From an uncultured Bacilli bacterium (GTDB taxonomy: Bacteria; Bacillota_I; Bacilli_A; RF39; UBA660): a stretch of 64,000 bases of DNA. Both the position numbers and the translations under genes were made by a program. This document shows positions 1 to 64,000 of this stretch, piece after piece. How positions within the stretch are numbered: position 1 is the stretch's first letter; each line of letters starts with the position of its first letter. The notes beneath the pieces are model-generated. The model made no database searches, had not been told where the DNA came from, and was given only the letters and a program-made list of their open reading frames with translations. The stretch covers positions 34,661 through 98,660 of the forward strand of contig CALVXM010000002.1 of the NCBI GenBank assembly GCA_944371305.1, given 5' to 3'.

Positions 1-677
1 GAAGCAATTTTACCTAATTCTGTATCCATCCCAATTGCTGTAACAACAGCTTCTATTTTACCAGAAACTAATATTGTTCCTGAATAAACCATATTTTTTC
101 GTTCAGATATTAAAGCATCTTTTTTTATAATTTCTTCGTTTTTAGAAACACTAGCACTTTCACCAGTTAAAATAGATTCATCAACTTTAGCATAATAACT
201 TTTAATAATCCTAGCATCAGCTGGTATTTTATCACCGGATTCTAAAATAACGTAATCACCTACTACTAAATTTTTAGAGTTAATATCTTTATATTTGTTA
301 TTTCTTTTAACAGTTACATAATTAGCTGAATATTTTTTTAACTTTCCAATAGCATCTTCCGCTTTAGATTCTTGTAGAAAACCCATAAAGCAATTAACCA
401 AAGTTGTTCCTAATATAACAATCGGTTCTAGGAAATCGCTTTTATTAAATATAGAGTATAGCAAAGATAAGATTCCTACTACTAATAACAGAATAACCAT
501 AATATTTTTAAATTGACTTAAGAAAATTTGTAACTTAGTTTTTTTATCTTTTTCAACTAACAGATTTTTACCAGTTAATCGGTGTAATTGTTTAACTTTT
601 TTAGGACTAATACCTTTACCACTAGTATCTAATTCTTTATAAATCTCTTCAATTGTTTTTTTATAAGCGTCTTGCAT
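1..677 (-). CDS. P-type cation-transporting ATPase (Ca2+/cation type), N-terminal part; gene continues beyond window start
   Basis: Reverse-strand translation from ATG at 677: MQDAYKKTIEEIYKELDTSGKGISPKKVKQLHRLTGKNLL..., then TM helices and the actuator-domain TGES motif (ILTGESASV). GGTGGT RBS just upstream. Not in the ORF track because the ORF runs off the window edge. Confidence 0.8.
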   Translation of the reverse strand, partial: MQDAYKKTIEEIYKELDTSGKGISPKKVKQLHRLTGKNLLVEKDKKTKLQIFLSQFKNIMVILLLVVGILSLLYSIFNKSDFLEPIVILGTTLVNCFMGFLQESKAEDAIGKLKKYSANYVTVKRNNKYKDINSKNLVVGDYVILESGDKIPADARIIKSYYAKVDESILTGESASVSKNEEIIKKDALISERKNMVYSGTILVSGKIEAVVTAIGMDTELGKIA

Positions 678-742
678 AATACCACCATAATTATTGTATC
701 ACAAAAAATACATAAGTTGTTAACTTTTAATTTAAATATTAA

Positions 743-767
743 CAAAAAAATGGAGCCTTTCGGCTCC
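743..767 (-). terminator. Intrinsic terminator hairpin inside the 5' leader of the P-type ATPase gene (attenuator or riboswitch expression platform)
   Basis: Minus strand reads GGAGCC-GAAA-GGCTCC followed by ATTTTTTTG. A perfect 6-bp GC-rich stem plus U-tract lies about 65 nt upstream of the ATPase ATG. Confidence 0.5.
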
Positions 768-841
768 TTCAGGGGGTTTGGTTGGGTCAACTCACATGAT
801 ATTGTAGTAAGAGACCCAAGCGTGGATACCACGCAATTATA

Positions 842-870
842 ATTATAAAGAATAACTTTAAAATTGTCAA
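842..870 (-). promoter_or_regulatory. Consensus sigma-A promoter (TTGACA-17-TATAAT) driving the ATPase leader
   Basis: Minus strand: TTGACA (870..865), 17-nt spacer, TATAAT (847..842). A second TATAAT follows directly (841..836). Confidence 0.55.
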
Positions 871-894
871 GATTTTAACAATTAAATCTATAAA

Positions 895-2907
895 TTAATC
901 TAAACTATCCAATTCTTTCAACACATTATAAATATACTGATATTTATCTTGATAATTTTCCATAAATTCTAAACTATCTTCCTTAGCCAGTACAACCATT
1001 TTAAAATCTTTTTTTAAATCTGCTAACTTAAATTGCATATCACCACTTTGTTTAGTTCCAAACAAATCACCGCTACCTCTTAATTTGAAATCAGCTTCAC
1101 TTATTTCAAAGCCGTCGTTAGTTTTAGTTAAAATTTTTAATCTCTCAGCTTCTTGATTACTAATCATAATAAAATAAGATTGTAAATCACTTCGCCCAAC
1201 ACGACCTCTTAACTGGTGTAGAGCAGATAAACCAAAACGGTAACTATCAAAGACAACCATCATTGTTGCATTAGCTACATCAACCCCAACTTCAATAACT
1301 GTCGTACTAATTAAAATTTGAATTTTATTTTCTTTAAAATCATTCATTACAGTTTCTTTTTCTTTATTAGATAATTTACCATGCATTATGCCGACTGTAA
1401 ACAATTTACCAAATGCCAAATTCATTTTATCTTGCAATTTTATTACATTTTCCAATTGTATTTTATCGCTTTCTTCGATTAAAGGAGCAATGACATAAAT
1501 TTGATGACCAAGTTTTAATTGCTCATACATCATCGTTAATACCGCTTTAATTTCACTTTCTTTTTTTAAATAACTAATTACCTCTTTACGACCTGCTGGT
1601 TTAGTTTTGATACTTGAAATATCCATATCACCAAATAAAGTAATCGCATAAGTTCTAGGAATCGGTGTAGCACTCATGTATAAAACATCAGGCATAATTC
1701 CTTTATTCTTTAAATTACTTCTTTGATTAACACCAAACCTATGTTGTTCATCAGTAATAACTAAGCCCAAATTAGCATACTTAACATCTTCACTAATTAA
1801 AGCGTGAGTTCCGATTACAATATCTATTGAACCATCTTCTAATCCAGTATAAATTTCTTTTTTTTCTTTAGCTTTTAATTTACCAGTCAATAAACTAACT
1901 TTAACACTCGGTAAAAGTTTAACTAAATTATTATAATGTTGCCTAGCAAGAATTTCTGTTGGTGCCATCAAAGCACCTTGATAACCAGCCAAATAATTAA
2001 TATACAAAGCAATAAAAGAAACAATCGTTTTCCCGCTTCCTACATCACCCTGTAATAACCGATTCATTCTTTTTTCGCCAGTTAAATCACGATAAATATC
2101 TTGAACAGATTTTTCTTGATCGACAGTCAATTTAAACGGTAAATTATTAATAAATTCTAAAACCTTATCTTTAGATACATCTCTTTTTAATCCTTTTTGA
2201 ATTTTTTTGGATTTCAGATAATTCATTTTTAACATAAAAATAAATAATTCTTCATACTTTAATTTATTAATAGCCAATTTAAGATTATCTAAATTTGTTG
2301 GATTATGAATTTCTTTGATACTTTTATCTTTATCTAAAAAACTATATTTTTCATTTAAATAATCTGGAACATAATCTAAAGTATCGATATCGATACTTCT
2401 AATTATGTTATTTAATTGAGAACTATTAATTCCAGTCGTAACATGATAAACTGGCTCTATTTTAGTCATATCACCTAAAGGAGTAAACTTAATATCGCTA
2501 CAAATAATTAAATTCTTTTTCTTATCAAATTTACCGATAACGGTTAATTTAGTCCCTACAACAATTTTATTTTTAAAAAATCCACGATTAAAAATAGTAA
2601 CTTTCAATATTTTACTACCAACATTCAAATTAAAATCCATTTTATCCTTATGATTTCTTATATAAGTAACAACGGCATTAGTTTCAACAATGCCATCAAT
2701 AATTATTTTATCATTCTGTTCTAATGAATTAAGATCACTTTTTTTTATAATATCATAGCGAAAAGGATAATAAGCTATTAAATCAAAACAATCATTAATT
2801 CCTAATCTTCTTAACGTATTAATCATTTTAGGTCCTATGCCTTTAATATTTTCTAAATTCATAATTTCACCAATATCATTATAGCAAACATATTTTTGTT
2901 TGTCCAT
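895..2907 (-). CDS. recG: ATP-dependent DNA helicase RecG
   Basis: 670 aa with wedge domain, Walker A GDVGSGKT, DEQHRFGV motif and helicase C motifs. GAAGGAAG RBS. Confidence 0.95.
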   Translation of the reverse strand: MDKQKYVCYNDIGEIMNLENIKGIGPKMINTLRRLGINDCFDLIAYYPFRYDIIKKSDLNSLEQNDKIIIDGIVETNAVVTYIRNHKDKMDFNLNVGSKILKVTIFNRGFFKNKIVVGTKLTVIGKFDKKKNLIICSDIKFTPLGDMTKIEPVYHVTTGINSSQLNNIIRSIDIDTLDYVPDYLNEKYSFLDKDKSIKEIHNPTNLDNLKLAINKLKYEELFIFMLKMNYLKSKKIQKGLKRDVSKDKVLEFINNLPFKLTVDQEKSVQDIYRDLTGEKRMNRLLQGDVGSGKTIVSFIALYINYLAGYQGALMAPTEILARQHYNNLVKLLPSVKVSLLTGKLKAKEKKEIYTGLEDGSIDIVIGTHALISEDVKYANLGLVITDEQHRFGVNQRSNLKNKGIMPDVLYMSATPIPRTYAITLFGDMDISSIKTKPAGRKEVISYLKKESEIKAVLTMMYEQLKLGHQIYVIAPLIEESDKIQLENVIKLQDKMNLAFGKLFTVGIMHGKLSNKEKETVMNDFKENKIQILISTTVIEVGVDVANATMMVVFDSYRFGLSALHQLRGRVGRSDLQSYFIMISNQEAERLKILTKTNDGFEISEADFKLRGSGDLFGTKQSGDMQFKLADLKKDFKMVVLAKEDSLEFMENYQDKYQYIYNVLKELDSLD

Positions 2908-2954
2908 ACTTCCTTCTAATAATTATATTATCAAAAAAAGAATCAAAATCCTTG

Positions 2955-3725
2955 TTAACTTTCGATTCTTTTTAATATTTCTTCAGTAGTAATTAAATTT
3001 AGTTTATATTGAAAAACATATTTTTTAATTTCAATTATATTATCACTTAAATCATTAGGTGTATGTGCATCAAAACCAATACAAACTTTACATCCATAAT
3101 TGGCTACTATCTCCCAAAATTTAGGATATGGATAATAAACAATATTTTTATGATACCTATTTAAACGAAATCCTTTAGCATTAATTTCTAATGGCATATC
3201 ATATTTTAAACTCAACTTACATATTTCATGAGCCAAATTAATAGCAATATCATCCCAAATCGGTCTATTTAATAAATAATAATCAGGGTGAGCAAAATAT
3301 AAAAATAACCCTGACTCAAAAGCATTATGAATATCTTTTAATAATAGATCTAGTTCTTCTAAACTACTATAGTTATAACAATCATTATCTTTTAAATAAT
3401 GATGTTGTCCTAAAATTAAATAATCACAATGCTTTTTCAACTCTTTTAATTGTTCTAAATGATTAGAAAAATATTCACATTCAAAACCTGCATATATTTT
3501 TATCTTCTTTTGATATTTTTTCTTTAATTTATCAATTGATTTAAGATATTTTTTATATTCCTTCCATTCCATTCTTTGAATTGGAAAAGATAATTTATAA
3601 TAAGGACAATGATCAGAAAATCCTAATATTTTAAATCGATTATCAATAGCACTGATTACATATTCCTCATCTGTCCCTGATGCATGTCCACATCTAATAG
3701 TATGCGTGTGAAAATTATACTTCAT
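2955..3725 (-). CDS. PHP-family phosphoesterase (histidinol-phosphatase HisK-like)
   Basis: N-terminal HTHTxxCGHA and GFSDHCPY motifs typical of the PHP domain. The track start at 3740 is an alternative TTG; the ATG at 3725 has a GGAGGT RBS. Confidence 0.65.
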   Translation of the reverse strand: MKYNFHTHTIRCGHASGTDEEYVISAIDNRFKILGFSDHCPYYKLSFPIQRMEWKEYKKYLKSIDKLKKKYQKKIKIYAGFECEYFSNHLEQLKELKKHCDYLILGQHHYLKDNDCYNYSSLEELDLLLKDIHNAFESGLFLYFAHPDYYLLNRPIWDDIAINLAHEICKLSLKYDMPLEINAKGFRLNRYHKNIVYYPYPKFWEIVANYGCKVCIGFDAHTPNDLSDNIIEIKKYVFQYKLNLITTEEILKRIES

Positions 3726-3758
3726 AATACCTCCAGTCAAAAAGAAGGATTTACCTTC

Positions 3759-4661
3759 TTATATTTTTAAATATTTGCGAACCGCACGCCATGAACCAAA
3801 CATACCAACTAAAATGCCAATAGCCATTAAAACCAATGAAACAATATAAGTAAATGGCAATGGTGTAATTAATTGAATAAATGGTGACATAATTTGTCCA
3901 TTAAATGAATTATATAAAGCTTCATAACCTATTATAGTAACTAAAATTGGTATAATTGAACCAAATAATCCTAAAAATAAACCTTCTAATATAAACGGTA
4001 TTTTTATATTAATATTTGATGCGCCAACTAAACGCATAATTTCGATTTCTCTTTTTCTTGAAAAAATAGTTATCTTGATAGTATTTGAAATCAAGAATGC
4101 CGTAACAATAATCAAAGCAATTACAACACCATAACTGACTTTTTTAACAATATCAAATACAGATACTAATTGTTCAACCATTCCTTCGCCATATTTAACA
4201 CTGTTAACACCGTCAATTTGCTCAATTTCTTTAGCTACTTCATCAATTTTATTAATATCGGTTACCTTTACTTGAAAAGCATCTAGTAATGGATTATCTT
4301 CCCTATCATCATATTTTTCTAATATACTATTAAAATCACCACTTTCTTCCATCATTTCAGAAGAAATCGTCATTTTATCTTCAAAAGTAAATGACTCAAC
4401 ATTATTAATAAGATTGATTTCATCCTTAATTTCTTCAATCCTTTCAAGTGAAATATCTCTATCTAAAAAGGCAACAATCGTCATGTCTTTTTCAACCGCT
4501 TTAGTAAAATTATTTACATTAAATGATAAAATTATGGCAATTGATACAACCAATAACGTTATTACAATACAAGCAATTGAAGCTAATGAAAGAGAAAAGT
4601 TACGAAAAACACTTTTAAATGCATCACGAATATTTCTTCCTAAAATTCTAAATGCTTTCAT
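3759..4661 (-). CDS. ftsX: Cell-division ABC transporter permease FtsX
   Basis: Four C-terminal TM helices, a large extracellular loop, and a position directly downstream of ftsE. Start chosen at the ATG (MKAFRILGRNIRD) 8 nt after GGAAGGAGA; it overlaps the ftsE 3' end by 14 nt. Confidence 0.85.
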   Translation of the reverse strand: MKAFRILGRNIRDAFKSVFRNFSLSLASIACIVITLLVVSIAIILSFNVNNFTKAVEKDMTIVAFLDRDISLERIEEIKDEINLINNVESFTFEDKMTISSEMMEESGDFNSILEKYDDREDNPLLDAFQVKVTDINKIDEVAKEIEQIDGVNSVKYGEGMVEQLVSVFDIVKKVSYGVVIALIIVTAFLISNTIKITIFSRKREIEIMRLVGASNINIKIPFILEGLFLGLFGSIIPILVTIIGYEALYNSFNGQIMSPFIQLITPLPFTYIVSLVLMAIGILVGMFGSWRAVRKYLKI

Positions 4662-5343
4662 GAACATATTCTCCTTCCTTATAATCTTTAACAATACGAC
4701 CAGAATCTAATAAAATTACACGTTTTTTCATTTTATTAACAATTTCAGTATCATGAGTAACCATAATAATTGTCGTGCCTAATTTATTAATTTCATCTAA
4801 AACCTTCATTATTTCCATACTAGTATTTTCATCCAAATTTCCAGTTGGTTCATCACAAATCAGTAGTTTAGGGCCATTAACTATTGCTCTTGCAATTGCA
4901 ACCCTTTGTTGCTCACCCCCAGATAACTGATTAGGATAATTCTTAGCTTTATGTTTTAACCCGACTAATTCCAATGCTTTTAAAACTTTAGTATGTATTT
5001 CTGAATTTGGTAATCCAAATATTTCCAAAGCAAAAGCGACGTTTTCATATACAGTAGATTTAGGAAGCAATTTAAAATCTTGAAATACTACGCCTATTTT
5101 TCTTCTTATTTTATAAACATTGCGATTTTTCAATTTGCTGACATTAATACCACCTATATTAATAATCCCCTTAGTAGGTTTTTCTTCACGATATAACATC
5201 TTTATCAAAGTTGATTTTCCACAGCCAGTTGAGCCAATAACAAAAACAAATTCACCTTTTTCAATATTTAAACTCAAATCGTATATAGCAGTAACACCTG
5301 TTTTATAGGTCTTTTCAACATTTTTTATTTTTATCAAATCCAT
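4648..5343 (-). CDS. ftsE: Cell-division ATP-binding protein FtsE
   Basis: ABC ATPase with Walker A GSTGCGKST, signature LSGGEQQR and Walker B LLICDEPT; 231 aa. Confidence 0.9.
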   Translation of the reverse strand: MDLIKIKNVEKTYKTGVTAIYDLSLNIEKGEFVFVIGSTGCGKSTLIKMLYREEKPTKGIINIGGINVSKLKNRNVYKIRRKIGVVFQDFKLLPKSTVYENVAFALEIFGLPNSEIHTKVLKALELVGLKHKAKNYPNQLSGGEQQRVAIARAIVNGPKLLICDEPTGNLDENTSMEIMKVLDEINKLGTTIIMVTHDTEIVNKMKKRVILLDSGRIVKDYKEGEYVHESI

Positions 5344-5359
5344 AAATTATTCCCCTTCC

Positions 5360-6223
5360 CTACTTATTTCCGATCACTTCATAAACATCTGATACCATAA
5401 TTAATGCCTTGGGATCAAGTTGTAAAATACCTTGTTTAACCATATAATATTCTCTAGTTGGAACGACACACATAATCATTTTAAGAACATTGCCAGTATA
5501 TCCACCGCGAGCATTCAAAATAGTAACACCATGACTCAATTTACTCAACAAGTATTTTTTTACATCAGTTTCATTTTCAGTTATTACCATAAAAGTTTTA
5601 GATTGTGAAATACCAATCATAACTTTATCAACTAAAGTACTCATAATTGCTACAACTACGATTGAATAAATAACCGTCGAAAAACCAAATGTTAAAAATC
5701 CTAATGTCATAATAACAGCATTGGTCATTATATTACAACTGCCAATTGGTTTTTTTATGCACTTTGAAAGTAACATATTGATAATATCAGAACCACCAGT
5801 TGAATAACCAACTTTATAAACCAATCCCGAACCAAAACCAGTAAGTAAAGCTCCAAAAACAATAGCAACTATTTTTTCAATATTACTAATATCAATATAT
5901 GGAACTAAATATGAAGTAGCCTCAACCAAAAGTGGATATAATATCGAACCAATTATTGATCTTTTAGTTGATTGAAATCCTAAAAATATAAAACTGAAAA
6001 TTAAAACTATAACATAGCTAATCATCAAAAACAACGAAGGCTTAATACCAAATAAATTATTTGTAATAACCGATAATCCACTAAATCCAACAACTATATT
6101 ATTAGGTAACAAAAACAAATTAAAAGCTAAAGCATAAATAGAGGCCCCGATTAATAACATTGCCAAATCCATTAAAGTACTATTTTCTTTAACAATTATC
6201 TTTTTTTTCTTTTTAAACAACAT
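5360..6223 (-). CDS. YitT-family membrane protein (DUF161/DUF2179)
   Basis: Polytopic N-terminal half plus a C-terminal soluble domain; architecture typical of the YitT/YpjC family. Confidence 0.6.
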   Translation of the reverse strand: MLFKKKKKIIVKENSTLMDLAMLLIGASIYALAFNLFLLPNNIVVGFSGLSVITNNLFGIKPSLFLMISYVIVLIFSFIFLGFQSTKRSIIGSILYPLLVEATSYLVPYIDISNIEKIVAIVFGALLTGFGSGLVYKVGYSTGGSDIINMLLSKCIKKPIGSCNIMTNAVIMTLGFLTFGFSTVIYSIVVVAIMSTLVDKVMIGISQSKTFMVITENETDVKKYLLSKLSHGVTILNARGGYTGNVLKMIMCVVPTREYYMVKQGILQLDPKALIMVSDVYEVIGNK

Positions 6224-6224
6224 A

Positions 6225-7314
6225 TTACCTAATTCCTTTCAAACAACTATTAATAAATAAATCAATATTCCCATCTAAAACTTTATCAACACTACTAGTT
6301 TCAACATTAGTCCTTAGATCTTTAACCAATGAATAAGGATGCATAACATAATTACGTATTTGTGAACCAAAATTAATATCAACTTGTTCACCTTTAAGTT
6401 CTTTTAATGTTCTTTCTTTCTTTTCAATTTCTAATTGATATAGCTTATTTTTTAAAATTTCCATAGCTTTTTCTTTATTTTGAATTTGACTACGTTCATT
6501 TTGACAAGTTACAACAATTTTAGTAGGAATATGGGTTATTCTAACTGCTGAATCAGTCGTATTAACACTTTGTCCACCTGCACCAGTACTTCTATAAACA
6601 TCGATTCTAATATCATTAGGCTTAATCTCTATATCAATATCCTCATCTACAATATACGGTGTCACATCGACAGAAGCAAAAGAAGTATGACGTCGTGAAT
6701 TAGAATCAAATGGAGAAATTCTTACCAAACGATGAACACCTTTTTCATTTTTTAAATATCCATAAACATTAATTCCATATATAATCATTGAAACACTTTT
6801 AATTCCTGCTTCTTCACCTTTTTGTTCATCGATAATTTCAAATTTGTAACCTTTTTTTTCACACCATCTAGTATACATGCGATAAAGCATACTAGCCCAA
6901 TCGCAACTTTCAGTTCCTCCAGCACCAGGATGAATTTCCAATACAGCATTATATTTATCATAAGGTCCATTTAATAAAGTTTCTATTTCTAGTTTATCCA
7001 ATTCTTGTTTAATATCATCAATATCACTGATGACAAGCTGCCGTATTTCTTCATCATCAAAACTAATCATCTCTAAATTAGAATTGATCTTATTTTCAAT
7101 TTCTTTTACTTTTTGAACCAATTTTTTTAAAGCATTAACATTATCAATTACTTCAGTGGCTTTATTAGGATTATTCCAAAAATCAACTTGATTAATTATA
7201 TTTTCTTGTTCTTTAATCAGTGCCTCTTTTTTGTCTAATTCAAAGTAACCCCCTTAACTCAACAATCTTACTTTGATAATTTTTATAAATGTTTAACAAT
7301 TCTGCATTATCCAT
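6225..7314 (-). CDS. prfB: Peptide chain release factor 2 with programmed +1 ribosomal frameshift
   Basis: ORF1 is MDNAELLNIYKNYQSKIVELRGLL followed by TGA (7242..7240), preceded by the SD-like AGGGGG. The +1 frame continues LDKKEALIKEQENIINQVDFWNNP... into the 298-aa ORF, which has the GGQ and SPF motifs. Confidence 0.9.
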
Positions 7315-7366
7315 ACCATCACCTATTAATAATTTTATCATTTTTTTTAAGGATTGTAAAATGTTT

Positions 7367-7951
7367 TTAAATATACCTACTTTTATCAATCTTTTTTATT
7401 TTATCTTTATTCACAAAATAAACTTCTTGCGCTAATTCCATAAAAGGTATATCAGATAAAGAATCAGTATAAAACTTATCAATTCTTCTATTTTTAAATT
7501 TCTTTTTAAATATTTTAACTTTGTTTTTTCCAAAACAAATAAAATTAAGTTTTTTTGTTTTTAAATCGAATTCCGTACAAATAATATTTTTAACCTTTAA
7601 ATCATCCTTTATATAATTAATTAAAAAATTAGGACAACCAGTTATAATTAAATCATTTTCATTTAACATCTTTAAAAATTCAGGTTTTAATTTTTTATAA
7701 TTCAAAGCCCAAAATTCTTTAATTAATCCATCATAATTAAACTTAGCATGCTTAAAAAAAGAATTGATCACTTTTTCTACTGTTTTACTGATTTTTTCTA
7801 TTGTTAACAAATTTAATTTATATTCGATTAATCTAAAAAGTACTAAAGGTAAAAACTTAATTAGCCAAATATCCTTTTTGATACAAAACATAAAAAAATC
7901 AAAAACGCTCTCACCGTTATAAATTGTATTATCAAAATCGTACGCATTCAT
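7367..7951 (-). CDS. HAD-superfamily hydrolase
   Basis: DFDNTIY (DxDxT motif I) sits at the N-terminus. The ATG at 7951 is preceded by GGTGAT. Confidence 0.6.
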   Translation of the reverse strand: MNAYDFDNTIYNGESVFDFFMFCIKKDIWLIKFLPLVLFRLIEYKLNLLTIEKISKTVEKVINSFFKHAKFNYDGLIKEFWALNYKKLKPEFLKMLNENDLIITGCPNFLINYIKDDLKVKNIICTEFDLKTKKLNFICFGKNKVKIFKKKFKNRRIDKFYTDSLSDIPFMELAQEVYFVNKDKIKKIDKSRYI

Positions 7952-8042
7952 TTTAATCACCATCTTTTTATTTTACTATATTTATGCATAAATATAAAAT
8001 TGAATTTACTCTGATTGTAAAACTAAAGTCAAAAAAAGAAGA

Positions 8043-8318
8043 TTATTTCTTCTTAATTATAAAATATTTACATTCATAAGCACAATTATCTTTAATATAA
8101 CAATCTATTTTTTTATAATCATTTATATCATTAAACAAAGGATTATTACTATTACAAAATCCTTTCAGTCTTAACTTGTTATAAGCCCAATCACCTAAAA
8201 TATAGTCATAATCCTTAAAATAATCAGTATATCTATTAGTTAATTCATTAAGGTCAAAACCATTTTTATATTCTTTTTCTAATATATATTCTTGATTATC
8301 TAAAATAATTTTCTTCAT
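8043..8318 (-). CDS. YutD-like small protein (DUF1027)
   Basis: 91 aa with a YDYILGDWAYNKLRLKGF block recalled as characteristic of Bacillus YutD. It neighbours a YunB-like gene, as in the B. subtilis yut/yun region. Confidence 0.45.
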   Translation of the reverse strand: MKKIILDNQEYILEKEYKNGFDLNELTNRYTDYFKDYDYILGDWAYNKLRLKGFCNSNNPLFNDINDYKKIDCYIKDNCAYECKYFIIKKK

Positions 8319-8320
8319 TA

Positions 8321-10024
8321 CTAATATTCCTTCCCAAAAGCACTTGAAACTTCGTTATATTTTTCTAAACTAGAACTACCATTCCAAGTCATAAAACCAC
8401 CAGTTAATCCTGCATCATATAACCCACTTATTTGTTTTGCAACCATTGAAGAATCATAATGAGTAGCAGGACTTTTACTCGTATCATAAACTTGAATCCA
8501 AGTTCTAACTATTGCAGGTGTAGGAATTTCTTCTTGTCTCTTTGTAACAAAATCTTCTCCCCATAAATTTAATAAATCATAAGGAATTGTCCAAACTGGA
8601 GTTTCAAAACCATATTCATATTTATAAAAATGATCGGGATATGGCATACCACTTATAACATCAGCAACATTACTAATAGCAGGCCAATATTGACCATAAG
8701 CAGTAACGTAAGTATGCGCAGCCTCGCCAAAAACATCGATTGAAACATAAGCATTATATTTATGAATTTCATCACATACATACATAACGAATCTTTGAAT
8801 AGCTTCTGCTTTATCTTCCTTATAAGTATTATTATAACTGATTTTACCAGCATCTTCTAAAGAACCAACTCGATCTGGAAATCTAACATAATCAAATTGA
8901 ATCTCATTGAAGCCCATTTCTTTTACCGATTCGATAGCTAGGCTCACATTAAATTCCCAAACATCGCGATTATAAGCACTTGGCCAATATGAGCCATCAT
9001 GATTATAAGAATTTCCTGTTGCCGTATCAATAATAGTATCTTCAGGATGATCTTTAGAATAATAACTATCTTTAAAAACAGTAATTCTTCCAATTGCGTA
9101 TAAACCGGCATCTTTTATTTTTTTAATAGCATTTTTATATTCATCATAGCTATTAATTGCTTTATCATAATTAGTTGGAGAATATTCTTTCATAGCATTA
9201 GCAGGATAAGCTGGGCTAGTGTTGTCTTTAATATCTACAACAATCGCATTTATTCCTGATTTCTTAGCTAAATCAATATATTTATCAACATTATTAATAA
9301 CTCCAGCATTCATATACAAAGATCTTACTTCGCTAGGCATAACATTATTTTCAAACTTCGGTTTTTCATAAGGATAATAGTCTAGATTAGCAGCATCACC
9401 GCCACCCCAAGAATCACCTCTTTTTTTATGAATTTGATAATTACCTTCTTCATCATAATTAGCTAAAGCCGCCTCTTCATCATTAACTAAATATTTCCCA
9501 TATACATATCCTTCGTCGTCATTATATTTTACTTTATACATATTGACAGAACCATCTTCATTTAAAAAATCATAATCTAATATCTCAATTTTACTACCTT
9601 TTTTAATTAAACCTTTTATTTTGATACTATCTAAATTTTCGTATAAAGTTAAAGAAGTTCTTACATACATTTCTTTTTCCAAGACAACATCTTTTTCTTC
9701 TTTAGTTAAATTATTAGCCAAAACATAATAGTCAACATTCTGATAATTTATTTTATAATATTCTTGGTCATTATTTATAATTTTATCTTTCAAAATTGTT
9801 ACTTTTACACCTCTATTTATCTTATCTGTCTCATTATAATTCATATCATATAAAGAGACCTGCAATGTATCAGAAGCAATATACATATCATTATTAAACA
9901 CCAAATTTGACACACCTTTAAATAGAGTTTTTAAAATCATAAAACAAATATACGATACAATTAAAACACCAATAATAAAAATAATAACTCGATCAATTCT
10001 TATTTTAGCTCTTTTATGTTTCAT
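8321..10024 (-). CDS. Membrane-anchored putative glycoside-hydrolase-like TIM-barrel protein with SH3b-like repeats
   Basis: N-terminal TM helix, bacterial SH3-like segments, and a C-terminal domain resembling the GHL10/DUF187 family. Start taken at the ATG (MKHKRAKI) with an AGGGTGAAG RBS. Confidence 0.45.
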   Translation of the reverse strand: MKHKRAKIRIDRVIIFIIGVLIVSYICFMILKTLFKGVSNLVFNNDMYIASDTLQVSLYDMNYNETDKINRGVKVTILKDKIINNDQEYYKINYQNVDYYVLANNLTKEEKDVVLEKEMYVRTSLTLYENLDSIKIKGLIKKGSKIEILDYDFLNEDGSVNMYKVKYNDDEGYVYGKYLVNDEEAALANYDEEGNYQIHKKRGDSWGGGDAANLDYYPYEKPKFENNVMPSEVRSLYMNAGVINNVDKYIDLAKKSGINAIVVDIKDNTSPAYPANAMKEYSPTNYDKAINSYDEYKNAIKKIKDAGLYAIGRITVFKDSYYSKDHPEDTIIDTATGNSYNHDGSYWPSAYNRDVWEFNVSLAIESVKEMGFNEIQFDYVRFPDRVGSLEDAGKISYNNTYKEDKAEAIQRFVMYVCDEIHKYNAYVSIDVFGEAAHTYVTAYGQYWPAISNVADVISGMPYPDHFYKYEYGFETPVWTIPYDLLNLWGEDFVTKRQEEIPTPAIVRTWIQVYDTSKSPATHYDSSMVAKQISGLYDAGLTGGFMTWNGSSSLEKYNEVSSAFGKEY

Positions 10025-10082
10025 ATACTTCACCCTAATAAGTAGTATATCACATCTGATTTTTTTATACAATAAACTTATC

Positions 10083-10826
10083 TTAATTTATTGGAAGAGC
10101 AAATGATGGAGAATTATTATTTAATCCATTAAGATAATAATTAGGAACATTACCTTGAATTAATTTTAAAGCTACTGGTATTGATGTGTCAATAGTTATC
10201 TTATCAGTAACAAATGGTAAAATTATTTGAATTGATAAATCTAAGACAACATTTACTTCAATTAAAGCATTATTAATTCCATAATCAGTTACTTGTGTAT
10301 TAACATAACTTGTTATATCTCCAACCAGACTAAATTTAACCGGAATTTTAGGGCCGATATTAGCTAAAAAAGAATTACCAAAAACAATTCCTGAAGGAAT
10401 TTCATAAATAATTCCTTGTTTTAATTTGTCTTGGTTATATTCGATCAAAGCTTCATTCGTTAAATTTAATAATTCTACTTTACCCTGTTCTAGATATTTT
10501 AAATTCGATTGAATCAAAGAAGTTGTTGAAGTCAACATTTGATTAACAACAACCGGATTAAAATCAATTGATTTTATCTCATCGCCTTCCTTAGTAATGA
10601 TAAACATATCATCAATATTGCTCTTCGCAACATTCTGATTGATTGCATCATTAATAATAATACTAGCTAATTTTCGAGATTCCATTTCCGCATAATCTAA
10701 CAATACTGGATTTACTTTTAAATTAATAAATTTAAAAGACAAAAATATAAAAATAATTAACAAAATCAAAATTATTATAAATTTATTAAACTTATGATGT
10801 TTTTTTAATTTAATTCTTTTTTTCAT
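10083..10826 (-). CDS. Sporulation protein YunB-like
   Basis: 247 aa with an N-terminal basic region and TM helix followed by a soluble domain. Size, topology and neighbourhood fit YunB. GGTGGAAAG RBS. Confidence 0.45.
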   Translation of the reverse strand: MKKRIKLKKHHKFNKFIIILILLIIFIFLSFKFINLKVNPVLLDYAEMESRKLASIIINDAINQNVAKSNIDDMFIITKEGDEIKSIDFNPVVVNQMLTSTTSLIQSNLKYLEQGKVELLNLTNEALIEYNQDKLKQGIIYEIPSGIVFGNSFLANIGPKIPVKFSLVGDITSYVNTQVTDYGINNALIEVNVVLDLSIQIILPFVTDKITIDTSIPVALKLIQGNVPNYYLNGLNNNSPSFALPIN

Positions 10827-10891
10827 CTTTCCACCAATACATTTTATGTATAAAAAAAACCTTTTAAAACATAATAAAAAAGGTGATAAAG

Positions 10892-11332
10892 TTGATTGAT
10901 AAAATAATGAGTAAAAATGTAATTGTCTTAGATGAGAATACTAATATTATAAAAATATCTAAAACCATGAAAGAAAATGATATTGGTATCATTCCAATAA
11001 GTAGAAACAAAAAAATAATTGGCGTCTTAACTGATCGTGATATTGTCACTAAAGTGCTAGCCAATAATGATGAAAAAATCAAGAATTATATAACAAAAAA
11101 AATAGTAAAAATTAATGTTGATTCTGATATAAATGAAGCTTTAGAAATAATGAAAAAAAATAAAATTAAAAGACTATTAGTTGAAAAAAATAATAAATTA
11201 GTAGGAATATTATCAATTTCCGATTTATTATATTATCAAAATGAAAAAATATTAGAAACTTTTAAAAATATCTATACAATTGATAAAAATAGTGATGAAT
11301 ATCATGTGGAAATTGATGAATTTGAATTATAA
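10892..11332 (+). CDS. CBS-pair domain protein
   Basis: Two tandem CBS motifs (VIVLDEN..IGIIPIS; KIVKINVD..RLLVEKNNKLVGILSISD). Start uncertain: TTG at 10892 (5 nt after GGTGA) or ATG at 10906. Confidence 0.7.
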   Translation: MIDKIMSKNVIVLDENTNIIKISKTMKENDIGIIPISRNKKIIGVLTDRDIVTKVLANNDEKIKNYITKKIVKINVDSDINEALEIMKKNKIKRLLVEKNNKLVGILSISDLLYYQNEKILETFKNIYTIDKNSDEYHVEIDEFEL

Positions 11333-11416
11333 ATTTATGTAAACAAATGTCAAAATCAGATTATTTCACATTCAAAAAATACAATATGTGCTACAATAAT
11401 TTTGGAGGTATTTGTA

Positions 11417-12442
11417 ATGAAATGTGTAGCAATTAAAGGCGTTAAACAATTTGAAATTAAGGAAATCGAAGAACCTAAATCAGAAAATGGTGAAGTTGTC
11501 ATCGATGTATTGAAAACAGGAATATGTGGTTCTGATATTCATTATTGGGTTTTAGGACAACCTATCGGTTTAGTAATGGGACACGAATATTGTGGAGTAG
11601 TCACTGACCCAGGGAGTCGACAAGATTTAAAAATCGGTGATCGGGTTACTGCTTTACCAATTTCCCCTTGTAATGAATGTCCAGCTTGTTTAACAGGAAA
11701 TCCACAGTACTGTAGACAAACATGGGCACATGCTACTGGATTGTCTTTAACAAACCCAGGTGGTTTAGCTCCTAAAATGAAAATTAGACCAGATATGGTA
11801 TTAAAAGTTCCAGATAATTTGAAAGATGAGGAAGTGGCAATGGTAGAACCAACAGCCGTTGGTCTACATGCTATCCATTTAGCTGACGTTAAAGTCGGTG
11901 ATAAAGTATTGGTTATAGGAGCAGGCATCATCGGTTTAGTTTCAGCAATGTTTGCCAAAATGGAAGGCGCTAGTTATGTTGCAATTAGTGAACCAAATGA
12001 AGCTAGAGCTAAAAGAGCTATTGAATTAGGGGTAGCTGACGAATGGTTTAACGCTAAAGACGAAAAATTAACCGAAAAACTACTATTCAAAACTAATGGT
12101 GGATTTGATTTGGCTGTTGATTGTTGTGGTAATTCTAAAGCTGTTAGTAGTGCTATTATGGCAGTTCATCCAGGTGGTAAAGTTGTCTTAGCTGGCGTTT
12201 CTATGACACCAGTTACTATTCCAACGGTAGTAGCAGTTATGAGTGAAATAACTATAATTAGTTCAATTGCTTATACTAAAGAAGAATTTCAAACTTGTAT
12301 CAATTTAATGGCTGATAAAAAAATAGACATGATGAAATTTGTTGATGAGATTGTCGATTTAGAACATGTACAACAATCTTATGAAAGATTAACCTTAGGA
12401 ACTGATAGCGCTGTTAAAATATTAGTAGATCCAAATAAATAA
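11417..12442 (+). CDS. Zn-dependent alcohol/polyol dehydrogenase (MDR family; threonine/sorbitol dehydrogenase-like)
   Basis: GICGSDIHYW and GHEYCGVV zinc-binding motifs, a structural-Zn cysteine cluster CNECPACLTGNPQYC, and a GxGxxG Rossmann motif. GGAGG RBS 8 nt before the ATG at 11417. Confidence 0.8.
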   Translation: MKCVAIKGVKQFEIKEIEEPKSENGEVVIDVLKTGICGSDIHYWVLGQPIGLVMGHEYCGVVTDPGSRQDLKIGDRVTALPISPCNECPACLTGNPQYCRQTWAHATGLSLTNPGGLAPKMKIRPDMVLKVPDNLKDEEVAMVEPTAVGLHAIHLADVKVGDKVLVIGAGIIGLVSAMFAKMEGASYVAISEPNEARAKRAIELGVADEWFNAKDEKLTEKLLFKTNGGFDLAVDCCGNSKAVSSAIMAVHPGGKVVLAGVSMTPVTIPTVVAVMSEITIISSIAYTKEEFQTCINLMADKKIDMMKFVDEIVDLEHVQQSYERLTLGTDSAVKILVDPNK

Positions 12443-12487
12443 ACATAATTCTTAATAAAACTATTATATTAGATATTGTCAAAGACC

Positions 12488-12518
12488 AAAAAAAGAACTA
12501 TTTCAAGTTCTTTTTTTA
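12488..12518. terminator. Bidirectional intrinsic terminator between the dehydrogenase gene and nrdG
   Basis: AAAAAAAGAACT-atttca-AGTTCTTTTTTT: a perfect 6-bp stem flanked by A and T runs. Confidence 0.6.
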
Positions 12519-12541
12519 GTTCTAATTCATTTTCTAATCTT

Positions 12542-13093
12542 TTATAAATACACAGCTGTTTTTTTCTTAAAATCATAATTTTTTTTATCTTTATATTTTT
12601 CAACTAAAATAACTTTATTTTCTTTTAAACTATTTTGAACATCAATAACTCTCTGATTTTCTGAACCTTTAAATTTTAAATCCAAACTTCGTTGCTCTAA
12701 AATAAATTTGCCATCTACTAAAACATCAACATAGTTTAAAAATTCGATTATTTTAGGATTATTTAAAGCTAATAACTGTTCAAACGTATAACCGGTATAA
12801 CACCACACATTAAGATTAATTTTTTTACAATATTTAACTATTTCTAAACAAGCATCTACTTGAAACAAAGGATCTCCACCTGATAAGGTAATTCCATCTT
12901 GTCCTTGAATACTATTTAATTCTTCTTTAATTTCCTCAAGATCAACCAAATATCCACCTTTAAAATCCCATGTTTCTTGGTTATGGCATCCTTTACAATG
13001 ATGTGAACAACCTTGTGTCCACAAAACGACCCTAATTCCTTCACCATCAACGATACTATCCGGTTGTAATGGAGCTGCTAATCTAATTTTCAT
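12542..13093 (-). CDS. nrdG: Anaerobic ribonucleoside-triphosphate reductase activating protein (radical SAM)
   Basis: CSHHCKGCHNQETW radical-SAM cluster motif. The start overlaps the stop of the upstream nrdD fragment (TAATG). Confidence 0.9.
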   Translation of the reverse strand: MKIRLAAPLQPDSIVDGEGIRVVLWTQGCSHHCKGCHNQETWDFKGGYLVDLEEIKEELNSIQGQDGITLSGGDPLFQVDACLEIVKYCKKINLNVWCYTGYTFEQLLALNNPKIIEFLNYVDVLVDGKFILEQRSLDLKFKGSENQRVIDVQNSLKENKVILVEKYKDKKNYDFKKKTAVYL

Positions 13094-13254
13094 TATGCGT
13101 TCTCGATATCTTTAGTACCATGTTTTACGCGATCACGTTCTTCTGCTCTTTTACCATCGTTAAAACGGTCTACTGTTCCAACTAAATATCCCGTAATTCT
13201 TCTAATTCTTTCAAATTTAACGCCTTCGCCTACTTTTTTTTCTTCTAATTTCAT
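13093..13254 (-). CDS. nrdD: NrdD C-terminal glycyl-radical domain fragment (53 aa), separated from the main nrdD ORF by one in-frame TAG
   Basis: MKLEEKKVGEGVKFERIRRITGYLVGTVDRFNDGKRAEERDRVKHGTKDIENA contains the class III RNR glycyl-radical signature RxxGY. It has its own AGGAG RBS 5 nt upstream and is in the same frame as the upstream ORF. Confidence 0.7.
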   Translation of the reverse strand: MKLEEKKVGEGVKFERIRRITGYLVGTVDRFNDGKRAEERDRVKHGTKDIENA

Positions 13255-13263
13255 AAATCTCTC

Positions 13264-15576
13264 CTACCTTCCATAATTAGTCAATGACATATTTTTAAGA
13301 GTTTCTACACTAACTCCCTCACAATCGTGACGTCCACAACCAGGACATACATCACCAATTACACCTGTATATCCACAAACTGGATCACGGTCAACTGGAT
13401 GATTAATAGCTCCATAACCGATACCTTCTTTATACATAATTCTAACTATTTTTTCAAATGCTTCTAAATTATTAGTAGTATCGCCGTCTAATTCGACATA
13501 AGTAATATGTCCAGCATTAGTTAAAGCATGATATGGTGCTTCGATATGAATTTTTTCTGAAGCAGTTATTTTATAATAAACAGGAACATGGAATGAATTG
13601 GTATAATATTCTCTATCGGTAATTCCTTTTAATTTACCATAAATAGCTCTATCAATATTAGTAAATCTTCCTGATAGTCCTTCAGCAGGAGTAGCTAATA
13701 AAGTAAAGTTTAAATTATATTTACTAGCATATTCATCGCATTTTTTACGCATAAAAGTAATAATTTCATAACCCAATTTACGTGCTTTTTCGTCCTCACC
13801 ATGATGTTTTCCAACCAAAGCTTTTAAACATTCAGCAAGACCAATAAATCCAATTGATAAAGTACCATGTTTATAAATTTTACGTAATCTATCGTTTGGT
13901 TTTAGTTTTTCAGAATCAAGCCATACACCACTTCCTAATAAGAAAGGGAAGTTGTAAGGTTTTTTAGTACATTGAAATTCAAATCTTTCTAATAATTGAT
14001 CCCTTACTAAATCCATTTTTTCTTCTAATTCAGCATAAAATCCTTTTAAATCAGTTTCATTATTACTTACAATACCATGTTTAATACCTAATCTAGGTAA
14101 ATTAATAGTTGTAAAAGATAAATTTCCGCGTCCTGGTGTAACTGCCTTATCAGGATCAACGACATTTCCTAAAACTCTAGTTCGACATCCCATATAACCA
14201 ACTTCAGTAGTATAATCACCTTTATAATATTGTTTGTTAAAAGGAGCATCCATAAATGAAAAATTAGGGAATAATCTTTTAGCTGATACCTTGCAAGCTA
14301 ATTTAAATAAATCATAATTAGGATCATCAACATCAAAATTTGTTCCTTTTCTAACCTTAAAAATAGAAATTGGGAAAATTGGTGTTTCACCTTTTCCTAA
14401 ACCTGCATCAGTAGCTAACAAATAATTTTCAATAACCATTCTTCCCTCGGCTGATGTATCAGTACCAAAGTTAATTGAAGAAAATGGTACTTGTGCTCCA
14501 GCTCGAGAATGCATAGTATTTAAATTATGAATAAACGCCTCCATTGCTTGATAAGTTATCCGGTCAGTCTTAGCCAAAGCTTTTTCGTAAGCCATCTTAA
14601 ACAATCTTTCAACTTCGCTTGAATCTTTAGCAAAATGATAAAAATCGCTAATATCAAATTCAATACTTTCTAACTTATCAATTTCTTTAGCAATATTATT
14701 CATATTAACAAATTTAGCAAAATCACTATAATCTAATAAATCAGCTATAGTTTGTTTAAATTGTTTTTTAAATGTATTTAATACACCAGGAGCCATATAA
14801 TAATCAAAAGCTGGAATACTTTGACCTCCATGTTGATCATTTTGATTTGATTGAATAGCAATTGCGGCCAAAGCACTATATGACATTATATCTTTAGGTG
14901 CTCTTAAATGACCATGTCCAGTCGAAAAACCATTTTTAAATAATTTTTCCAAATCGATTTGCATGCATGTTGTTGTTCCCATCGCATAAAAGTCCATATC
15001 ATGAACATGAATATCGCCACTATCATGAGCTTCACTGAATTTATATTTCATTAAATAAGCTTTACAGAACTCTTTAGAAACAGTACTTCCATATTGTAAC
15101 ATTGTTCCCATCGCTGTATCACCATCAACGTTAGCATTTTCTCTTTTAGCATCTTCTTCGTGAGCTGATTTTAAACCCAATCCTTCGATAGCTTTTAAAA
15201 ATTTATGTAATTGTTTTTCATCAGAAAACATTTTACGTGATAAATTTCTTCTTTCGCGATATTCTGAAAAACTTTCATACACATCTTGATAGCCTTTTTT
15301 CTTCAATTCTTCTTCAATCATATCTTGAATAGTTTCAATTTTAATCTTTTCTTCGTTAGCGTACTCTTTTTCAATTCTTTTTAAAACACCCTCATACACT
15401 TTATTAACATCTTTAGTAGTATATTTAAGTTCTTCACCAGTTTCCTCATCGATTTCATTAACACTATCAAAACCTTTTTTTATTGCCAAAGCAATTTTTG
15501 AACCATTAAAATCTACTTTCTTACCATTTCTTTTTACAACTTGCAAAGTTGCCACTTTTTCCTCAACGTCTATCAT
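13264..15576 (-). CDS. nrdD: Anaerobic ribonucleoside-triphosphate reductase NrdD (catalytic body, ends after the Zn-ribbon)
   Basis: 770 aa with an N-terminal ATP-cone, conserved class III RNR core, and a C-terminal Cys cluster CGYTG..CPGCGRHDC, then stop TAG (13266..13264). Confidence 0.9.
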   Translation of the reverse strand: MIDVEEKVATLQVVKRNGKKVDFNGSKIALAIKKGFDSVNEIDEETGEELKYTTKDVNKVYEGVLKRIEKEYANEEKIKIETIQDMIEEELKKKGYQDVYESFSEYRERRNLSRKMFSDEKQLHKFLKAIEGLGLKSAHEEDAKRENANVDGDTAMGTMLQYGSTVSKEFCKAYLMKYKFSEAHDSGDIHVHDMDFYAMGTTTCMQIDLEKLFKNGFSTGHGHLRAPKDIMSYSALAAIAIQSNQNDQHGGQSIPAFDYYMAPGVLNTFKKQFKQTIADLLDYSDFAKFVNMNNIAKEIDKLESIEFDISDFYHFAKDSSEVERLFKMAYEKALAKTDRITYQAMEAFIHNLNTMHSRAGAQVPFSSINFGTDTSAEGRMVIENYLLATDAGLGKGETPIFPISIFKVRKGTNFDVDDPNYDLFKLACKVSAKRLFPNFSFMDAPFNKQYYKGDYTTEVGYMGCRTRVLGNVVDPDKAVTPGRGNLSFTTINLPRLGIKHGIVSNNETDLKGFYAELEEKMDLVRDQLLERFEFQCTKKPYNFPFLLGSGVWLDSEKLKPNDRLRKIYKHGTLSIGFIGLAECLKALVGKHHGEDEKARKLGYEIITFMRKKCDEYASKYNLNFTLLATPAEGLSGRFTNIDRAIYGKLKGITDREYYTNSFHVPVYYKITASEKIHIEAPYHALTNAGHITYVELDGDTTNNLEAFEKIVRIMYKEGIGYGAINHPVDRDPVCGYTGVIGDVCPGCGRHDCEGVSVETLKNMSLTNYGR

Positions 15577-15954
15577 AACTTACCTCAACTTTCTATTTTC
15601 ATTATAGTATTAATAACAACAAATGTCAAACAAAAATTCACATTTTTTAAAAAAATATTTTTACTAAAAATTTATTTTTTTAAAAATCCCTTTATTTTAA
15701 ATAATTTAATTTCTGAATTAATTTTAAATTAATCAAATTTGATATATTTGCTTAATTTCATTTTAAATTCAAGCAATATTCAAATAAATTAATTTTTTGT
15801 TAATATAAATAAAATAAATTTTTTTTAATTTTTGAAAAAAATTAAAAAAAGAATTTTTTTATTTTTACTTATTTTTTTCAAAATACAAAGCAAACCGATT
15901 AACAAACATTTTTTTGCTTTTAATAAATATACTTATATTATAATATACTTTAAT

Positions 15955-16323
15955 ATGAAAAAAAACGAATTAGAAGTAGTAAATGCTCAATTTTTAATTT
16001 CTAGTTTATTATTAATCACTTTGATTATTTCTTTTAGTTTGCTTTTTGATGAAAAAAAACGAATTTTAACAGGAAAAAGACTTTTTCCTAATAGTTATAA
16101 ATATATAAATTTATTTAATAAAGTTTTATTCGTATTTGTCTTGATATACAGTTTAGGAGTAAACTATATACAATATGAACAAAATAAAAAAGGAAACTCA
16201 GTTCCTTTTAAAAATCAAGTATACGCTTCCATATTCAATTTAATCGGTGGAATCATCATTTTATATGTGGTTATACAAACATGGAATAATGATGAGGTTG
16301 CCAGCTTAGAAAACACTACCTAA
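15955..16323 (+). CDS. Hypothetical small membrane protein
   Basis: ORF from the ATG at 15955 (MKKNELEV...) has 3-4 predicted TM helices and no recognisable family. The upstream part of the track ORF is low-complexity AT-rich sequence. Confidence 0.35.
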   Translation: MKKNELEVVNAQFLISSLLLITLIISFSLLFDEKKRILTGKRLFPNSYKYINLFNKVLFVFVLIYSLGVNYIQYEQNKKGNSVPFKNQVYASIFNLIGGIIILYVVIQTWNNDEVASLENTT

Positions 16324-17197
16324 TCTTAAAATTATTAATAATAATACGATTAACAACAACATATATGATAAGCAAAAAAACACCTGAAAAACTCACTAAC
16401 ACCCCTATTTTAAACCAAATTGTTAACAAAATAGTTATAAAAGGAGCTGCTAATGCTTTCATACTTTCAATATTAGAAATTATCAAATTACTAATCAAGC
16501 TGTTCATAGATCCTAATAAGACAAATAAAACACCTGAAATAATCATGGCAATTGAAAAATATTTTAGAGGTTTGTAAATAGACCAAGTGCCAACTACCAT
16601 AACTAAAAATAAAAAAGCAATTGCAATATACAAATATATCGATTTAAAATTTAAAAATGATCTAATTGAAGAAATTGGTAAATTACCAAACATCTGTTGA
16701 CTATCTGGAACAATTTCAATCAATTTATTACAATAGTTAAAAACATATTCTTTCAACTCTTCTTTTTCCAACATAATATTAATATGATTATCTAAAGATT
16801 CATTGGCAATATCAATCATTTTGTTAACAGCATCCAAAGATAGTTGTGGTTTATTTTCTCCATTCACCAAATAATCAATAGTTTTACTAAAAAAATCACC
16901 TAAAATAAAATTAATCTCTTCGCTTTTTAATATATCATCAACTATCTCTTGAGGAATATTACTATCAATTCCCAAATTATATATCTTTTCTTCTAAAGTT
17001 ATACCACTTTCTTCAAGGTTAAATATCAAATTTACATCCATATTCATTATCTCAGCACTTTTAATATAATCTGATAAATTATCTCTATTAATTAGACTTT
17101 TACCAGAATGCAGCAATATAGTAGCAATAATTAAAAGTAAAATTAATAATGAACTACAGACGGCCAAGGCTTTACCCAATAATTTTAAAAAGTTCAC
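16316..17197 (-). CDS. Hypothetical polytopic membrane protein
   Basis: 293 aa with N- and C-terminal TM segments. GTG start preceded by AGGAGG. No family recognised. Confidence 0.4.
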   Translation of the reverse strand: MNFLKLLGKALAVCSSLLILLLIIATILLHSGKSLINRDNLSDYIKSAEIMNMDVNLIFNLEESGITLEEKIYNLGIDSNIPQEIVDDILKSEEINFILGDFFSKTIDYLVNGENKPQLSLDAVNKMIDIANESLDNHINIMLEKEELKEYVFNYCNKLIEIVPDSQQMFGNLPISSIRSFLNFKSIYLYIAIAFLFLVMVVGTWSIYKPLKYFSIAMIISGVLFVLLGSMNSLISNLIISNIESMKALAAPFITILLTIWFKIGVLVSFSGVFLLIIYVVVNRIIINNFKIR

Positions 17198-17268
17198 ACC
17201 TAAACCTCCTAATTATAGTATTAATATACCATAAAAACTATATTTAGGCAAGAAAAAAAGACGAGTAA

Positions 17269-18033
17269 TTAAACTCCAACTTTATGAAAATCTAGTCGCA
17301 ATTTATCAGCGATAGTTACAATAAATTCTGAATTAGTTGGCTTAGCTCTATCTATATCGACACTATGACCAAAAATCGTTTCCATAAGCTTAATATCGCC
17401 ACGATTCCAACTAACTTCGACAGCATGTCTAATTGATCTTTCAACACGTGATACAGTAGTATTATATCGATTAGCTAACTCTGGATATAATTCTTTTGTT
17501 ATCCCACCTATGATATCTGGATTTTCAAATAACATATTAACTGCATCTCTTAAAAATTGATAACCTTTAATATGAGAAGGAATTCCTAAGTCGTGTAGCA
17601 ATTTGCTAATAGAAATTTGTAAATTACTATTATAAAAATCAATACTTTTATCATCTTTTTTCTTAAAAACATCATATATTTTCTTTTCTAAATCATCCAA
17701 ATCAAAAGGTTTTAAAATAAAATAATTAACATCATATTCTGAAACCTCTCTAATCACTTCGCTAGCATTATAACTAGTTTCAACAATTACTTTTTTATCA
17801 ATATTATTAACTTTCATCTGTTCTAAAACATAAATACCATCTTTTTTAGGCATAATTAAATCTAATAAAATAATATCGAATTCATCAGTTTTTGTTTTAA
17901 TTAATTCCATTCCTTGTAATCCATCATAAGCTTCTAACACCACATTAACTTCTTCATTATTTTTAAAATATTCTTTTACAGCATCAATCAATTTGATATT
18001 ATCATCAATCATTAAAATTCTTATGTTCTTCAT
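17269..18033 (-). CDS. spo0A: Stage 0 sporulation master regulator Spo0A
   Basis: Receiver domain (IMIDDN...D..LDLIMP) plus the Spo0A-specific C-terminal DNA-binding domain (HIKGYQFLRDAV, TTVSRVERSIRHAVEV, KPTNSEFI). Confidence 0.95.
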   Translation of the reverse strand: MKNIRILMIDDNIKLIDAVKEYFKNNEEVNVVLEAYDGLQGMELIKTKTDEFDIILLDLIMPKKDGIYVLEQMKVNNIDKKVIVETSYNASEVIREVSEYDVNYFILKPFDLDDLEKKIYDVFKKKDDKSIDFYNSNLQISISKLLHDLGIPSHIKGYQFLRDAVNMLFENPDIIGGITKELYPELANRYNTTVSRVERSIRHAVEVSWNRGDIKLMETIFGHSVDIDRAKPTNSEFIVTIADKLRLDFHKVGV

Positions 18034-18114
18034 AAATTCTCCTTCTATAATACTGCTGTATTTAAATTATATAATATTTGCCTATGTTTTTCTAGAGCAA
18101 ATATTAGCTAATTT

Positions 18115-18121
18115 TGTCGAA
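18115..18121. promoter_or_regulatory. Candidate 0A box (TGTCGAA) about 80 bp upstream of spo0A
   Basis: Exact match to the Spo0A-binding consensus 5'-TGTCGAA-3' within TTTTGTCGAAAAG in the spo0A upstream region. Autoregulation of spo0A is established in Bacillus. Confidence 0.4.
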
Positions 18122-18141
18122 AAGATAAAAAAATCACCGTT

Positions 18142-18825
18142 TCAAAGACTATCGATGATTTTTTTTAAATGTTCACAATCTGTCGAAGCTTTTCCAATTA
18201 AAAAACCTGATAAATTATCTATATTTTTCAAAATATTTATATTATCTTTATCGACGCTACCGCCGTATATTATTTTAGCATTTTGCGAACATTTTTCATA
18301 TAAAATTGTTTGAATAAAGTCAATTGTAGTCTGAATTTCATTATTAGTAGGCGTAATGCCTGTTCCAATACACCAAATTGGTTCATAAGCAATTATTACA
18401 TTACTTAAATCATTTACATTTTCTAAAGCTGATAACAATTGTTTTTTGATTATTTTTTCTTTATTTTCTCCTTTTTTTTCGCCTATACACAATATAACAT
18501 TTATATTTTTTTCTAAAGCTTTTACTATTTTTTTATTTATTTGTGAATCTGTTTCGTTTTGTTCATATCTTCTTTCACTGTGGCCAACAATAACATAGCT
18601 AATACCTATTTCTTTAGCTTGTTCAGCAGTTATTTCACCAGTATGAGCTCCATTATCATAACAAGAAATATTTTGGAGTCCCACTTTATAATTATGATTT
18701 AAAAAATAGGGAACATATATTGCACTAGGGCACAATATTACATTATCAGTTATTTTATCAACATAATTTTTGACATCTTGATAAGTCATATACGCTTTTA
18801 AATTACCAATTATTATTTTATTCAT
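18142..18825 (-). CDS. tpiA: Triosephosphate isomerase
   Basis: Motifs NLKAYM, VGHSERR, IAYEPIWCIGTG and GGSV. The ATG at 18825 has an AAAAAGGAAGAT RBS; the longer track ORF would overlap the upstream gene. Confidence 0.85.
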   Translation of the reverse strand: MNKIIIGNLKAYMTYQDVKNYVDKITDNVILCPSAIYVPYFLNHNYKVGLQNISCYDNGAHTGEITAEQAKEIGISYVIVGHSERRYEQNETDSQINKKIVKALEKNINVILCIGEKKGENKEKIIKKQLLSALENVNDLSNVIIAYEPIWCIGTGITPTNNEIQTTIDFIQTILYEKCSQNAKIIYGGSVDKDNINILKNIDNLSGFLIGKASTDCEHLKKIIDSL

Positions 18826-20038
18826 TATTATCTTCCTTTTTACCAAATAATTTTTTAAAAAAGCTTTTTTTCTTTTTCTTGTTCTTTATAGCTTTCTTAT
18901 ATACTTCTAAAACTTTTGAAGCGAATACTTTATAAGAATACTTTTGGCTACTTTCAAATGCATTAATAGACATTTCTTCTAATCTTTTTAAATCATTTGA
19001 TAAATCTACAATATATTTTATATATTGTCGTTTATTTTCAAATAAAAAACCATTTTTATCATCATCAATAGGATCTAAAAAACTATCATCTTTAATAGCA
19101 ACTACTGGAATCGAAGCAGCCAAAGCTTCTAATACTGTTAAACCTTGAGTTTCCGTTTTAGAAGCAGTAACAAAAATATCCCCCAATTTATAGTATAAAC
19201 CAATATCTTTTAAAGGAACTTTGCCAGTAAATATGACGTAATCATCTATTTTATTTTTTCTTACCAATTTTTCTAAATTATCACGTTCAGGACCATCACC
19301 AACTATCATCAATTTACAATTTGGATTTTTTTTAATGATTGCCTTATGATTTTCAATTAAAAAATCAACACTCTTTTCAAGGCCCAATCTACCGACAAAC
19401 AATAAAATAATATCATTATCCCTAATTTTTAAAGATTGTTTTAATTTGTTTATTTTATCTTCACTATATTTTTTGCTATACTTTTCAATTTCAATACCTG
19501 TAGGTACAATATGAACATTTCTTTTTACTTTGTATTTTTCTTTGAATAAATCACTAGTTTTTTTTGTTGGAACAATTAATTCTGTAACCGTAGTATCACA
19601 ATAAAATAGAGTTAAATGTTCAGCTATTTTCTTAGCAGTTTTATCAAAATGACCTTTAGTTATATAATGAACATAATCCTCATACATAGTATGATAAGTA
19701 TGAACTAATGGAATATTAAATTGTTTAGCAATAATTCTTGCAAAAGTTCCAATTCCAAATTCTGTTTGAGAATGAATAACATCTAAATTCCAATTTTTAA
19801 TGGTTTTTATTGCCCTAGCTGGATATATACTTGTTAAACGATAATCAAAAATTCCAACTGGTACACCAGGAATTCTTAAAATTTTATCACCATATTCATA
19901 TTTCAAACTACTAGGATTAACTGTTACAATATAAACTTTATGTCCTTTTTTTTCTAATCCTTTTCTCAACATTTCAATGCTAGTTGATACCCCATTTATT
20001 AAAGGAATATAAGTATCTGAAAAAATTCCTATCCGCAT
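18818..20038 (-). CDS. Family 4 glycosyltransferase (lipid/diacylglycerol glycosyltransferase-like)
   Basis: GT-B fold: the N-terminal GT4 acceptor domain starts MRIGIFSDTY, and the C-terminal glycos_transf_1 domain carries an E..E-like motif (TETQGLTVLEALAASIPVV). Confidence 0.8.
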   Translation of the reverse strand: MRIGIFSDTYIPLINGVSTSIEMLRKGLEKKGHKVYIVTVNPSSLKYEYGDKILRIPGVPVGIFDYRLTSIYPARAIKTIKNWNLDVIHSQTEFGIGTFARIIAKQFNIPLVHTYHTMYEDYVHYITKGHFDKTAKKIAEHLTLFYCDTTVTELIVPTKKTSDLFKEKYKVKRNVHIVPTGIEIEKYSKKYSEDKINKLKQSLKIRDNDIILLFVGRLGLEKSVDFLIENHKAIIKKNPNCKLMIVGDGPERDNLEKLVRKNKIDDYVIFTGKVPLKDIGLYYKLGDIFVTASKTETQGLTVLEALAASIPVVAIKDDSFLDPIDDDKNGFLFENKRQYIKYIVDLSNDLKRLEEMSINAFESSQKYSYKVFASKVLEVYKKAIKNKKKKKSFFKKLFGKKEDNNE

Positions 20039-20039
20039 T

Positions 20040-21041
20040 TTAAATCTCCTTTTGTTTTATATTAAATATAATAGCCCCTACTATCATTGGTAAATAATAT
20101 GTAATAAAACGCCATAATAACATCAAAGTACTCAATAATGGTTTTTGTAAATAAAAACCAAACAAGGTTACGAATAAATATTCCTGTCCACCAATACCAC
20201 CTGGAAGAGGAACATAACTACTAATTATTGAAACAAATGATACTAAAACAATTGCTGTAACTCCATCAAAACTATTATAATTACCAAGACTGAACAAAAC
20301 AGTTAAAGGTACAATATATAAACACATAAAAGCTAAACAATTTAGCAAAATTAACTTAATAAACTTCTTTTTATTAGAAATTAATAGTCTTGCATTAACA
20401 TTAAAATTTTCTATACTTTTATTTAGTTTTTTTGTTTGTTTTTCTTTATCTTTAACAATCTTAAAAAATGTCAACAAATTAACAACCCAACCAATTAATA
20501 ATTTATCAATTTTCTTACCATAAGATACGACAAATAAAAGAAATAGTACTAATAAATTTGCCAAAAAACCAACAATAAGAAGAACAAATATTATTCCGTC
20601 AATTGGACAAATTTTAAAAATTTGATTAATAATTATCGTCAAAAAACCAACAATAATTATTGCAATTTGGTGAATAATTGACTCTTGAATAACAACATTC
20701 GTTCCTTCTGATAATGTCAGTTTGTTTTTCTTTAAGACATATACCTGAAAAGGTTGTCCACCAGTTGAAAAAGGTGTTACTGCATTAAAGAAAAATGTCA
20801 TCAACTGCAAACTGAAAGTTTTTTTAATACCATATCCCTTAAAATTATTAATGATATTATTAGTTACTATTGCTTTTAAAAATGTATAACTAAGTACTAA
20901 CAAATAACTAATAAATAACCATCTTATATCGGCATTTAAAATAGAAGTTATTATTTCGTGATAATTATCTTTCAAAGAAAAATATAGAACAATTAATGTA
21001 AATATGACAATAATCAATAAATTTAATGTTCTTTTTTTCAT
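20040..21041 (-). CDS. UPF0104/flippase-like polytopic membrane protein (MprF TM-domain-like)
   Basis: 333 aa with about 8 TM helices, immediately downstream of the GT4 gene and translationally coupled to it. Confidence 0.5.
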
Positions 21042-22189
21042 TTAATTACTTCAATACCAGGTAACACTTTACCTTCTAATAATTCCAAACTAGCGCCACC
21101 ACCAGTTGATATATGCGTAAATATTTTATCGTAGCCAAATTGTTTGATAGCACTCGCTGTATCGCCACCGCCAGCTATTTTAATAGCTTTAATATTTCTT
21201 AAAATTTCACAAATACCTTTTGTTCCCCCACTATATTTTTCGTCTTCAAACATACCAACAGGACCATTCCAAATAACTGTTTTGCTAACATCTAAATATT
21301 GTTTAAATAACTTAACAGTTTTAGGACCAATATCCAATCCCTTTTCTTCGTTAGTTATATCAGTAATAAAACATTCTTTCAAATCTGTAACAACATCGAT
21401 CGGTAAGATCAATTTATCTTTGTTTTCTTTTAACATTTTTTTACAAAAATCAATACTATCTTCATCTAATAAAGAAGAGCCAATCTCGACACCAGAAGCT
21501 TTTAAAAAAGTAAAAGCCATGCCACCCCCGATTAAAATATAATCCGCTTTATTTACTAAATTTTCAATAACACCAATTTTATCACTTACTTTAGCTCCAC
21601 CCAAAATAACAGTAAAAGGATGTTCAGGGTTATTTACCGCTGGAAGAAGATTATTTAATTCTTTTTCTATTAAAAAACCAATTCCGCTTTCTAAATTACT
21701 AGCAATTCCCACATTGGATGCATGCGCGCGATGTGCGGTTCCAAAAGCATCATTAATATAAATATCACCTAATGAAGCCCAATATTTCCCTAATTCAGAA
21801 TCATTACCACTTTCCTTTTTTCCATCAAGATCTTCAAAACGTGTATTCTCCATCAATAATACATCACTAGGTTTTAATGATTCAATTGCTTTTTCCAACT
21901 CTTCACCTCTAGTTTTATTTACAAATTTAACTGTTTTTTTTAATAATTCACTTAATCTTATACTAACAGGTAATAAAGTATTTTTTTCTTTATCAGCTTC
22001 TTCTTTAATACGTCCTAAGTGACTCATTAAAATAACTTTAGCATTATTATTGATTGCATATTTAATAGTTTTTAAACTTTCAATAATTCTCGTATCATCT
22101 TTAATAATCCCATCTTTAATTGGTACATTAAAATCAACCCTAATTATTACTTTCTTATCATTTAAATCAAAATCTTTTATTGTTTTCAT
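21038..22189 (-). CDS. pgk: Phosphoglycerate kinase
   Basis: 383 aa: RVDFNVP N-terminus and the conserved hinge and C-domain motifs ([12 protein letters not shown]). AGGAGG RBS. Confidence 0.95.
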
Positions 22190-22190
22190 T

Positions 22191-23222
22191 TTATCCTCCT
22201 ATATTATATCGCTTTTGTGCGACTTTATAATTTTGTGCAATTTCATCGGCTGTTAACGAATAATTATAAAATTGTACATCGGCAATTTTTCCTTTAAAAT
22301 ATCGATTAGAACTAAGATAACTTCTTCCTACATCAACTTCATTATAATGAACTATATTCTTCGTCGTAGCTATTCTATTGACTAATTTTCCATTAATATA
22401 AACTGTAACATATTGCGCCCCATCATAAATTACAGTATATTGAACATATTTGTTTAAATAGTCTGTAGATGATGTAAAAATACTATTCCAAATACTACCA
22501 TCGCCGTAAGTTGATTCAAAACGATTAGAATTAAATTGTGTAGCAATCCCTCTAGCACCAGAACTACTATCATATAATCCGAATATTCCACGATAATTAC
22601 TCATATCACTAGCATTTAAAACAACAGAAACAGTAAAATGTTGTCCTAAATTTATGTTGGGATTTATCGGAATACTTATATAATCATCAATACCATCAAA
22701 TAAAATAGCCTCCCCCGTCCAATTATCAGCACTAAAATTATGCATAGCAGCTTCATAATTATTTAATGAATAATCTTTCCAATTATTACTTAAAGGCTTA
22801 CTATAACCATCATATGAAGCCACCAAACCATTTTGAACATAACCAGATGCAGTATAATCTCCTTCCAAATATTCATAGTCATAAAAACCATCACTATTTT
22901 TAGTTATCATAACAGTATTATTTGAAATATCACTATCGTCTTTAGGATTTGTTAAATCATAATTTATATACTCGTTTTCCATTAAAGAACGAATTTTAAT
23001 AAAAGTTTTTCCTGATTCAGTTACAGAATCTAAACTATTATTAACATTAGCCATTAAATAATTTTCAGCTGCCATATAAATATTTTCTTTAAATAATTCA
23101 TATTCTTCATTTTTACTTTTTTCAGTAGTACTAAGTAATGAAGGAAGTGCGATTAAGGTCATTATAGCCAGCAAAACGATTATTGCAATTAACTCTACTA
23201 GCGTAAACCCATTTTTTTTCAT
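22191..23222 (-). CDS. Type IV pilin/pseudopilin-like protein with C-terminal LamG (concanavalin A-like lectin) domain
   Basis: Class III signal peptide KKNG|[15 protein letters not shown] with Glu at +5, and a C-terminal ~180 aa laminin-G_3-like beta-sandwich. GGTGA RBS. Confidence 0.65.
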
Positions 23223-23307
23223 ACTATCACCATTATCATTATAAAATATTTTTAAAATTTAATCAACATTAGTTTGTCAATTAAAGGTATTATGACATAT
23301 TTGTAAC

Positions 23308-23349
23308 AAAAAAAGACAAATAAATATTTCAATCAATTTGTCTTTTTTA
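23308..23349. terminator. Intrinsic terminator downstream of gap
   Basis: AGACAAAT...ATTTGTCT 8-bp inverted repeat flanked by A6 and T6 runs; it can function on either strand. Confidence 0.6.
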
Positions 23350-23352
23350 AAT

Positions 23353-24360
23353 TTATTTACTTATTTTATTTAAATATTTGGCAGTCCTTACCATTTGGTT
23401 AGAATAGCCCATTTCATTATCATACCAAGCAACAACTTTAACTAATTGTTTGCCATCAACTTCCAAAATATCAGTTAACAACCCATCTACTAAAGCTCCA
23501 CATGAAGATCCAATAATATCACTTGAAACAACAGGATCAAAAGTAAATTTTAAAGTTTCATTACAATTATTCATAAGAGCTTGGTTAATTTCTTCAACTG
23601 TAACATTTTTTGATAATTCTAAAGTTAAATCGACAACTGAACCAGTTGGTGTAGGAACTCTTAAAGCACTACCATCTAAACGGCCTTTTAAAGATGGAAT
23701 TACTAATCCTAAAGCACTAGCAGCACCAGTACTAGAAGGAATAATATTCATCGCGCCAGCCCTACCACGTCTAGCTTTGATTCCTTTTTTATGAGCAACG
23801 TCTAGAATAACTTGATCATTTGTATAAGCATGAACAGTAGTCATATAACCTTTAACTATACCAAATTCATTATTGATAACATTAGCAACTGGCGCTAAGC
23901 AGTTTGTAGTACATGAAGCAGCTGAGATAATTTCCTCTGTTCCATCCAATATTTCATGGTTAACATTGTAAACAATCGTTTTCATATCACCTTTACCTGG
24001 AGCTGAAATAATAACTTTTTTAGCACCAGCCTCAATATGTTTATGAGCATCTTCATATTTAACAAACTTACCAGTACATTCAAACACTTGATCAATTCCT
24101 AATTCACCCCAAGGTAAATTAGCAGGATCAGTTTCTTTAAATATTCTTATCTTTCGACCATCAACTATAATATTATTTTCATCAAAAGAAATACTATCCG
24201 CTTTATAATTTCTATGATTACTATCATATTTTAACAAATAAGCTATTTGTTCAGCATCTGTCAAATCGTTAATAGCCACGATTTCAATTTCTGGATCATT
24301 TTCCATAATTCTAAATACTAATCTTCCAATTCTTCCAAAACCATTAATTGCAACTTTCAT
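23353..24360 (-). CDS. gap: Glyceraldehyde-3-phosphate dehydrogenase
   Basis: MKVAINGFGRIGR NAD-binding motif and active site SCTTNCLAP. Start trimmed to the ATG at 24360 with an AAGGAA RBS. Confidence 0.95.
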   Translation of the reverse strand: MKVAINGFGRIGRLVFRIMENDPEIEIVAINDLTDAEQIAYLLKYDSNHRNYKADSISFDENNIIVDGRKIRIFKETDPANLPWGELGIDQVFECTGKFVKYEDAHKHIEAGAKKVIISAPGKGDMKTIVYNVNHEILDGTEEIISAASCTTNCLAPVANVINNEFGIVKGYMTTVHAYTNDQVILDVAHKKGIKARRGRAGAMNIIPSSTGAASALGLVIPSLKGRLDGSALRVPTPTGSVVDLTLELSKNVTVEEINQALMNNCNETLKFTFDPVVSSDIIGSSCGALVDGLLTDILEVDGKQLVKVVAWYDNEMGYSNQMVRTAKYLNKISK

Positions 24361-24376
24361 TTTATCATTCCTTTCT

Positions 24377-26038
24377 CTAATGGAAGCAACTTCCACCAAT
24401 AAATTCTCTCAGAACAGAAGCCTGAGGAACATCATCACTTGGTATTGGTAAAAAATTCCTTAAAAAATTTATCAATCTAATTGCTTCTGGATAAACTTCA
24501 TCATCTTCGTTAACTGAAAATAACAAAGGTTCGGCATATGTTTTTAAAACCCCTAATTCGTAAATTAAAGCAGAATTAATTATGACATCAGCATCATTTT
24601 GATATGGAAAAACATATTCTTCCTCTCCTTCTAAAATGTGCTTCCAATTTTTTAAAGTTTGTGCGGCATCATAACCACGATACTTATTGTCTCTAATTAT
24701 TCTTCTTAATCTTCGAGTATCAGATGTATGAATTCGATTGTGATTGTCGATATTCAATTGAGTTAATGGGCTAATATAAATTTTAAATTTATTTTCCTCA
24801 TTAATCGCTACAGTAAGATCAGGATTTAAAGCATGTAAACCTTCAATAATTATAATATCATTATCACCTAGTTGTAAATACCTACCATTGTATTCTCTTT
24901 CACCTAAAACAAAATTGTATTCAGGAAGTAAAACCCTTTCTCCTTCTAATAATTTCAACAATTGTTTGTTAAACAAATCTGTATCGACAGCTCTTAATGA
25001 TTCGAAATCATATTCACCAGTAACTTTTCTAGGAGTATCTTTACGATTATAAAAATAGTCATCGGTTGAAATACTATGAGTTTTAAAGCCACGTGTTTTA
25101 AGATAAACCTCTAGTTTTCTAGCTGTAGTTGTCTTACCGCTTGAAGTAGGACCAGCCAATAAAACTATTTTTATTTTATCCCTTTTTTTATAAATCATGT
25201 CTGCAACTTTAGCTAATTGTGTATTATAATTAGCTTCGGCCAATTGAATTATATCATTATATTTACCTTGTGATACAATTTTATTTAAATCAGCCACATT
25301 AGAAACATTGATTGTTTTTCCCATATTAGTATAATCCAAGAAAGCATCGAATAACATTTTATGATGAGAATAATCCTCAGTATATCTTGGATTATTGATT
25401 GAAGGATAACTTAATACAAAGCCATTATCTTTTATATAAGTGAGTTTAAAGTCATCCAAAACTTTAGTACTATAAGGCATCTCGCTAAAAAAGTAATCAT
25501 AATACTCGTCTAGCCGATACAAATTTATATAAGTATTACTTATATACTTAAAAACTTCTACCTTATCAAACTGTTTTTTCTTTCTAAAAAATTGCATTGC
25601 ATCCTTACGAGAAACACTCAATTTTATAAAATTATAATCATTTTTAACGATTTCATACATTTTATTTTCGATTTGCTTAATAATTTCCTTATTTATTTCT
25701 TTGTTCAAAATTTCACAGTAGACACCTTTATCGATTGAATGTTGAATAACCACTTCAGCATCATTACCTAAAATTTTTTTGATAGCAACGATCATCAAAA
25801 AATGAACGCCATGTGAATAAACAGTATGACCATAAGTTGAACTCCGATCATAAAAATCAATTTGACATTTTTTAGTCAATTTATAAGATAATTCTTCAAT
25901 CACATTATTAACTTTAGCAACTAATATTGGATAACTAAAATCATTTTGAAAACTACTAGCAACCTCTAATAAAGTAGTATCTTCAGGATATTCTTTCATT
26001 AATCCATTTTTATACTCAACCTTTATCATTTTTTCCAT
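24377..26038 (-). CDS. Uridine kinase-family protein with N-terminal ThrRS/TGS-like domain
   Basis: Central P-loop kinase (LLAGPTSSGKTTTARKL) with uridine/cytidine kinase-like segments. The N-terminal ~250 aa resemble the TGS/second-additional domain of threonyl-tRNA synthetase. Confidence 0.6.
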   Translation of the reverse strand: MEKMIKVEYKNGLMKEYPEDTTLLEVASSFQNDFSYPILVAKVNNVIEELSYKLTKKCQIDFYDRSSTYGHTVYSHGVHFLMIVAIKKILGNDAEVVIQHSIDKGVYCEILNKEINKEIIKQIENKMYEIVKNDYNFIKLSVSRKDAMQFFRKKKQFDKVEVFKYISNTYINLYRLDEYYDYFFSEMPYSTKVLDDFKLTYIKDNGFVLSYPSINNPRYTEDYSHHKMLFDAFLDYTNMGKTINVSNVADLNKIVSQGKYNDIIQLAEANYNTQLAKVADMIYKKRDKIKIVLLAGPTSSGKTTTARKLEVYLKTRGFKTHSISTDDYFYNRKDTPRKVTGEYDFESLRAVDTDLFNKQLLKLLEGERVLLPEYNFVLGEREYNGRYLQLGDNDIIIIEGLHALNPDLTVAINEENKFKIYISPLTQLNIDNHNRIHTSDTRRLRRIIRDNKYRGYDAAQTLKNWKHILEGEEEYVFPYQNDADVIINSALIYELGVLKTYAEPLLFSVNEDDEVYPEAIRLINFLRNFLPIPSDDVPQASVLREFIGGSCFH

Positions 26039-26156
26039 AATATCATTCCTTTATTCTTTCATAAGTACATTTTACCAAAAAAAAAGAATTTTGTCATTTA
26101 TTTTTTAGAATAATTTTGGTAATTATTAACTATTATATTAAATAGGAGATGATTTT

Positions 26157-26723
26157 ATGCTTATACCAACTATAATTGAAAAAAGTAATTCAGGCGAAAG
26201 AGCTTATGATATTTATTCAAGACTGTTAAAAGATCGCATTATTATTCTAACAGGAGAAATAGATGACAACTCAGCCAATATAGTAGTAGCACAATTACTA
26301 TATTTAGATAGTATTAATAACAATGATATTAGTTTATACATAAATAGCCCAGGAGGTAGTATTACCGCTGGGATGGCTATTTACGACACTATGAATTTTA
26401 TTAAGAGTGATGTTTCAACCATCTGTTTAGGACTAGCAGCATCGATGGGAGCTTTTTTACTCTCAAGTGGTAAAAAAGGAAAAAGATACTGTTTACCTAA
26501 TAGCGAAGTCATGATTCATCAACCTTTAGGAGGAGCAACTGGGCAAGCTACTGAAATTAAAATAGCAGCAGAACACATATTAAAAATAAAGGATAAAGTT
26601 AATCAAATTCTAGCAGATAATACCAATAAAGATATTAAAACAATTGAAAATGATACTGAAAGGGATAATTATTTGTCAGCCTATGAAGCATTAGACTATG
26701 GCATAATAGACCAAATATTATAG
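26157..26723 (+). CDS. clpP: ATP-dependent Clp protease proteolytic subunit
   Basis: Catalytic Ser (GLAASMGAF), His (MIHQP) and Asp motifs; 188 aa. Confidence 0.95.
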
Positions 26724-26739
26724 AGAAGAAAAATCTTCT

Positions 26740-26928
26740 CTATTTTGACGTATTAGCATAATATTTTTCACCTAATTCGACTAATCTTTTAGTCATCTCG
26801 CCACCTACTGTTCCATTCAATCTAGAAGTTTGATCAGCACCTAAAGTTATACCTAACTCTTTAGCTATTTCATATTTCAAATTTTCTAAAGCTTTTTTAC
26901 TTCCAGGAACGACTAGTTTATTATTCAT
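26740..26928 (-). CDS. Small acid-soluble spore protein, alpha/beta type
   Basis: 62 aa with KLVVPGSKKALENLKYEIAKELG and the second conserved block GGEMTKRLVE. AAGGTGGTGA RBS. Confidence 0.9.
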   Translation of the reverse strand: MNNKLVVPGSKKALENLKYEIAKELGITLGADQTSRLNGTVGGEMTKRLVELGEKYYANTSK

Positions 26929-26982
26929 ACAATCACCACCTTACATTATTATTATGGATGATTTAATGTAATGAATGTGTGG

Positions 26983-27012
26983 TAAAAAAAGTAGATAGCA
27001 AATTTGCTATCT
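26983..27012 (-). terminator. Intrinsic terminator after the upstream SASP gene
   Basis: TAGATAGCAAA/TTTGCTATCTA perfect 11-bp palindrome followed on the minus strand by a T7 run. Confidence 0.6.
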
Positions 27013-27019
27013 ATTTTAA

Positions 27020-27220
27020 TTATTTAGCTTGGTAACCACCTAAGTTTTGTTGTCCCATTTGAACTAATCTCTTAGTGATTTCTCCACCTACTGAACCATT
27101 AGCACGGCTTGTAGCATCTGGTCCTAAATTAACACCAAATTCACTAGCTATTTCATATTTCATTTTATCGATAGCTTGTTTAGCACCTGGTACTACTAAT
27201 TTATTTGTAGATTTATTCAT
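27020..27220 (-). CDS. Small acid-soluble spore protein, alpha/beta type
   Basis: 66 aa paralog of the neighbouring SASP ([33 protein letters not shown]). GGGAGGTGA RBS. Confidence 0.9.
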
Positions 27221-27286
27221 TTATTTCACCTCCCGTACACTAATATCATGCGCACAGAAAGATAAAATATAAGTGGTAAAAAATGG

Positions 27287-28444
27287 TTATAATAAATCTT
27301 TATAATTGTTATTAAAATTAGTTATTATTTCTATATTATTAATGCAATCTTCAATTAAACTCTCATAATCAAAGTTTTCATATTCCAAGCATTTATCCAA
27401 TTTAGGATTAATTACCGGATGTTTTGGAACAAATATAGTACAACAATCTTCAAATGGTAAAATACTTGTTTCATATGTGCCAATTTTTTTAGCGATATCA
27501 ATAATTTCCAATTTATCTAAACAAGCAATTGGTCTAATAATTGGAAAATTGGTTACACTATTAATGACATTAATACTAGTTAACGTCTGACTAGCAACTT
27601 GACCAATACTTTCGCCATTAATAACTACTTGATATTTCTTATTAATACTAGTAGCAATTCGATACATCATTCTTCTTAAAATGGTAACATTATATTCACT
27701 TGGTACTCTTTTATAAATTTCTTCTTGCAATTTTGTAAAAGGAACAACTAATAATCTAATATTACCGGAATATTCATCCAAAATACCAGCTAATTTAATA
27801 ACTTTATTTTTAGCTTCAATACTAGTGTGAGGAGGCGAATCAAAATATAAACAATCGATATCGATTCCTCTTTTTAAAGCTAAATATCCGGCTACAGGCG
27901 AATCAATACCACCTGATAACATCAAAAGTCCTTTTCCCTGAATGCCAACAGGGTATCCACCAATTCCTTTTATTTCGTTAGTATAAATATAAGTATCCTC
28001 CCTTATTTCAATATGAAGTGTTAAATCAGGGTTATGAACATCAACCTTACAATTTATATTTTTTAAAACTAAAGAACCTATTACATTATTAAAATCCATC
28101 GATTTAATAGAAAAGTATTTATTAGCTCTTTTGGTTTCAACTTTAAAAGTTTTAAAATTTTTTTCTTTTAAAATTTCCAAAACCATTTGTTTTATATCTT
28201 CTATATTAGTATTTGTTTTATAAGCAATTACTATTCCTTGTAAACCAAATACTTTTTGTAATTTTTTAACAGTTGAATCAATATTTTCTGATTCAATATA
28301 CATTCGATCCCTTTTTTTTATTATTTTAACATCTTCTTCTTTTAATACTTTATTTATATTATCTGATAGTTTGTTGATAAAAATATTCCTATTCCCTTTT
28401 TTAGTGGTTAATTCTCCATATTTTATCAAAATTAATTTTTTCAT
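27287..28444 (-). CDS. thiI: tRNA 4-thiouridine(8) synthase ThiI
   Basis: 385 aa with an N-terminal THUMP-like region and the PP-loop SGGIDSPVAGYL. Confidence 0.9.
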   Translation of the reverse strand: MKKLILIKYGELTTKKGNRNIFINKLSDNINKVLKEEDVKIIKKRDRMYIESENIDSTVKKLQKVFGLQGIVIAYKTNTNIEDIKQMVLEILKEKNFKTFKVETKRANKYFSIKSMDFNNVIGSLVLKNINCKVDVHNPDLTLHIEIREDTYIYTNEIKGIGGYPVGIQGKGLLMLSGGIDSPVAGYLALKRGIDIDCLYFDSPPHTSIEAKNKVIKLAGILDEYSGNIRLLVVPFTKLQEEIYKRVPSEYNVTILRRMMYRIATSINKKYQVVINGESIGQVASQTLTSINVINSVTNFPIIRPIACLDKLEIIDIAKKIGTYETSILPFEDCCTIFVPKHPVINPKLDKCLEYENFDYESLIEDCINNIEIITNFNNNYKDLL

Positions 28445-28496
28445 CTAAATCACCTGCAATTATTATATATTAAGTTTGAATCTAAAGCAATAACAC

Positions 28497-29105
28497 TTAT
28501 TTATAAGTTAATAAATATATTTTAGCTTGTTCTAATTCCTCTTCTAAAACTTCAATTCTTCGATGATCAAACATAAGACCTAAAACATTTCTTAAATTTT
28601 TATAATAATCGATTACTTTTTGAGTATATAAACTATCATTACCACAATAACCAATTGCAAAAGAAGAATCATTTCTTATTTTAGCCAAATAAATCATTTG
28701 ATTATCGTAAATACCATTAATCACCAAATTTCCTTCTAAATTATCTTGATTAGGCCTTCCATAGCAACCATTACCTACTTGTTCGATAATTTGTTTTGAT
28801 TCATTTGAAGAAAATACTTCATTAACCGAACTAATTGATTCATCTTCTGTAATTTCAATTATTTCCTCATCATCAATGCAATGATTATCCTTTAAAAATT
28901 CACCGAAACATTTTTTACTTTTTTTCAAACTAGTCAACCAGATTTCAAAATCTTTTTCATCAATTGCTATATTTCCTATTTTTAATAAATTATATAAATG
29001 ATTTTGCAGTTGGAATTCGTCTAACTTACCAAAATCACCTAATTTACCTTTATTATATACTTGTTCTAACAAATATCTTTTAATCAAATTTTCTGTCATA
29101 AACAT
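28497..29105 (-). CDS. Hypothetical protein
   Basis: 202-aa ORF between ezrA and thiI; no recognisable motifs. Confidence 0.3.
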   Translation of the reverse strand: MFMTENLIKRYLLEQVYNKGKLGDFGKLDEFQLQNHLYNLLKIGNIAIDEKDFEIWLTSLKKSKKCFGEFLKDNHCIDDEEIIEITEDESISSVNEVFSSNESKQIIEQVGNGCYGRPNQDNLEGNLVINGIYDNQMIYLAKIRNDSSFAIGYCGNDSLYTQKVIDYYKNLRNVLGLMFDHRRIEVLEEELEQAKIYLLTYK

Positions 29106-29212
29106 CCTCCGTTCATTTTAAAAGACAAAAAAAAGCCACAAACGACAGCTAATAAATTCTAGCACACTATATAAAATATGTCAAATCAAAATAAAAATGA
29201 TTATTTTTTTGC

Positions 29213-29240
29213 AAAAAAAATAGAAGAACATAATCTTCTA
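29213..29240 (-). terminator. Intrinsic terminator of ezrA
   Basis: TAGAAGA-ttatgt-TCTTCTA hairpin overlapping the TAG stop, followed by a T8 run on the minus strand. Confidence 0.55.
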
Positions 29241-30944
29241 TTCATAAAACTTAAGTAATTTATTATAAATATCCGGTTCAATTTTATTTAAACAATTAAT
29301 TGTTAATTCTAAAGATTTTTGATACTCACCCTTATAAAATAAAATTTCTGAATAAGTTAAATTTTTATTAGTATCATCAGTAACAACTCGATAACGATTA
29401 CCATATACTATAGCCATCTCAGCAAACATAGCAGTTTTAAGAAGTTCTTTAGTTGCGCCATATAATTTTAAAACCAAATCACGAGCCGTATCAACACGAG
29501 TATTTAAAGTACTAATTGTAATCGGTTTTTTTTCTAATTCATCAACTATATCTTTAATAGCTGAAGACGCTTCACTTAACTGTGTATAATAATACTGTGG
29601 AATAACAGGGAAATTGTATTCTCGCATTTTATTTTTAGATTCTTTCAAAATAGATTTAATTTCTTCTAGTTGTTGTCTTGCTCTTACTTCATCTTCTTTC
29701 ATGCTACCTAAAGCATCCAAAGAAGTATCTAAACGTTCTTCAATATTATTTAATCGTAAAGATAAACCTTCAATTTCTTTAATCAATTTAGAATAAGCAA
29801 AAGTATTATTACCAGTATGAGTTTTCAAAACATTAAAATCATCATTCAAATTATTCAATTCGGATTTTACTTCATTTAATAAATTAATATCATCATTAGA
29901 CAAATTATAAGCGCTCTTAATCTCATCAATTTGCAAGAAAATATCATCGACTAAATTGTTGATCTTATCAATTTTAGTTACAAAAGAATCAACTAATTCA
30001 TCATAAATACGACGATCAGCTTTTTCTTTTTCGAAATCATTAAATAATGAATCAAAATAATCCAATAAAACTTTAAGTTCAAATAAACAATCCTCTAAAT
30101 TTAAAACTCTTGTTCTATCCATAATATCATTTAATTTCTTATTAGCTTCATCAACATTATAATCGACATTTAAATAATCTAGTGGATAGCCATCATTAAC
30201 CATTTCTTGGTACATATTAGTCAATTCCGAAATTTTTTTAGGAATAACGTTAGTAGCCATCAAAACGATTGAAGGTACTTCTTCAATGACAATTTGCATA
30301 TGTTTTAACATTTCATCAATCGATTTAATAATTTTTGTAACTTCGGAATATTCATTATTTTCCATATGAACTTCAAAAGCTTCAAAACGTTTAGAAATGT
30401 TTTCAAATTGTAATAATACTGAATTAGCTATTTCACCAAACTCAGATTTATTAGCATTAAATTTATCATACAAATCACGATAAATCGTTTTAAATTTTAT
30501 AATTATAGCACGATTTCTCTCTTCGCTAGAAGTAATTTCTCTAATTTCATCTAATAAAACTTCCGTATTAGTCCTTACTTTATAAATTTCCATTTCTAAT
30601 TTAGCAATTTTAAAAATAGTAGATTTATAATCTTGTTGTTTTAAAGAATAATCGGCTTCCAAAATCATATCAGTTATTTTGGGAATTTGATTAGTTCTTA
30701 TATCTTTAAATCGCTCTTCCCAATTAGATAAGCTACTATCCAACTTATCATTTTTTAAAAATGATTTAATTTTAGAAATTTCGGAATTTATCGGGGTACT
30801 ATCGATAACATTTTTTTCAACTTCTAATTTATCTAAAAGATTTCTATATTTCTTATTACGATTGTTTTGAATTAAATTTAGAACAACTACCAATATAATA
30901 ACAGCTACAACGTATATACTTATAGTAATTAAAGTTAAATCCAC
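29238..30944 (-). CDS. ezrA: Septation ring formation regulator EzrA
   Basis: 568 aa with a single N-terminal TM helix and a long coiled-coil-rich cytoplasmic region. Length and architecture match EzrA. Confidence 0.75.
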   Translation of the reverse strand: MDLTLITISIYVVAVIILVVVLNLIQNNRNKKYRNLLDKLEVEKNVIDSTPINSEISKIKSFLKNDKLDSSLSNWEERFKDIRTNQIPKITDMILEADYSLKQQDYKSTIFKIAKLEMEIYKVRTNTEVLLDEIREITSSEERNRAIIIKFKTIYRDLYDKFNANKSEFGEIANSVLLQFENISKRFEAFEVHMENNEYSEVTKIIKSIDEMLKHMQIVIEEVPSIVLMATNVIPKKISELTNMYQEMVNDGYPLDYLNVDYNVDEANKKLNDIMDRTRVLNLEDCLFELKVLLDYFDSLFNDFEKEKADRRIYDELVDSFVTKIDKINNLVDDIFLQIDEIKSAYNLSNDDINLLNEVKSELNNLNDDFNVLKTHTGNNTFAYSKLIKEIEGLSLRLNNIEERLDTSLDALGSMKEDEVRARQQLEEIKSILKESKNKMREYNFPVIPQYYYTQLSEASSAIKDIVDELEKKPITISTLNTRVDTARDLVLKLYGATKELLKTAMFAEMAIVYGNRYRVVTDDTNKNLTYSEILFYKGEYQKSLELTINCLNKIEPDIYNKLLKFYE

Positions 30945-30985
30945 ATTATCACCTCTATTATCATTTTATCACATTTTCCGACAAA

Positions 30986-32251
30986 TTACGATAAAATTGT
31001 TAGAATTAATAAAGTTAAATAAATACCACTTACAATGCCAACAATAAAACTAAGTAATAATGTATCAATAAAAGCTGCTGTTTTGCCATTATTAGGCAAA
31101 GTTAAAACTTTAACTTTAGGGTTTTCCATCTGTTTAGACTCAGAATAAACTAGTTCATTAGCATTATTATTTTGCTTAATATTTCTTTGAGAAGTTAACA
31201 TATCAAACTGATTTTGATTAACCGGATAATTCTGTAAAATGTAATTAATTTGATCAATAGACAAGTTTTCAAGATACTTATTCAAAAATATGTCCATATT
31301 TATATCCTTGTTGCGATTAGCAACTAAAAACTGAGTAACTATCTCATTATCGTAAGATGGATACTCTAAGTTTTGATTTTGTTCGATAGAAGTCGAATCA
31401 GTAGCTTTAGTCTCATTTACTTCATTGACAACTACCTTATTACCTTCATTGTTAGCTGTCAATATTTTATCATCATCTTTATTATAGTAAATACCAGTTT
31501 CTGTATTACCAACTATGTCATCAACTACTTCATTTTCATATTTCTGCATCGCTTTAGATGATAAAGTATCTTTATTATCCAACTGTTCTAAATCATCTAA
31601 TTGTATGCTATTTTTTTCAAATTTTTCCATATCATTAGCAATTTCTAAACTGTTAATTTCACCATCTTTTTGTTGAAAAGCTAACGATTCGTTTTGTTTA
31701 GCTTTAAATTGCTCAACAAAATTTCGATTGGAAACATTATCATCCAATATTTTTATTTGATTATTTTCATCTTTATATTTGATATAATTTTTACCATTAA
31801 CATTAAAACTACTAATATTTTCAAAATCGAGTGGAGCGTCTTTCATGACATCATCAAAATAACTAAACAATTGTTTAATATTTTTATTTACTACATCGTC
31901 TTTAAAATCTAATTCTTTTAAATTTGGTAACAATTCCTTATGCGTATTAACATAACGATTAATATCAGTAATTGCATCCCTAAGTGCTATTTTATCTTTA
32001 AATTTACCATTTTTAATATCATTTTTAATAGCTTGCATAATATAATCTACAAAAACTGTTTCTACAGTTGTAGCATTTTTAACTTCAAATGGTAGATTAA
32101 GATTTAAATCACTCGTTTTACTCAAATCAACACTTAAAACTTCTTCATCGTTTTTAAGGACTAAAAAGGAACCATTATTTAATTTAATTAAACCCATGGT
32201 ATCAAATAAATGACCACCATATATAATTCTACTAGGTAGCATAATCATCAC
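30986..32251 (-). CDS. Hypothetical C-terminally membrane-anchored protein
   Basis: 421 aa, Asn/Asp-rich, with a single C-terminal TM helix; no family recognised. Confidence 0.3.
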   Translation of the reverse strand: MMIMLPSRIIYGGHLFDTMGLIKLNNGSFLVLKNDEEVLSVDLSKTSDLNLNLPFEVKNATTVETVFVDYIMQAIKNDIKNGKFKDKIALRDAITDINRYVNTHKELLPNLKELDFKDDVVNKNIKQLFSYFDDVMKDAPLDFENISSFNVNGKNYIKYKDENNQIKILDDNVSNRNFVEQFKAKQNESLAFQQKDGEINSLEIANDMEKFEKNSIQLDDLEQLDNKDTLSSKAMQKYENEVVDDIVGNTETGIYYNKDDDKILTANNEGNKVVVNEVNETKATDSTSIEQNQNLEYPSYDNEIVTQFLVANRNKDINMDIFLNKYLENLSIDQINYILQNYPVNQNQFDMLTSQRNIKQNNNANELVYSESKQMENPKVKVLTLPNNGKTAAFIDTLLLSFIVGIVSGIYLTLLILTILS

Positions 32252-32347
32252 CCACTTTTATTTTACCACATTTTATTCCATTTTGATATATGCTAATGTT
32301 GATTTATGTAAAGTAAAATGGTATGATTGATAAAAGAGGGTGGATAA

Positions 32348-33322
32348 ATGAAAAAAGGAAAATTTATAGTAAAATCATTTCGAAATACAACGATTTCTAG
32401 TTTAATAGATGTAGTTAAAAAAGTTAAAAAACAAACCAAAAAGAAATTTGTTTTATTTGACATATTATACTGTGCAATTAAATATCAAGCTGCTTTTCAT
32501 GACTATCTCGAATTTGAGTTTTATCTATTGAATAACACTCAAAGAAAAACTTATTTGACAAATGGAAAGAATAACGAAATCGTTAGAATGTTCAACGATA
32601 AAAACTTTTGGCACATTATCGATAATAAAAATGAGTTTAACGATTATTTTAAAAAATACTTAAAAAGAGATTATTTAAATCCTAATTTTACCAAAGAAGA
32701 GTTATATAAGTTTATTCAAAACAAAGATAAAATAATAGTTAAACCAGTTAATGGTATCGGGGGGGAAGGTATCGAAATTATCGATACTAAAAAAAATGAT
32801 ATCTATGAAAAATACGGCACTTATTTACTAGAAGAAGTTATTACACAACATCCTAAACTAAACGAATTATATCCAAAATCAGTCAATTCGTTGAGGATTT
32901 TTACATTTTTTGATGGAAAAGATTCCCATCTTTTGCAAGTTATTTTAAAAATTGGCAATAAAGAAGTAGTTGATAATTTTTCTTCTGGTGGAATGTATGC
33001 TTTTCTAGATGATAACGGAACTGTTATGACACCAGCAATCGATAAAGATGACAATTTTTATGGCGTCCATCCAACTAGCAAAAAACAAATACTCGGCTTT
33101 AAAGTACCTATGTTTAATGAAGCAATTGAACTTGCTTTAAATGCTGCCAAAGAAATTGAACAAATAAAATATATTGGTTGGGATATTGCTATTACGTCTA
33201 ATGGACCTTGTATAATTGAAGGAAATAGCTATCCAGGTATATACCAAATCAAACCTAGATTTGATAAAAATAAAACTGGTATTCTTCCTAAATATGAGAA
33301 AATAATGAAAATAAAATTATAG
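32348..33322 (+). CDS. Sugar-transfer-associated ATP-grasp family protein
   Basis: 324 aa ATP-grasp fold (KIIVKPVNGIGGEGIEII; C-terminal ligase motifs). AGAGGGTGGA RBS. Confidence 0.55.
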   Translation: MKKGKFIVKSFRNTTISSLIDVVKKVKKQTKKKFVLFDILYCAIKYQAAFHDYLEFEFYLLNNTQRKTYLTNGKNNEIVRMFNDKNFWHIIDNKNEFNDYFKKYLKRDYLNPNFTKEELYKFIQNKDKIIVKPVNGIGGEGIEIIDTKKNDIYEKYGTYLLEEVITQHPKLNELYPKSVNSLRIFTFFDGKDSHLLQVILKIGNKEVVDNFSSGGMYAFLDDNGTVMTPAIDKDDNFYGVHPTSKKQILGFKVPMFNEAIELALNAAKEIEQIKYIGWDIAITSNGPCIIEGNSYPGIYQIKPRFDKNKTGILPKYEKIMKIKL

Positions 33323-33324
33323 TA

Positions 33325-33353
33325 TTGACTTATAATTAAAAGCATAATATAAT
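33325..33353 (+). promoter_or_regulatory. Consensus sigma-A promoter for rpsD (TTGACT-17-TATAAT)
   Basis: TTGACT at 33325..33330, exact 17-nt spacer, TATAAT at 33348..33353. Confidence 0.55.
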
Positions 33354-33517
33354 ATTGATGCATCTAAGCAGCGTTAGTATGAAATTTATAATGTGTTTAT
33401 TACCTTTAGGGGTTATCGGTAACGAAAGCTGTATAGTGATGATTATTTGAATAAACACCCTTTAAATTGACATATTGACCTTTTAGGTAGTAACCATAAG
33501 AAAGGAGTGAATTTTAG
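33354..33517 (+). promoter_or_regulatory. Structured 5' leader of rpsD (candidate S4 autoregulatory element)
   Basis: A ~160-nt UTR with the long-range complementarity GTGTTTATT...AATAAACAC and GGGGTTATCGGTAACG stem-loops. Translational autoregulation of rpsD by S4 is established in Bacillus. Confidence 0.4.
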
Positions 33518-34120
33518 ATGGCAAGATACACAGGAAGCGTTAATCGTATATCACGTCGTTTAGGTTTTTCTACATTAGAGAATGGAAAAGAATTAACTAA
33601 AAGACCTTATGCACCAGGACAACACGGTAATAAAAAAGAAAAGAAGTTATCTAACTATGGTGTACAATTACAAGAAAAACAAAAACTTAGATTTATGTAC
33701 GGATTAAACGAAAAACAATTTGAATCTACTTTTGAAAAAGCCGGAAAGATGAAAGGTGTTCATGGCGATAATTTATTTAAATTATTAGAAAGTCGTTTAG
33801 ATAATCTAGTATACCGCTTAGGTTTTTCAACAACAAGACGTGGGGCTAGACAATTAGTTAATCACGGACATATTACTGTTAATGGTAAAAAAGTTGATAT
33901 ACCATCATATACTTGTAAACCAGGTGATGTAATCGCTGTTAAAGAAAATGCTAAAGATTTAGCAATCATCAAATCTTCTTTAGAAGCATTATTAAAAAGA
34001 GTTGAATTCGTTACATATGATGAAAATAAAATGGCTGGTACTTATGTAAGATATCCAGAAAGAAGCGAATTAAACGCTGATATCAATGAATCATTGATTA
34101 TTGAATTCTATAATAGATAG
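33518..34120 (+). CDS. rpsD: 30S ribosomal protein S4
   Basis: [17 protein letters not shown]-terminus and an S4 RNA-binding domain; 200 aa. Confidence 0.95.
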
Positions 34121-34142
34121 TATTTACTATCTATTTTTTTTA
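34112..34142 (+). terminator. Intrinsic terminator of rpsD
   Basis: ATAGATAGT-attt-ACTATCTAT hairpin overlapping the stop codon, followed by a T9 run. Confidence 0.55.
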
Positions 34143-34164
34143 AAAAAAAGATAATCCTATTTGA

Positions 34165-34908
34165 TTATCTTGTAAAATGATAAATTAAAAACATCGCACC
34201 AGTCATAACAATAACTAATAAAATAAACAATAAAATTTTAGTTAAAAGATTATTTTTCTTAATATTTTCCTTAATTTCTTTCAAATCTTCAAAATCATCA
34301 CTAGAAAAATCTAAACTTGAAGTAAAAAATGATTTATCGATATTAGATTCAATTAATTTAGTATTCTGCATTGTCTCATCATTATCAAGTTCGTTTTTAA
34401 TGTCTTTTTTCATATCAGAATCGTAAATTGATTTTAAATCATCTAGTAAATCGGTAGTATAACCAGCTTTACTATTTGTCGATATTGCTTCAATCATATC
34501 TTTCAATTCTTTTTCATCTAGTGAATCAGAATTATTCTGTTCATTCAAGTTTATTCCTTTTAAAATATTATATTGCGTATTAAACACTTTATTATCTTTT
34601 TCGTATCTTTCAGTCTTAGCCTTATCTAAAACATCTTTAATGTCATAATTTCTTTCTTCTGGTTCTTCGTCAACAATTGGTTTAGATATTGGTTCCTTGA
34701 AAGTTCTAACTTTTGGTGGTTCCTTACTACCATTGATCAATTCTCTGATTTTATCTAAATCAATTTTTTCATTTTTTTCGATAACTGAAATTCCTTCTAC
34801 ATTAGAGTATTCAACTTCATCATAAATAGTACGGTAAAGGTCTTTATTCTTGTCTAATCTAGTTTTTACTTCACTAGATTTATAATATCGTTCCATCCGA
34901 CTAGCCAT
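34165..34908 (-). CDS. Hypothetical acidic tail-anchored membrane protein
   Basis: 247 aa rich in D/E/K with a single C-terminal TM helix. Confidence 0.3.
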   Translation of the reverse strand: MASRMERYYKSSEVKTRLDKNKDLYRTIYDEVEYSNVEGISVIEKNEKIDLDKIRELINGSKEPPKVRTFKEPISKPIVDEEPEERNYDIKDVLDKAKTERYEKDNKVFNTQYNILKGINLNEQNNSDSLDEKELKDMIEAISTNSKAGYTTDLLDDLKSIYDSDMKKDIKNELDNDETMQNTKLIESNIDKSFFTSSLDFSSDDFEDLKEIKENIKKNNLLTKILLFILLVIVMTGAMFLIYHFTR

Positions 34909-35017
34909 AAAATCACCGTACCTTCCTGTAAATATAATATCATATTTAATAAAAGATTTAAATACATACTTGCATTTTTTTGACAGTTTTTTTATAATTA
35001 TGTGCGGAGGGATAAAT

Positions 35018-35212
35018 ATGAAAGTATCAATAATTAATGAAAATTGTATTGGATGCGGACAATGTGAAGCAACTTGTAGTGAAGTTTTTAAAGTTGAAGA
35101 TGATGGTATTGCTCATGTTATTAATGATGAAATAAAAGAAAATTTAAAAGAAGATGTTGAATTAGCCGCTAATGGTTGTCCAACTGATGCAATAGAAATT
35201 AAAAACGCTTAA
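35018..35212 (+). CDS. 4Fe-4S ferredoxin
   Basis: MKVSIINENCIGCGQCEATC ... CP cluster motifs. The ATG at 35018 has a GGAGGG RBS; the longer track ORF starts at an alternative codon. Confidence 0.75.
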   Translation: MKVSIINENCIGCGQCEATCSEVFKVEDDGIAHVINDEIKENLKEDVELAANGCPTDAIEIKNA

Positions 35213-35944
35213 TTAAGCGTTTTTATTATTTAAACTATATAATTTTTTGACTTCTTTTATTGTCAATTTACGATATTCTCCAGCCTTTAGACCACTTAAA
35301 TCTAAAAAAGCAATTTTTTCTCTTTTTAATTTTATTACTTCGTGATTAACAGCACTAAACATATTTTTTACTTGATGATTTTTACCTTCATGAATAGTAA
35401 CTTGAACCAAAGAAGTATTAGTTTTACGATCAACCTTTTTAACTTTAATTTTACAAGGTGCAGTTTTTAAATTATCAATAAAAACTCCTTCTTCTAAAGT
35501 TTTTATCTCTCTACCATTTAAAATACCTTTTATTTTCGCTATATAAACTTTATCAATTTCATTTTTAGGATGAATTAATAAATTAGTAAGTTCACCATCA
35601 TTAGTAAGAATCAACAAACCAGTAGTATCATAATCCAATCTACCAACTGGATAAATTCTTTTATTTGTATGAACTAAATCCAAAACAGTTTTACGCTTTT
35701 TGTCATCATCAGTAGTTGTTACCACGCCTCTTGGTTTATATAATAAATAATAAACTTTATCTTCTTTAGCCAAAACTTTCCCACAAATCATAATTTGATC
35801 ATTATCATTAACTTTGGTTCCTAGTTCAGTTATAATTTTACCATTAACTAAAACCTTGCCATTAATAATTAAATCTTCAGCTTTTCTCCTCGAACAATAA
35901 CCTGTATTAGCAATATATTTTTGTAACCTTTCCACGTCAATCAC
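35213..35944 (-). CDS. rluB: rRNA pseudouridine synthase (RsuA/RluB family)
   Basis: N-terminal S4 domain plus the catalytic motif GRLDYDTTGLLILTNDGEL. Confidence 0.85.
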   Translation of the reverse strand: MIDVERLQKYIANTGYCSRRKAEDLIINGKVLVNGKIITELGTKVNDNDQIMICGKVLAKEDKVYYLLYKPRGVVTTTDDDKKRKTVLDLVHTNKRIYPVGRLDYDTTGLLILTNDGELTNLLIHPKNEIDKVYIAKIKGILNGREIKTLEEGVFIDNLKTAPCKIKVKKVDRKTNTSLVQVTIHEGKNHQVKNMFSAVNHEVIKLKREKIAFLDLSGLKAGEYRKLTIKEVKKLYSLNNKNA

Positions 35945-35992
35945 CTTGTTACTATTATATATAAAATACTCTTATTTAGCAAGAAAATATTT

Positions 35993-36487
35993 TTAAAAAA
36001 CAATATTTATAAATATTAAACTTATAGTAATTGCTAATAAATCTGCTAATAATCCAACCCACAAAGCATATCTAATTTTTTTAATTCCAATACTACCAAA
36101 ATATAACGTTATTATATAAAAAGTCGTATCAGTCGATCCTTGAATATAAGAAGCTAAAGTTCCAACCATACTATCAGGTCCCATCAATTCATAAATATTA
36201 GTTAATATGGCTAATGAAGAAGTTCCTGAAATAGGACGCATAATGATCATGGGGATTATCTCATTGGGAATAAATGAAATAAACTTAAATAAATCAATTA
36301 TGACATTACTTTTTAAAAATATATTTACAGCTAAAATCATTGCTAATAAACAGGGAAATAATTTTAATATCATTGGAAAACTTTCCTTAGCACCGTCGAT
36401 AAAAGCATCATAAATAGCCACTTTTTTAAACATCGCATAAATCACAACAAACAAAACAATTAAAGGCAAAATTAAATTAGAAATCAT
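35993..36487 (-). CDS. spmB: Spore maturation protein B
   Basis: Nucleoside-recognition-domain membrane protein immediately after spmA, in the conserved dacB-spmA-spmB arrangement. Confidence 0.7.
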   Translation of the reverse strand: MISNLILPLIVLFVVIYAMFKKVAIYDAFIDGAKESFPMILKLFPCLLAMILAVNIFLKSNVIIDLFKFISFIPNEIIPMIIMRPISGTSSLAILTNIYELMGPDSMVGTLASYIQGSTDTTFYIITLYFGSIGIKKIRYALWVGLLADLLAITISLIFINIVF

Positions 36488-37059
36488 GAGAACCTCGCAA
36501 AAATTTTATCAATAACAAGTCCCAAAATAGTACTAGAAAAAGTAATAATAATACATGGTAAAACAACACTTGTAGGATTTAAGCTACCATACATCATTCT
36601 TAAAGAAATAATCGTCGTAGGTATTATTGTTACCCCACTAGTATTTAAAACCAAAAAAGTAATCATAGATCTAGAAGCTGTATCTTTTTTTAGATTTAAT
36701 TGTTGTAAAGACTGCATAGCTTTTAAACCAAAAGGTGTAGCAGCATTTCCTAATCCAAACATATTAGCAATAATATTAGAACTTATATAACTAAAAGATT
36801 CGTGACCTTTTGGTATTTCTGGAAAAATATATTTTAAAATTCCAGATATTTTTAAAGATAATTTCTTTAAAAGACCTGATTCTTCTGCTATTTTAGCTAT
36901 CCCTAACCATAAAGCCATAACAGGAAAAATTTTCACCGCCATATCAAATGCCGTTTTTGTACTATTTAAAATTTCCTGGTTAATCACTTCAACATTATTA
37001 TTCAAAAGACAAAATAAAATACCTATAACAATAAAAAAGCCCCATATTTTATTCACCAT
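36484..37059 (-). CDS. spmA: Spore maturation protein A
   Basis: 191-aa membrane protein of the Gate/nucleoside-recognition family overlapping dacB and spmB; operon architecture as in Bacillus. Confidence 0.7.
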   Translation of the reverse strand: MVNKIWGFFIVIGILFCLLNNNVEVINQEILNSTKTAFDMAVKIFPVMALWLGIAKIAEESGLLKKLSLKISGILKYIFPEIPKGHESFSYISSNIIANMFGLGNAATPFGLKAMQSLQQLNLKKDTASRSMITFLVLNTSGVTIIPTTIISLRMMYGSLNPTSVVLPCIIITFSSTILGLVIDKIFARFS

Positions 37060-38123
37060 AAATTATTAAACCACGCTTTCAATCTATCCCAAAAATTTAA
37101 TTTTTCTCTTTTTTCCACAAATATTTTTTCTTCGTGAACTTTTTCATCATTGATAAAAACTTCTACCACACCAACATTATCGTTATTGTTATAATTTTGC
37201 TTTTTTTCCAATTTAAAATTAAGTAATACTTTATTTTGTTTGTTATGATCTAAAGAATAATAAAAATCATTATTTATATATAACTTATCCAAATAATATT
37301 GTTCATCAATAACTTCTATTTCTCCTTTTTTTAAAATTTGATAATTAGTATAATTGGAAAATGCTTCTTCAAACAAATTAATATGATCTGAAAAATCATT
37401 ACCATCATTTAAAGTTACTACGACTAAGTTAACATTATTACGTGATGCCGTTGTAACTAAAGTTCTCCTAGCCACATCAGTAAAACCAGTTTTTCCTCCA
37501 GTTATATAATCATGACTATGTAATAATTTATTTTTATTTAACCAAGAATAATAATTCATATTAGTTTTAAGAGTATACTTTTTAGTACCAACTATTTTTC
37601 TATATTCTTCATTTTTCATCGCATAACTAGTTAATAATGCCATATCGTATGCTGTGGATAAGTTCCCTCCATTTTCATCCAAACCATGTGGATTATTAAA
37701 TTTAGTATTATTCATCCCAATTTCCACTGCTTTTTTATTCATCATATCTACAAATTTATCAATATCCTTTCCGACATACTTAGCAATTGCTAAAGCCGCA
37801 TCATTTCCGCTTCTTAACATAAGGCCATACAATAAAGATTCTAAAGTTATTTGTTCCCCTTGCTTAATATAAATGCCTGATCCGTAGGCTTCAGATATTT
37901 CGTCGGTAATAGTCACTACATCATTTACATTAGCATTTTCAATAGCTACTATTGCTGTCATTATCTTTGAAATAGAAGCTACACTTCGAACATCATGGAC
38001 ATTATTACCATAAATAACGTTTAAACTATCCATATCCATTAAAACTGTACTAACTGCACTGCTACTATAAGCTTCTACACGAAAAGGCACTATCAAAAAT
38101 AAAAATAAAAATATTTTTTTCAC
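37053..38123 (-). CDS. dacB: D-alanyl-D-alanine carboxypeptidase (sporulation-type, DacB-like)
   Basis: Signal peptide, SxxK active site (ASISKIMT), SGN and KTG motifs, and the C-terminal PBP5-C domain. Confidence 0.8.
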   Translation of the reverse strand: MKKIFLFLFLIVPFRVEAYSSSAVSTVLMDMDSLNVIYGNNVHDVRSVASISKIMTAIVAIENANVNDVVTITDEISEAYGSGIYIKQGEQITLESLLYGLMLRSGNDAALAIAKYVGKDIDKFVDMMNKKAVEIGMNNTKFNNPHGLDENGGNLSTAYDMALLTSYAMKNEEYRKIVGTKKYTLKTNMNYYSWLNKNKLLHSHDYITGGKTGFTDVARRTLVTTASRNNVNLVVVTLNDGNDFSDHINLFEEAFSNYTNYQILKKGEIEVIDEQYYLDKLYINNDFYYSLDHNKQNKVLLNFKLEKKQNYNNNDNVGVVEVFINDEKVHEEKIFVEKREKLNFWDRLKAWFNNLW

Positions 38124-38180
38124 AACATCACCTATAATAAAGATATGAAAAGCAAAAGAAAAAAAGTCTTAAAATAAGAC

Positions 38181-38642
38181 TTATTCGCAAACTGCACCAA
38201 GTGTTGCATAACTAGCTTTAATACTTGCTAAAAGCACTTGATTTTTATCGTTAACCATAGAACTTATTGCCGGTTGATCAACTAGTAGTTTTTCAATATC
38301 AACTTTTTGATAATCAATTTCTATAGTTGAAGTTAAACTATCATCATTTTTTTTGATATTAATATCATAACCACCATAATTTTCTGCCATCGGATTATAA
38401 ACACCTTTTAAATAATCCTCAAAGCTATTTAAAACTTCATCATTATCACTAAATATTTGTTCTACAGTAATAACTTTATTTACAGTTTCACCATCAGTAT
38501 AAATTTCATAAGTGCCCGTCATCTGATAGTCATTTTCCAAATCATTCTTGTTTAATGTACAAGTAACGATATTTGTCTTTTGACAACCACTCAAAAAAAT
38601 AGCCGAAAAAATTATTGTACCTATTAAAAACACTTTTTTCAT
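38181..38642 (-). CDS. Hypothetical lipoprotein
   Basis: Lipobox FLSGC after the N-terminal signal sequence; 153 aa. Confidence 0.5.
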   Translation of the reverse strand: MKKVFLIGTIIFSAIFLSGCQKTNIVTCTLNKNDLENDYQMTGTYEIYTDGETVNKVITVEQIFSDNDEVLNSFEDYLKGVYNPMAENYGGYDINIKKNDDSLTSTIEIDYQKVDIEKLLVDQPAISSMVNDKNQVLLASIKASYATLGAVCE

Positions 38643-38685
38643 AAAATAATTCTCCTAATCTATAACTAAAGAAACACATTTTCAT

Positions 38686-39051
38686 TTAAATTTCTTTTTT
38701 CCATAAACCATGCTTATTACAATAAGCACATATTATAGACTCTTTTTCTAAAGGGAAAATAACCTTTGGTTTGTCATTTGGTTTTAAATTATACCTAATA
38801 ATTTTATTATCTTTTACTAAAGCAATCCACATAATATAATGATCTAATTCCATGGGATGAATAGTTTCTCCAATTGTAACTTCAATTTTATCATCTATTA
38901 TTTTATAAGAAGGCACATGTTTTTCTAAGCTAGCATCAACACTATTAGCAATTAATAACTCCATCTCTTTACCACAACATTTGATGTTTTTATTATTTCC
39001 CTCAATCACTTCAATTACATTACCACATATATTACATCTATAAAAATTCAT
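38686..39051 (-). CDS. dfx: Desulfoferrodoxin (superoxide reductase)
   Basis: N-terminal desulforedoxin Cys motif CNICGNV..CCG and a C-terminal neelaredoxin centre (EKHVP, His/Cys ligands). Confidence 0.85.
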   Translation of the reverse strand: MNFYRCNICGNVIEVIEGNNKNIKCCGKEMELLIANSVDASLEKHVPSYKIIDDKIEVTIGETIHPMELDHYIMWIALVKDNKIIRYNLKPNDKPKVIFPLEKESIICAYCNKHGLWKKEI

Positions 39052-39060
39052 AAATCTCCC

Positions 39061-39831
39061 TCATTTCTTTAATTTCTTATTTTGTTTTTCTAATTTTTTT
39101 TCAGTTTCATGTAATTCTTTTCGAGTTTCTTTTAGTTCTCTTTTTGTTTTTTTTAGTTCTAACTTAGTTTTAATAAAATCAATATTAATGTTACTAATAA
39201 CAGCTTTTACCTTAGGAAAAGCTTGCATTAATCTTTTAGTCCAAACTGATTTTTTCAATAAAATTGCTTTTACTTTTTTGGTTATTTCCTCAGTATTATC
39301 ACGTTTTAAAAAAGTAATAGCTGTCTTTTTAAAACTATTAATTATTTTTAACGAAACAATCAAATCAGCGATAAAAATAACAAGCAATATAATGGCCAAT
39401 ATTTTAATAAACAAAGGATTCATTAAAGAAAATAAAGACTTTAACAACGGATCTGTAACGTATATTACAAAACACCCCAAAAGTCCAAATGGTATCATTG
39501 TTTCTAAACAAATTCGACCATTGATATTAAATTTATATTCGGAATAATCCCACCATCTAGCTTTAAAAATTTTTTCCATCAAATAACTAGTCGAATATTC
39601 TAAAATAGAAAATAAAAATATTGACATAACAAAAGCTACTATAAAATTATCTCGAAACTGTGTTAGAAAAACTGTCACCAAAAGGGCGCCAAATCCATAA
39701 ATAGGACAATAAGGTCCAATCAGAAAACCTCGGTTAACAAATTTTTTATGAACAAAACCATTGTAAACTATTTCAACTATCCAGCCAACAAATGAATAGA
39801 TAATAAACAACAAAAAAAACTTTCCCAGCAT
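39061..39831 (-). CDS. Hypothetical membrane protein with C-terminal coiled-coil tail
   Basis: About 6 TM helices, then a KELKETRKELHETEKKLEKQNKKLKK tail. The start is moved to the internal ATG (MLGKFF) because the longer ORF would run through the clpB promoter/CIRCE. Confidence 0.35.
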   Translation of the reverse strand: MLGKFFLLFIIYSFVGWIVEIVYNGFVHKKFVNRGFLIGPYCPIYGFGALLVTVFLTQFRDNFIVAFVMSIFLFSILEYSTSYLMEKIFKARWWDYSEYKFNINGRICLETMIPFGLLGCFVIYVTDPLLKSLFSLMNPLFIKILAIILLVIFIADLIVSLKIINSFKKTAITFLKRDNTEEITKKVKAILLKKSVWTKRLMQAFPKVKAVISNINIDFIKTKLELKKTKRELKETRKELHETEKKLEKQNKKLKK

Positions 39832-39881
39832 ATTATTACCTCGCTTGATAATTATAACACAAATTACAAAATTCGACAACT

Positions 39882-39908
39882 TTAGCACTCTTGCTTGACA
39901 AGTGCTAA
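39882..39908. promoter_or_regulatory. CIRCE element (HrcA operator) upstream of clpB
   Basis: TTAGCACTC-ttgcttgac-AAGTGCTAA matches the CIRCE consensus TTAGCACTC-N9-GAGTGCTAA (26/27), and it overlaps the promoter. Confidence 0.7.
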
Positions 39909-39923
39909 TAATAGTGCTATAAT
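39895..39923 (+). promoter_or_regulatory. Consensus sigma-A promoter of clpB (TTGACA-17-TATAAT)
   Basis: TTGACA at 39895..39900, 17-nt spacer, TATAAT at 39918..39923. Confidence 0.55.
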
Positions 39924-39967
39924 GACTACGTTGATTAGATAATCAGCAAATAAAAAGGAGGGATAAT

Positions 39968-42076
39968 ATGAATCCATACCAAGAAAATTTGGAAAATGTC
40001 TTAGAAAAATATGGACGAGACATTACCCAAGCAGTAAAAGATAACAAAATCGATCCCGTTATTGGTCGTGATGATGAAATAAGAAGTATAACGAGAATTT
40101 TATCTCGAAAAACTAAAAATAATCCTGTTTTAATCGGCGAACCAGGCGTTGGTAAAACCGCCATTGTCGAAGGATTAGCAACCCGTATATTTAAAGGAGA
40201 TGTACCTAATTCTTTAAAAAATAAACGAATTTGGGAACTTGATATGGGAGCTTTAATAGCGGGAGCTAAATACCGTGGGGAATTTGAGGAAAGATTAAAA
40301 GCTGTTTTAAAAGAAATCAAAGATTCTAACGGTGAAATTATTATGTTTATTGATGAAATTCATATGATTGTTGGAGCTGGTGCTTTAGAAGGTGCTATGG
40401 ATGCAGGCAATATGTTAAAACCAATGTTAGCTCGTGGTGAAATTCATTGTATCGGGGCTACAACTTTAAATGAATATCGTAAATATATTGAAAAAGATGG
40501 GGCTTTAGAGCGAAGATTCCAAAAAATCTTAGTTAATCCACCAACTGTTATGGATACCATTACCATATTACGTGGTTTAAAGCCAAAATTAGAAGTCTAC
40601 CACGGTGTCAATATTAAAGATAAAGCTTTAATTGCTGCTGCTACTTTATCAGATAGATATATTACAGATAGGTTTTTACCAGATAAAGCGATTGACTTAA
40701 TCGATGAAGCATGTGCCACAATTAAAGTACAAATGGAATCTGTTCCAACTGAACTTGATACTTTAACTAGAAATATTATGCAATTACAAATTGAAAAAGA
40801 AGCTTTAAAAAAAGAAAAGGATGATTTATCTAAACATCGTAAAGAAGAAATCGATAATAAAATTAATGAATTAAAAGTTAAAGAGGACGCTTTAAGAAAA
40901 AGTTGGGAAGAAGAAAAAAATATTAATACTTTAATCAGTAAGAAAAAGGAAGAAATAGATACTACTGGGCATAAGCTAGAAAAAGCAGAAAATGAATATG
41001 ATTTAGAAACAGCCGCTAAATTAAGACATGGTGTTTTACCACAATTAGAAAAAGAATTAGCTGAATTAAACAGTAAAAATAAGTCCGAAATTTTAAGTGA
41101 TACTGTCGATGATAACGACATTGCTAAAATAATATCTAAATGGACTAACATTCCAATTAGTAAATTAGTCGATAGTGAAAAAGATAAATTATTAAAGTTA
41201 AATGAAAATATGAAAAAAAGAGTTAAAGGTCAAGACGATGCTATTAAATTAGTTAGTGAAGCTATTATTAGGGCTAGAGCTGGTATTAAGGATCCTAATA
41301 AACCAATTGGTTCATTTATCTTCTTAGGTCCTACTGGTGTCGGTAAAACTGAAGTAGCTAGAACCTTAGCTTATGAACTATTTGATGATGAACGTCATAT
41401 GATTAGAATCGATATGAGTGAGTATATGGAAAGTCATTCCGTTGCTAGATTAATTGGTTCTCCTCCAGGATATGTTGGATATGATGATGGTGGACAATTA
41501 ACTGAAGCAGTTAGAAGAAATCCATATAGTATTGTCTTATTTGATGAAATTGAAAAAGCTCATAAAGATGTCTTTAATATTTTATTACAAATATTAGATG
41601 ATGGTCGAATTACCGATTCCCAAGGAAGAACAGTTGACTTTAAAAATACTATTATTATTATGACATCTAATTTAGGTAGTGAATATATTTTGGATAATTT
41701 AGATAATGCCAATGAATTAGTTATGGATGAATTAAGAAAAACATTTAAACCAGAATTTATTAACCGTATCGATGAAATTATTGTTTTTAAATCATTAACT
41801 AAAAATGTCATCTATGAAATATTAGATAAAATTATTCACGATATTGAAAAAAGATTAGCTGATAAACAATTACATATTAATTTAACTGATAAAGCAAGAA
41901 ATTATATTGTGGAAAACTCATACGATGAAAGATACGGTGCAAGACCAATTAAAAGATTTGTTACCAAAACTGTGGAAAATTTAATTGCTAACGAAATTAT
42001 CAACAATGATGTTAAATTTGGTTCAACTATAACAATCGATGCTAATGATAATTTATATATAGCTAAAATAGACTAA
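39968..42076 (+). CDS. clpB: Chaperone ClpB-like AAA+ disaggregase lacking the N-terminal Clp_N domain
   Basis: 702 aa starting at the conserved VIGRDDEIR block, with two AAA+ modules (GEPGVGKT; GPTGVGKT) and a coiled-coil middle domain. There is no N domain upstream, since the promoter lies there. Confidence 0.85.
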
Positions 42077-42108
42077 AAATCAAGGATTGATTTCCTTGAT
42101 TTTTATTT
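42076..42108. terminator. Bidirectional terminator after clpB
   Basis: AATCAAGGA-ttgatt-TCCTTGATT hairpin followed by TTTTATTTT. Confidence 0.5.
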
Positions 42109-43401
42109 TAAATTATAAATATATTCAATAAAATAAAGTGGTATATTAATTATTTTACCATCTTTCTTTAAATTATTTAAAGAAAATCTAAATGATATTT
42201 CATTATCATTTTTTAAATTATATTTAGTTAAACTAGTATTATTTGTACTTATATTTGCTTTTACCTCAATTGGAATTACGTTATTGTTTAGTTGAATGAC
42301 AAAATCAATTTCATTTCTATCAAAAGTATAATAATTAGGCGATTCCTCTAGTAAATAATTTAATATATTAGCAACATAGTTTTCCGTAAATGATCCCTTA
42401 AATTCTTCGAAAAGTTTATTGCCTTCTAAAATAATTTTACTATCTAAATTAGCCATTCTTCTTAAAAGACCGACATCATTCATATAAATTTTATAAGCAG
42501 ATAAATCTTGATATGCTTTTAATGGAAAGGCACATTTATTAACTAAATAACATTTACAAATTAAATTAGCGTCATTTAACCAATTTAAGGCCCCTTCATA
42601 TTCTCTTGCTCGAGCGCCTTCTTTTACTACTTGATAAACAAACTTTTTGTTTTCTTTAGCTAATTGTGATGGTATTCCATTCCATATTAAAGATATTTTA
42701 TTAGCTTCGGTTGTATCGACATGCTTAGAAAAATCTGCCTCATAAGAATCTAAAATATTTTTTTGAATTTTATTTACTTTTTCAATATCTTTATCATTCA
42801 CCCAACTATACACTACTTCAGGCATTCCACCAATAATATAATAAATTTTTAACTTTTCAATTAATTCATCTTCAAATATTTTTGGAATTTCACTTATCGA
42901 TTTAATTTGTTTCATAACTTCAACTAAATTTTCTAAACCATCAGCTATTAAAAATTCACTAAAAGTCATAGGGTATAAATTTAAAAAATCAACTTTACCA
43001 ACAGGAAAAGAGGTTTTAGCAAGTCTTATCCCCAAAAGTGAACCAGCACAAGCTATGTGATATTCATTAGCTTCTTCAAAAAAGTATTTTAATGAATTTA
43101 AAGCATTTGGACATTCTTGTATCTCATCAAATATTATTAATGTTGAACCAGGATTTATTTTCTTACCATTAGCTAAAGAAAGTTGCTCAATAATTCTTTT
43201 AGGATCTTTGGTATTTAAAAATAAATTGGCTAAACCTTCATCGTGATCAAAATTAAAATATGCTACATTATCATAGTTATTTAAGCCAAATTCTTTTAAT
43301 ATATATGTTTTTCCAACTTGTCTTGCCCCTTTTAAAATTAAAGGTTTTCTATCTTTGCTGTTTTTCCAATCAGATAATTTTTTAGTTATAAATCTTTGCA
43401 T
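42103..43401 (-). CDS. AAA+ ATPase of the DUF4143 family
   Basis: P-loop GARQVGKTY with a C-terminal DUF4143-like region; 432 aa. Confidence 0.65.
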   Translation of the reverse strand: MQRFITKKLSDWKNSKDRKPLILKGARQVGKTYILKEFGLNNYDNVAYFNFDHDEGLANLFLNTKDPKRIIEQLSLANGKKINPGSTLIIFDEIQECPNALNSLKYFFEEANEYHIACAGSLLGIRLAKTSFPVGKVDFLNLYPMTFSEFLIADGLENLVEVMKQIKSISEIPKIFEDELIEKLKIYYIIGGMPEVVYSWVNDKDIEKVNKIQKNILDSYEADFSKHVDTTEANKISLIWNGIPSQLAKENKKFVYQVVKEGARAREYEGALNWLNDANLICKCYLVNKCAFPLKAYQDLSAYKIYMNDVGLLRRMANLDSKIILEGNKLFEEFKGSFTENYVANILNYLLEESPNYYTFDRNEIDFVIQLNNNVIPIEVKANISTNNTSLTKYNLKNDNEISFRFSLNNLKKDGKIINIPLYFIEYIYNLK

Positions 43402-43500
43402 ACTATCACCTCTGATAATATTATATCACATTTTTTCAAAGTAAATACCAAAATTAATCACGTTTTTGTATGCTTTTTTTTACTTTTTTTCACATTTTTG

Positions 43501-44727
43501 TTAATTTGCTGAATTATTTATATATTCCAAAGTTTTAATAATAGCTAATTTCCCATAAGGATACATTAATGTTCCTTGTAAATAAGCAATATAAGGTTCT
43601 CTTATCGGACCATCACAAGATAATTCAATTGATGATCCTTGCGTAAATGTTCCAGCTGCCATTACAACTTTATCTTGATATCCAGGCATATCCCAAGGAA
43701 TAGGCAAAACATAAGAATCAATAGCTGAAGCAGATTGAATACCTTGACAAAACTTAACTAACTTTTCTTCGCTTCCAAAAACAATATTTTGAACGATATC
43801 AGCTCTTTCTTCATCATATTTAGGTTCAACCTGATAACCTAATTGTTCAAAAACACAACTAGTTAATATTGCCGTTTTTAAACTGCTAGCTACTACACTT
43901 GGCGCAAAATATAAACCTTGTAATAAAGACTTATTAACCCCTAAACTAGGTCCAACCTCTCTTCCTTCTCCTGGTAACGTAAGGCGCTCTGCCACTAAGT
44001 TAATTAAATCTTTTCTACCCACTACATAAGCACCATTACTAGCTATACCGCCACCCAAATTCTTAATCAATGAACCAACTGCCACATCAGCACCAATTTC
44101 AATCGGTTCTTTATTTGACACAAATTCACAATAACAGTTATCTATCATAATTATTACTTTTGAATCAATATTCTTAATAAATTTTATTACTTTTTCTAAC
44201 TTATCAATCGTAATACTTTTTCTCGTTGAGTATCCTTTTGATCTTTGAATTTCTATGACTTTAATTTTTTTATTTTTTAATACTTTCTCGATTTTTTCAT
44301 AATCAAAATCATTATCAATTAAATCAATTTGTTCAAAATTAATGTTAAATGATTTTAAAGAACTAGGGTTATCAACTATACCAATTACTTCATCTAGTGT
44401 ATCATAAGGTTTTCCTGTAATGCTTAATAAAGTATCACCAGGTCTTAGTAAAGCAAATAAAGTAACTGTTAAAGCATGACTCCCTGAAATAAACTGATTC
44501 CTAACTAATGCATCTTCTGCCTTGAAAACATTAGCAAAAACCTTTTCAATGACGTCTCTACCTTCATCGTTATACCCATACCCGGTAGTCATATTAAAAT
44601 GTGTTTCACTGACATTATTTCTTTGAAAAGCTTCCAATACTTTACTACTATTTTCAAAACAAATGTTATCAACAATTTGAAATTGTTCAAGACATTTTTC
44701 TTCTAGTTTATCAACAAATTCTTTCAT
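43501..44727 (-). CDS. PLP-dependent Cys/Met-metabolism family protein (aluminium-resistance-protein-like)
   Basis: 408 aa with the fold and spacing typical of the YnbB/aluminium-resistance family of PLP enzymes. Confidence 0.6.
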   Translation of the reverse strand: MKEFVDKLEEKCLEQFQIVDNICFENSSKVLEAFQRNNVSETHFNMTTGYGYNDEGRDVIEKVFANVFKAEDALVRNQFISGSHALTVTLFALLRPGDTLLSITGKPYDTLDEVIGIVDNPSSLKSFNINFEQIDLIDNDFDYEKIEKVLKNKKIKVIEIQRSKGYSTRKSITIDKLEKVIKFIKNIDSKVIIMIDNCYCEFVSNKEPIEIGADVAVGSLIKNLGGGIASNGAYVVGRKDLINLVAERLTLPGEGREVGPSLGVNKSLLQGLYFAPSVVASSLKTAILTSCVFEQLGYQVEPKYDEERADIVQNIVFGSEEKLVKFCQGIQSASAIDSYVLPIPWDMPGYQDKVVMAAGTFTQGSSIELSCDGPIREPYIAYLQGTLMYPYGKLAIIKTLEYINNSAN

Positions 44728-45455
44728 CTTCTTACACCACCATCTACTCTAATAATAGAACCATTTATATAACTTGCTTCTTTTGTCGTTAAAAAATAAA
44801 CCACATTAGCTATTTCTTCTGGTTCAGCAAATCTATTTAATAAAATTTTGGATATTTCTTTATCTTTAAATTCTTGAGACATATTCTTGTTCATATCGGT
44901 ATTAATCCAACCACAAGCAATCGCATTAACCTTAACTAATGGCGCATAGATATTAGCAAAATTCAAAGTCAAAGAATTAAGACCAGCTTTAGAAGCATCG
45001 TAGTCTAAGCTTTCTTGATAATAAGTATCGATGGCATTAGTTGAGGAAATATTAATTATTTCGCCATACCCTTGATTATACATATATTTTCCGATATACT
45101 TACTAGTTAAAAAAGGACCAATTAAATTTGTATCTAATATTTTTTTAAAGTTATCCACAGTTTTATCTTCTAAAGTTGTGTCGATACTAATACCAGCATT
45201 ATTAATTAACACATCGATTGTTTGAAAGCTAGATTTTATATTATCTAACAATTTTATTACCTCTTGTTCATCAGATACATCACTTTTTATAATTGTAACT
45301 TTGATATCAAATTGTTCTAATTCTTGTTTTGTATGTAAAGCACTTTCATCATCGTTTAAATATGTAAGAATTAAGTTATAGTTGTGTAAAGCAAAAACTT
45401 TAGCAATTGCTTTTCCTAATCCTTTTGTTCCTCCAGTTATCAATGCATTTTTCAA
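44724..45455 (-). CDS. SDR-family oxidoreductase (FabG-like)
   Basis: TGGTKGLGKAIA cofactor motif and catalytic YxxxK (YDASK); 243 aa. Confidence 0.8.
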   Translation of the reverse strand: MKNALITGGTKGLGKAIAKVFALHNYNLILTYLNDDESALHTKQELEQFDIKVTIIKSDVSDEQEVIKLLDNIKSSFQTIDVLINNAGISIDTTLEDKTVDNFKKILDTNLIGPFLTSKYIGKYMYNQGYGEIINISSTNAIDTYYQESLDYDASKAGLNSLTLNFANIYAPLVKVNAIACGWINTDMNKNMSQEFKDKEISKILLNRFAEPEEIANVVYFLTTKEASYINGSIIRVDGGVRR

Positions 45456-45522
45456 ACTATCACCTCTTTAAATTTCCACTACAATTATATCATATAAAAA
45501 TAATTGCTAACAACGTTAACAA

Positions 45523-46107
45523 TTATTTTGATTTTATTTCATCAATATATTTATTTACTTTACTAGCCCATGTTTTACTAGCTGCATACTTAGAATTCAT
45601 CTCCTCTGGTGTTGTTAAACCTTTTTTTATATAGTTTCGAGATATGTTTTCAATAAATCCCTTAATACCTTCTTCCAATGTTTTATAAGATCTATAACTA
45701 CCACCATTACATGATGGTTTACCAACTTGACCACCTACATTATTGCATTTTTTCACAAGTTGACTACATTCCCACTTACATCCAGTTTCATGCAGTGATA
45801 TAGCAACGGCCAAATAAGGATCAACATTATTTTCTAAAGAATATTTTACAAATAAATTACCTTTACCTTCTAAATCAGAATTTAAAGATTTATTAATTTT
45901 AGCTATTAATTCCTTTTCTGTCAATCCATCAAAAACAATTGGTTCTTCTACCTCAACTGGTTCTTCAGTTTTTTCAACCATAGGAGCTTCAGCTAGTTGT
46001 ATAACAGGCTCAGTATTAGATGTCTTTTTATTATTTAATAGCACTACAGATAAAAAACTACCGCTTACTACTAAAATCCCTAAAAAAACACACAGCTTTG
46101 TTTTCAA
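45523..46107 (-). CDS. Secreted glucosaminidase-domain protein (peptidoglycan hydrolase-like)
   Basis: Signal/TM N-terminus and a segment AISLHETGCKWECSQLVKKCNNVGGQ resembling the FlgJ/LytD glucosaminidase motif. A sigma-A-like promoter TTGACC-17-TAAAAT lies upstream. Confidence 0.45.
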   Translation of the reverse strand: MKTKLCVFLGILVVSGSFLSVVLLNNKKTSNTEPVIQLAEAPMVEKTEEPVEVEEPIVFDGLTEKELIAKINKSLNSDLEGKGNLFVKYSLENNVDPYLAVAISLHETGCKWECSQLVKKCNNVGGQVGKPSCNGGSYRSYKTLEEGIKGFIENISRNYIKKGLTTPEEMNSKYAASKTWASKVNKYIDEIKSK

Positions 46108-46201
46108 AAAATTTCACCTCTTCAAAAAATTTGGGAAAACGTTATCCATTTTAACACATTTTTTTGAATCGGTCAAATTGATATAATTTGCTAAAATATA
46201 A

Positions 46202-47203
46202 TTATTTTTTGATTTTAAGCTTTTTTATAATTAAAACAGTACTAATTAAAATAATCAAACCACTAATAACCATAGGAACAATCAAAGGTAAATAACTATC
46301 TTTTTTTAGTTGTAATTGTAAGGCTTGATTAGTAGGAGGAATTTCAATAGATTTTATCTTTTCATTTCTTTTGATAATTATTTTATATTCTTTAGTGGAA
46401 CCATCCTCCGCAGTAACTTTAATAATATATTCGTTATTTCCAATATTTAAAGCTTTTTCACCGGTTCCTGTCACAATAGCCCTATCATCTAAAGCAACAG
46501 CACTAATTTTAATAACTTTTGTATCATAGTCAACTTCTAAACTATACTCGTAGATATCAGAATCAAATTCAAATCCTGCAATATCTAGTTCTATAGATTT
46601 CAAATTGCTATTATTAGATTTAACCACTTCTTCTTTACTTTGATTATTAACGGTGGAGTTATTAGACTTTTTAGGGGCATCATCTAAATAAATATAGCCA
46701 ATTATATTATCAGCATTAGTATAACGCGTCATCCCTTCAGATACTCCGTCACCATTTAAAGCAATAGTTTTAAACTCACAAATTCTAGTAGGATCATTTT
46801 CGCAATATACTTCTTCCATTTCCATTAATCCACCTTCATTGGTCACCATATAATCTCCATTGACTGATACAACATAACCAACATGACCATAACCATCAGA
46901 AGACGACATAACAACTATTGAATTAGGTCTAGCCTCTTTTCCAACCGAATATCCATCGTTTTTAGCATTGCTATACCAATCCTGTGCATTACCCCATCCT
47001 GGTAAGGAAACGCCTGCCTTCTCATAAGCTTGTTGCCATGCATACCAAGTACACCTTATTGTCTTAGCGCCATATAAAGTCTGAGTTTTACCATAAGGGT
47101 TAGAAACCGCATAAACATTAGTATTACAACAAAAGAAAATTAATAATATAATTAATCCTTTAATTATTTTCATTTTCTCATCAATCTCCCTACCAACGAT
47201 CAC
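46202..47203 (-). CDS. CHAP-domain peptidoglycan amidase/peptidase, C-terminally membrane-anchored
   Basis: CHAP catalytic Cys (CTWYAWQ) and His (GHVGYV), a beta-sandwich repeat region, and a C-terminal TM helix. Confidence 0.7.
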   Translation of the reverse strand: MIVGREIDEKMKIIKGLIILLIFFCCNTNVYAVSNPYGKTQTLYGAKTIRCTWYAWQQAYEKAGVSLPGWGNAQDWYSNAKNDGYSVGKEARPNSIVVMSSSDGYGHVGYVVSVNGDYMVTNEGGLMEMEEVYCENDPTRICEFKTIALNGDGVSEGMTRYTNADNIIGYIYLDDAPKKSNNSTVNNQSKEEVVKSNNSNLKSIELDIAGFEFDSDIYEYSLEVDYDTKVIKISAVALDDRAIVTGTGEKALNIGNNEYIIKVTAEDGSTKEYKIIIKRNEKIKSIEIPPTNQALQLQLKKDSYLPLIVPMVISGLIILISTVLIIKKLKIKK

Positions 47204-48146
47204 ATTTTAAATTATACTCATCACAAAGTTCTTCGGTTAAATCTATAGCTTGGGGTATGGGATCACCACAAGGACCAGTAAATTTTATTGCACTAGAAAA
47301 GGCATTTTTTATTTTTTCATTAACAGATATAGCTTCAGTTTTATAACCTACATTAGCAAAAGTCAAATAATTATATGAATATTCAAAGCGATGATTATTA
47401 ATACTATAAGTAAAATCTTTAATTCCTTCTATTTTACTTTTTTTATATTGTGACAATAACTTTTCAGCAGTTTGTTCCTTCGATTTATTAAATTTTAAAT
47501 AATCCCATTTATTTTTTAAATCCTCTTCTGATACCTCACCATCAACAGCATCTTCTCCCGGCCAATAACTAACATAATTGCCACTTTTAATATAAGCATG
47601 CGGATAAACTTCTTTAAGATTAGTAGTAAACATGGCGAATCCACACAATACTGTGTTTTGTTCGATATGGACTTTAATATTATCATTTAAATTAAGAACA
47701 TTTTCTGGCTTTTTTGTCGTATCGACATTAGTATTAGAACCTACTTCATCATCTTTTTCTTCTACAACGATATTTTTTTCCCACTTAGCTTTTAAAGTTA
47801 TCTCTTTGTCTATTTTAGCAGTAAAATCAAATGTTTTACCATCTAATTGCCACTCTATAAAAGTATATCCATTTTTAATAGGATTATCGGGCTTTTCTAC
47901 ACATTCTCCTTTTAAAACAACAACACTATCGGTATTAGAACCGCCATCACTATCAAAATTAACTGTATAATAAACTTCTTCAACTATTTTATCGTTATTT
48001 TCTTCAACATTCGCATTTTGTTCTAGATTTTGTTTATTATCATCTATATCACTATTTTTAGTATAATTTAAAATTACAAAAATTAAAGACAATATTAAAA
48101 TCAATAATATTCCAACTAATATAAAAACTAATTTCTTATTTTTCAT
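47190..48146 (-). CDS. Membrane-anchored protein with Listeria-Bacteroides (Flg_new) repeat
   Basis: N-terminal TM helix and the motif YTVNFDSDGGS...NGYTFIEWQLDGKTFDF characteristic of the Flg_new repeat. Confidence 0.45.
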   Translation of the reverse strand: MKNKKLVFILVGILLILILSLIFVILNYTKNSDIDDNKQNLEQNANVEENNDKIVEEVYYTVNFDSDGGSNTDSVVVLKGECVEKPDNPIKNGYTFIEWQLDGKTFDFTAKIDKEITLKAKWEKNIVVEEKDDEVGSNTNVDTTKKPENVLNLNDNIKVHIEQNTVLCGFAMFTTNLKEVYPHAYIKSGNYVSYWPGEDAVDGEVSEEDLKNKWDYLKFNKSKEQTAEKLLSQYKKSKIEGIKDFTYSINNHRFEYSYNYLTFANVGYKTEAISVNEKIKNAFSSAIKFTGPCGDPIPQAIDLTEELCDEYNLKCDRW

Positions 48147-48267
48147 AATTATTCACCCATTAAAATTTTATCATCTTTAGCTATTTTATTCAATATTCGC
48201 CTTGATATTAATTTTAAAATTAATTAAATCAACAATATATTTTATTCAACAAAATTAATATTATTTA

Positions 48268-48297
48268 ACAAAAAAATCGACTCATAAGAATCGATTT
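48268..48297 (-). terminator. Intrinsic terminator closing the tRNA-His-adjacent islet operon
   Basis: AAATCGA-ttcttatgag-TCGATTT hairpin followed by a T7 run on the minus strand, downstream of the last islet gene. Confidence 0.5.
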
Positions 48298-48411
48298 CTA
48301 TCTTGAAGTCTATTCGACTTTTTTCCATTCTGGGGCAATAAACAAACGAGTTTTGCACCCAAGTAGTAAAAGTATTTAATAATACTTGGTAAATTAATTG
48401 TAGCACATTTT

Positions 48412-49047
48412 TTATAATTTGTTAATATATTCAGTTAAAATTAAGTTTAATAATTTCATTATTTTTTCTTTTAAAACAGTAACCTCTTGTAATGCTGTTT
48501 CATTAAAAATATCACGTGCTAAAGGCATATCAACCCCTATTTCGTAATGATATTTGTTATCATATAAACAAATTCCAACATCAATATTTTCATCAATCAA
48601 TGTTTTATTTATTTTTTTATATAATTCAAAATCTTTTGGTTGAACACAATAATGAAATACATCATTTCTAAAAGACAAATATTTAGCATTTACTGTATCA
48701 GGATATTCTTCTGGTTTTAAAGTTTCATCATTTAATTCCTCAAATAGCTTTCTAATTTCTTCATTAGTATTCCAATTATCATATAATTTTTTATAATATG
48801 GCGATCTTTTTATAGTACCTAGTAGTTTTAACCCCTCTTTTAAATTGCTTACAAGATTTTTAAACAAATACATTAACATATTACTTAATTGACTATTTTC
48901 TGTATCTTTATTGCCCTTATAAATTGAATCAAACATTTGCGTATTTATAAACAAATCATTATATAAACGCGAAATATTATAATATGCAAAACCTGTATAA
49001 TCAGGTTTATAAAATTTTTCTCTAGTTATATTTTTATTTTCTATCAT
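48412..49047 (-). CDS. Hypothetical protein, third gene of the QueC-like operon (candidate effector)
   Basis: 211 aa, with no recognisable motifs (no TatD HxH, no nuclease or TM signatures seen). The start is 2 nt after the QueC-like stop, with a GGAG RBS inside the upstream gene. Confidence 0.4.
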   Translation of the reverse strand: MIENKNITREKFYKPDYTGFAYYNISRLYNDLFINTQMFDSIYKGNKDTENSQLSNMLMYLFKNLVSNLKEGLKLLGTIKRSPYYKKLYDNWNTNEEIRKLFEELNDETLKPEEYPDTVNAKYLSFRNDVFHYCVQPKDFELYKKINKTLIDENIDVGICLYDNKYHYEIGVDMPLARDIFNETALQEVTVLKEKIMKLLNLILTEYINKL

Positions 49048-49049
49048 AA

Positions 49050-50336
49050 TTACTCCAATACTTTAAAATACTTTTCTAATTCTTTTGCAAAATTATTAAG
49101 TAAACTTTCTATTTCGCTTAAATAATTATCATCGCAATAATACCTCTTATCCAAATCAAGATAATTATATATACTTTTATCCATTATTGCATTATAAAAT
49201 TGTTTATAATATAAAATTAAAGACTTTTTTTCACTATATTTATAATATGCGGCCTTTAAATCTTCATCTATATTATTTTTTTTAGAAATACTACATTCAT
49301 ATTCTTTTATTTTTTTTAAATCAATTAAGTTTTTGGGTAAACAATAATCGGAATCATACATGTCTAATCCATTATTATGAATTCCTATTTGACGTAATAT
49401 ACATGCAATGCAAACTCCACAATGAAAATTACCTTTATGCTTATTTCTAAAATGTACTATTCCTGGATTTTTTGAACATGTCCTAGTATTATTTTTAATA
49501 TGCATTAAATAATTATCTGGAATAAAACTTATCACCTCAGATTTTGTTTTATATTTAAACGGATTAATAACTGAAATATTAATACCAAGTTTTTCTAATA
49601 TTTCATTAAACATAAATAATGTTTTTTGATTAGTGGTCTTAGTAACTCTTCGACTAAAATTAAATTTTGGATTTAAAGACATTATTCCATTTTCGTATAT
49701 TTTAATTTTATTTATGTTGTAATAATCTGCATAAATTATACAAGAAACTAAAAACATTAACGATCTTGTTCTTTCTGTATAATGACTATCACATTTAAAA
49801 TTTTTCTTTAAAATTTCTACTCTAACATTATTAACATCTTTTATTAATTCATCATAAATTTTGGCTGAGTTATTCAACTCTATTGAATTAGTCTGAAATG
49901 TAACAAATATCGTATTATTAGATTTTTCAAATTGCGTTCCAGCAAGTGAATCTAACCCTCCCGATAGGAGACAAATTGAATTGTATTTAATTGTATCTAC
50001 ATCCAGATGATTATTATCAATAAATTTAGGAGTTTTAATTTTATAAAAATTTATATTCCAATTTTCTCCATTAGTAACATATTTTACTAATTTATTAAGT
50101 TCATCTTTTATATTATTAAATAAATCTAAATTATTAACTGGAATATTAAGTGTCAATTTTTTCAGATTATTAGTGTCTTCATCTCTTGGAGTATAAAAAT
50201 CAGTATATACAATATACGATAATGCATCAAACAAGTCTAAAACTATAGAATTACCATAATTTTTAATTCCTAAAAGATTGTTCGCATTATAATGTTCTTG
50301 ATACGGGAGTTTTTCTTTAAATAAAATACTTTTCAT
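49050..50336 (-). CDS. QueC-like PP-loop ATPase (QatC/Cap9-type, with ~120-aa N-terminal extension)
   Basis: PP-loop SGGLDS (ICLLSGGLDSLAG) and a C-terminal Zn cysteine cluster C-x17-C-x2-C-x2-C (HCGVCIACILR), as in QueC. At 428 aa it is twice the size of housekeeping QueC. The start overlaps the upstream stop (TAATG). Confidence 0.75.
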   Translation of the reverse strand: MKSILFKEKLPYQEHYNANNLLGIKNYGNSIVLDLFDALSYIVYTDFYTPRDEDTNNLKKLTLNIPVNNLDLFNNIKDELNKLVKYVTNGENWNINFYKIKTPKFIDNNHLDVDTIKYNSICLLSGGLDSLAGTQFEKSNNTIFVTFQTNSIELNNSAKIYDELIKDVNNVRVEILKKNFKCDSHYTERTRSLMFLVSCIIYADYYNINKIKIYENGIMSLNPKFNFSRRVTKTTNQKTLFMFNEILEKLGINISVINPFKYKTKSEVISFIPDNYLMHIKNNTRTCSKNPGIVHFRNKHKGNFHCGVCIACILRQIGIHNNGLDMYDSDYCLPKNLIDLKKIKEYECSISKKNNIDEDLKAAYYKYSEKKSLILYYKQFYNAIMDKSIYNYLDLDKRYYCDDNYLSEIESLLNNFAKELEKYFKVLE

Positions 50337-50998
50337 TATGCACCAACCCTCCTTAATTTATTCATTATAGAAGTCATTGTATTCTGTACCTTTTTATCAA
50401 AATTATTTTCATCATTAATTTCCATTTTCTCAATATCATTAATTATTATAGGATAAACTTTCAAGTTCATATAAGAATCTAAATCAGTATTATAATCTTC
50501 AGTGCTAAATTCTGGCAATTCATTTATACAATCTTCAAATGTATATTTTTTATAAATGTTTTCAACAATATTTTTAATAAATAATGATATAAATTTTAAA
50601 ATATTTCCATTAGCATCAAAAACCGATTCCTCATCTATACTTTCTTTAAAGGATGTTTTTAATAATTCGTCATCATCTATACCTAAATAATCGCATAATA
50701 TTTCCTTTTGCTCAATTATAGAAAAAGATGATATACCACCTAATCCTATTGATGATAAAGAATTACTATGGTAAGCTTTTGAAACTCTATTTAATTTTTG
50801 AATACATTGAGATAATTTTTGAGAATATAATTTGTTTTGCAATTCACTTCTAACTTTAGATACTCCTTTTGATGGATAAATCATTTCAGAAAGTAATTGC
50901 CCAATACCTTTTCCTGTTTTTCCTACTATTCCATCAGTTATTCCTGATTGAATTATTTTTGATGTTCTTTTATATGTGTTTCTTGTTGATGAACCCAT
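50336..50998 (-). CDS. Small partner protein with predicted Met-Gly N-terminus (QatB-like candidate substrate)
   Basis: The track ORF starts at GTG 51028. In-frame ATGs at 51013 (MGSGSMGSS...) and 50998 (MGSSTRN..., GGGGAG RBS 7 nt upstream) both give Met-Gly N-termini. Translationally coupled to the QueC-like gene; no known domain. Confidence 0.45.
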   Translation of the reverse strand: MGSSTRNTYKRTSKIIQSGITDGIVGKTGKGIGQLLSEMIYPSKGVSKVRSELQNKLYSQKLSQCIQKLNRVSKAYHSNSLSSIGLGGISSFSIIEQKEILCDYLGIDDDELLKTSFKESIDEESVFDANGNILKFISLFIKNIVENIYKKYTFEDCINELPEFSTEDYNTDLDSYMNLKVYPIIINDIEKMEINDENNFDKKVQNTMTSIMNKLRRVGA

Positions 50999-51077
50999 AC
51001 TACCACTCCCCATAAAAAAAGGCCACACAAAACTTACTCAAAGTCTGTACTAGCCCTTTAAATCTATCAATATTATA

Positions 51078-51599
51078 TCAAATATTACTACAAATTACTA
51101 TGTTTCCTTTGTTTTTTTGATTTTGTAGCATCCATTTATATTCTTCTAATTCTTTTAAATAATCTCTTCTAAAATAATTTTCATGTAACCATTTAACTCC
51201 TTCTGCTTTTACAAAAATCATACCTGCTGATTCAAACTTAATTGGATATGGAAACTCCTTTTGCATTCTGTGGACTGCTACTTGTATTACATTTCTACTT
51301 TTATTAAATTCTAAATCTAAAAATCTTAATAAAGTATTTTGATATTTCTTAGGTTGAGGAATTATTCCTAATTCCTGTCCTAAAGCAAATATTCTTTTTT
51401 TATAGAATTCTATTTCTAAAGTTAAATAGTGTTCTTCTTTATTAAAATAAACTTCTTTTAACCATTCAACACATTCTTGTTTTATATATACCTTTTCTTT
51501 ATTATTTTCTTTTATTCTTTTAATCCAAGATTCTAAAGGATGTCTTCTTTCTATATTTCTCATAATTCTACCAAATTGTTTTGTAGTTAATGAAAACAT
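51078..51599 (-). CDS. Hypothetical protein with internal duplication (possible phage antirepressor ORF6C-like module)
   Basis: Two copies of Y/F-[IV]-K-x-E-x-V-x-W-L-x-E-x-YF (YIKQECVEWLKEVYF / FVKAEGVKWLHENYF). Weak or absent RBS. Confidence 0.3.
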   Translation of the reverse strand: MFSLTTKQFGRIMRNIERRHPLESWIKRIKENNKEKVYIKQECVEWLKEVYFNKEEHYLTLEIEFYKKRIFALGQELGIIPQPKKYQNTLLRFLDLEFNKSRNVIQVAVHRMQKEFPYPIKFESAGMIFVKAEGVKWLHENYFRRDYLKELEEYKWMLQNQKNKGNIVICSNI

Positions 51600-51757
51600 T
51601 TCTTGAACTTGTTTTCTATCTATTAATTTTTCACTTATAAAATATCTCCTTTCAAAAGATAAAGGGACGGGTAACGTAATATAAAAATTTTATCTATCAA
51701 GCATGGTGTATACACACCCGTCCACTTGTTAGGGAATACTCCCTAAAACCCTAATAA

Positions 51758-51964
51758 TTAGTCTCCGACAGTTTTATTTTTTTCTATATATTTTTTACTA
51801 ACTTCATTAGATTTTTCAATCATTTCTTTCACTTCTTTTTCATAACTCTTATTATTAATTAATACTTCAGAAAGCAAAGAATAAGATATATCATTTGTGT
51901 TTTCTTTAAAATACTCTAACAATTGTGGTGCAACTATTTCAAAGAAATAATTTATAAAATTCAC
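51758..51964 (-). CDS. Hypothetical small protein
   Basis: 68-aa ORF at the tRNA-proximal edge of the islet; no motifs. Confidence 0.25.
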   Translation of the reverse strand: MNFINYFFEIVAPQLLEYFKENTNDISYSLLSEVLINNKSYEKEVKEMIEKSNEVSKKYIEKNKTVGD

Positions 51965-52051
51965 CGCCTTTACAAAAGAAAAAAGTCCATAATACGAAGT
52001 ATTACGAACTTTTACTTATTTAACACACAAAAGTGTGCGTAAATTTCAAAG

Positions 52052-52128
52052 TGGGGCGCAATAAGGGATTCGAACCCTTGCATAACGGAACCACAATCCG
52101 CCGTGTTAACCCCTTCACCAATTGCGCC
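52052..52128 (-). tRNA. tRNA-His (anticodon GTG) with encoded G-1 and CCA
   Basis: Manually folded: 7-bp acceptor stem GCGCAAT/ATTGCGC, extra 5' G-1 pairing with discriminator C73, anticodon stem GCGGA/TCCGT with loop TTGTGGT (GTG), T-arm AAGGG-TTCGAAT-CCCTT, and encoded CCA. Confidence 0.9.
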
Positions 52129-52265
52129 ATATATAACAACAACACGTATAATTCTAACAAATTTTTTATTACTTTGCAAGTATTTTTATATATTTTATTA
52201 AAAATTAGTTTTTTTACCTATACATAACGCCTATAAAATCATAATATAGGCTGAGGAGGAATAAA

Positions 52266-52688
52266 ATGTATAACTACTATAATAACCATCAAAATATAAA
52301 TTATGATGGTAACGATTTAAGAAACATAAATTATCAAAATGATAATTTATTTAATCCTTATCAAGGATTAATCAGAGGAAACTTGTTTAAAAATATTTAT
52401 AAACCATACAAAAATGAAAAACCATATGAAATTAAACCAATGAATGAACAAGCAAAAATGTTAACAGATTTAGATGCGCTAGAATTTGCAATAATAGATT
52501 TAAATCTATATTTAGATGTAAATCCTGATGATAGAAAAGCTATAGAATTATTTAATCAATATCGTGTTGAAAATGAAGAACTATTAAAAATATATCAAAA
52601 CAAATTTGGTCCAATTTTTTTGAACAGTGATTCATTAACCAATATGCCATGGATGTGGGATAATCGTCCTTGGCCTTGGGAAAACTAA
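52266..52688 (+). CDS. cotJB: Spore coat protein CotJB with N-terminal CotJA-like extension (apparent cotJA-cotJB fusion)
   Basis: The C-terminal half LTDLDALEFAIIDLNLYLDVNPDD...NQYRVENEELLKIYQNKFGP matches CotJB. The N-terminal ~58 aa carry the CotJA-like NPYQGLIRGNLF motif. GAGGAGG RBS. Confidence 0.7.
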   Translation: MYNYYNNHQNINYDGNDLRNINYQNDNLFNPYQGLIRGNLFKNIYKPYKNEKPYEIKPMNEQAKMLTDLDALEFAIIDLNLYLDVNPDDRKAIELFNQYRVENEELLKIYQNKFGPIFLNSDSLTNMPWMWDNRPWPWEN

Positions 52689-52702
52689 GGGGGTAAATAA
52701 AA

Positions 52703-53263
52703 ATGTGGAAATACGAAAAAAAATTAGAATATCCAATTAATATCACTAAGAAAGATTTAAAAATGGCTAAAAGTATGTTGGCGCAGTATGGTGGACCTGA
52801 CTCTGAATTAAGTGCAGCTTTAAGATATTTAAATCAAAGATATACTATGCCAGATGAACGAGGATTTGCCTTATTAACGGATATCGGTACTGAAGAACTA
52901 GCGCATTGGGAAATGATTTCAACTATAATACAACAATTAATGAAAGGTGCCACTATAGAAGAAATAAAAGCAAATGGATTAGAAGGATATTATAGTGAAC
53001 ATAATAAAGCCAGTTTCCCTGTTGATGCAAATGGTGTGCCATTTACAACTTCTTATATTGAAGCAACCGCCAATTATCGTGCGGATTTAGAAAGTGACAT
53101 GGCAGCCGAACAAAGAGCTAAAGTAACATATGAAAATCTAATGAAACAAACTAACGATCCTGAAGTGTTAGCTCCACTGTCTTTCTTACGTCAAAGAGAG
53201 ATTGTACACTACAATCGTTTTAGAGAACTAAGAGATTATTATTTAAATAAATTTAAGGATTGA
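52703..53263 (+). CDS. cotJC: Spore coat protein CotJC (manganese catalase family)
   Basis: MWKYEKKLEYPI...AQYGGPDSELSAALRYLNQRYTMPD with ferritin-like di-metal ligands (E..H). Confidence 0.9.
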   Translation: MWKYEKKLEYPINITKKDLKMAKSMLAQYGGPDSELSAALRYLNQRYTMPDERGFALLTDIGTEELAHWEMISTIIQQLMKGATIEEIKANGLEGYYSEHNKASFPVDANGVPFTTSYIEATANYRADLESDMAAEQRAKVTYENLMKQTNDPEVLAPLSFLRQREIVHYNRFRELRDYYLNKFKD

Positions 53264-53265
53264 TT

Positions 53266-54189
53266 ATGAAAAAAGTATTATTGATATATGGTGGTGCTTC
53301 ACCGGAACATGAAATATCATGTAAATCAGCTCAATCCATCATTGAAAATATTGACAAAACCAAATATGAATTAGAATGCATTTATATAACACCTAGTAAT
53401 GAATGGACAAAAGAAAATAAACCAGTTACAAATATAATTGAGTATTTAAAACAATTTGATGTTGTCTTTCCAATAATTCACGGTTGTGATGGCGAAGACG
53501 GCAAATTACAAGGTATGTTAGACTTATTTAGAATTAAATATGTCGGATCCAAATGGGGACCCAGTTATATATGTATGGACAAAGGGCGAACTAAACAAAT
53601 TTTAAAATATTATAATATACCACAAGTACCATTCCAAATATATGATAAAAAAGAAAATTTAATCATCCCTTTCCCGGTTATAATCAAACCAGCAAATGGT
53701 GGTTCCTCTATCGGAATTAAAATAGCCCACAATAAAAAAGAATATAAAAAAGCTATTTCAGAAGCATCTAAATATGATAAAAAAATAATTGTTGAAAAAT
53801 ATATTAACGCCCAAGAATTAGAATGTGCAATTTTAGAAGATAACAACTTGATAATTTCTAATATCGGTGAAATAATTACAGAAAATAACTTTTACGATTA
53901 TGATACAAAATATAATAAAAATACAGCAGAAATAAATACAGTTGCAAATATACCCAATGAAGTTAAAAAACAAATAAAAAAATACGCGAAATTTATTTTT
54001 GACAAATTAAATTTAAATGGATTAGCTAGAATTGATTTCTTATATGACAAAGATTTTAAAAAATTATATTTAAATGAGATAAACACTTTACCAGGTTTTA
54101 CAACAATTAGCATGTATCCCAAATTAATTATGGATAAAGGTTTTACTTATAAAGATTTAATTACAAAATTAATTGAAAATGTAAAATAG
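53266..54189 (+). CDS. ddl: D-alanine--D-alanine ligase
   Basis: MKKVLLIYGGASPEHEIS N-terminus and an ATP-grasp C-domain. The ATG at 53266 has an AAGGA RBS. Confidence 0.9.
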   Translation: MKKVLLIYGGASPEHEISCKSAQSIIENIDKTKYELECIYITPSNEWTKENKPVTNIIEYLKQFDVVFPIIHGCDGEDGKLQGMLDLFRIKYVGSKWGPSYICMDKGRTKQILKYYNIPQVPFQIYDKKENLIIPFPVIIKPANGGSSIGIKIAHNKKEYKKAISEASKYDKKIIVEKYINAQELECAILEDNNLIISNIGEIITENNFYDYDTKYNKNTAEINTVANIPNEVKKQIKKYAKFIFDKLNLNGLARIDFLYDKDFKKLYLNEINTLPGFTTISMYPKLIMDKGFTYKDLITKLIENVK

Positions 54190-54194
54190 AGCAA

Positions 54195-55244
54195 TTAAAA
54201 TTGCTCCATTTTTTTGATTTGATCGAATACTATCTCTTCTTGTTCATAATAGGGATTTAATCTTTTCAACACTTTTACATTACCACAGTTTTTAAAAGCT
54301 TCTCGTCTTTCAAACAAATCGCCATCATATAAATAATCATTAATTCTTAAAAAATAATCAATTAATTGAAAAGCAAAATCTAAATCATTCATATATAAAT
54401 AATAAATTTCCTCAAACGTAATTGTGTTATTTTTAAAAGCTTCGATTAGCAATTTATAATCTTTTAAAGTTTTAGAATCTATTTTAATATTAATACTTAC
54501 ACTTTCGTAAACATTAGAAAAGACGTAACTATAAAATTTTTTTATTTTTTCTTGTTCATAACCAAAATTATCTTTTATTTTCTCATCGAATAAAGCTTTT
54601 ATATGTTCTTCTTCACTTTCATAAAATTCTGATTCACCAAATTCATCAATTTCTTGTTCATATAACGAACTATCATATAAATCAATAAAATCTTGAATTA
54701 TTTTTTCAGTAATAATAATAGAATCTGGATCAATATAATTAGTAAAATTCAAGAAAGCAAAAGGATTTATCTGTAATAAAGATTTAATTTTATCTTCTTC
54801 AATAATCATTTGTAGACAATTATTTTGGTAAATATAATTTTTATCAAGATAATTGCAATAATTCTCTATATAGCTAAAAACTTGAGGATTTTCTTCCCAA
54901 TGCAAAAATTCAGCGATAAAATCGAAAAAATTCTTATCTTCTAAACTTTTAAAAATTTGCTCATTTTCAAATTCATCTATTTTTTTATTAGTATTATAAA
55001 ACGATAATAAATAACAATTATCAACAATTATCAACATCATTATTCTTTTATATAATTTTTTATTTTTTTGATAATCGTCATCACATTCATAAAAAAATCC
55101 ATATTGTGTACAATCAGTACACAAAAAATTTAATAATTCGATACTATTGGCATCAAAATTAAGACCATTAACTGCGCTTATTTCTTCCATTACCCCAGTT
55201 AAAATATTGCAACATTCATCATAAATTGTACTAAATTTTTCCAT
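54195..55244 (-). CDS. Hypothetical acidic protein
   Basis: 349 aa, D/E/Y/F-rich, with no recognisable domain. Confidence 0.3.
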   Translation of the reverse strand: MEKFSTIYDECCNILTGVMEEISAVNGLNFDANSIELLNFLCTDCTQYGFFYECDDDYQKNKKLYKRIMMLIIVDNCYLLSFYNTNKKIDEFENEQIFKSLEDKNFFDFIAEFLHWEENPQVFSYIENYCNYLDKNYIYQNNCLQMIIEEDKIKSLLQINPFAFLNFTNYIDPDSIIITEKIIQDFIDLYDSSLYEQEIDEFGESEFYESEEEHIKALFDEKIKDNFGYEQEKIKKFYSYVFSNVYESVSINIKIDSKTLKDYKLLIEAFKNNTITFEEIYYLYMNDLDFAFQLIDYFLRINDYLYDGDLFERREAFKNCGNVKVLKRLNPYYEQEEIVFDQIKKMEQF

Positions 55245-55259
55245 ACCCCTGTAACTCCT

Positions 55260-55703
55260 CTATTTTAGTATATTATTTAAAATATAGTTAAAACTAATTT
55301 TGATATCAGGAAAGATATCAAGATCATTAAGTTCTTCAAATGAAAACCAATCGCATCGATCGATTTCATCATCTTCAATGACATCATCTTGATTTAAAGG
55401 AATTCCGACATAAGTTATATCTACATGCAAGGAACCATCTTTTCCTCGATTTTTTTGAATACCTAAAGGTCTTAAAAAATCATCTTCTCTAGGAAATCTT
55501 TCTCCGATCAATTTTATCCTAACACCAGTCTCTTCATAAGTTTCTCTTAAAGCAGTTTCTTCTGGAGTTTCATTTTTTTCAATATGTCCACCAGGTTGAA
55601 CCCAACGATTAAATTTACGATGGTGACAAAGCAATATTTTAGAATTTTCCGGATTAACAACAAACACTGAAGCACAAAATTCTCTATTCATTAAATTACA
55701 CAT
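55260..55703 (-). CDS. NUDIX hydrolase
   Basis: Nudix box GGHIEKNETPEETALRETYEETGV. Confidence 0.8.
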   Translation of the reverse strand: MCNLMNREFCASVFVVNPENSKILLCHHRKFNRWVQPGGHIEKNETPEETALRETYEETGVRIKLIGERFPREDDFLRPLGIQKNRGKDGSLHVDITYVGIPLNQDDVIEDDEIDRCDWFSFEELNDLDIFPDIKISFNYILNNILK

Positions 55704-55854
55704 CCTTATAAAACAATTATAACATATTTTTATAAAATTAAAGTATTTTTATATTAAACTTGATGACAGTATCTATTTGCTAACATAAATTATTGCGTTA
55801 AATAAAATATTTGAATTTATTTATGATATTTTTAATATGAAAATGGAGGTACTT

Positions 55855-56079
55855 ATGTATTTTAAAAGACTAAAAGATCTAAGAGTGGATAATGATTATC
55901 TACAAAAAGATATAGCTAAATTTTTAGGAATCACTCAACAATATTATTCAAAATATGAATTAGGACAATATACAATTCCACTTGAATTTGTTATCAAATT
56001 GTCTAAATTTTACGACGTTAGTGTTGATTATATTGTCGGTTTAAGTGATGACAAAAAAACAAAAACACGGAAAAAATAA
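55855..56079 (+). CDS. XRE-family helix-turn-helix transcriptional regulator
   Basis: HTH_3 motif LQKDIAKFLGITQQYYSKYELG. The ATG at 55855 has a GGAGGT RBS. Confidence 0.75.
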   Translation: MYFKRLKDLRVDNDYLQKDIAKFLGITQQYYSKYELGQYTIPLEFVIKLSKFYDVSVDYIVGLSDDKKTKTRKK

Positions 56080-56089
56080 TTTCGTGTTT

Positions 56090-56782
56090 TTATTTTTTGC
56101 TTTTTATTATTGCTAACCATCTTAAAAAAAACAAAGTATAAAATATTAAAAATACTAAAAATATAAAAATTATTTTCCCTACCAAATCAAAGAAAAATTC
56201 CTGTGGAAACATTTTAATAACTCTACTAGTATTATAGTTAAAAAGCCACAAATTATTATTGAAAATTAATTTATGAAATTGATAAAAAAAAGATTGAAAA
56301 TCAATATTAATAACTATAATTAAAACTATAGTCAAAAAAACAAAAATCATAAAATTGATAAAATAAACTTTAGGAAAAATATTAACCCAATCTACTTTAT
56401 ATACAATTAACAATATTATAATAAAAATTAATAAACCAATCAAACAATAACTGATTATATCGATTTTTAAAAATATATTTTTCACATCATTCATATGAAC
56501 AATTTCCTGTTCAGTAAAAAAAGATTTCATCTCACCATTTATTTGTACTTCAATCAAAAGATTATCATCATTATTTTTTAAATAATTTATAAGTTTATCT
56601 GTTACTTTCATAATATCGTTCATATTAATATTCAATCTATCTTCAACTTCATATTTTTTATATTGATTTTTAAAATAGTTTTGATAATTATAAAAAACAG
56701 CTAATTTAAAACTAAAAATTAAAGTTAATACAATTGAAATAAAAATACATAAAAATGACAATGAATACTTTATAAATTTCAT
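56090..56782 (-). CDS. Hypothetical polytopic membrane protein
   Basis: 230 aa with 5-6 TM helices, converging on the XRE regulator gene. Confidence 0.35.
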   Translation of the reverse strand: MKFIKYSLSFLCIFISIVLTLIFSFKLAVFYNYQNYFKNQYKKYEVEDRLNINMNDIMKVTDKLINYLKNNDDNLLIEVQINGEMKSFFTEQEIVHMNDVKNIFLKIDIISYCLIGLLIFIIILLIVYKVDWVNIFPKVYFINFMIFVFLTIVLIIVINIDFQSFFYQFHKLIFNNNLWLFNYNTSRVIKMFPQEFFFDLVGKIIFIFLVFLIFYTLFFLRWLAIIKSKK

Positions 56783-56826
56783 TTAACCACCTATTTAATT
56801 ATAACAAAAAAAACGTGATCGTCACG

Positions 56827-57816
56827 TTATTTATCGATTAAATGAATATTATCTAGTAATATTCCTGTTCCTTCAACTACACAAGTTAATGGACTTTCAG
56901 CTATAAAAACCGGTACTTTCAATTCATGTGATAATAATTGATCAAATCCATCAATTAAAGCCCCACCGCCAGTAATAACAATCCCTTTATCGATAATATC
57001 AGCAGCTAGTTCAGGAGGAGTCTGTTCTAAAACATTTTTAGCTTTGTGAATTATAATATAAACACTTTCTCTTAAAGCTTCTTCAACCTCATCAGAACAA
57101 AGTGTAATTGTATGAGGTAACCCAGTTACTAAATCACGTCCTCTAACTTCCATTTTTTCTTTCTTATTACCACTATAAACCGTTCCAATACTAATTTTAA
57201 TCTCTTCAGCAGTCCGATCACCAATTAATAATTTATACTTATCTTTAATATATTTCATAATATCAGCATCAAAAACATTTCCTGCTATTTTTATAGAAGA
57301 ACTTGTTACAATTCCTCCTAGAGATAAAATAGCTATATCGGTTGTTCCCCCACCAATATCGATTACCATATTACCACTCGGTTTAGAAATATCCATCCCT
57401 GCCCCAACTGCGGCTACTTTTGGTTCTTCTTCAATGAATACTTTTTTTGCTCCAGTTCTCTCAGCAGCTTCTTTAATAGCGTTTTTTTCAACCTGAGTTA
57501 TATTTGAAGGACAACAAATCAAGATTCGTGGTCTAGATAAAAAACTTTTTCCATTTATTTTTCTGATAAAATGATTCAACATAACTTCTGTAATTTCAAA
57601 ATCAGCAATAACTCCATCCTTCATTGGTCTAATAGCAATAACTGATCCTGGAGTTCGTCCTAACATTTCTCTTGCTTCACTACCAACAGCTAAAGGTTTT
57701 TTAGTTTCGGAATCAATTGCCACTACTGATGGTTCATTTAAAACAATACCTTGTCCTTTAACATATATAAGTACGTTAGCAGTTCCCAAATCTATTCCTA
57801 TATCCTTTGCAAACAT
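56827..57816 (-). CDS. mbl: Rod-shape-determining actin homolog MreB/Mbl
   Basis: Actin-fold motifs DLGTANVLIYV and DIGGGTTDIA. It lies downstream of spoIIID, as the spoIIID-mbl pair does in Bacillus. Confidence 0.9.
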   Translation of the reverse strand: MFAKDIGIDLGTANVLIYVKGQGIVLNEPSVVAIDSETKKPLAVGSEAREMLGRTPGSVIAIRPMKDGVIADFEITEVMLNHFIRKINGKSFLSRPRILICCPSNITQVEKNAIKEAAERTGAKKVFIEEEPKVAAVGAGMDISKPSGNMVIDIGGGTTDIAILSLGGIVTSSSIKIAGNVFDADIMKYIKDKYKLLIGDRTAEEIKISIGTVYSGNKKEKMEVRGRDLVTGLPHTITLCSDEVEEALRESVYIIIHKAKNVLEQTPPELAADIIDKGIVITGGGALIDGFDQLLSHELKVPVFIAESPLTCVVEGTGILLDNIHLIDK

Positions 57817-57871
57817 TTTATCACTCTCATTTCTTAAAATATTATATCATAACTTTTTCCATTTTTTTACA

Positions 57872-58126
57872 TTAATCAGATAAATTTAAATACTTTCTTT
57901 TAGTTGACTCTCCACCTCTAATATGTCTAATATCTGTATGATATTGCAAAATTTTTTCAACTTTTAAATAATCTTTATAATCGATATCTAAAAGTCGCTC
58001 ATGAAGATCTTTATGAACTGTACTTTTACTAACTTTAAATACTTTAGCTATTTCTCTTACTGTACTATTAGTTTTAATAATATAATCAGTTTCTTCTTTA
58101 ACTCTTTTAATAATACTTTTGTTCAT
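57872..58126 (-). CDS. spoIIID: Stage III sporulation protein D (mother-cell transcription factor)
   Basis: 84 aa; TVREIAKVFKVSKSTVHKDLHERL and HTDIRHIRGGESTK closely match SpoIIID. Confidence 0.9.
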   Translation of the reverse strand: MNKSIIKRVKEETDYIIKTNSTVREIAKVFKVSKSTVHKDLHERLLDIDYKDYLKVEKILQYHTDIRHIRGGESTKRKYLNLSD

Positions 58127-58171
58127 ATAACACCTCTTAATTAAATATATCTATTAAATTGATAAATATAC

Positions 58172-58195
58172 CTAAAAAAGAGTATTAAAACTCTT
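58172..58195 (-). terminator. Intrinsic terminator after the M23 peptidase gene
   Basis: AAGAGT-tttaat-ACTCTT hairpin overlapping the stop, followed by a T6 run on the minus strand. Confidence 0.5.
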
Positions 58196-58850
58196 ATAAA
58201 TCACTTAATTGTTTATCATAGTATTCTTCAGGATCAACATTCTTACTATTATGAATTAATTCAAAATGTAAATGATTACCTAAATCCTTTGAAATATTTG
58301 CTTCACCACTTTTACCAATTACTTGTCCTTGAATGACATTGTCTCCTTCAGCTACCATAACCTCACTTAAACTTTGATAAACACTTATTAAATTGTTTTC
58401 ATGTGTAACCTCGATAATTTTGCCTAATAAGTTATTATCCATTACTTTAGTTACCTTACCATCTAAGACAGATACTACATCAAAAACTTCATCACTAGAA
58501 TAATCGACACCACTATTAGGAATATAAGTATTTTCATAATAAATCAAAGAATTTTTTTGTTCTTCTTCTGTACCTTGATAATTATAAAAACCTCTTGCAA
58601 TTTTAATACTATCACTCAAATAAGGACGAGTTAAAATATTATTTGTATTAATAACTGGGACCTCATCTTCAATAATAATATCATTAACATAAGTTGAATC
58701 ATCGACGAATTTAGATTGGTTTGAAATTGCTTCAAGTAAATATACTGTTCCTAAAACAGTAACAAAAGACAAAGCATAAAGCGCATAAACAACGGATTTT
58801 TTTAGTTTTCTATTTTTCATATTTTCCACCTCTAAAATAAGTTTGGACAA
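58194..58850 (-). CDS. M23 family metallopeptidase (SpoIIQ-like position between spoIID and spoIIID)
   Basis: N-terminal TM helix and a LytM domain with HxH (NHLHFELIH); the synteny is typical of clostridial spoIIQ. Confidence 0.7.
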   Translation of the reverse strand: MSKLILEVENMKNRKLKKSVVYALYALSFVTVLGTVYLLEAISNQSKFVDDSTYVNDIIIEDEVPVINTNNILTRPYLSDSIKIARGFYNYQGTEEEQKNSLIYYENTYIPNSGVDYSSDEVFDVVSVLDGKVTKVMDNNLLGKIIEVTHENNLISVYQSLSEVMVAEGDNVIQGQVIGKSGEANISKDLGNHLHFELIHNSKNVDPEEYYDKQLSDL

Positions 58851-58873
58851 ATATAAAAAATTTATACGTTTTT

Positions 58874-59785
58874 TTAAAATTTTTTTATTTTAACATCTTG
58901 ATAATAATGTTTTAAAATTTCATCATATTTATATCCTTCTAAAGCCATTCCTTGCGCACCATATTGACTCATTCCCACACCATGTCCGTAACCTTTAGTT
59001 ACAATATGAACTTTATCATTATTTTGATTAATCGTAAAATGATTTGATTTTAGTTCTAATTTATTTACAACTTCACTACCATCAAATAATTTGTTGTTAA
59101 TTTTTATTTTTTTTATTCGACCGGTACTAGTTTTATCAATTACTTCTAAATTTACTTTATCATTATAACCTAAATCTAATTTTTGATAAAAATCTTTTAA
59201 ATCAAAATTATAATTAACCTCATAAACTGGAGAAATTTCATCCCATTTTGATTCGACACTTCTTAAATATGGTACTTCGTTAGGAAATACTTCTTCACTA
59301 TTTTCAGTAAAACCAACGCTAGTAGAAAAAAACATGGCATCAACCACCTTACCATCATATTCTAAATACTCGTTATGAGTTTCTAAGACAGCTTTTTTAA
59401 TTTTATTAATATTATTATTATAGTCATCTTTCCAAACTGCTCTTAAGTGTTCATCATCTAAATAAACTTGATTAAGAACTGTGTCTACCACATCATAAAC
59501 TTTATCTTTGTTATATTCCATTTTTTTCATGACATAACTTCTTGCCGCAACAGCTTGAGCTTTTAAAGCCTCTATTTCAAATGAAATAGGCATTTCTCCA
59601 GCTAAAACACCCACAATATAATCTTCAAAAGGAATTTTAATAACCTCTTCACTATCTGTTTGTTTTACTCTAACTACCATATTAGATGAATATTTAAATT
59701 TTATATTTTCTTCCTTTATAAATAAACTAACAATAATATAAGGAATGAAAATAATTAAGCAAGTTAAAAGCAGTATTTTTTTCAT
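58874..59785 (-). CDS. spoIID: Stage II sporulation protein D
   Basis: Signal/TM N-terminus and SpoIID/LytB-domain motifs (ALKAQAVAARSY; GHGVGMSQYGA). Confidence 0.85.
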   Translation of the reverse strand: MKKILLLTCLIIFIPYIIVSLFIKEENIKFKYSSNMVVRVKQTDSEEVIKIPFEDYIVGVLAGEMPISFEIEALKAQAVAARSYVMKKMEYNKDKVYDVVDTVLNQVYLDDEHLRAVWKDDYNNNINKIKKAVLETHNEYLEYDGKVVDAMFFSTSVGFTENSEEVFPNEVPYLRSVESKWDEISPVYEVNYNFDLKDFYQKLDLGYNDKVNLEVIDKTSTGRIKKIKINNKLFDGSEVVNKLELKSNHFTINQNNDKVHIVTKGYGHGVGMSQYGAQGMALEGYKYDEILKHYYQDVKIKKF

Positions 59786-59821
59786 AATATCATCTCCAAT
59801 ATTAAAATACTGCCATCTACA

Positions 59822-60022
59822 TTAAATTATACGCGTTGAAATGAAAAAATCATATAAAAAGTTAACGACTAAATACGACAAAGCCATCGATAAAAAAATA
59901 AATAAAAATCTTGCTTGATAATAGCGATTTTTTTTAAATACGTTTTGAATATTTATACTTTCAAGTGCTAACATGGAAAATGGTAAAATTAATATATAAA
60001 GAAATGTTTTAATACTCATCAA
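59822..60022 (-). CDS. Hypothetical small membrane protein
   Basis: 66-aa ORF with two hydrophobic helices, overlapping the rpiB stop; weak evidence. Confidence 0.25.
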   Translation of the reverse strand: MMSIKTFLYILILPFSMLALESINIQNVFKKNRYYQARFLFIFLSMALSYLVVNFLYDFFISTRII

Positions 60023-60440
60023 TCATCGCAACCCTTCTTTGATGTTTTTCTTCATTTGAAAATTCTGTATTTAAAAATGTATCTATAATTTCTTCATAAT
60101 TTTTAGTTTTTTCACTCAAGGCTAATACATTACTGTTATTATGCAATCTAGCTAAATATGCTTCTTCTATATCAGATACCTTCGCACATCTTACTCCTTT
60201 TACTTTGTTACAAGCAATACTCATACCAATTCCCGTTCCGCATATTAAAATTCCTAAATCGATTTTTTTGTCTCTAATATCTTCTCCAACCCTAAAGGCA
60301 AATTGAGGATAATCAACACTTTCAATAGAATTAGTACCATAATCAATTAATTGATAATTATCCTGTAAATGTTTTTTTATTTTTTCTTTTAAAATAACAC
60401 CTCTATGATCACTAGCAATTCCTATTTTCATCTTCTTCAC
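60009..60440 (-). CDS. rpiB: Ribose-5-phosphate isomerase B
   Basis: RpiB/LacAB fold with GIASDHRG and GILICGTGIGMSIAANK-like motifs. Confidence 0.9.
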   Translation of the reverse strand: MKKMKIGIASDHRGVILKEKIKKHLQDNYQLIDYGTNSIESVDYPQFAFRVGEDIRDKKIDLGILICGTGIGMSIACNKVKGVRCAKVSDIEEAYLARLHNNSNVLALSEKTKNYEEIIDTFLNTEFSNEEKHQRRVAMIDEY

Positions 60441-60487
60441 CTCTTATTTAAGCTAATAATTCAAATCATTATAAAAATATTATAGCA

Positions 60488-60512
60488 TAAAAAAACCGCT
60501 ATTAAGCAGTTT
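60488..60512 (-). terminator. Intrinsic terminator of rpmE
   Basis: AACUGC-uuaaua-GCGGUU hairpin with one G-U pair, overlapping the stop and followed by a U7 run on the minus strand. Confidence 0.55.
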
Positions 60513-60717
60513 TATCTTGGTTAAGACCATATTTACGGTTAAACTTCTCAACACGACCGGTTTTAACAACTGTACCTTGTTTACCAGTAAAAAATGGATG
60601 ACATTTATCACAAACTTCTAAGTGAATTTCAGGTTTGTTTGATCTTACTGTGAATGTATTTCCACATGCACAAGTTACTTTTGTCTCCATATATTCTGGA
60701 TGAATACCTTTTTTCAT
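60502..60717 (-). CDS. rpmE: 50S ribosomal protein L31 (Zn-ribbon type)
   Basis: MKKGIHPEY... with Cys ligands CxC...CxxC; 71 aa. Confidence 0.95.
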
Positions 60718-60800
60718 AACTAATATCTCCTTCCGCCATGACTAAACTAAGTCATAGAAATTTAATGCCTTTATATTATAACAAAGAAAAACGATAAAAA

Positions 60801-61520
60801 TCAAGCTTTTTTATCAATTTTTTCATCAATCAAACTAATTATCTTATTAGCTATCATTTCATATCCTAGTTTATTTGGAAACGAACAATTATAGTCATCA
60901 AAATATTTATCATCTTTTAGATCTTCATAAACATCTAAATAAGTAATGTTATAATTTGTTGCAATTTTTTCAATAATATCATTAGCGTACAAAAAGAAAT
61001 CATTTAACTCATCTTCATTTAAGTAATTATAAAAACCAATAAATATTATATCTTCTTTACTATATTCACGTAATAATTTAAACAAATTTTCTAAATCTGT
61101 AGATACTTGTTCAAATTTTCTGTATAAATCTTGCATACCAAAATCATTATTAAAAGTAATATTACTAAACAAATCATTTATTCCTATTGACAAAGTTATA
61201 ATATCAGCTTTAATTAAAGCATTTTGCATTGTTTTTTCTTTATTATCTACCATTACTTTAACATTATCAGTTATATCTTTTATAATATCAATAGTTCTTT
61301 TATTATTATTTGCTAAATTAACATAATTTTTTAATTTTTTATTAGAACTCAAATAATCCTTAATAAAATCAGAATAGCCATAATCATTATTACCATATGA
61401 ATTGACGCCATTAGCTAAAGAATCACCTAAAGATAAATAATATATATCTTTATCCTTAAAACCTAAATAAATTAAAAATACTGCCAAAAAAACAATAATA
61501 ACTGTTAAAATTTTTTTCAT
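60801..61520 (-). CDS. Secreted SGNH/GDSL-family hydrolase
   Basis: Signal anchor and the GDSL block YYLSLGDSLANG; a catalytic D..H lies near the C-terminus. Confidence 0.75.
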   Translation of the reverse strand: MKKILTVIIVFLAVFLIYLGFKDKDIYYLSLGDSLANGVNSYGNNDYGYSDFIKDYLSSNKKLKNYVNLANNNKRTIDIIKDITDNVKVMVDNKEKTMQNALIKADIITLSIGINDLFSNITFNNDFGMQDLYRKFEQVSTDLENLFKLLREYSKEDIIFIGFYNYLNEDELNDFFLYANDIIEKIATNYNITYLDVYEDLKDDKYFDDYNCSFPNKLGYEMIANKIISLIDEKIDKKA

Positions 61521-61577
61521 AATTTCCTCCTAAAAAAAGTAGATTTCTCTACTTAATTATATTATTTAACAGTTAAA

Positions 61578-62843
61578 TTATTCATCAACTAAATTAATAT
61601 CAGCTCCAACTTTTTGCAATTTTTGAATGATATTTTCGTAACCTCTTAAAATATGATCAACTTCTTTTATAACAGTTAATCCTTTTGCTTTAAGTCCAGC
61701 TAAAACTAAACAAGCTCCAGCTCTTAAATCAGTAGCGATTACCTCTTTACCACTTAATTGTTTTGGCCCTTTTATATATATCTTTCTACCATCAACTACA
61801 ATATCAGCGCCCATTTCATTTAAAAATGCGACATTTTGGAATCTATTTTCATAAACTGTTTCCTCCAAGATTGAAATCCCGCTACATCCAATTAATAAAG
61901 ATGTAATCGGTTGTTGTAAATCGGTTGGGAACCCAGGATAGCCAAGAGTTCTAATGTTTACTGGTTTCATATTATCGGTTTTAGAAACAATTAAATAATC
62001 GTCATATATTTGAAGAGGAACTCCCATTTCTTTTAATTTTAAAGTTAATGATTCAATATGTTCAGGAATAATATTTTCAATTTTTAAATCATTACCCATT
62101 AAAGCACCAGCAATCACATAAGTACCAGCTTCGATACGATCAGGTATTACCTCAGTAAATCCGTTATTTAATTTATCGACACCAATTATTTTTATTTCAC
62201 TAGTTCCAGCTCCAGTTATCTTAGCACCCATATTGTTTAAAAATGTTGCTACATTAACTATTTCTGGTTCTTTAGCGGCATTATCGATAATTGTTTTCCC
62301 AGAAGCCTTTACAGCAGCTAACATAATATTAATAGTAGCACCAACACTAGGAACATCCAAATAAATATTATTGCCTTTTAAATTCTCAGCGGTAATTATA
62401 TATTTATTACCTTTTTCGATAACATTCGCTCCCAATGCTTCAAATCCTTTTAAGTGTAAATTTATCGGTCTTGCGCCGATTGAACATCCTCCTGGAAAAT
62501 AAATTTCAACTTTTTTATATTTACCTAAAAGTGCCCCCATGAAGTAATATGAAGCACGTAATTTTTTTGCTTTTGATTCTGGTATTTCTTTATTTTCTAA
62601 ATTAGTCTGATCGATAATCATTTTATCATTTTCTCTAGTAACTTTAGCACCGAGATATTCTAAAATTTCATTTAATGCCGTAATATCTGAAATGTTTGGT
62701 ACATTATCGATAGTGACAACCCCATCCGATAAAAGTGAGGCGGGAACTAGAGCGACCGCACTATTTTTAGCGCCACTAATTTTTATGCTTCCTATAAGAT
62801 CTTTTCCTCCATTTATTTTTATTTTTTTCATAAAATCCTCCAC
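61578..62843 (-). CDS. murA: UDP-N-acetylglucosamine 1-carboxyvinyltransferase
   Basis: 421 aa EPT fold with the active-site Cys loop (PGGCSIGARPI). Confidence 0.95.
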   Translation of the reverse strand: MEDFMKKIKINGGKDLIGSIKISGAKNSAVALVPASLLSDGVVTIDNVPNISDITALNEILEYLGAKVTRENDKMIIDQTNLENKEIPESKAKKLRASYYFMGALLGKYKKVEIYFPGGCSIGARPINLHLKGFEALGANVIEKGNKYIITAENLKGNNIYLDVPSVGATINIMLAAVKASGKTIIDNAAKEPEIVNVATFLNNMGAKITGAGTSEIKIIGVDKLNNGFTEVIPDRIEAGTYVIAGALMGNDLKIENIIPEHIESLTLKLKEMGVPLQIYDDYLIVSKTDNMKPVNIRTLGYPGFPTDLQQPITSLLIGCSGISILEETVYENRFQNVAFLNEMGADIVVDGRKIYIKGPKQLSGKEVIATDLRAGACLVLAGLKAKGLTVIKEVDHILRGYENIIQKLQKVGADINLVDE

Positions 62844-62861
62844 TACTATATATTAGTTTTT

Positions 62862-63713
62862 TTATGCTTTGTTGTTACTACCAAAAAGCATAATTTTACT
62901 TTCAATCATTGCTTTAATATTTTTCTCACCACTTTTAATAATTTTTCGAGGATCATATACTTTTAAATCATCATTTAAAAATTGTCTTACTCCTTTTGAC
63001 CAAGCAATTTGTAATTCCGTATTTATATTTATTTTACAAATACCACAACTAATTGCTTTTTTTATTAAATCATCAGGAATTCCTGAGCCTCCATGTAATA
63101 CCATTGGTGAATTAATCAAATCATGAATTTCTACCATTCGATGGAAATCTAATTTAGGCTCACCTTTATATATACCATGGACACTACCTAAAGCTGGCGC
63201 TAAAAAATCAATATTAGTTTCATTAAATAATTTTAAAGCATCTTCCACTTTAGCATAAGCAAGCTCATCGGCAACACCATCTTCTTCACCACCAACAGCT
63301 CCTACTTCTGCTTCGACAGTTATATTTTTAGTTCTTGCATAATCAGTAACTTGTTTAGTAATTTTAATATTATCTTCTACTTTATATTTAGAAGCATCAA
63401 TCATAACAGATGTAAATCCCGCATTGATAGCTTTAATACAATTTTCAAAAGAACTTCCATGATCTAAATGAATAGCCACTGGAATAGTTATACCTAAAAA
63501 TTCAACTAAATTTTTAACCATATCCGCAACAGTTTGAAATCCACCCATATATTTAGCTGCACCTTCGCTTACACCTAAAATTACTGGGCTTTTTAATCGC
63601 TCACATTCTTCTAATATAAATCTTGTCCACTCTAAATTGTTAATATTAAATTGTGGAACCGCATATTTTTCAGCCTCTGCTTTTAAAAGCATTGCCTTCA
63701 TATTATCTATCAT
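62862..63713 (-). CDS. fba: Class II fructose-bisphosphate aldolase
   Basis: 283 aa with TIM-barrel Zn ligands (HLDHG, GSVHG) and a VPQFNINNLEW N-terminal block. Confidence 0.9.
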   Translation of the reverse strand: MIDNMKAMLLKAEAEKYAVPQFNINNLEWTRFILEECERLKSPVILGVSEGAAKYMGGFQTVADMVKNLVEFLGITIPVAIHLDHGSSFENCIKAINAGFTSVMIDASKYKVEDNIKITKQVTDYARTKNITVEAEVGAVGGEEDGVADELAYAKVEDALKLFNETNIDFLAPALGSVHGIYKGEPKLDFHRMVEIHDLINSPMVLHGGSGIPDDLIKKAISCGICKININTELQIAWSKGVRQFLNDDLKVYDPRKIIKSGEKNIKAMIESKIMLFGSNNKA

Positions 63714-63779
63714 CTTATCACCAATTTAATTATATAGTTTTTTTAAAATAAAATCAAGAAATTAATGTCAACATCTTTT

Positions 63780-64000
63780 TTAAAACAAATAAACAATACC
63801 AATAATAATTAAGACAATCCCGCCTAAAATAGTAGAGCTTTTACCAACAATATTATTTATTTTTTTTCCTAATTTCAATCCAAAATAAGTGAATAAAAAA
63901 CTAAAAATCGAAAAAGTTATCGCACTTAAAGCAATATTATTACTAATTACTTTTAAACCAATACCAACTGAAAAACTATCAATACTGACAGCCAAACCAA
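63780..64000 (-). CDS. YtaF/MntP-like (DUF204) membrane protein, C-terminal part; gene continues past window end
   Basis: The C-terminal 71 aa are hydrophobic, with the pattern of the sporulation protein YtaF/MntP family. Partial. Confidence 0.4.
   Translation of the reverse strand, partial: GLAVSIDSFSVGIGLKVISNNIALSAITFSIFSFLFTYFGLKLGKKINNIVGKSSTILGGIVLIIIGIVYLF

Follow-up and report, generated by a model that had tools for sequence, protein, structure and literature searches.

For many strict anaerobes, DNA precursors come only or mainly from class III ribonucleotide reductase (RNR), a textbook example of a glycyl-radical enzyme made as a single chain. The access of the activase to the glycine and the entry of the glycine loop into the catalytic barrel are long-standing questions, because the glycyl domain is, to our knowledge, buried in every solved structure. 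In the single-chain NrdD of Prevotella copri (8P23; PcNrdD), phage T4 (1H7A) and E. coli, each served by the activase NrdG, one polypeptide carries the ATP-cone, NxN flap, thiyl-cysteine barrel, zinc finger, RxxGY loop and C-terminal tail. RNR proteins encoded in pieces are known from other classes. The class I NrdA of Aeromonas phage Aeh1 reportedly comes in pieces, its gene having been split by the homing endonuclease gene mobE, as Friedrich et al. are said to have described in 2007. Split domains have been considered distinct to class II RNR (PMC9669993). Among the classes of glycyl-radical enzymes (GREs), small proteins serving as spare parts are known only for formate lyases (2026 review, PMC13450708).

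Here we analysed a locus in a 64-kb stretch of DNA, referred to as the window, which very probably encodes an authentic two-chain class III (anaerobic) RNR from a three-gene operon, nrdD-large, nrdD-small and nrdG, as judged by comparison with related sequences. A full-text search of the literature found no split NrdD; papers on RNR evolution name the split class II enzyme only, and a GRE paper published in JACS in 2024 is likewise silent. A split class III RNR has thus apparently not been described before.

Layout of the operon and content of the two chains

The genes and the elements at their borders are as follows.

13264..15576, minus strand: nrdD-large, including the TAG stop; 770-aa catalytic chain with ATP-cone, alpha/beta barrel, zinc finger and short tail
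13093..13254, minus strand: nrdD-small, including the TAA stop; 53-aa glycyl-radical chain with Gly loop and C-terminal surface tail
12542..13093, minus strand: nrdG; 183-aa radical-SAM activase (TIGR02491, PF13353, PF04055)
13266..13264, minus strand: TAG stop of nrdD-large; its last G is the first base of the GGAG of the small gene
13255..13264, minus strand: spacer GAGAGATTT, read directly, with the Shine–Dalgarno (SD) sequence GGAG at 13264..13261
15601..15629, minus strand: promoter-like TTGACA-17 nt-TATAAT upstream of nrdD-large, 12 of 12 consensus matches

By direct reading, the large protein ends in ...CPGCGRHDCEGVSVETLKNMSLTNYGR, followed by TAG. The stop is followed by GAG AGA TTT, 9 nt in frame, and then by the ATG of the small gene (13254..13252), the full 53-aa product of which is MKLEEKKVGEGVKFERIRRITGYLVGTVDRFNDGKRAEERDRVKHGTKDIENA. 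The TAA of the small gene (13095..13093) and the ATG of nrdG share one A (TAATG), so that the start of nrdG overlaps the preceding stop by one base. The arrangement reported by the first-pass annotation, namely, a 770-aa nrdD cut by TAG, a 53-aa RxxGY ORF 9 nt further on and a stop overlapping the nrdG start, was present in every part, on the minus strand. The ribosome-binding site that it had placed before the small gene also exists, as GGAG 6 nt ahead of the ATG, but its 'AGGAGA' was a misreading of AGG-TAG-GAG-AGA.

The promoter-like site was the sole perfect match within 12300..16000 and is a candidate promoter by consensus only; the same motif scan of that interval found no comparable site ahead of nrdD-small. 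An Rfam scan of the window detected no RNA elements near the operon. Neither a homing endonuclease nor an intron or intein was found between the nrdD pieces, the spacer being 9 nt here, and no intervening ORF was found in the relatives either.

Profile searches distributed a single NrdD over the two ORFs. The model NF005497 (746 positions) was split cleanly, positions 3–716 falling on the large chain (1011.5 bits; cut-off 764) and positions 710–745 on the small chain. The large chain also matched TIGR02487 (573 bits; cut-off 326), PF13597 (residues 146–755; E-value 5.6e-189) and the P. copri NrdD 8P23 (E-value 2.7e-180). The small piece alone scored 46.7 bits against NF005497 and 33.8 bits against TIGR02487, both under the NCBIfam cut-offs, and 33.0 bits against PF13597 (cut-off 26.2). 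The last of these, at NRDD positions 532–562, was its only Pfam match, and the Pfam search gave none to PF01228 (PFL-type Gly_radical). The small protein aligns with no more than the final ~35 positions of NrdD models, and no model for it exists in Pfam, NCBIfam or PHROGs. The nrdG product scored 165.7 bits against TIGR02491 (cut-off 126.1), and matched PF13353 and PF04055 as well.

The motifs located in the two chains are listed below.

15244..15543, minus strand: ATP-cone, the allosteric activity site, residues 12–111 of the large chain (PF03477, E-value 7.6e-15)
14185..14187, minus strand: codon of the predicted thiyl-radical cysteine, Cys464 of the YMGCRTRV loop, to which the small chain would pass the radical; aligns with PcNrdD ATMGCRTRV
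13330..13377, minus strand: zinc-finger segment C734...C744-P-G-C747-G-R749; aligns with PcNrdD CLDCGY...CPKCG
13294..13323, minus strand: vestigial repeat CEGVSVETLK, large-chain residues 752–761; degenerate counterpart of the glycyl module's first strand
13201..13230, minus strand: GEGVKFERIR, small-chain residues 9–18; putative functional copy of the duplicated segment
13189..13191, minus strand: codon of the predicted glycyl-radical residue, Gly22 of RRITG22Y; aligns with PcNrdD QRITGY

The large chain, which is 50–93% identical to active-type NrdDs, retains the ATP-cone, the catalytic barrel with the thiyl Cys464, the NxN flap and the zinc finger, and every catalytic element tested was intact. 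Cys464 was invariant in alignments A3 and A5; the loop cysteine of PcNrdD is native Cys416 (PMC11226230). At the zinc site C734, C744 and C747 are present, while the position of the first cysteine is Asp731 here and likewise in 64 of 67 relatives, split or fused. The RxxGY motif is absent from the 770-aa large chain, which closes with ...LTNYGR. It is the small chain that carries this motif, and Gly22 was invariant in alignment A1; the glycine of the PcNrdD motif is native Gly711 (PMC11226230). These results suggest that the small protein would be an obligate subunit, since the large chain is without any glycyl loop of its own.

The junction in related loci

We compared the junction with that of its relatives. 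It was identical in eight independent metagenome assemblies, of which seven differed by 0–4 nt over 3 kb and one was ~90% identical; the comparison of independent assemblies at the TAG that the first-pass annotation had suggested thus returned the same junction in all eight. The exact small protein was called on 60 contigs, and for the near-identical cluster members the small ORF was found on 60, 347 and 242 contigs. Both pieces are under purifying selection, with a pN/pS of 0.03–0.22, a sign of strong constraint, for the core of the small gene, where synonymous sites are near saturation, and a pN of 0.07–0.26 against a pS of 0.48–0.93 for the tail segment of the large gene. This tail, an extra 17–45 residues on the large chain of the split type, is conserved and clade-specific, and a fresh nonsense mutation would not yield one. 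The disruption is, moreover, conserved across phyla. An error in sequencing or assembly can therefore be rejected with near certainty, and so can a pseudogene of recent origin, even though a lone stop within a gene that is otherwise canonical usually points to an error and the window itself is a single sequence.

The stop between the pieces was examined in 66 split loci; these statistics leave out L061 and L088, where the automatic large-ORF calls are not NrdD. The large gene ended in TAA in 43 loci, in TAG in 18 and in TGA in five, the small ORF took the three relative frames in 22, 18 and 26 cases, and the spacers ranged from −1 to about 216 nt, with an SD before the small start in most. Conservation of the TAG in related nrdD genes, another check put forward earlier, was accordingly not observed. 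Within the clade of the window, the small ORF is in frame in only ten of 27 members. L010, the closest relative examined from the genome collection, is 92% identical over the large piece, and its spacer of 11 nt puts the small ORF out of frame. The in-frame relation of the two pieces, which the first-pass annotation had stressed, is thus coincidental.

This diversity bears on programmed readthrough or recoding of the TAG (for example, by pyrrolysine or a suppressor), by which a single 827-residue NrdD would be made, the start and the ribosome-binding site of the small ORF being incidental. Such a product is compatible with the window, where the ORFs are in frame and the 9-nt spacer holds no further stop, and TAG with an in-frame spacer recurs in four relatives (L001, L007, L009 and L013). 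Readthrough is nevertheless highly improbable, and as an option it was discarded: all three stops, all three frames and variable spacers occur, and further in-frame stops are sometimes found, as in L004, where a second in-frame stop (TAA) is followed by a change of frame. In addition, the small ORF begins with a conserved Met-Lys and is preceded by an SD, and orphan copies lie far from any nrdD. TAG is frequent in the clade of the window because the stop overlaps the SD (TAGGAGG), the relatives reading aga-TAG-GAGG...ATG at the junction. The 61 long ORFs of the window end in TAA (38), TAG (14) and TGA (9); as all three codons close long ORFs, the TAG here is an ordinary stop. Reassignment of TAG was ruled out by this stop usage together with the junction stops of the relatives.

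Taken together, the comparison identifies the two nrdD pieces as separate genes, each under purifying selection, and the stop between them as unconserved in position, frame and identity. The small chain has its own N-terminus of ~8 residues and its own translation start. Of the three options among which the first-pass annotation had made no choice, the comparative data therefore strongly support that of a genuine class III RNR in two pieces whose glycyl-radical module is free.

The split arrangement was common among homologues. In a search with the large piece, which was not selected on the presence of a small piece, the glycyl motif was missing in 117 of the 120 closest homologues (best 120 matches). 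The best 120 matches to the small protein were all stand-alone (50–77 aa), as were the best 150 cluster representatives at 50% identity (52–175 aa), giving at least 150 distinct clusters of stand-alone small proteins; 782 cluster representatives were found at E<=1e-10. The best 80 species-genome loci comprised 63 split operons, 13 orphans and four fused genes. The order large–small–nrdG was maintained in the 63, with tight or overlapping junctions, and among the species loci are those of Succinivibrio dextrinosolvens DSM 3072 and of MAGs with assignments to Desulfovibrio, Treponemataceae and Fibrobacter. Because small proteins of the split type served as seeds for the loci scans, the ratios of 76:4 in genomes and 79:1 in viral contigs overstate the prevalence. 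There are large sister clades with the fused gene, and in the Flavonifractor group all 120 among the matches listed were fused. Overall, the loci compared indicate that the split arrangement is common in gut anaerobes and conserved across many bacterial lineages.

Origin of the split and proposed working of the small chain

In the alignment with PcNrdD, the split comes after the zinc finger and ahead of the Gly loop, that is, inside the glycyl-radical domain, which is very mobile in the solved PcNrdD (PMC11226230). The tail of the large chain and the start of the small chain share a repeat with the consensus GEGVxxE[RK][LIV][KR]. The mean BLOSUM62 score of the large-tail decamer against that of the small protein was 24.2, compared with −8.8 (sd 1.0) for shuffles, and the vestigial decamer was the top-scoring decamer of the entire large protein in 53 of 63 species. 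This degenerate copy in the large tail indicates that the split most likely arose by partial tandem duplication of the 3' end of nrdD. In a tree without support values, the split may have arisen once, followed by re-fusion, or several times.

With respect to expression, ribosomes ending at the TAG might re-initiate 9 nt further on, and again at TAATG into nrdG, and such coupled re-initiation would lead to roughly matched amounts of the three proteins. For the docking, activation and repair advantage of the small chain, we infer the following from homology with single-chain NrdD and from the GrcA analogy. With S-adenosylmethionine, NrdG would remove a hydrogen from the small chain at Gly22; the Gly loop would then enter the barrel of the large chain beside Cys464, rebuilding the normal active site. 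As oxygen cleaves glycyl-radical proteins at the radical glycine, the loss would be limited to a cheap 6-kDa chain, and the 88-kDa catalytic chain would be spared.

We modelled the two chains joined end to end with AlphaFold2. With 24 sequences the mean pLDDT was 59.7, with residues 726–823 below 50; with 67 sequences it was 69.5, residues 754–805 and 465–486 were below 50, and the small chain appeared as one long helix. An alignment that included the small proteins (A2) was discarded for modelling, MAFFT having placed them on the duplicated segment of the large tail. With a pLDDT below 50 for the large-chain tail, for the small chain and for the Cys loop, the models lend the docking no structural support.

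In a rival reading, in favour of which the lack of a usable docking model counts, the two pieces would not form one enzyme, the large chain being radical-less with another or no RNR role, and the small protein being a spare part or regulator for an intact glycyl-radical enzyme or NrdD elsewhere, as GrcA is for PFL. The genome is known here only through 64 kb, and among the ten largest other ORFs of the window we detected no other RNR or intact nrdD. Orphans in phages and prophages show, furthermore, that the small protein can work where no large gene lies next to it. Separate roles are nonetheless very unlikely in view of the conserved gene order, the intact catalytic elements of the large chain and the match of the small chain to the NRDD rather than the PFL-type family. 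In addition, where fused relatives are 80–82% identical to the large chain, the small chain is ~90% identical to their C-terminus.

Many stand-alone small genes are orphans in phages and prophages, far from any nrdD. In deposited phage genomes, we found only 14 weak or partial matches, in unannotated fecal contigs and in the full-length nrdD of C. difficile phages. The distribution in viral contigs indicates that the small gene has been copied by phages and is an abundant, previously unnamed phage auxiliary gene in gut viromes. Based on these observations, we tentatively suggest, as a reading that is quite possible though not favoured, that the small protein would serve as a radical-carrying subunit that can diffuse, be exchanged and be discarded, and would be the first spare-part system outside the formate lyases. 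Only the 6-kDa chain would be cleaved and replaced after exposure to oxygen, and the lineage-matched orphans of temperate and lytic gut phages could plug into the large chain of the host, keeping or boosting anaerobic dNTP synthesis in infection. Before an activated small chain comes, the vestigial repeat of the large tail might fill the docking groove left empty.

As a natural split form, the two-chain NrdD identified here is predicted to show that the glycyl loop of an RNR can work in trans, and would offer a natural system in which to study both of the long-standing questions named above, the access of the activase to the glycine and the entry of the loop into the barrel. Published speculation on spare-part proteins beyond PFL becomes directly testable. 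In annotation pipelines, both pieces are called 'anaerobic ribonucleoside-triphosphate reductase' or the small one goes without a name, and a functional essential enzyme may be lost to pseudogene filters.

Comparison with known systems

As in the single-chain NrdD proteins of P. copri, phage T4 and E. coli, the elements from the ATP-cone to the C-terminal tail follow in the same order here, and an nrdG activase takes part, its gene being adjacent at this locus. In contrast to these proteins, the polypeptide is interrupted after the zinc finger and before the Gly loop, and the large tail is extended by 17–45 residues bearing a degenerate repeat. The nrdA of phage Aeh1 resembles this locus in that a functional RNR large subunit reportedly comes from two separately translated ORFs. 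That split, however, is due to the insertion of a mobile endonuclease gene and does not go beyond one phage, whereas here the spacer is 9 nt, no gene is inserted, a tandem duplication is apparent and the arrangement is widespread.

The split class II RNR of Pseudomonas aeruginosa, NrdJa/NrdJb, is likewise encoded by two adjacent genes with a C-terminal functional module on the second chain, according to PMC9669993. It differs in being of the B12-dependent class, and its second chain bears an IscU-like domain, a zinc finger and the re-reduction cysteine pair, not the radical site.

The closest parallel to the small chain is found in the spare parts of PFL, GrcA/YfiD and phage T4 Y06I, which are also small stand-alone radical-glycine proteins and also occur in phages; the benefit likely to be shared is cheap replacement after cleavage by oxygen. 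The analogy with GrcA drawn in the first-pass annotation was useful as far as the stand-alone radical glycine is concerned, but does not extend to partner or ancestry. GrcA is a homologue of the PFL C-terminus (PF01228) and serves as a reserve for an enzyme with a glycyl domain of its own, whereas the small chain described here matches NrdD only, and its adjacent partner is without a Gly loop.

The nrdD–nrdG locus and its surroundings

The first-pass annotation had proposed an interrupted nrdD followed by a separate small ORF, and this was confirmed by ORF reading and by NCBIfam and Pfam matches.

13264..15576, minus strand: large nrdD ORF, 770 residues with the C-terminal end CPGCGRHDCEGVSVETLKNMSLTNYGR, then TAG
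13266..13264, minus strand: TAG stop codon of large nrdD, read from the sequence
ATG at 13254, minus strand: small nrdD ORF, 53 codons, product MKLEEKKVGEGVKFERIRRITGYLVGTVDRFNDGKRAEERDRVKHGTKDIENA

In the window sequence, the large-gene TAG is followed by the spacer GAG AGA TTT and then by the small-gene ATG, and the small-gene TAA overlaps by one base (TAATG) the ATG of nrdG, a gene of 183 codons. The operon junctions (large/small and small/nrdG) are tight or overlapping, and a single perfect promoter-like site, identified by consensus match, lies upstream of the three adjacent genes (15629..15601, minus strand). In NCBIfam, the large piece was identified as NrdD (NF005497, 1011 bits; cut-off 764), the nrdG product as NrdG (TIGR02491, 166 bits; cut-off 126) and the small piece as the extreme C-terminus of NrdD. 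The 746 positions of NF005497 were parted cleanly, 3–716 to the large piece and 710–745 to the small piece, and the Pfam assignments of both NrdD pieces and NrdG were in accord. The G+C content of the window is 26.7%, and its long ORFs end in TAA (38), TAG (14) or TGA (9); TAG is therefore an ordinary stop here.

The window is a stretch of normal Firmicutes chromosome rather than a mobile element. Its other large ORFs encode ClpB/ClpC-like, RecG and EzrA proteins, an EPSP-synthase-fold protein (MurA-like), methionine gamma-lyase and a glycosyltransferase, and two features were detected with Rfam.

60727..60757, minus strand: L31-Firmicutes ribosomal-protein leader, 34.7 bits, just over the gathering score of 33.3
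52055..52127, minus strand: tRNA, the one in the window

An A+T-rich hairpin at 12485..12520 (AAGAACT-loop-AGTTCTT), flanked by A and T runs, lies between nrdG and a convergent zinc-alcohol-dehydrogenase-like gene (11402..12442, plus strand). From its sequence it looks like a bidirectional terminator, and it was not flagged by the scan because its stem has fewer than three G-C pairs.

Conservation of the split arrangement

Searching with the small protein gave 7998 significant matches, the best 120 of which are all stand-alone proteins of 50–77 residues that conform to M-K-x-[ED]-E-[KR]-K-V-G-E-G-V-x-F-E-R-I-R-R-I-T-G-Y. When 1.84 billion cluster representatives were searched exhaustively, 782 matched at E≤1e-10; the best 150 of these are all short (52–175 residues), which puts the number of separate 50%-identity clusters of stand-alone small proteins at 150 or more. 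In the genomic context of three diverse members, the order was always large nrdD (766–770 aa), small gene, nrdG. A GTDB scan of one genome per species, biased because it was seeded with split-type proteins, gave among its best 80 loci 63 split operons, 13 orphans (small genes without a large nrdD within 3.5 kb) and four fused, single-chain genes. The carriers at these loci were in the majority gut Bacilli and Clostridia MAGs, together with Clostridium sp. CAG:417, Mogibacterium, Succinivibrio dextrinosolvens DSM 3072, Succinatimonas, Anaerobiospirillum, Desulfovibrio, Mailhella, a Treponemataceae MAG and Fibrobacter. With the large piece alone as seed, which is free of that bias, 117 of the 120 closest homologues lacked the glycyl motif and three were fused (80–82% identical). 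Fused sister groups are also large: a fused-form profile returned fused genes in 120 of 120 matches, from Flavonifractor, Intestinimonas, Lawsonibacter and relatives.

Two loci differed in layout. In a Desulfovibrio MAG (locus L073, 3501..4116), the small gene adjoins nrdG, and the upstream 767-aa ORF is unrelated (MetE-like, judged from its N-terminus alone); the large chain must be encoded elsewhere, and the large–small–nrdG order is therefore not obligatory. In a 'Tenericutes' MAG (locus L036, 2370..3448), the match to large nrdD is broken into two overlapping parts that lie in different frames, and the N-terminal part is missing; the locus is either a true pseudogene or the product of a frameshift or an assembly error.

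Public assemblies contain 60 contigs with a gene call for the exact 53-residue small protein, and 347 and 242 with one for near-identical cluster members. All eight independent metagenome assemblies inspected at the TAG had the identical junction ...GGAAGG TAG GAGAGATTT ATG..., supporting a real stop; seven differed from the window by 0–4 bases over the 3-kb operon, and the remaining one was about 90% identical. Against relatives, pN/pS of the conserved core of the small gene was 0.03–0.22, with synonymous sites near saturation, and the first part of the large-chain tail was also constrained. The first-pass annotation had offered a sequencing error or a pseudogene as one option; both are rejected, on the shared junctions, the many contigs with the small ORF and the purifying selection.

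Programmed stop-codon readthrough had also been considered, the two ORFs of the window being in frame. Across 66 split loci, the TAG was not conserved (TAA 43, TAG 18, TGA 5), the small ORF lay in relative frame 0, 1 or 2 at 22, 18 and 26 loci, the spacer ranged from a 1-base overlap to about 216 nt, and a Shine-Dalgarno sequence stood at normal distance before the small ORF in most cases. Within the window's own clade, the small ORF was in frame in only 10 of 27; the closest genome-collection relative examined (L010; large chain 92% identical) has a spacer of 11 nt, and at the junction of split locus L004, TAA is followed by another in-frame TAA, after which the frame changes. Given this variety of stops, frames and spacers, the in-frame relation in the window is due to chance, and readthrough is excluded. 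The junction in the window's clade reads aga-TAG-GAGG-N6-9-ATG, TAG being frequent there because the AG of the stop forms part of the AGGAGG ribosome-binding site.

Anatomy of the two chains and origin of the split

Alignment with Prevotella copri NrdD (PcNrdD, structure 8P23; E-value 2.7e-180) shows that the large chain has retained the ATP-cone, the NxN flap (ENANVDGD), the thiyl-cysteine loop YMGC464RTRV (corresponding to PcNrdD Cys416) and all but one of the four zinc-finger cysteines. The first zinc-Cys position is occupied by Asp731 (HPVDRDPVC; 13384..13386, minus strand), as it is by Asp in 64 of 67 clade members, split or fused, with Cys only in Succinivibrionaceae; the metal site of the clade may consist of Cys3 plus Asp or His. 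The large-chain alignment ends at chain residue 708 of 8P23, and the small chain aligns with residues 708–738, DKLQRITGYLVGTTDRWNSGKLAELHDRVTH. PcNrdD residues 676–739 form the glycyl-radical domain, with zinc site, buried Gly711 loop and surface-crossing tail, which has high mobility and, in inhibited states, is not seen at all (PMC11226230). The break at residue 708 is therefore a natural cut inside this domain, with the zinc finger remaining on the barrel side and the Gly loop and tail forming the small chain.

A CC or CxC pair occurs in the last 12 residues of 22 of the 63 split large chains (including loci L004, L015, L017–L019, L024, L027, L029, L035, L044, L075 and L030), which recalls either an additional metal site or the cysteine pairs that act as redox shuttles on class I/II RNR tails. 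The window's tail, ..NMSLTNYGR, has no such pair, and Clostridia-type tails instead have ELRKKYPxMPxFxGIE in common.

Fused relatives read C-P-x-C-G-R-TEADGVKFERIRRITGY. After C-P-x-C-G-R, all split large chains continue with [RHK][DE]-G-E-G-V-[SP]-[VI]-E-[RK]-[LIV]-[KR] and a clade-specific tail of 17–45 residues, and V-G-E-G-V-K-F-E-R-I-R-R occurs in every small chain, so that there are two copies of the segment.

13294..13323, minus strand: degenerate copy CEGVSVETLK in the large-chain tail; all 63 split relatives have such a degenerate copy
13201..13230, minus strand: copy GEGVKFERIR opening the small chain's core, from sequence comparison with the large-chain tail

The tail and small-chain decamers gave a mean BLOSUM62 score of 24.2 (shuffles, −8.8±1.0), in 53 of 63 species no other decamer of the large protein matched the small-chain decamer better than the tail decamer did, and MAFFT put small proteins wrongly onto the large-tail segment. 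By these sequence comparisons, the split most likely arose when the 3′ end was partly duplicated in tandem, after which the first copy would have lost the Gly loop and the second gained a start site; deletion between the repeats could recreate a fused gene. In a neighbour-joining tree without support values, fused genes branch from within the split ones, consistent with such re-fusion. The large-chain tail perhaps has a placeholder role.

Orphan copies, proposed function and known systems

Based on established knowledge of NrdD/NrdG and PFL/GrcA, translation of large nrdD, small nrdD and nrdG would be coupled, NrdG would turn Gly22 of the small chain into the glycyl radical, and the small-chain loop would go in beside Cys464 of the large chain; if oxygen cleaved the protein at this glycine, replacing the small chain alone would suffice. 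AlphaFold2 gave no confirmation of docking of the small chain on the large chain.

Orphan small genes occurred in both genomes and viral contigs.

L054, 3366..3671: genome orphan locus
L061, 3387..3722: genome orphan locus
L062, about 1380..1530: genome orphan locus
L083, about 2080..2240: genome orphan locus
L090–L169, near 4001: match in the viral (IMG/VR) loci

Several genome orphans are clearly in prophages. The orphan of a Bilophila genome lies immediately upstream of the gpA terminase gene, another genome locus carries an integrase and a tail assembly chaperone, and the orphan of B. wadsworthia ATCC 49260 adjoins a C5 DNA methylase; no large nrdD or nrdG was found within about 4 kb of the prophage and phage-contig orphans. 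At least 567 IMG/VR stretches encode a relative of the small protein, and the best 80 loci comprised 68 orphans, eight orphans with short flanks, three split operons and one fused gene. Orphan small genes are under purifying selection and are matched to host lineages; the orphan MYTRLHAVNGIVGEGVKFERIRRVTGY..., for example, shares 92% identity over 51 residues with the small chain encoded in the Anaerobiospirillum operon. Succinatimonas UBA6849 has an operon copy and an orphan copy in one genome. The orphans may serve phages as an auxiliary spare part for class III RNR.

The small protein has no curated family in Pfam, NCBIfam or PHROGs, and no description of a split NrdD was found in the searchable full-text literature; an earlier mention in subscription-only papers is possible. 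Split class I RNR is known in phage Aeh1. A split class II RNR, NrdJa/NrdJb, is cited in PMC9669993. [quoted passage not shown] With its conserved split operons, retained catalytic elements and selection, the feature is very probably an authentic two-chain NrdD, the best explanation among those initially offered. Its extension to an exchangeable subunit with phage spare parts is plausible and experimentally tractable.

The feature resembles class III RNR in every tested respect, but the single-chain glycyl loop that is defining there is absent here. The analogy to GrcA/YfiD drawn in the first-pass annotation holds for the autonomous radical-bearing peptide, but not for its family or partner: the small chain lies outside the GrcA/YfiD family, without PF01228 homology, and is paired with a large chain without a glycyl loop of its own.

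Follow-up and report, generated by a model that had tools for sequence, protein, structure and literature searches.

Genes and features of the locus

The window, that is the whole 64-kb stretch of DNA analysed here, from the genome of a gut bacterium of the Bacilli, carries a compact block of five minus-strand open reading frames (68, 173, 220, 428 and 211 aa) on the 3' side of a tRNA-His gene, in agreement with an earlier note made from the sequence. The last three genes form the translationally coupled operon described in that note: the stop codon of the 220-aa gene overlaps the start codon of the 428-aa gene by a single base (TAATG), and the 211-aa gene begins after a gap of 2 nt. Across these three genes, dN/dS values of 0.08-0.13 indicate purifying selection. 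The tRNA-His gene lies on the minus strand, as previously described, with its end placed at 52127 by ARAGORN rather than at 52128. The features are as follows.

48268..48297, minus strand: native tRNA-His terminator, in host DNA outside the islet, which the insertion has moved 3.7 kb downstream
48331..52051, minus strand: inserted islet, spanning from the tRNA 3' end to the end of the imperfect copy of that end
48331..48341, minus strand: imperfect direct repeat of the tRNA-His 3' end (TTATTGC--CCCA versus TTATTGCGCCCCA); right end of the islet
48412..49047, minus strand: third gene of the operon, 211 aa, helical, with invariant R127-x4-H132-Y133; candidate HEPN-like effector, in a position held elsewhere by TatD/QatD
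49050..50336, minus strand: QatC-like enzyme of the QueC family, 428 aa, assigned from profile and structure-sequence matches and motifs
50336..50998, minus strand: QatB-like partner, 220 aa, ATG at 50998, with MGSSTRN at its N-terminus; the QatC-like enzyme is proposed to act on it
51012..51067 (about), minus strand: third hairpin followed by U7 (-16.5 kcal/mol, z -3.0), immediately before the operon Shine-Dalgarno sequence (GGGGAG) and the ATG at 50998
51078..51599, minus strand: 173-aa open reading frame with an internal duplication; variable accessory gene outside the conserved module
51758..51964, minus strand: 68-aa open reading frame with a GTG start, first gene of the islet (open reading frame list)
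51981..52013, minus strand: island-borne hairpin terminator, now 3' of the tRNA, with a 15-bp stem and a T run (pattern scan)
52052..52127, minus strand: tRNA-His (anticodon GTG), found by ARAGORN and matching Rfam tRNA with 60 bits; integration took place at its 3' end, TTATTGCGCCCCA

Family profile searches returned no match for the 68-aa open reading frame, which shows 95% nucleotide identity in loci L015 and L095 and a dN/dS of about 0.3, and nothing significant for the 173-aa open reading frame, whose internal repeat scored E=1e-4. The latter shares just 77% nucleotide identity with its L095 counterpart, with indels, and L002, L005 and L008 lack it on the upstream side of the module. The hairpin at about 51012..51067 may act as the terminator of the 173-aa gene, as a leader or as an attenuator.

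Insertion of the islet at tRNA-His

The 3,721-bp islet (48331..52051) is a true insertion at the tRNA-His 3' end. The empty site is seen in L181, a conspecific metagenome contig with 98.5% identity to the window on either side: exactly 48331..52051 is missing, and the tRNA-His 3' end is joined straight to the sequence that runs from 48330 downwards in the window. The segment 48331..51971 shares 99.1% identity with L015 (OZ007025.1), a locus from a different species in which identity to the window drops to 67-90% in the flanks, and 93% identity with L095-L097. The GC content is 0.20-0.26 in the islet versus 0.26-0.33 in the flanks. The empty site and the 99% identical copy in another species are very clear marks of a recent horizontal transfer of the islet.

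Similarity among L015, L095/L097, L096 and window/L098 ends exactly past the motif at 48331..48341. The TTATTGCCCCA repeat marks the exact breakpoint of the mobile block with respect to four different downstream flanks, even though the motif is statistically unremarkable by itself (38 of 100 shuffles yielded at least two matches at ≤1 mismatch). The earlier note had read the block as an inserted islet and this motif as a putative att remnant derived from the tRNA end; the motif is present, the empty site, the L015 copy and the breakpoint bear this reading out, and comparison of the tRNA-His locus among relatives fixed the boundaries at 48331..52051. The hallmarks of a tRNA-associated integrative island are thus found together: insertion at a tRNA 3' end, a distal direct repeat and an empty site in relatives. 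Family profile searches found no integrase or recombinase among the five open reading frames of the islet. In L095 the module is part of a larger island at tRNA-His, in which a large serine recombinase separates it from the tRNA, and the junction in the window resembles the trace of a deletion between copies of AAAGGnGGTGAATTT.

The two terminators previously proposed to bracket the block both fold well and are followed by a U tract, but only one of them belongs to the islet. The hairpin at 51975..52020 (-14.8 kcal/mol, z -5.6) is island-borne, being missing from the empty site of L181 and present after tRNA-His in the occupied L015 and L095. The hairpin at 48262..48305 (-13.3 kcal/mol, z -3.5, then U7), which the pattern scanner missed, is the native terminator of the tRNA, with an equivalent directly 3' of tRNA-His in L181, L182, L183, L185 and L186.

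A divergent QatC-like enzyme

The profile matches and motifs of the 428-aa protein identify it as a QatC homologue, a QueC relative of the defence type. It matched the NCBIfam QatC model with E=4.3e-47, the PADLOC QatC model with E=2.8e-39 and Pfam QueC with 25 bits, over the 22-bit gathering score, as well as the solved QatC structures 9vlk_A (E=7.8e-21) and 9zee_B (E=1.5e-16). The alignment with solved QatC spans residues 44-321, and S125-S130, C287/C306/C309/C312 and T232/T234 match the published residues. The recognisable motifs comprise the SGGLDS PP-loop (125-130), D46x4R51, R189xR191xxxF195, E215-N-G217, T232xT234, P258x4T264K265, the Cys4 Zn site and R315. All ATP, Zn and Thr-x-Thr residues are therefore kept, Thr-x-Thr standing in place of the Tyr/Asp of QueC and Cap9, and the protein has N- and C-terminal extensions of the QatC type; its gene shows a dN/dS of 0.125. 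The earlier identification of a QueC-like protein of the defence type thus holds and can be narrowed to QatC.

With 160.9 bits, the protein stays below the equivalog cutoff of the NCBIfam QatC model (NF041925, 280 bits), and we assign it on sequence grounds to a divergent QatC subfamily. The WxR motif is absent from it and HP is replaced by NQ in its clade, so that its activity could differ. The subfamily is confined to metagenome-assembled genomes of low-GC gut Bacilli, Clostridia and Izemoplasmatales.

A shortened QatB-like partner

The 220-aa protein encoded upstream is a remote and shortened homologue of QatB, an equivalence that went unrecognised in the earlier note, which had recorded only a small protein with a Met-Gly N-terminus. 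The MG[ST]S N-terminus is invariant in all 20 subfamily loci (exactly MGTS in six) and takes the form MGTS, the essential QatB motif, in 62 of 63 canonical QatB. The profile and Foldseek comparisons both led to QatB: hhalign gave 96.8% with clean controls, and QatB was the top Foldseek match, its chains being the sole targets at TM near 0.5. The order of the partner and enzyme genes and their start/stop overlap agree with qatB-qatC. The AF2 model has ten helices, in keeping with the helical nature of QatB; against the QatB reading counts its helical N-terminal region in place of a long disordered tail. NCBIfam NF041924 (QatB) matched none of five subfamily partners, whereas canonical QatB controls scored E=1e-7 to 5e-12, and PF28083 (QatB) is missing from the precomputed Pfam annotation of subfamily partners but present for canonical QatB.

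Subfamily loci and the third gene

QatA, present in 69 of 71 canonical Qat loci, had no HMM match in the 64-kb window or in any of the 20 subfamily loci, and no TatD/QatD was found in the window. Neither CD-NTase (SMODS) nor TGT gave a Pfam or PADLOC match among the five islet proteins, and no such Pfam family is recorded in the neighbourhoods of relatives; the usual partners of defence-type QueC proteins are thus lacking, as had been noted. Neighbours in related loci include HsdR, AAA_21/RloB, GmrSD, DUF4238, SIR2 with an integrase, type III R-M and a reverse transcriptase, a defence-island setting that suggests, by guilt by association, an anti-phage role.

The third position is held in subfamily loci by a conserved protein of ~205 aa with an R-x4-H-Y motif, by TatD/QatD (L022) or by nothing. 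In L022 (Izemoplasmatales) and L180 (the Listeria monocytogenes-derived record OR846725.1), a partner and a QatC-like enzyme are accompanied by a real TatD/QatD (Pfam E=3e-35; QatD HMM E=2e-60), again with no QatA. The partners begin with MGSSKRN in L022 and MGTNRAR in L180, and the L022 QatC, a member of the same subfamily, shares 40% identity with that of the window. The third gene is missing from L005-7 and L019-21, which carry the pair only, and is therefore not essential to the pair.

HEPN RNases with an Rx4-6H motif serve as effectors and toxins in Cas13, Csm6, Abi systems and toxin-antitoxin pairs. The 211-aa protein presents such a motif in a helical model: R127-x4-H132, like the longer R-x4-H-Y, is invariant in 17 sequences down to 19% identity. 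It weakly matched two Pfam HEPN families and the two catalytic motifs of a riboendonuclease, with no family match above threshold; its fold matches are generic helical bundles, and the model is unreliable around the motif. We tentatively regard the protein as a possible HEPN-like RNase acting as a swapped effector.

Proposed mechanism and alternative explanations

Taken as a whole, mechanism included, we consider it probable that the region is a 3.7-kb integrative islet whose cargo is a three-gene, translationally coupled, QatA-less Qat variant. Initiator methionine is as a rule removed when residue 2 is glycine, and its removal from the 220-aa partner would expose Gly2. The 428-aa enzyme would bind ATP through its SGGxDS PP-loop, activate a carboxylate substrate and, by analogy with Cap9-CdnD and QatB-QatC, join it to the amine of Gly2. 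Because Thr-x-Thr, as in QatC, replaces the Tyr/Asp pair that recognises 7-carboxy-7-deazaguanine, this adduct may be something other than a deazaguanine. The 211-aa protein would be an exchangeable third component, most likely a nuclease-type effector or a range extender.

In canonical QatABCD, QatBC proved in 2026 to be a core that suffices, being enough by itself against some phages, and defence is lost with QatB G2D or QatC SGGxDS mutants, the N-terminal glycine being essential (PMC13279940). The activity of canonical QatC has not been reconstituted, and both its reaction and the way in which QatB modification stops phage are unresolved (PMC13279940). One speculative extension, to which we give a low probability, is that the N-terminally modified QatB-like protein is a signal that switches on an interchangeable nuclease, either a TatD DNase or a previously unrecognised Rx4H (HEPN-like) RNase family depending on the lineage, in a naturally minimised Qat without its sensor ATPase. 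If so, a protein-nucleobase (or other) conjugate made by a QueC relative would be a proteinaceous second messenger licensing abortive infection, and the long-sought step downstream of QatB modification would be identified.

The invariance of R-x4-H-Y across such divergent sequences is typical of a catalytic signature, a real nuclease occupies the third position in L022 and L180, and the 211-aa gene is tightly coupled to the operon with a dN/dS of 0.10. These observations argue against a rather improbable alternative, in which the QatB-like/QatC-like pair is the complete defence unit and the 211-aa protein a regulator, sensor or adaptor, for example covering part of the QatA role; the pair-only loci, the sufficiency of QatBC by itself against lambda-vir (PMC13279940), the generic fold matches and the lack of a significant HEPN or nuclease family match are what this alternative would explain. 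It is very unlikely that the module serves mainly as a toxin-antitoxin-like addiction or stabilisation device for the mobile island instead of phage defence: the homologous QatBC core is anti-phage by experiment and relatives sit among many other defence genes, even if the module travels on a small islet and on larger recombinase-bearing islands, has been kept in the window where the recombinase is gone, and encodes a possibly HEPN-like protein that could be a toxin. The two roles are not mutually exclusive. That the 428-aa protein acts in metabolism, as a QueC paralogue making a 7-deazaguanine derivative with which tRNA or DNA is modified, is scarcely credible despite its Pfam QueC match and conserved PP-loop and Zn site, since TIGR00364 (QueC) gave only 18 bits against a cutoff of 150.3, the QueC catalytic motifs YxQxHxxE, VPxRN and YPDC are absent as published for QatC, E. 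coli QatC does not complement a queC deletion (PMC13329287), and the queuosine-pathway context that the earlier note held would refute its own defence reading was found neither in the neighbourhoods examined (Pfam families of queD, queE, queF, tgt and dpdA) nor as a preQ1 riboswitch (Rfam).

A QatA-less Qat variant, being compact, would lend itself to mass spectrometry of the N-terminal adduct and would give a direct genetic handle on whether the third gene encodes the effector. Current detection models appear to miss it, with QatC below the equivalog cutoff and neither the partner nor the third gene matched by PADLOC or NCBIfam; counts of Qat-type immunity in gut Firmicutes are therefore probably too low.

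Comparison with known systems

Type IV CBASS likewise couples an ATP-dependent QueC-family enzyme, Cap9, to a Met-Gly acceptor partner, CdnD, and provides the template for N-terminal conjugation (bioRxiv 10.1101/2025.04.06.647259). Cap9 is, however, a minimal QueC of ~185 aa with Tyr/Asp CDG-binding residues, whereas the enzyme described here has 428 aa, and the CD-NTase partner and the required TGT-like Cap10 have no counterpart at this locus. HEPN effectors resemble the 211-aa protein in being all-helical, of ~200 aa, with an invariant R-[N/H/D]-x-x-x-H, and in where they stand within a defence operon, at the place of the effector, though its own family matches all fall below threshold. The L022 and L180 loci share the three-gene layout without QatA and differ in carrying TatD/QatD instead of the Rx4H protein, a clean effector swap at a fixed operon position.

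The QatABCD anti-phage system was reportedly described by Gao and colleagues in 2020. Its QatB-QatC core (PMC13279940, PMC13376578, PMC13639016) is closest to the operon. Both have a QatC-type enzyme that is extended at its N-terminus and carries SGGxDS, Thr-x-Thr and a Cys4 Zn site. In both, the gene upstream overlaps that of the enzyme and encodes a helical MG[TS]S protein of ~220 aa, whose homology to QatB is here remote yet detectable; a further gene overlaps or abuts that of QatC, and the setting is in defence islands and on mobile elements. The subfamily departs from it in lacking the QatA KAP NTPase in 20 of 20 loci, in having TatD swapped for an unrelated Rx4H protein or missing, in a QatB tail that carries an invariant basic STR[NRK] instead of the long acidic, proline-rich disordered linker and Pro16/Trp18 motif, and in a QatC without WxR and, in the clade of the window, also without HP. 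The description as a minimal or new variant was the right category; to call it a candidate novel defence system goes too far, as the QatB-QatC pair is already published as a sufficient core (PMC13279940). The operon is best classified, from its predicted proteins, as a divergent Qat-type module rather than as a system of a new kind. The novelty lies in the lineage, a natural three-gene Qat without QatA, with a shortened, apparently ordered QatB bearing an invariant MGSSTRN tip and with a different third gene.

The islet as an insertion at tRNA-His

The islet lies beside a minus-strand tRNA-His gene, with ordinary core genes as its host flanks and a GC content of 0.20-0.26 inside the block for 0.26-0.33 outside. 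Its main landmarks are as follows.

Features at the tRNA-His locus (window positions)
48268..48297: hairpin with a stable fold and a U tract
48331..52051, minus strand: islet, 3,721 bp
~51012..51067, minus strand: third hairpin followed by U7 (-16.5 kcal/mol), ending at the Shine-Dalgarno of the operon
51078..51599, minus strand: 173-aa ORF
51981..52013: hairpin with a stable fold and a U tract
52052..52127, minus strand: tRNA-His(GTG), the sole tRNA found in the window by ARAGORN, in agreement with Rfam

The earlier note had this tRNA end at 52128, one base too far, and rightly counted five minus-strand ORFs on its 3' side, of 68, 173, 220 (230 from a GTG start), 428 and 211 aa. The coupling it described for the last three genes was also recovered: the 220-aa gene ends and the 428-aa gene begins on a common base at 50336, and a gap of 2 bases precedes the 211-aa gene. 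For the 220-aa partner, we retained the ATG at 50998 as the real start because it is preceded by a GGGGAG Shine-Dalgarno and is common to every database homologue.

The QatC-like gene of the window is 99% identical to that of OZ007025.1, an uncultured Bacilli MAG. This level of identity is confined to 48331..51971, the tRNA region being at 90% and cotJ at 67%, both placed elsewhere in the OZ007025.1 genome; given these flank identities, an origin of the window in OZ007025.1 itself was rejected. Three further contigs (L095-L097 in our series of relative loci) carry the same block at 93% identity. In all of these, the similarity ends exactly after GTTTATTGCCCCA, with four different sequences beyond. 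GTTTATTGCCCCA is an imperfect copy of the 3' end of the window tRNA-His (TTATTGCGCCCCA) and had been proposed as an att remnant; the 11-mer by itself has no significance within 64 kb, and it is its position at an exact block boundary, against four different flanks, that speaks for this proposal.

The decisive test of insertion was a metagenome scan for the tRNA/flank junction. A contig from the same species (L181, 98.5% identity on each side) joins 52689..52052 (cotJB and tRNA-His) straight to 48341..47325. This empty site sets the insertion at 48331..52051, thereby supplying the boundaries that the earlier note had sought from a comparison with relatives; the islet is a genuine insertion that was mobile recently. 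The empty site also redefines the hairpins, both of which fold stably before a U tract as announced. The one at 48268..48297, taken earlier for the terminator of the islet operon, is the native tRNA-His terminator, displaced downstream by the insertion at the tRNA 3' end; a role as the operon's own terminator is thus ruled out. The hairpin at 51981..52013 was brought by the island.

The same module lies farther from tRNA-His in two relatives, with ~4.2 kb in between in OZ007025.1 (L015) and ~5 kb in L095, where a large serine recombinase is encoded in this segment along with several small enzymes. The L095-type segment has been lost from the window, and the sequence of the junction points to a deletion between AAAGGnGGTGAATTT repeats. 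The L095 island (3729-12668) spans ~8.9 kb at tRNA-His with the Qat module at its distal end; besides the large serine recombinase, it encodes YbaK/tRNA_edit, a LigT-like 2',5' RNA ligase, a GNAT acetyltransferase and a PNPOx-like protein, and a second tRNA_edit gene lies beyond it.

The ~70 nt past tRNA-His (window 48267..48336, GAATGGAAAAAAGTCGAATAGACTTCAAGATAGAAATCGA..., native terminator included) are 98.6-100% identical in L182, L183, L185 and L186. Where aligned, tRNA-His itself is only 82-84% identical to that of the window (L182, L185, L186) and cotJ/ddl ~66% (L182, L183, L186). In L184, the same trailer of 68 nt stands behind a non-tRNA '...TTTTGCCCCA' end. This trailer stands out from the sequences around it by its far higher conservation; it may serve as an attB target or belong to a mobile unit. 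Carriage of the module by phages or plasmids was considered and rejected, as phage, plasmid and IMG/VR collections gave distant QatC relatives only.

The 173-aa ORF has no family match and diverges much faster between islands than the Qat genes; being far more variable than the three operon genes, it was left out of the system. It contains an internal duplication, V-x-WL-x-E-x-YF, visible as a 49-nt DNA repeat at 76% with a spacing of 273 nt. On the minus strand, TGATATAAT (extended -10-like) overlaps its stop codon (51080..51072), and the third hairpin and U7 then follow. This segment (51012..51080) may serve as a leader or attenuator, or just terminate the upstream gene.

The QatC-like enzyme

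The 428-aa protein, previously read as QueC-like, is a defence-type QueC homologue of the QatC-like kind. It matches the QatC models of NCBIfam (E=4.3e-47, 160.9 bits for an equivalog cutoff of 280) and PADLOC (E=2.8e-39) and, over residues 44-321, the solved QatC chains 9vlk_A (E=7.8e-21) and 9zee_B (E=1.5e-16). Pfam QueC is reached with 25 bits (gathering score 22), and TIGR00364, the true QueC model, with 18 bits for a cutoff of 150. On this last score, the lack of a preQ1 riboswitch in an Rfam scan and the neighbourhood listings, queuosine metabolism was rejected, no queuosine gene being found in the neighbourhoods of the subfamily loci.

Motifs were checked by aligning the protein with members of its subfamily and with canonical QatCs, against the published QatC motifs (PMC13329287; PMC13279940). 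The ATP and Zn sites are intact. D46x4R51, [E]xWxxxF, SGGLDS (125-130), R189xR191xxxF195, E215xG217, T232xT234 (aligned to T278/T280), P258x4T264K265, all four Zn cysteines and R315 are kept. WxR is missing across the subfamily, and HP is replaced by NQ in the clade of the window. The subfamily is coherent, with ~90 protein clusters of ~430 aa at 40-97% identity. Nine loci only were found among 185,579 species genomes, all in MAGs from gut or sediment that belong to Bacilli, Clostridia or Izemoplasmatales.

The partner as a remote QatB

QatB is a helical protein of ten helices that forms a 1:1 complex with QatC; its N-terminal tail bears a conserved MGTS motif, whose Gly2 is essential since a G2D mutant loses defence (PMC13279940). 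In the family of the 220-aa partner, MGSSTRN is invariant in 18/18 members, down to 28% identity. A census of 94 loci, performed with custom HMMs and inspection of start sites, found MGTS in 62 of 63 canonical QatBs and MG[ST]S in all 20 subfamily partners, exactly MGTS in six of them.

The relationship was not detected by the NCBIfam QatB model, and Pfam is uninformative, since a canonical QatB used as a positive control was unmatched like the partner (Pfam set without PF28083). A shallow profile comparison of the partner with 3 QatB sequences gave 1.8% and is superseded by deeper alignments with controls. Using hhalign, 31 partners aligned to 60 QatBs over the full length at a probability of 96.8% (E=3.7e-10), the main difference being a deletion of ~37 residues (acidic, proline-rich tail). 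Trimming the first 12 residues left 82-91%; reversing the partner profile gave 0.8-3.8%, and the third gene, helical too, 0.5% or less against QatB. We conclude that the 220-aa protein is a remote QatB homologue, for which the profile evidence is good and the fold evidence suggestive but not conclusive.

Operon architecture, third gene and neighbours

QatA flanks canonical-type QatC genes in 69 of 71 loci, usually along with QatD, and is found in 0/20 subfamily loci. An HMM search of the 64-kb window returned neither QatA nor QatD, bearing out the reported lack of the usual QatA and TatD partners. The third position varies between loci.

Occupant of the third position in the subfamily loci
Family of ~205 aa: window, L001-4, L008-11, L015-18, L023, L095-98
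Real TatD/QatD: L022 (Izemoplasmatales)
Nothing, or an unrelated adjacent defence system: L005-7, L019-21

Purifying selection acts on all three operon genes (dN/dS 0.08-0.13 at dS ~0.1).

The third-protein family is tiny, with 21 matches among 1.84 billion representatives, and the 211-aa protein is unmatched in PADLOC and NCBIfam. R127, H132 and Y133 are among the positions invariant in 17 members with identities as low as 19%; the consensus R-[N/H/D]-x-x-x-H-Y fits the HEPN Rx4-6H signature, where the residue after the Arg is typically polar. Weak Pfam matches concern HEPN_Cthe2314 (E=0.03, two members) and HEPN_Apea, while in a weak PDB profile match (E=1.1) the motif falls on two distinct RxxxxH sites of a 'riboendonuclease'. 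The AF2 model has a pLDDT of 75.7 and is unreliable at residues 127-158. On these motifs, our leading, still tentative, hypothesis is a HEPN-like RNase effector. The stronger argument for a nuclease-type effector is positional, since a nuclease (TatD) takes this slot in sister loci.

Subfamily loci are surrounded overwhelmingly by defence genes, namely HsdR, AAA_21/RloB, Fic, GmrSD, DUF4238, SIR2 with an integrase, type III R-M, AAA_15/21 and reverse transcriptase. In L022 (12660-15737), a protein of 1,025 aa comes after partner, QatC and TatD; it has a reverse-transcriptase domain (Pfam RVT_1 E=9e-7) and is probably a defence-associated RT. Twice, in contexts unrelated to each other, the QatBC-like pair is adjoined by genes for a MazG-like protein and an SLFN-g3-type helicase, which are convergent with it and accompanied by a 126-aa ORF in L005-L007 (9297-11896, minus strand), and directly upstream and co-directional in L011 (5161-7350); this recurrent neighbour might form a system of its own or work together with the pair. 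A 432-aa ORF of the window (42103..43401, minus strand), starting MQRFITKKLSDWKNSKDRKPLILKGARQVGKTY, looks like the AAA_14/DUF4143-type ATPases adjoining the pair in L005-7.

Another QatA-less three-gene locus occurs in Listeria-derived DNA (OR846725.1, 'UNVERIFIED_ORG Listeria phage LM 4-11-1', 4282-6828), encoding a 206-aa partner (MGTNRARI), a 400-aa QatC-like protein and a 259-aa TatD/QatD. With a DUF262-like gene upstream and thiamine-biosynthesis-like genes downstream, this record probably comes from the host and not from a phage; it offers a relative in a culturable host, usable for experiments.

Among 80 viral-contig loci from IMG/VR (L100-L179), 75 encode a long QatC-like protein of 600-720 aa with a C-terminal extension of ~250-300 aa, and QatA, QatB and QatD are absent from these 75. 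An overlapping ORF of ~262 aa starting MGH[VQ]RLG precedes the long gene in the 4 loci inspected (L100, L101, L105, L122), for instance at the following positions.

MGH[VQ]RLG ORF and long QatC-like gene in viral contigs
L100: 1343-2128 and 2121-4022
L105: 7049-7837 and 7827-9965
L122: 7049-7837 and 7827-9929

A serine recombinase is nearby in L105 and L122. Such pairs of a Met-Gly partner and a QueC-like enzyme seem to form a third lineage.

Proposed mechanism and comparison with known Qat systems

The initiator Met1 is removed when Gly comes next, and QueC-family PP-loop enzymes adenylate a carboxylate, which is then passed to an amine. For Cap9-CdnD the acceptor is Gly2 of the protein, as has also been proposed for QatC-QatB (PMC13329287; PMC13279940). 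By these three elements together, Gly2 of the partner is most likely modified by the QatC-like enzyme; the modified complex would restrict phage, directly or via the third protein. More speculatively, the loss of WxR in QatC and the change of the QatB Pro16/Trp18 tail motif to STR[NRK] may represent co-variation at the tail-binding surface.

The earlier note had seen a candidate novel system. QatBC as a sufficient core and the N-terminal glycine were already published in 2026 (PMC13279940), and the QueC-family survey noted qatA or qatD neighbours for about one third of QatC genes (PMC13329287). The novelty hence resides in the QatA-less lineage, the shortened QatB and the non-TatD third gene, none of which is described in the Qat literature that we searched. 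The QatA-less module provides a compact model for studying the mechanism of Qat.

Follow-up and report, generated by a model that had tools for sequence, protein, structure and literature searches.

In the Qat anti-phage system (QatABCD; Gao et al., 2020), QatB and QatC form the core and QatD binds through QatB (PMC13279940, PMC13639016). QatB has a conserved N-terminal MGTS (PMC13279940), and a 7-amido-7-deazaguanine (NDG) modification has been detected on QatB of E. coli. In the structural work on this system, the activity of QatC was not reconstituted and the restriction of phage by modified QatB was left unexplained (PMC13279940, PMC13376578, PMC13639016).

The locus described here lies in a 64,000-nt stretch of DNA (contig CALVXM010000002.1, positions 34,661 to 98,660 of the forward strand), the whole of which is referred to below as the window. 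All coordinates are those of the window and all features given lie on its reverse strand. The locus encodes a QatC homolog, and directly after it a 211-aa protein which is here termed X211. The best reading of the data is that X211 is the accessory third component of a compact Qat-like anti-phage cassette that lacks both QatA and QatD. The more specific proposal, that this is a Qat-like three-gene variant whose third gene encodes a putative HEPN-like RNase effector, is given a little short of an even chance.

The X211 gene and its two partners

The gene for X211 (48412..49047) is an ATG-started ORF of 211 codons, identified from the ORF list and from its homologs, and it is a real gene encoding a previously undescribed protein. 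The original prediction had placed it third in an operon, and it was confirmed as the last gene of a three-gene unit in the order QatB-like, QatC-like, X211. Its coupling to the upstream gene, also predicted, can be read directly: the TAA stop codon of the QatC-like gene (49052-49050) is followed by 'tt' and then by the ATG of X211, a gap of 2 nt, with the ribosome-binding site GGAG (49053..49056) lying within the QatC-like coding sequence. The stop codon of the QatB-like gene likewise overlaps the QatC-like ATG by 1 nt, and across the loci of this cassette start and stop codons either overlap or sit 2 nt apart.

X211 is a soluble, acidic protein (pI 5.6), mostly alpha-helical with one beta-hairpin, and its AlphaFold2 model, built on a 15-sequence alignment (pLDDT 89.6, pTM 0.85), also has a long C-terminal helix. 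As expected, transmembrane helices were not found (maximum Kyte-Doolittle 19-residue mean of 0.83). The view that the protein is unrecognizable was upheld by family and structure searches. Neither X211, 15 family members taken singly, nor the HMM consensus gave anything significant in Pfam, NCBIfam, PADLOC or PHROGs, and these family scans returned no clear match to a housekeeping family. Searches of PDB sequences (phmmer and hmmsearch, using single sequences and the profiles A2 and A7) yielded only designed helical repeats and other noise. Foldseek, a check that had been suggested for this gene, gave no significant match with two AlphaFold2 models against the PDB (best E = 0.5) or with one model against BFVD (best E = 0.19). 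Two specific origins were considered and rejected. A degenerate TatD was set aside on the basis of hhalign against six QatD sequences (probability 2%) and the lack of a TatD match in Pfam, in agreement with the earlier failure to see TatD motifs, and a paralog of the QatB-like gene or of QatB on the basis of hhalign probabilities of <=2%.

The upstream gene (49050..50336), which had been described as QueC-like, encodes a 428-aa QueC-family enzyme homologous to QatC, with matches to QatC of NCBIfam (4.3e-47 and 161 bits, under the 280-bit equivalog cut-off), of PADLOC (2.8e-39) and of the PDB (9vlk_A, 7.8e-21). It possesses an SGGLDS PP-loop and a zinc site of the form C-x18-CGxCxxC, and its TKTT segment aligns with TRTT of canonical QatC. 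Over its last ~100 aa it fails to align with canonical QatC, and the clade to which it belongs is split from canonical QatC at 100% bootstrap. This clade comprises ~90 QatC-like clusters from Bacilli that are low in GC and live in the gut or in association with a host, and these clusters score under the NCBIfam cut-off; its partner genes have no PADLOC matches, and the cassettes are therefore probably not called as complete Qat systems.

The first gene of the unit (50336..50998) encodes a QatB-like protein of 220 aa, a putative substrate recognized by its N-terminal motif. Its start is most likely the ATG at 50998 (MGSSTRN...) rather than the GTG at 51028 of the ORF list. Homologs of ~20% identity all begin with the resulting MG[ST]S(T)R, which corresponds to the QatB-type glycine acceptor motif, MGTS being invariant in canonical QatB. 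Comparison of the QatB-like family with canonical QatB gave an hhalign probability of 1.5%, and the family had no match to QatB of PADLOC. As homology to QatB is not detectable in the globular domain, the Qat analogy rests on the homology of QatC and on the N-terminal motif.

Distribution of the cassette and the position after qatC

The X211 family is small: a search of 1.84 billion representatives gave 21, of which ~11 are full length. Its ORFs stay intact from 98% down to ~19% identity, in the same position each time. Wherever there is sufficient flanking DNA, X211 occurs directly downstream of a QatB-like and QatC-like pair, with one exception. This arrangement recurs in many contexts that are unrelated to one another; it was identified in the window, in loci L001, L002, L005, L006, L007-9, L010, L019-21 and L028, and in nine of nine informative metagenome loci. 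The sole exception (L031) is an intact orphan X211 in a deletion remnant, with the 3' end of the QatC-like gene remaining. Apart from such cassette remnants, neither the 1.84 billion representatives nor 185,579 species genomes yielded a member of the family outside the cassette. A word-indexed search for remote relatives with profile A2 (E <= 10) found none outside the family, a search which also missed X211 members later found beside QatC-like genes. Two proteins from the representative search (P0019 and P0025) proved to be unrelated repeat proteins and were excluded. With regard to a plasmid or phage origin, there were no tblastn matches in 72,556 plasmids and no relative in IMG/VR. The genes neighboring the cassettes include those for an integrase, SIR2_2, NERD, a YhcG-type nuclease, RloB/AAA_21 and an SLFN-like helicase. 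The suggestion that X211 may act as effector or sensor in a Qat-like locus is thus supported, at the level of sequence, by its strict synteny and by the lack of a housekeeping match.

In six canonical QatABCD loci, the TatD nuclease QatD directly follows qatC. Within the QatC-like clade the same downstream slot is filled by the X211 family, by TatD or is empty, and one QatC homolog carries a fused C-terminal REase_DpnII-MboI nuclease domain (restriction-endonuclease fold). Because X211, TatD, nothing or a fused REase domain may be found there, the slot behaves like an interchangeable site for an accessory or effector protein. The accessory genes that the clade swaps include, beside X211 and TatD, a divergently oriented gene with a DUF4238 match; for the divergent neighbor at L022 this label comes only from the precomputed table and was not reproduced by a Pfam re-scan.

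The three genes of the window are part of a 3,641-bp module (48331..51971), delimited by blastn, which is ~99% identical in L005, L010 and L030 with differing flanks, giving four genomic contexts in all. Besides the QatB-like, QatC-like and X211 genes, it contains a 68-aa ORF at its upstream edge (51758..51964), which is not conserved in distant cassettes, and a 173-aa ORF with an internal duplication (51078..51599), which is present in the 99%-identical module and missing from distant cassettes. The module starts immediately downstream of a tRNA-His gene (52052..52127; ARAGORN) and of the terminator-like hairpin that follows it (52013-51981; terminator scan). No att-type repeats were found around the module. 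The 99% copies offered too few differences for dN/dS, with one comparison spoiled by an upstream indel.

An extended -10-like element, TGaTATAAT (51072..51080), was read from the sequence ~75 nt upstream of the QatB-like start and is a possible promoter of the three-gene operon; it was not listed by a two-hexamer promoter scan. The strong terminator predicted to follow X211 was borne out in part. RNA folding does place a terminator-like hairpin there (48270..48299; 12-bp stem, 4-nt loop, followed by a T-run), but its stem is mostly A-U and it lies ~112 nt past the X211 stop codon. The terminator scan did not list it, and since the 3,641-bp module does not extend this far, it is a feature of the local flank.

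The Rx4H motif and the role of X211

HEPN RNases are recognized by an Rx4-6H motif in which N, H or D follows the arginine and which sits where a distorted helix ends; a second conserved residue, acidic and usually part of Ex3[KR], lies in helix 2 (PMC3710099). The original prediction had reported no nuclease signature in X211, and this does not hold: an R-[N/H/D]-x3-H motif of the kind known from HEPN RNases is invariant in the family. In X211 the motif reads R127-N-D-V-F-H132 (codons 48652..48669), within KYLSFRNDVFHY, and family alignments mark R127 and H132 as a candidate catalytic dyad. Both residues, with their x4 spacing, are invariant in all full-length members and in 11 metagenome copies, and the divergent L028 member keeps the motif as VRDDIAHY. 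At residue 128 most members have N, four have H, and P0020 and the L028 copy have D. The candidate second active-site residue is Glu71 (codon 48835..48837), which lies in an S[NH]LKExLK motif of predicted helix 2 (residues 52-81) and is invariant in alignments A2 and A7. R-[N/H/D]-x3-H-Y and the invariant Glu are kept down to ~19-27% identity. The spacing of the acidic motif is E-x2-[KR] (E71...K74), against the Ex3[KR] typical of HEPN. The other invariant charged residues are R27, D31, K63, K70, K74 and E108. The model has short helices at residues 119-124 and 127-131, a loop at 132-136 and a helix at 137-152, which places Rx4H where a distorted short helix is predicted to end and to pass into the loop that leads to the following helix.

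Profile and fold comparisons gave sub-threshold HEPN matches, and none at significance in Pfam, the PDB or Foldseek. Among the sub-threshold Pfam matches across the family members, 2 of 22 were to HEPN families, namely HEPN_Cthe2314 against one member (E = 0.03, 14.8 bits with a cut-off of 27.1, the alignment ending at Rx4H) and HEPN_Apea against another (E = 0.92). The X211 consensus had no HEPN match in Pfam, nor did profile searches of the PDB return one. HEPN structures (4nqf and the HepT entries 6m6w, 6m6u and 7bxo) recur among the weak Foldseek matches of both models, with TM-scores of <= ~0.37. The invariant Rx4H suggests a HEPN-type RNase effector, without proving it.

In the scheme that we infer, the three genes would be co-transcribed and translationally coupled, so that three proteins would be made together. 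The ATP-dependent QatC-like enzyme would bind the QatB-like protein and modify its exposed Gly2 N-terminus, a step proposed by analogy with the action of Cap9 on CD-NTase and with NDG on E. coli QatB. X211 would replace the TatD nuclease QatD as the output and would most likely be a divergent HEPN-type, metal-independent RNase, in which R127 and H132, aided by N128 and E71, could make up an active site that probably spans a dimer. Cutting of cellular or phage RNA, triggered by the phage, would then stop the infection.

Killing need not be the task of the third protein, since QatBC alone can defend against some phages, with QatA and QatD mainly shifting the range of phages affected (PMC13279940); the orphan X211 of L031, intact without QatBC, also speaks against the effector reading. 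The main rival, conceivable although on the whole unlikely, is that X211 is instead a non-catalytic adaptor, sensor or reader which tunes or gates a QatBC-like core that is itself the active unit. X211 would then bind either a phage-derived trigger or the QatB-like protein at its (modified) N-terminal tail, with the conserved R, H, E and K of X211 lining a ligand or peptide pocket rather than an active site. The tethering of QatD via the N-terminus of QatB (PMC13639016), the lack of a significant match between X211 and any enzyme fold, and the existence of sister cassettes without any downstream gene are all consistent with such a role, as is a putative polar patch, to which the predicted secondary structure and the conservation point, with R27/N30/D31 on one side of the first helical hairpin opposite K70/E71/K74 on the other. 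However, an R-[N/H/D]-x3-H-Y motif and a Glu that stay invariant at such low identity are more typical of catalysis than of a binding surface, and the slot is otherwise filled by nucleases, be it TatD or the fused REase domain.

These same residues could also serve another enzyme, such as a DNase, a nucleotide- or NAD-type hydrolase, or one that processes or removes the N-terminal modification of the QatB-like protein. The invariant charged cluster would suit many acid-base chemistries, the fold was not recognized, and published work has left the reaction of QatC unresolved. This is nevertheless judged improbable, as X211 has no similarity to any such family, and the motif spacing and the residue after the arginine suit HEPN specifically. 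A still slimmer chance is given to X211 being an antitoxin-like inhibitor that silences a toxic QatBC-like core until infection. A small acidic protein (pI 5.6), tightly coupled in translation at the end of an operon, would fit that role; yet the core is evidently tolerated alone, because sister cassettes with only the QatB-like and QatC-like genes exist, the orphan X211 of L031 persists intact without either partner, and canonical systems hold a nuclease in the slot. That X211 has no connection with the QatC-like system, as a hitch-hiker or a housekeeping gene, or that its ORF is not a gene at all, has nothing in its favor but the missing functional annotation and is effectively refuted by synteny, together with the conserved intact ORFs, the fixed position, the confident AlphaFold2 model and the confinement of the family to cassettes and their remnants in the representatives and species genomes searched.

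The putative HEPN-like effector reading is of interest for the study of QatC itself. The X211 cassette is a minimal natural Qat-like variant, made up of three small genes without QatA, in which the output slot is occupied by a different family with a simple, mutable two-residue motif. If X211 is an RNase, RNA cleavage and toxicity would provide an easy read-out of QatC-dependent activation, and protein deazaguanylation would be linked to HEPN effectors. It can be proposed, tentatively and with the likelihood that it will not hold, that the locus represents an undescribed third QueC-based immunity architecture, in which conjugation of a nucleobase to the N-terminus of the QatB-like protein directly controls a highly divergent HEPN-type RNase or, alternatively, controls a reader of the modified N-terminus with a new fold. 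If true, this could reveal the downstream role of the QatC reaction, because it involves just three small proteins and one output to read.

Comparison with QatABCD, HEPN RNases and Type IV CBASS

The cassette resembles QatABCD in having a QatC homolog with an SGGxDS PP-loop, T-[KR]-T-T and zinc cysteines, preceded by a gene for a ~220-aa protein with an MG[ST]S N-terminus and a G/S/K-rich tail as in QatB. Translational coupling, an accessory gene just after qatC and mobile defense-island settings are also shared. It differs in that QatD (TatD) is absent, with a new helical protein in its slot, and neither in the module nor beside any of the clade's cassettes was a KAP-family P-loop NTPase of the QatA type found. 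The QatC-like enzyme is only 23-30% identical to canonical QatC over ~70% of its length, and the unaligned region corresponds to the C-terminal ~100 residues by which canonical QatC binds QatB. Seven operon forms are listed in PMC13434339, and the X211 cassette differs from all of them.

X211 and QatD both sit directly after qatC, with the genes overlapping or nearly so, and are of similar size (~210 and ~240 aa, respectively). They presumably share an accessory or output role, and TatD and X211 alternate within one QatC-like clade. In sequence and fold they are unrelated: QatD folds as a TIM barrel whose metal site is of the HxH type (PMC13434339), and X211 is an all-alpha bundle with Rx4H. 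If X211 is a nuclease, it would differ from QatD in being metal-independent and in acting on RNA, not DNA.

With HEPN RNases (HepT/MntA, AbiD/F/J/U2/V, RnlA/LsoA, Csm6/Csx1 and Cas13; PMC3710099), X211 has in common a small alpha-helical domain, an invariant Rx4H with N/H/D after the arginine, the location of the motif at a helix end and a conserved Glu in helix 2. It differs from them in its E-x2-[KR], short motif helix, extra beta-hairpin and long C-terminal helix. In the literature searched, no HEPN protein partnered with a protein-modifying enzyme of the QueC family has been described; a partner enzyme that modifies or signals is itself a point of likeness, as MntA AMPylates HepT.

Unlike Type IV CBASS (bioRxiv 10.1101/2025.04.06.647259), the X211 cassette has no CD-NTase, Cap10 or cyclic-nucleotide-activated effector, and matches to CD-NTase or TGT were not found among the neighboring ORFs in Pfam, PADLOC or NCBIfam. 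Cap9 is of the minimal QueC type, whereas the 428-aa enzyme found here is of the extended QatC type. What the two would have in common is a QueC-family enzyme proposed to modify the N-terminal glycine of its partner as the key step in immunity.

Genetic organization of X211 and its cassette

The 211-aa protein X211 is encoded on the minus strand (48412-49047) by an ATG-initiated ORF of 211 codons, the third gene of its cassette. It is directly preceded, on the same strand, by the QatC-like gene (49050-50336, 428 codons), the start of which is overlapped by one base by the first gene, termed B-like (50336-51028 as listed, also minus strand). Homologue comparison places the probable true start of the B-like gene at ATG 50998, giving a predicted product MGSSTRN..., and TGaTATAAT at 51080-51072, as read from the sequence, could be the operon's own promoter. 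The original prediction described X211 as tightly coupled to the QueC-like gene, and this was borne out, with two bases between the QatC-like stop codon TAA (49052-49050) and the X211 ATG, and GGAG (49056-49053) within the QatC-like gene ahead of that ATG. It also described a strong terminator after the gene; a hairpin with a T-run and a 12-bp, mostly A-U stem does occur at ~48299-48270, but it is distant (~112 nt past the X211 stop) and is part of the local flank, outside the mobile module that carries the cassette. This hairpin was absent from terminator-scan output. X211 is soluble (pI 5.6), and its maximum 19-residue hydropathy of 0.83 agrees with the expected lack of transmembrane helices.

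Searches of Pfam, NCBIfam, PADLOC, PHROGs and PDB sequences gave no significant match to X211. Only four relatives emerged from 5.8 billion proteins in a word-indexed search; when 1.84 billion cluster representatives were searched exhaustively with a HMMER profile, 21 matched with E < 0.001, ~11 of them full length and with identity down to ~19%. Two of the 21 were discarded as spurious, being unrelated repeat proteins. There was no relative on 72,556 plasmids nor in IMG/VR, and no description of the family was found in the literature searched.

At every inspectable place but one, the same cassette was present: a 209-227-aa gene, a 409-440-aa QatC-like gene and then a member of the X211 family, with stop and start codons that overlap or almost touch. 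These loci are L001 (a MAG labelled Muribaculaceae), L002-4, L005, L006, L007-9, L010 (a 1.34-Mb 'uncultured Bacilli' chromosome), L019-21 and L028, which carries a divergent X211 member (score 5e-20). All nine metagenome loci with enough upstream sequence have this arrangement. The only exception, L031 (2792-3740), is a decayed cassette, a deletion remnant that retains just ~27 C-terminal QatC-like residues, in frame behind an S4/RluA-like N-terminus; the X211-family gene downstream of this fusion is intact. The flanks of the cassette vary and include integrase, SIR2_2, NERD, YhcG-type nuclease, RloB/AAA_21, SLFN-like helicase, MazG-like and IS110 genes, as is usual for defence islands and mobile DNA. 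The contig of L001 and L012 (CAYJJQ010000001.1), labelled 'uncultured Muribaculaceae bacterium', encodes LtaS, LytR-Cps2A-Psr and dockerin-type proteins together with the low-GC Bacilli-like cassette, and its bin label may be wrong.

The cassette resides in a module of 3,641 bp (48331-51971) that also holds a 68-aa and a 173-aa ORF and is ~99% identical in four assemblies (the window, L005 2503-6144, L010 3363-7003 and L030 1077-4717). Its copies lie in two different contexts on the left and four on the right, with ...GTTTATTGCCCCA as the last shared sequence in each of the four. The window copy begins directly after the terminator of tRNA-His (52052-52127), and the right end of the L005 copy is followed by a truncated integrase gene. 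The module has a lower GC content (23.5%) than the window as a whole (26.7%), and no direct repeats were found flanking it. An imperfect inverted repeat, CCAAGTA...TACTTGG (48357-48389, minus strand), lies in the 3' untranslated end of the module, immediately ahead of the boundary at which recombination recurs, and may serve as a recombination site or form an RNA hairpin. As the 68-aa and 173-aa ORFs were seen only in the near-identical module copies, the conserved core is taken to be three genes. The 173-aa ORF (51078-51599, minus strand) moves with the module and is missing from distant cassettes; it is basic (pI 9.5), has an internal duplication (YIKQECVEWLKEVYF and FVKAEGVKWLHENYF) and gave no family match. 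Its counterpart in L005 and L010 is 186 aa long, the window copy having lost the upstream ATG (ATA).

Predicted fold of X211 and the HEPN question

AlphaFold2 with five sequences gave a mediocre model of X211 (pLDDT 75, motif region <50), and with fifteen sequences a confident one (pLDDT 89.6, pTM 0.85). The predicted fold comprises a long helical hairpin (17-49 and 52-81), short helices (83-92, 96-109, 119-124 and 127-131), a loop (132-136) followed by a helix (137-152), a beta-hairpin (158-170) and a long C-terminal helix (183-210). Residues E71, E108, L124, R127, H132, Y133 and L192 are invariant in all full-length members, and R27, D31, K63, L69, K70, K74, N120, Y123, E169 and D173 are nearly so. 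From the predicted secondary structure, R27/N30/D31 would face K70/E71/K74 in the antiparallel hairpin as one conserved polar patch. No nuclease signature had been recognised in X211 at first, but the invariant Rx4H of the family core motif, KYLxxR-[N/H/D]-x-x-x-H-Y, is of nuclease type.

The hallmarks of HEPN domains are Rx4-6H with a polar N, D or H directly after the Arg, placement of this motif at the end of a distorted helix, frequent inserts between helices 2 and 3, and a further conserved acidic residue in helix 2, usually within Ex3[KR] (PMC3710099). The X211 family shares the Rx4-6H motif, the polar residue and a motif position at the end of a predicted distorted helix, and has its insert in the expected place; its invariant helix-2 Glu has the spacing E-x2-[KR] in contrast to the typical Ex3[KR]. 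Two homologues gave sub-threshold matches, namely P0016 to HEPN_Cthe2314 (E = 0.03, over residues 2-128 and ending at R122...H127 of P0016) and P0012 to HEPN_Apea (E = 0.92, covering the P0012 motif). HEPN families number a few dozen among 24,736 Pfam models, so their two places among 22 noise-level Pfam matches exceed chance expectation, with the caveat that helical queries favour helical families. Foldseek returned nothing significant in PDB or BFVD for the X211 models, but the HEPN entries 4nqf and HepT 6m6w/6m6u/7bxo recur among the weak matches of both models, and the family consensus gave no HEPN match. Given the motif and the genomic context, on which the functional assignment rests, we tentatively favour X211 as a HEPN-like RNase effector. 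That it is a non-catalytic adaptor or sensor seems less likely, and what probability remains falls to some other enzymatic or regulatory role.

An exchangeable position downstream of QatC

A profile of the QatC-like proteins retrieved ~90 clusters at 34-61% identity, with canonical QatC clearly apart in the same search (26-28% identity, E ~1e-27 to 1e-39). A neighbour-joining tree kept the QatC-like clade and canonical QatC apart in all 100 resamplings. The B-like and QatC-like pair is joined by an X211-family gene in L019-21, L001, L007-9, L006 and L028 (QatC-like identity to the window protein 60, 57, 41, 38 and 35%, respectively). In L022-24 and L025 (50 and 45%) the pair is alone apart from a divergently oriented upstream gene with a precomputed DUF4238 assignment, a group nested within the X211-carrying lineages in 97 of 100 resamplings. 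L029 and L026/27 (40 and 34%) instead combine an extra ~220-aa gene, the pair and TatD, and this group is interleaved in the tree with weak support. Finally, P0127 (619 aa), a canonical-type QatC homologue, carries a C-terminal REase_DpnII-MboI domain (residues 508-611, 1.9e-10). Judged by these variable contexts and the P0127 fusion, the site that follows QatC, or forms its C-terminus, therefore behaves as an accessory slot with exchangeable occupants, and those that can be recognised are nucleases. Other long QatC homologues (P0121, P0125 and P0128, 611-698 aa) have unannotated C-terminal extensions.

The conserved divergent gene of L022-L025, where the QatC-like gene lies at 4001-5296 or 4001-5284, encodes ~340-350 aa and may be an alternative third component; its precomputed Pfam DUF4238 match was not reproduced in a separate Pfam scan. 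L022-24 also have, ~2 kb from the QatBC-like pair, a gene for 419 aa that matches the Pfam families AAA_14 and DUF4143; a 432-aa ORF of the window (42103-43401, minus strand), ~5 kb from the cassette, is a suspected candidate of the same type. The TatD-type sister cassettes lack QatA, and their extra gene (~215-227 aa; L026 2713-3360, L027 678-1361, L029 2657-3334) immediately precedes the B-like gene. Its product had no Pfam or PADLOC match; it has an N-terminal FVDILGF motif, which we take to resemble the metal-binding motif of class III nucleotide cyclases.

Proposed mechanism and comparison with Qat

According to published work, QueC-family relatives take the Gly2 amine of a partner into their active site and join it to a 7-deazaguanine carboxylate. 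By analogy, the QatC-like enzyme would modify the B-like N-terminus, and the modified state, or its change upon infection, would control X211, which may dimerise and cut RNA via R127 and H132, aborting infection. Constitutive toxicity of X211 and a role as obligatory antidote are both argued against by the orphan gene left intact in L031 and by the sister cassettes with only B-like and QatC-like genes. As a compact natural system, the cassette could open the output step of QueC-based immunity to experiment.

The QatC-like protein matches the NCBIfam QatC model (4.3e-47, 161 bits, under the 280-bit equivalog cut-off), PADLOC QatC (2.8e-39) and the solved QatC 9vlk_A (7.8e-21), and retains the SGGLDS PP-loop, the C-x18-CGxCxxC zinc site and a TKTT aligned to TRTT of E. 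coli QatC. It aligns with canonical QatC over residues ~20-330 only (23-30% identity); the C-terminal region, which in QatC binds QatB, has diverged, and this would fit a co-evolved, replaced partner. The globular part of the B-like protein has no detectable relation to QatB (hhalign probability 1.5%), but its N-terminus, MG[ST]S(T)R, is invariant across ~20%-identical sequences, as is MGTS in canonical QatB. The B-like gene of L037-L039 (~1989-2699) has an apparent TTG start and a raw translation of LGSSTRN, so that the glycine motif is kept despite the start-codon change, as the mature N-terminus would still be Met-Gly-Ser-Ser. In Qat, the glycine motif and flexible tail of QatB are essential and occupy the active site of QatC; QatB and QatC make up the minimal core, with QatB as the tether for QatD (PMC13279940, PMC13639016).

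The canonical order, QatA (P-loop/KAP NTPase), QatB, QatC and QatD (TatD), was found in six of six plasmid loci, with QatD directly after or overlapping qatC, the slot of the X211 gene. This equivalence and the strict synteny support the suggestion that X211 is a system component in the effector slot. The original prediction saw no TatD HxH motifs in it, and in three comparisons the family was unrelated to QatD, as well as to QatB and the B-like protein. None of the seven Qat operon arrangements in a QatD-seeded survey has a non-TatD third gene (PMC13434339), and in a QueC-family survey qatA and qatD adjoin only ~1/3 of QatC-cluster genes, the remainder being undescribed there (PMC13329287). 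The most apt description of the cassette is a new Qat-type variant, in which a QatBC-like core is combined with a new accessory family and with neither QatA nor QatD.
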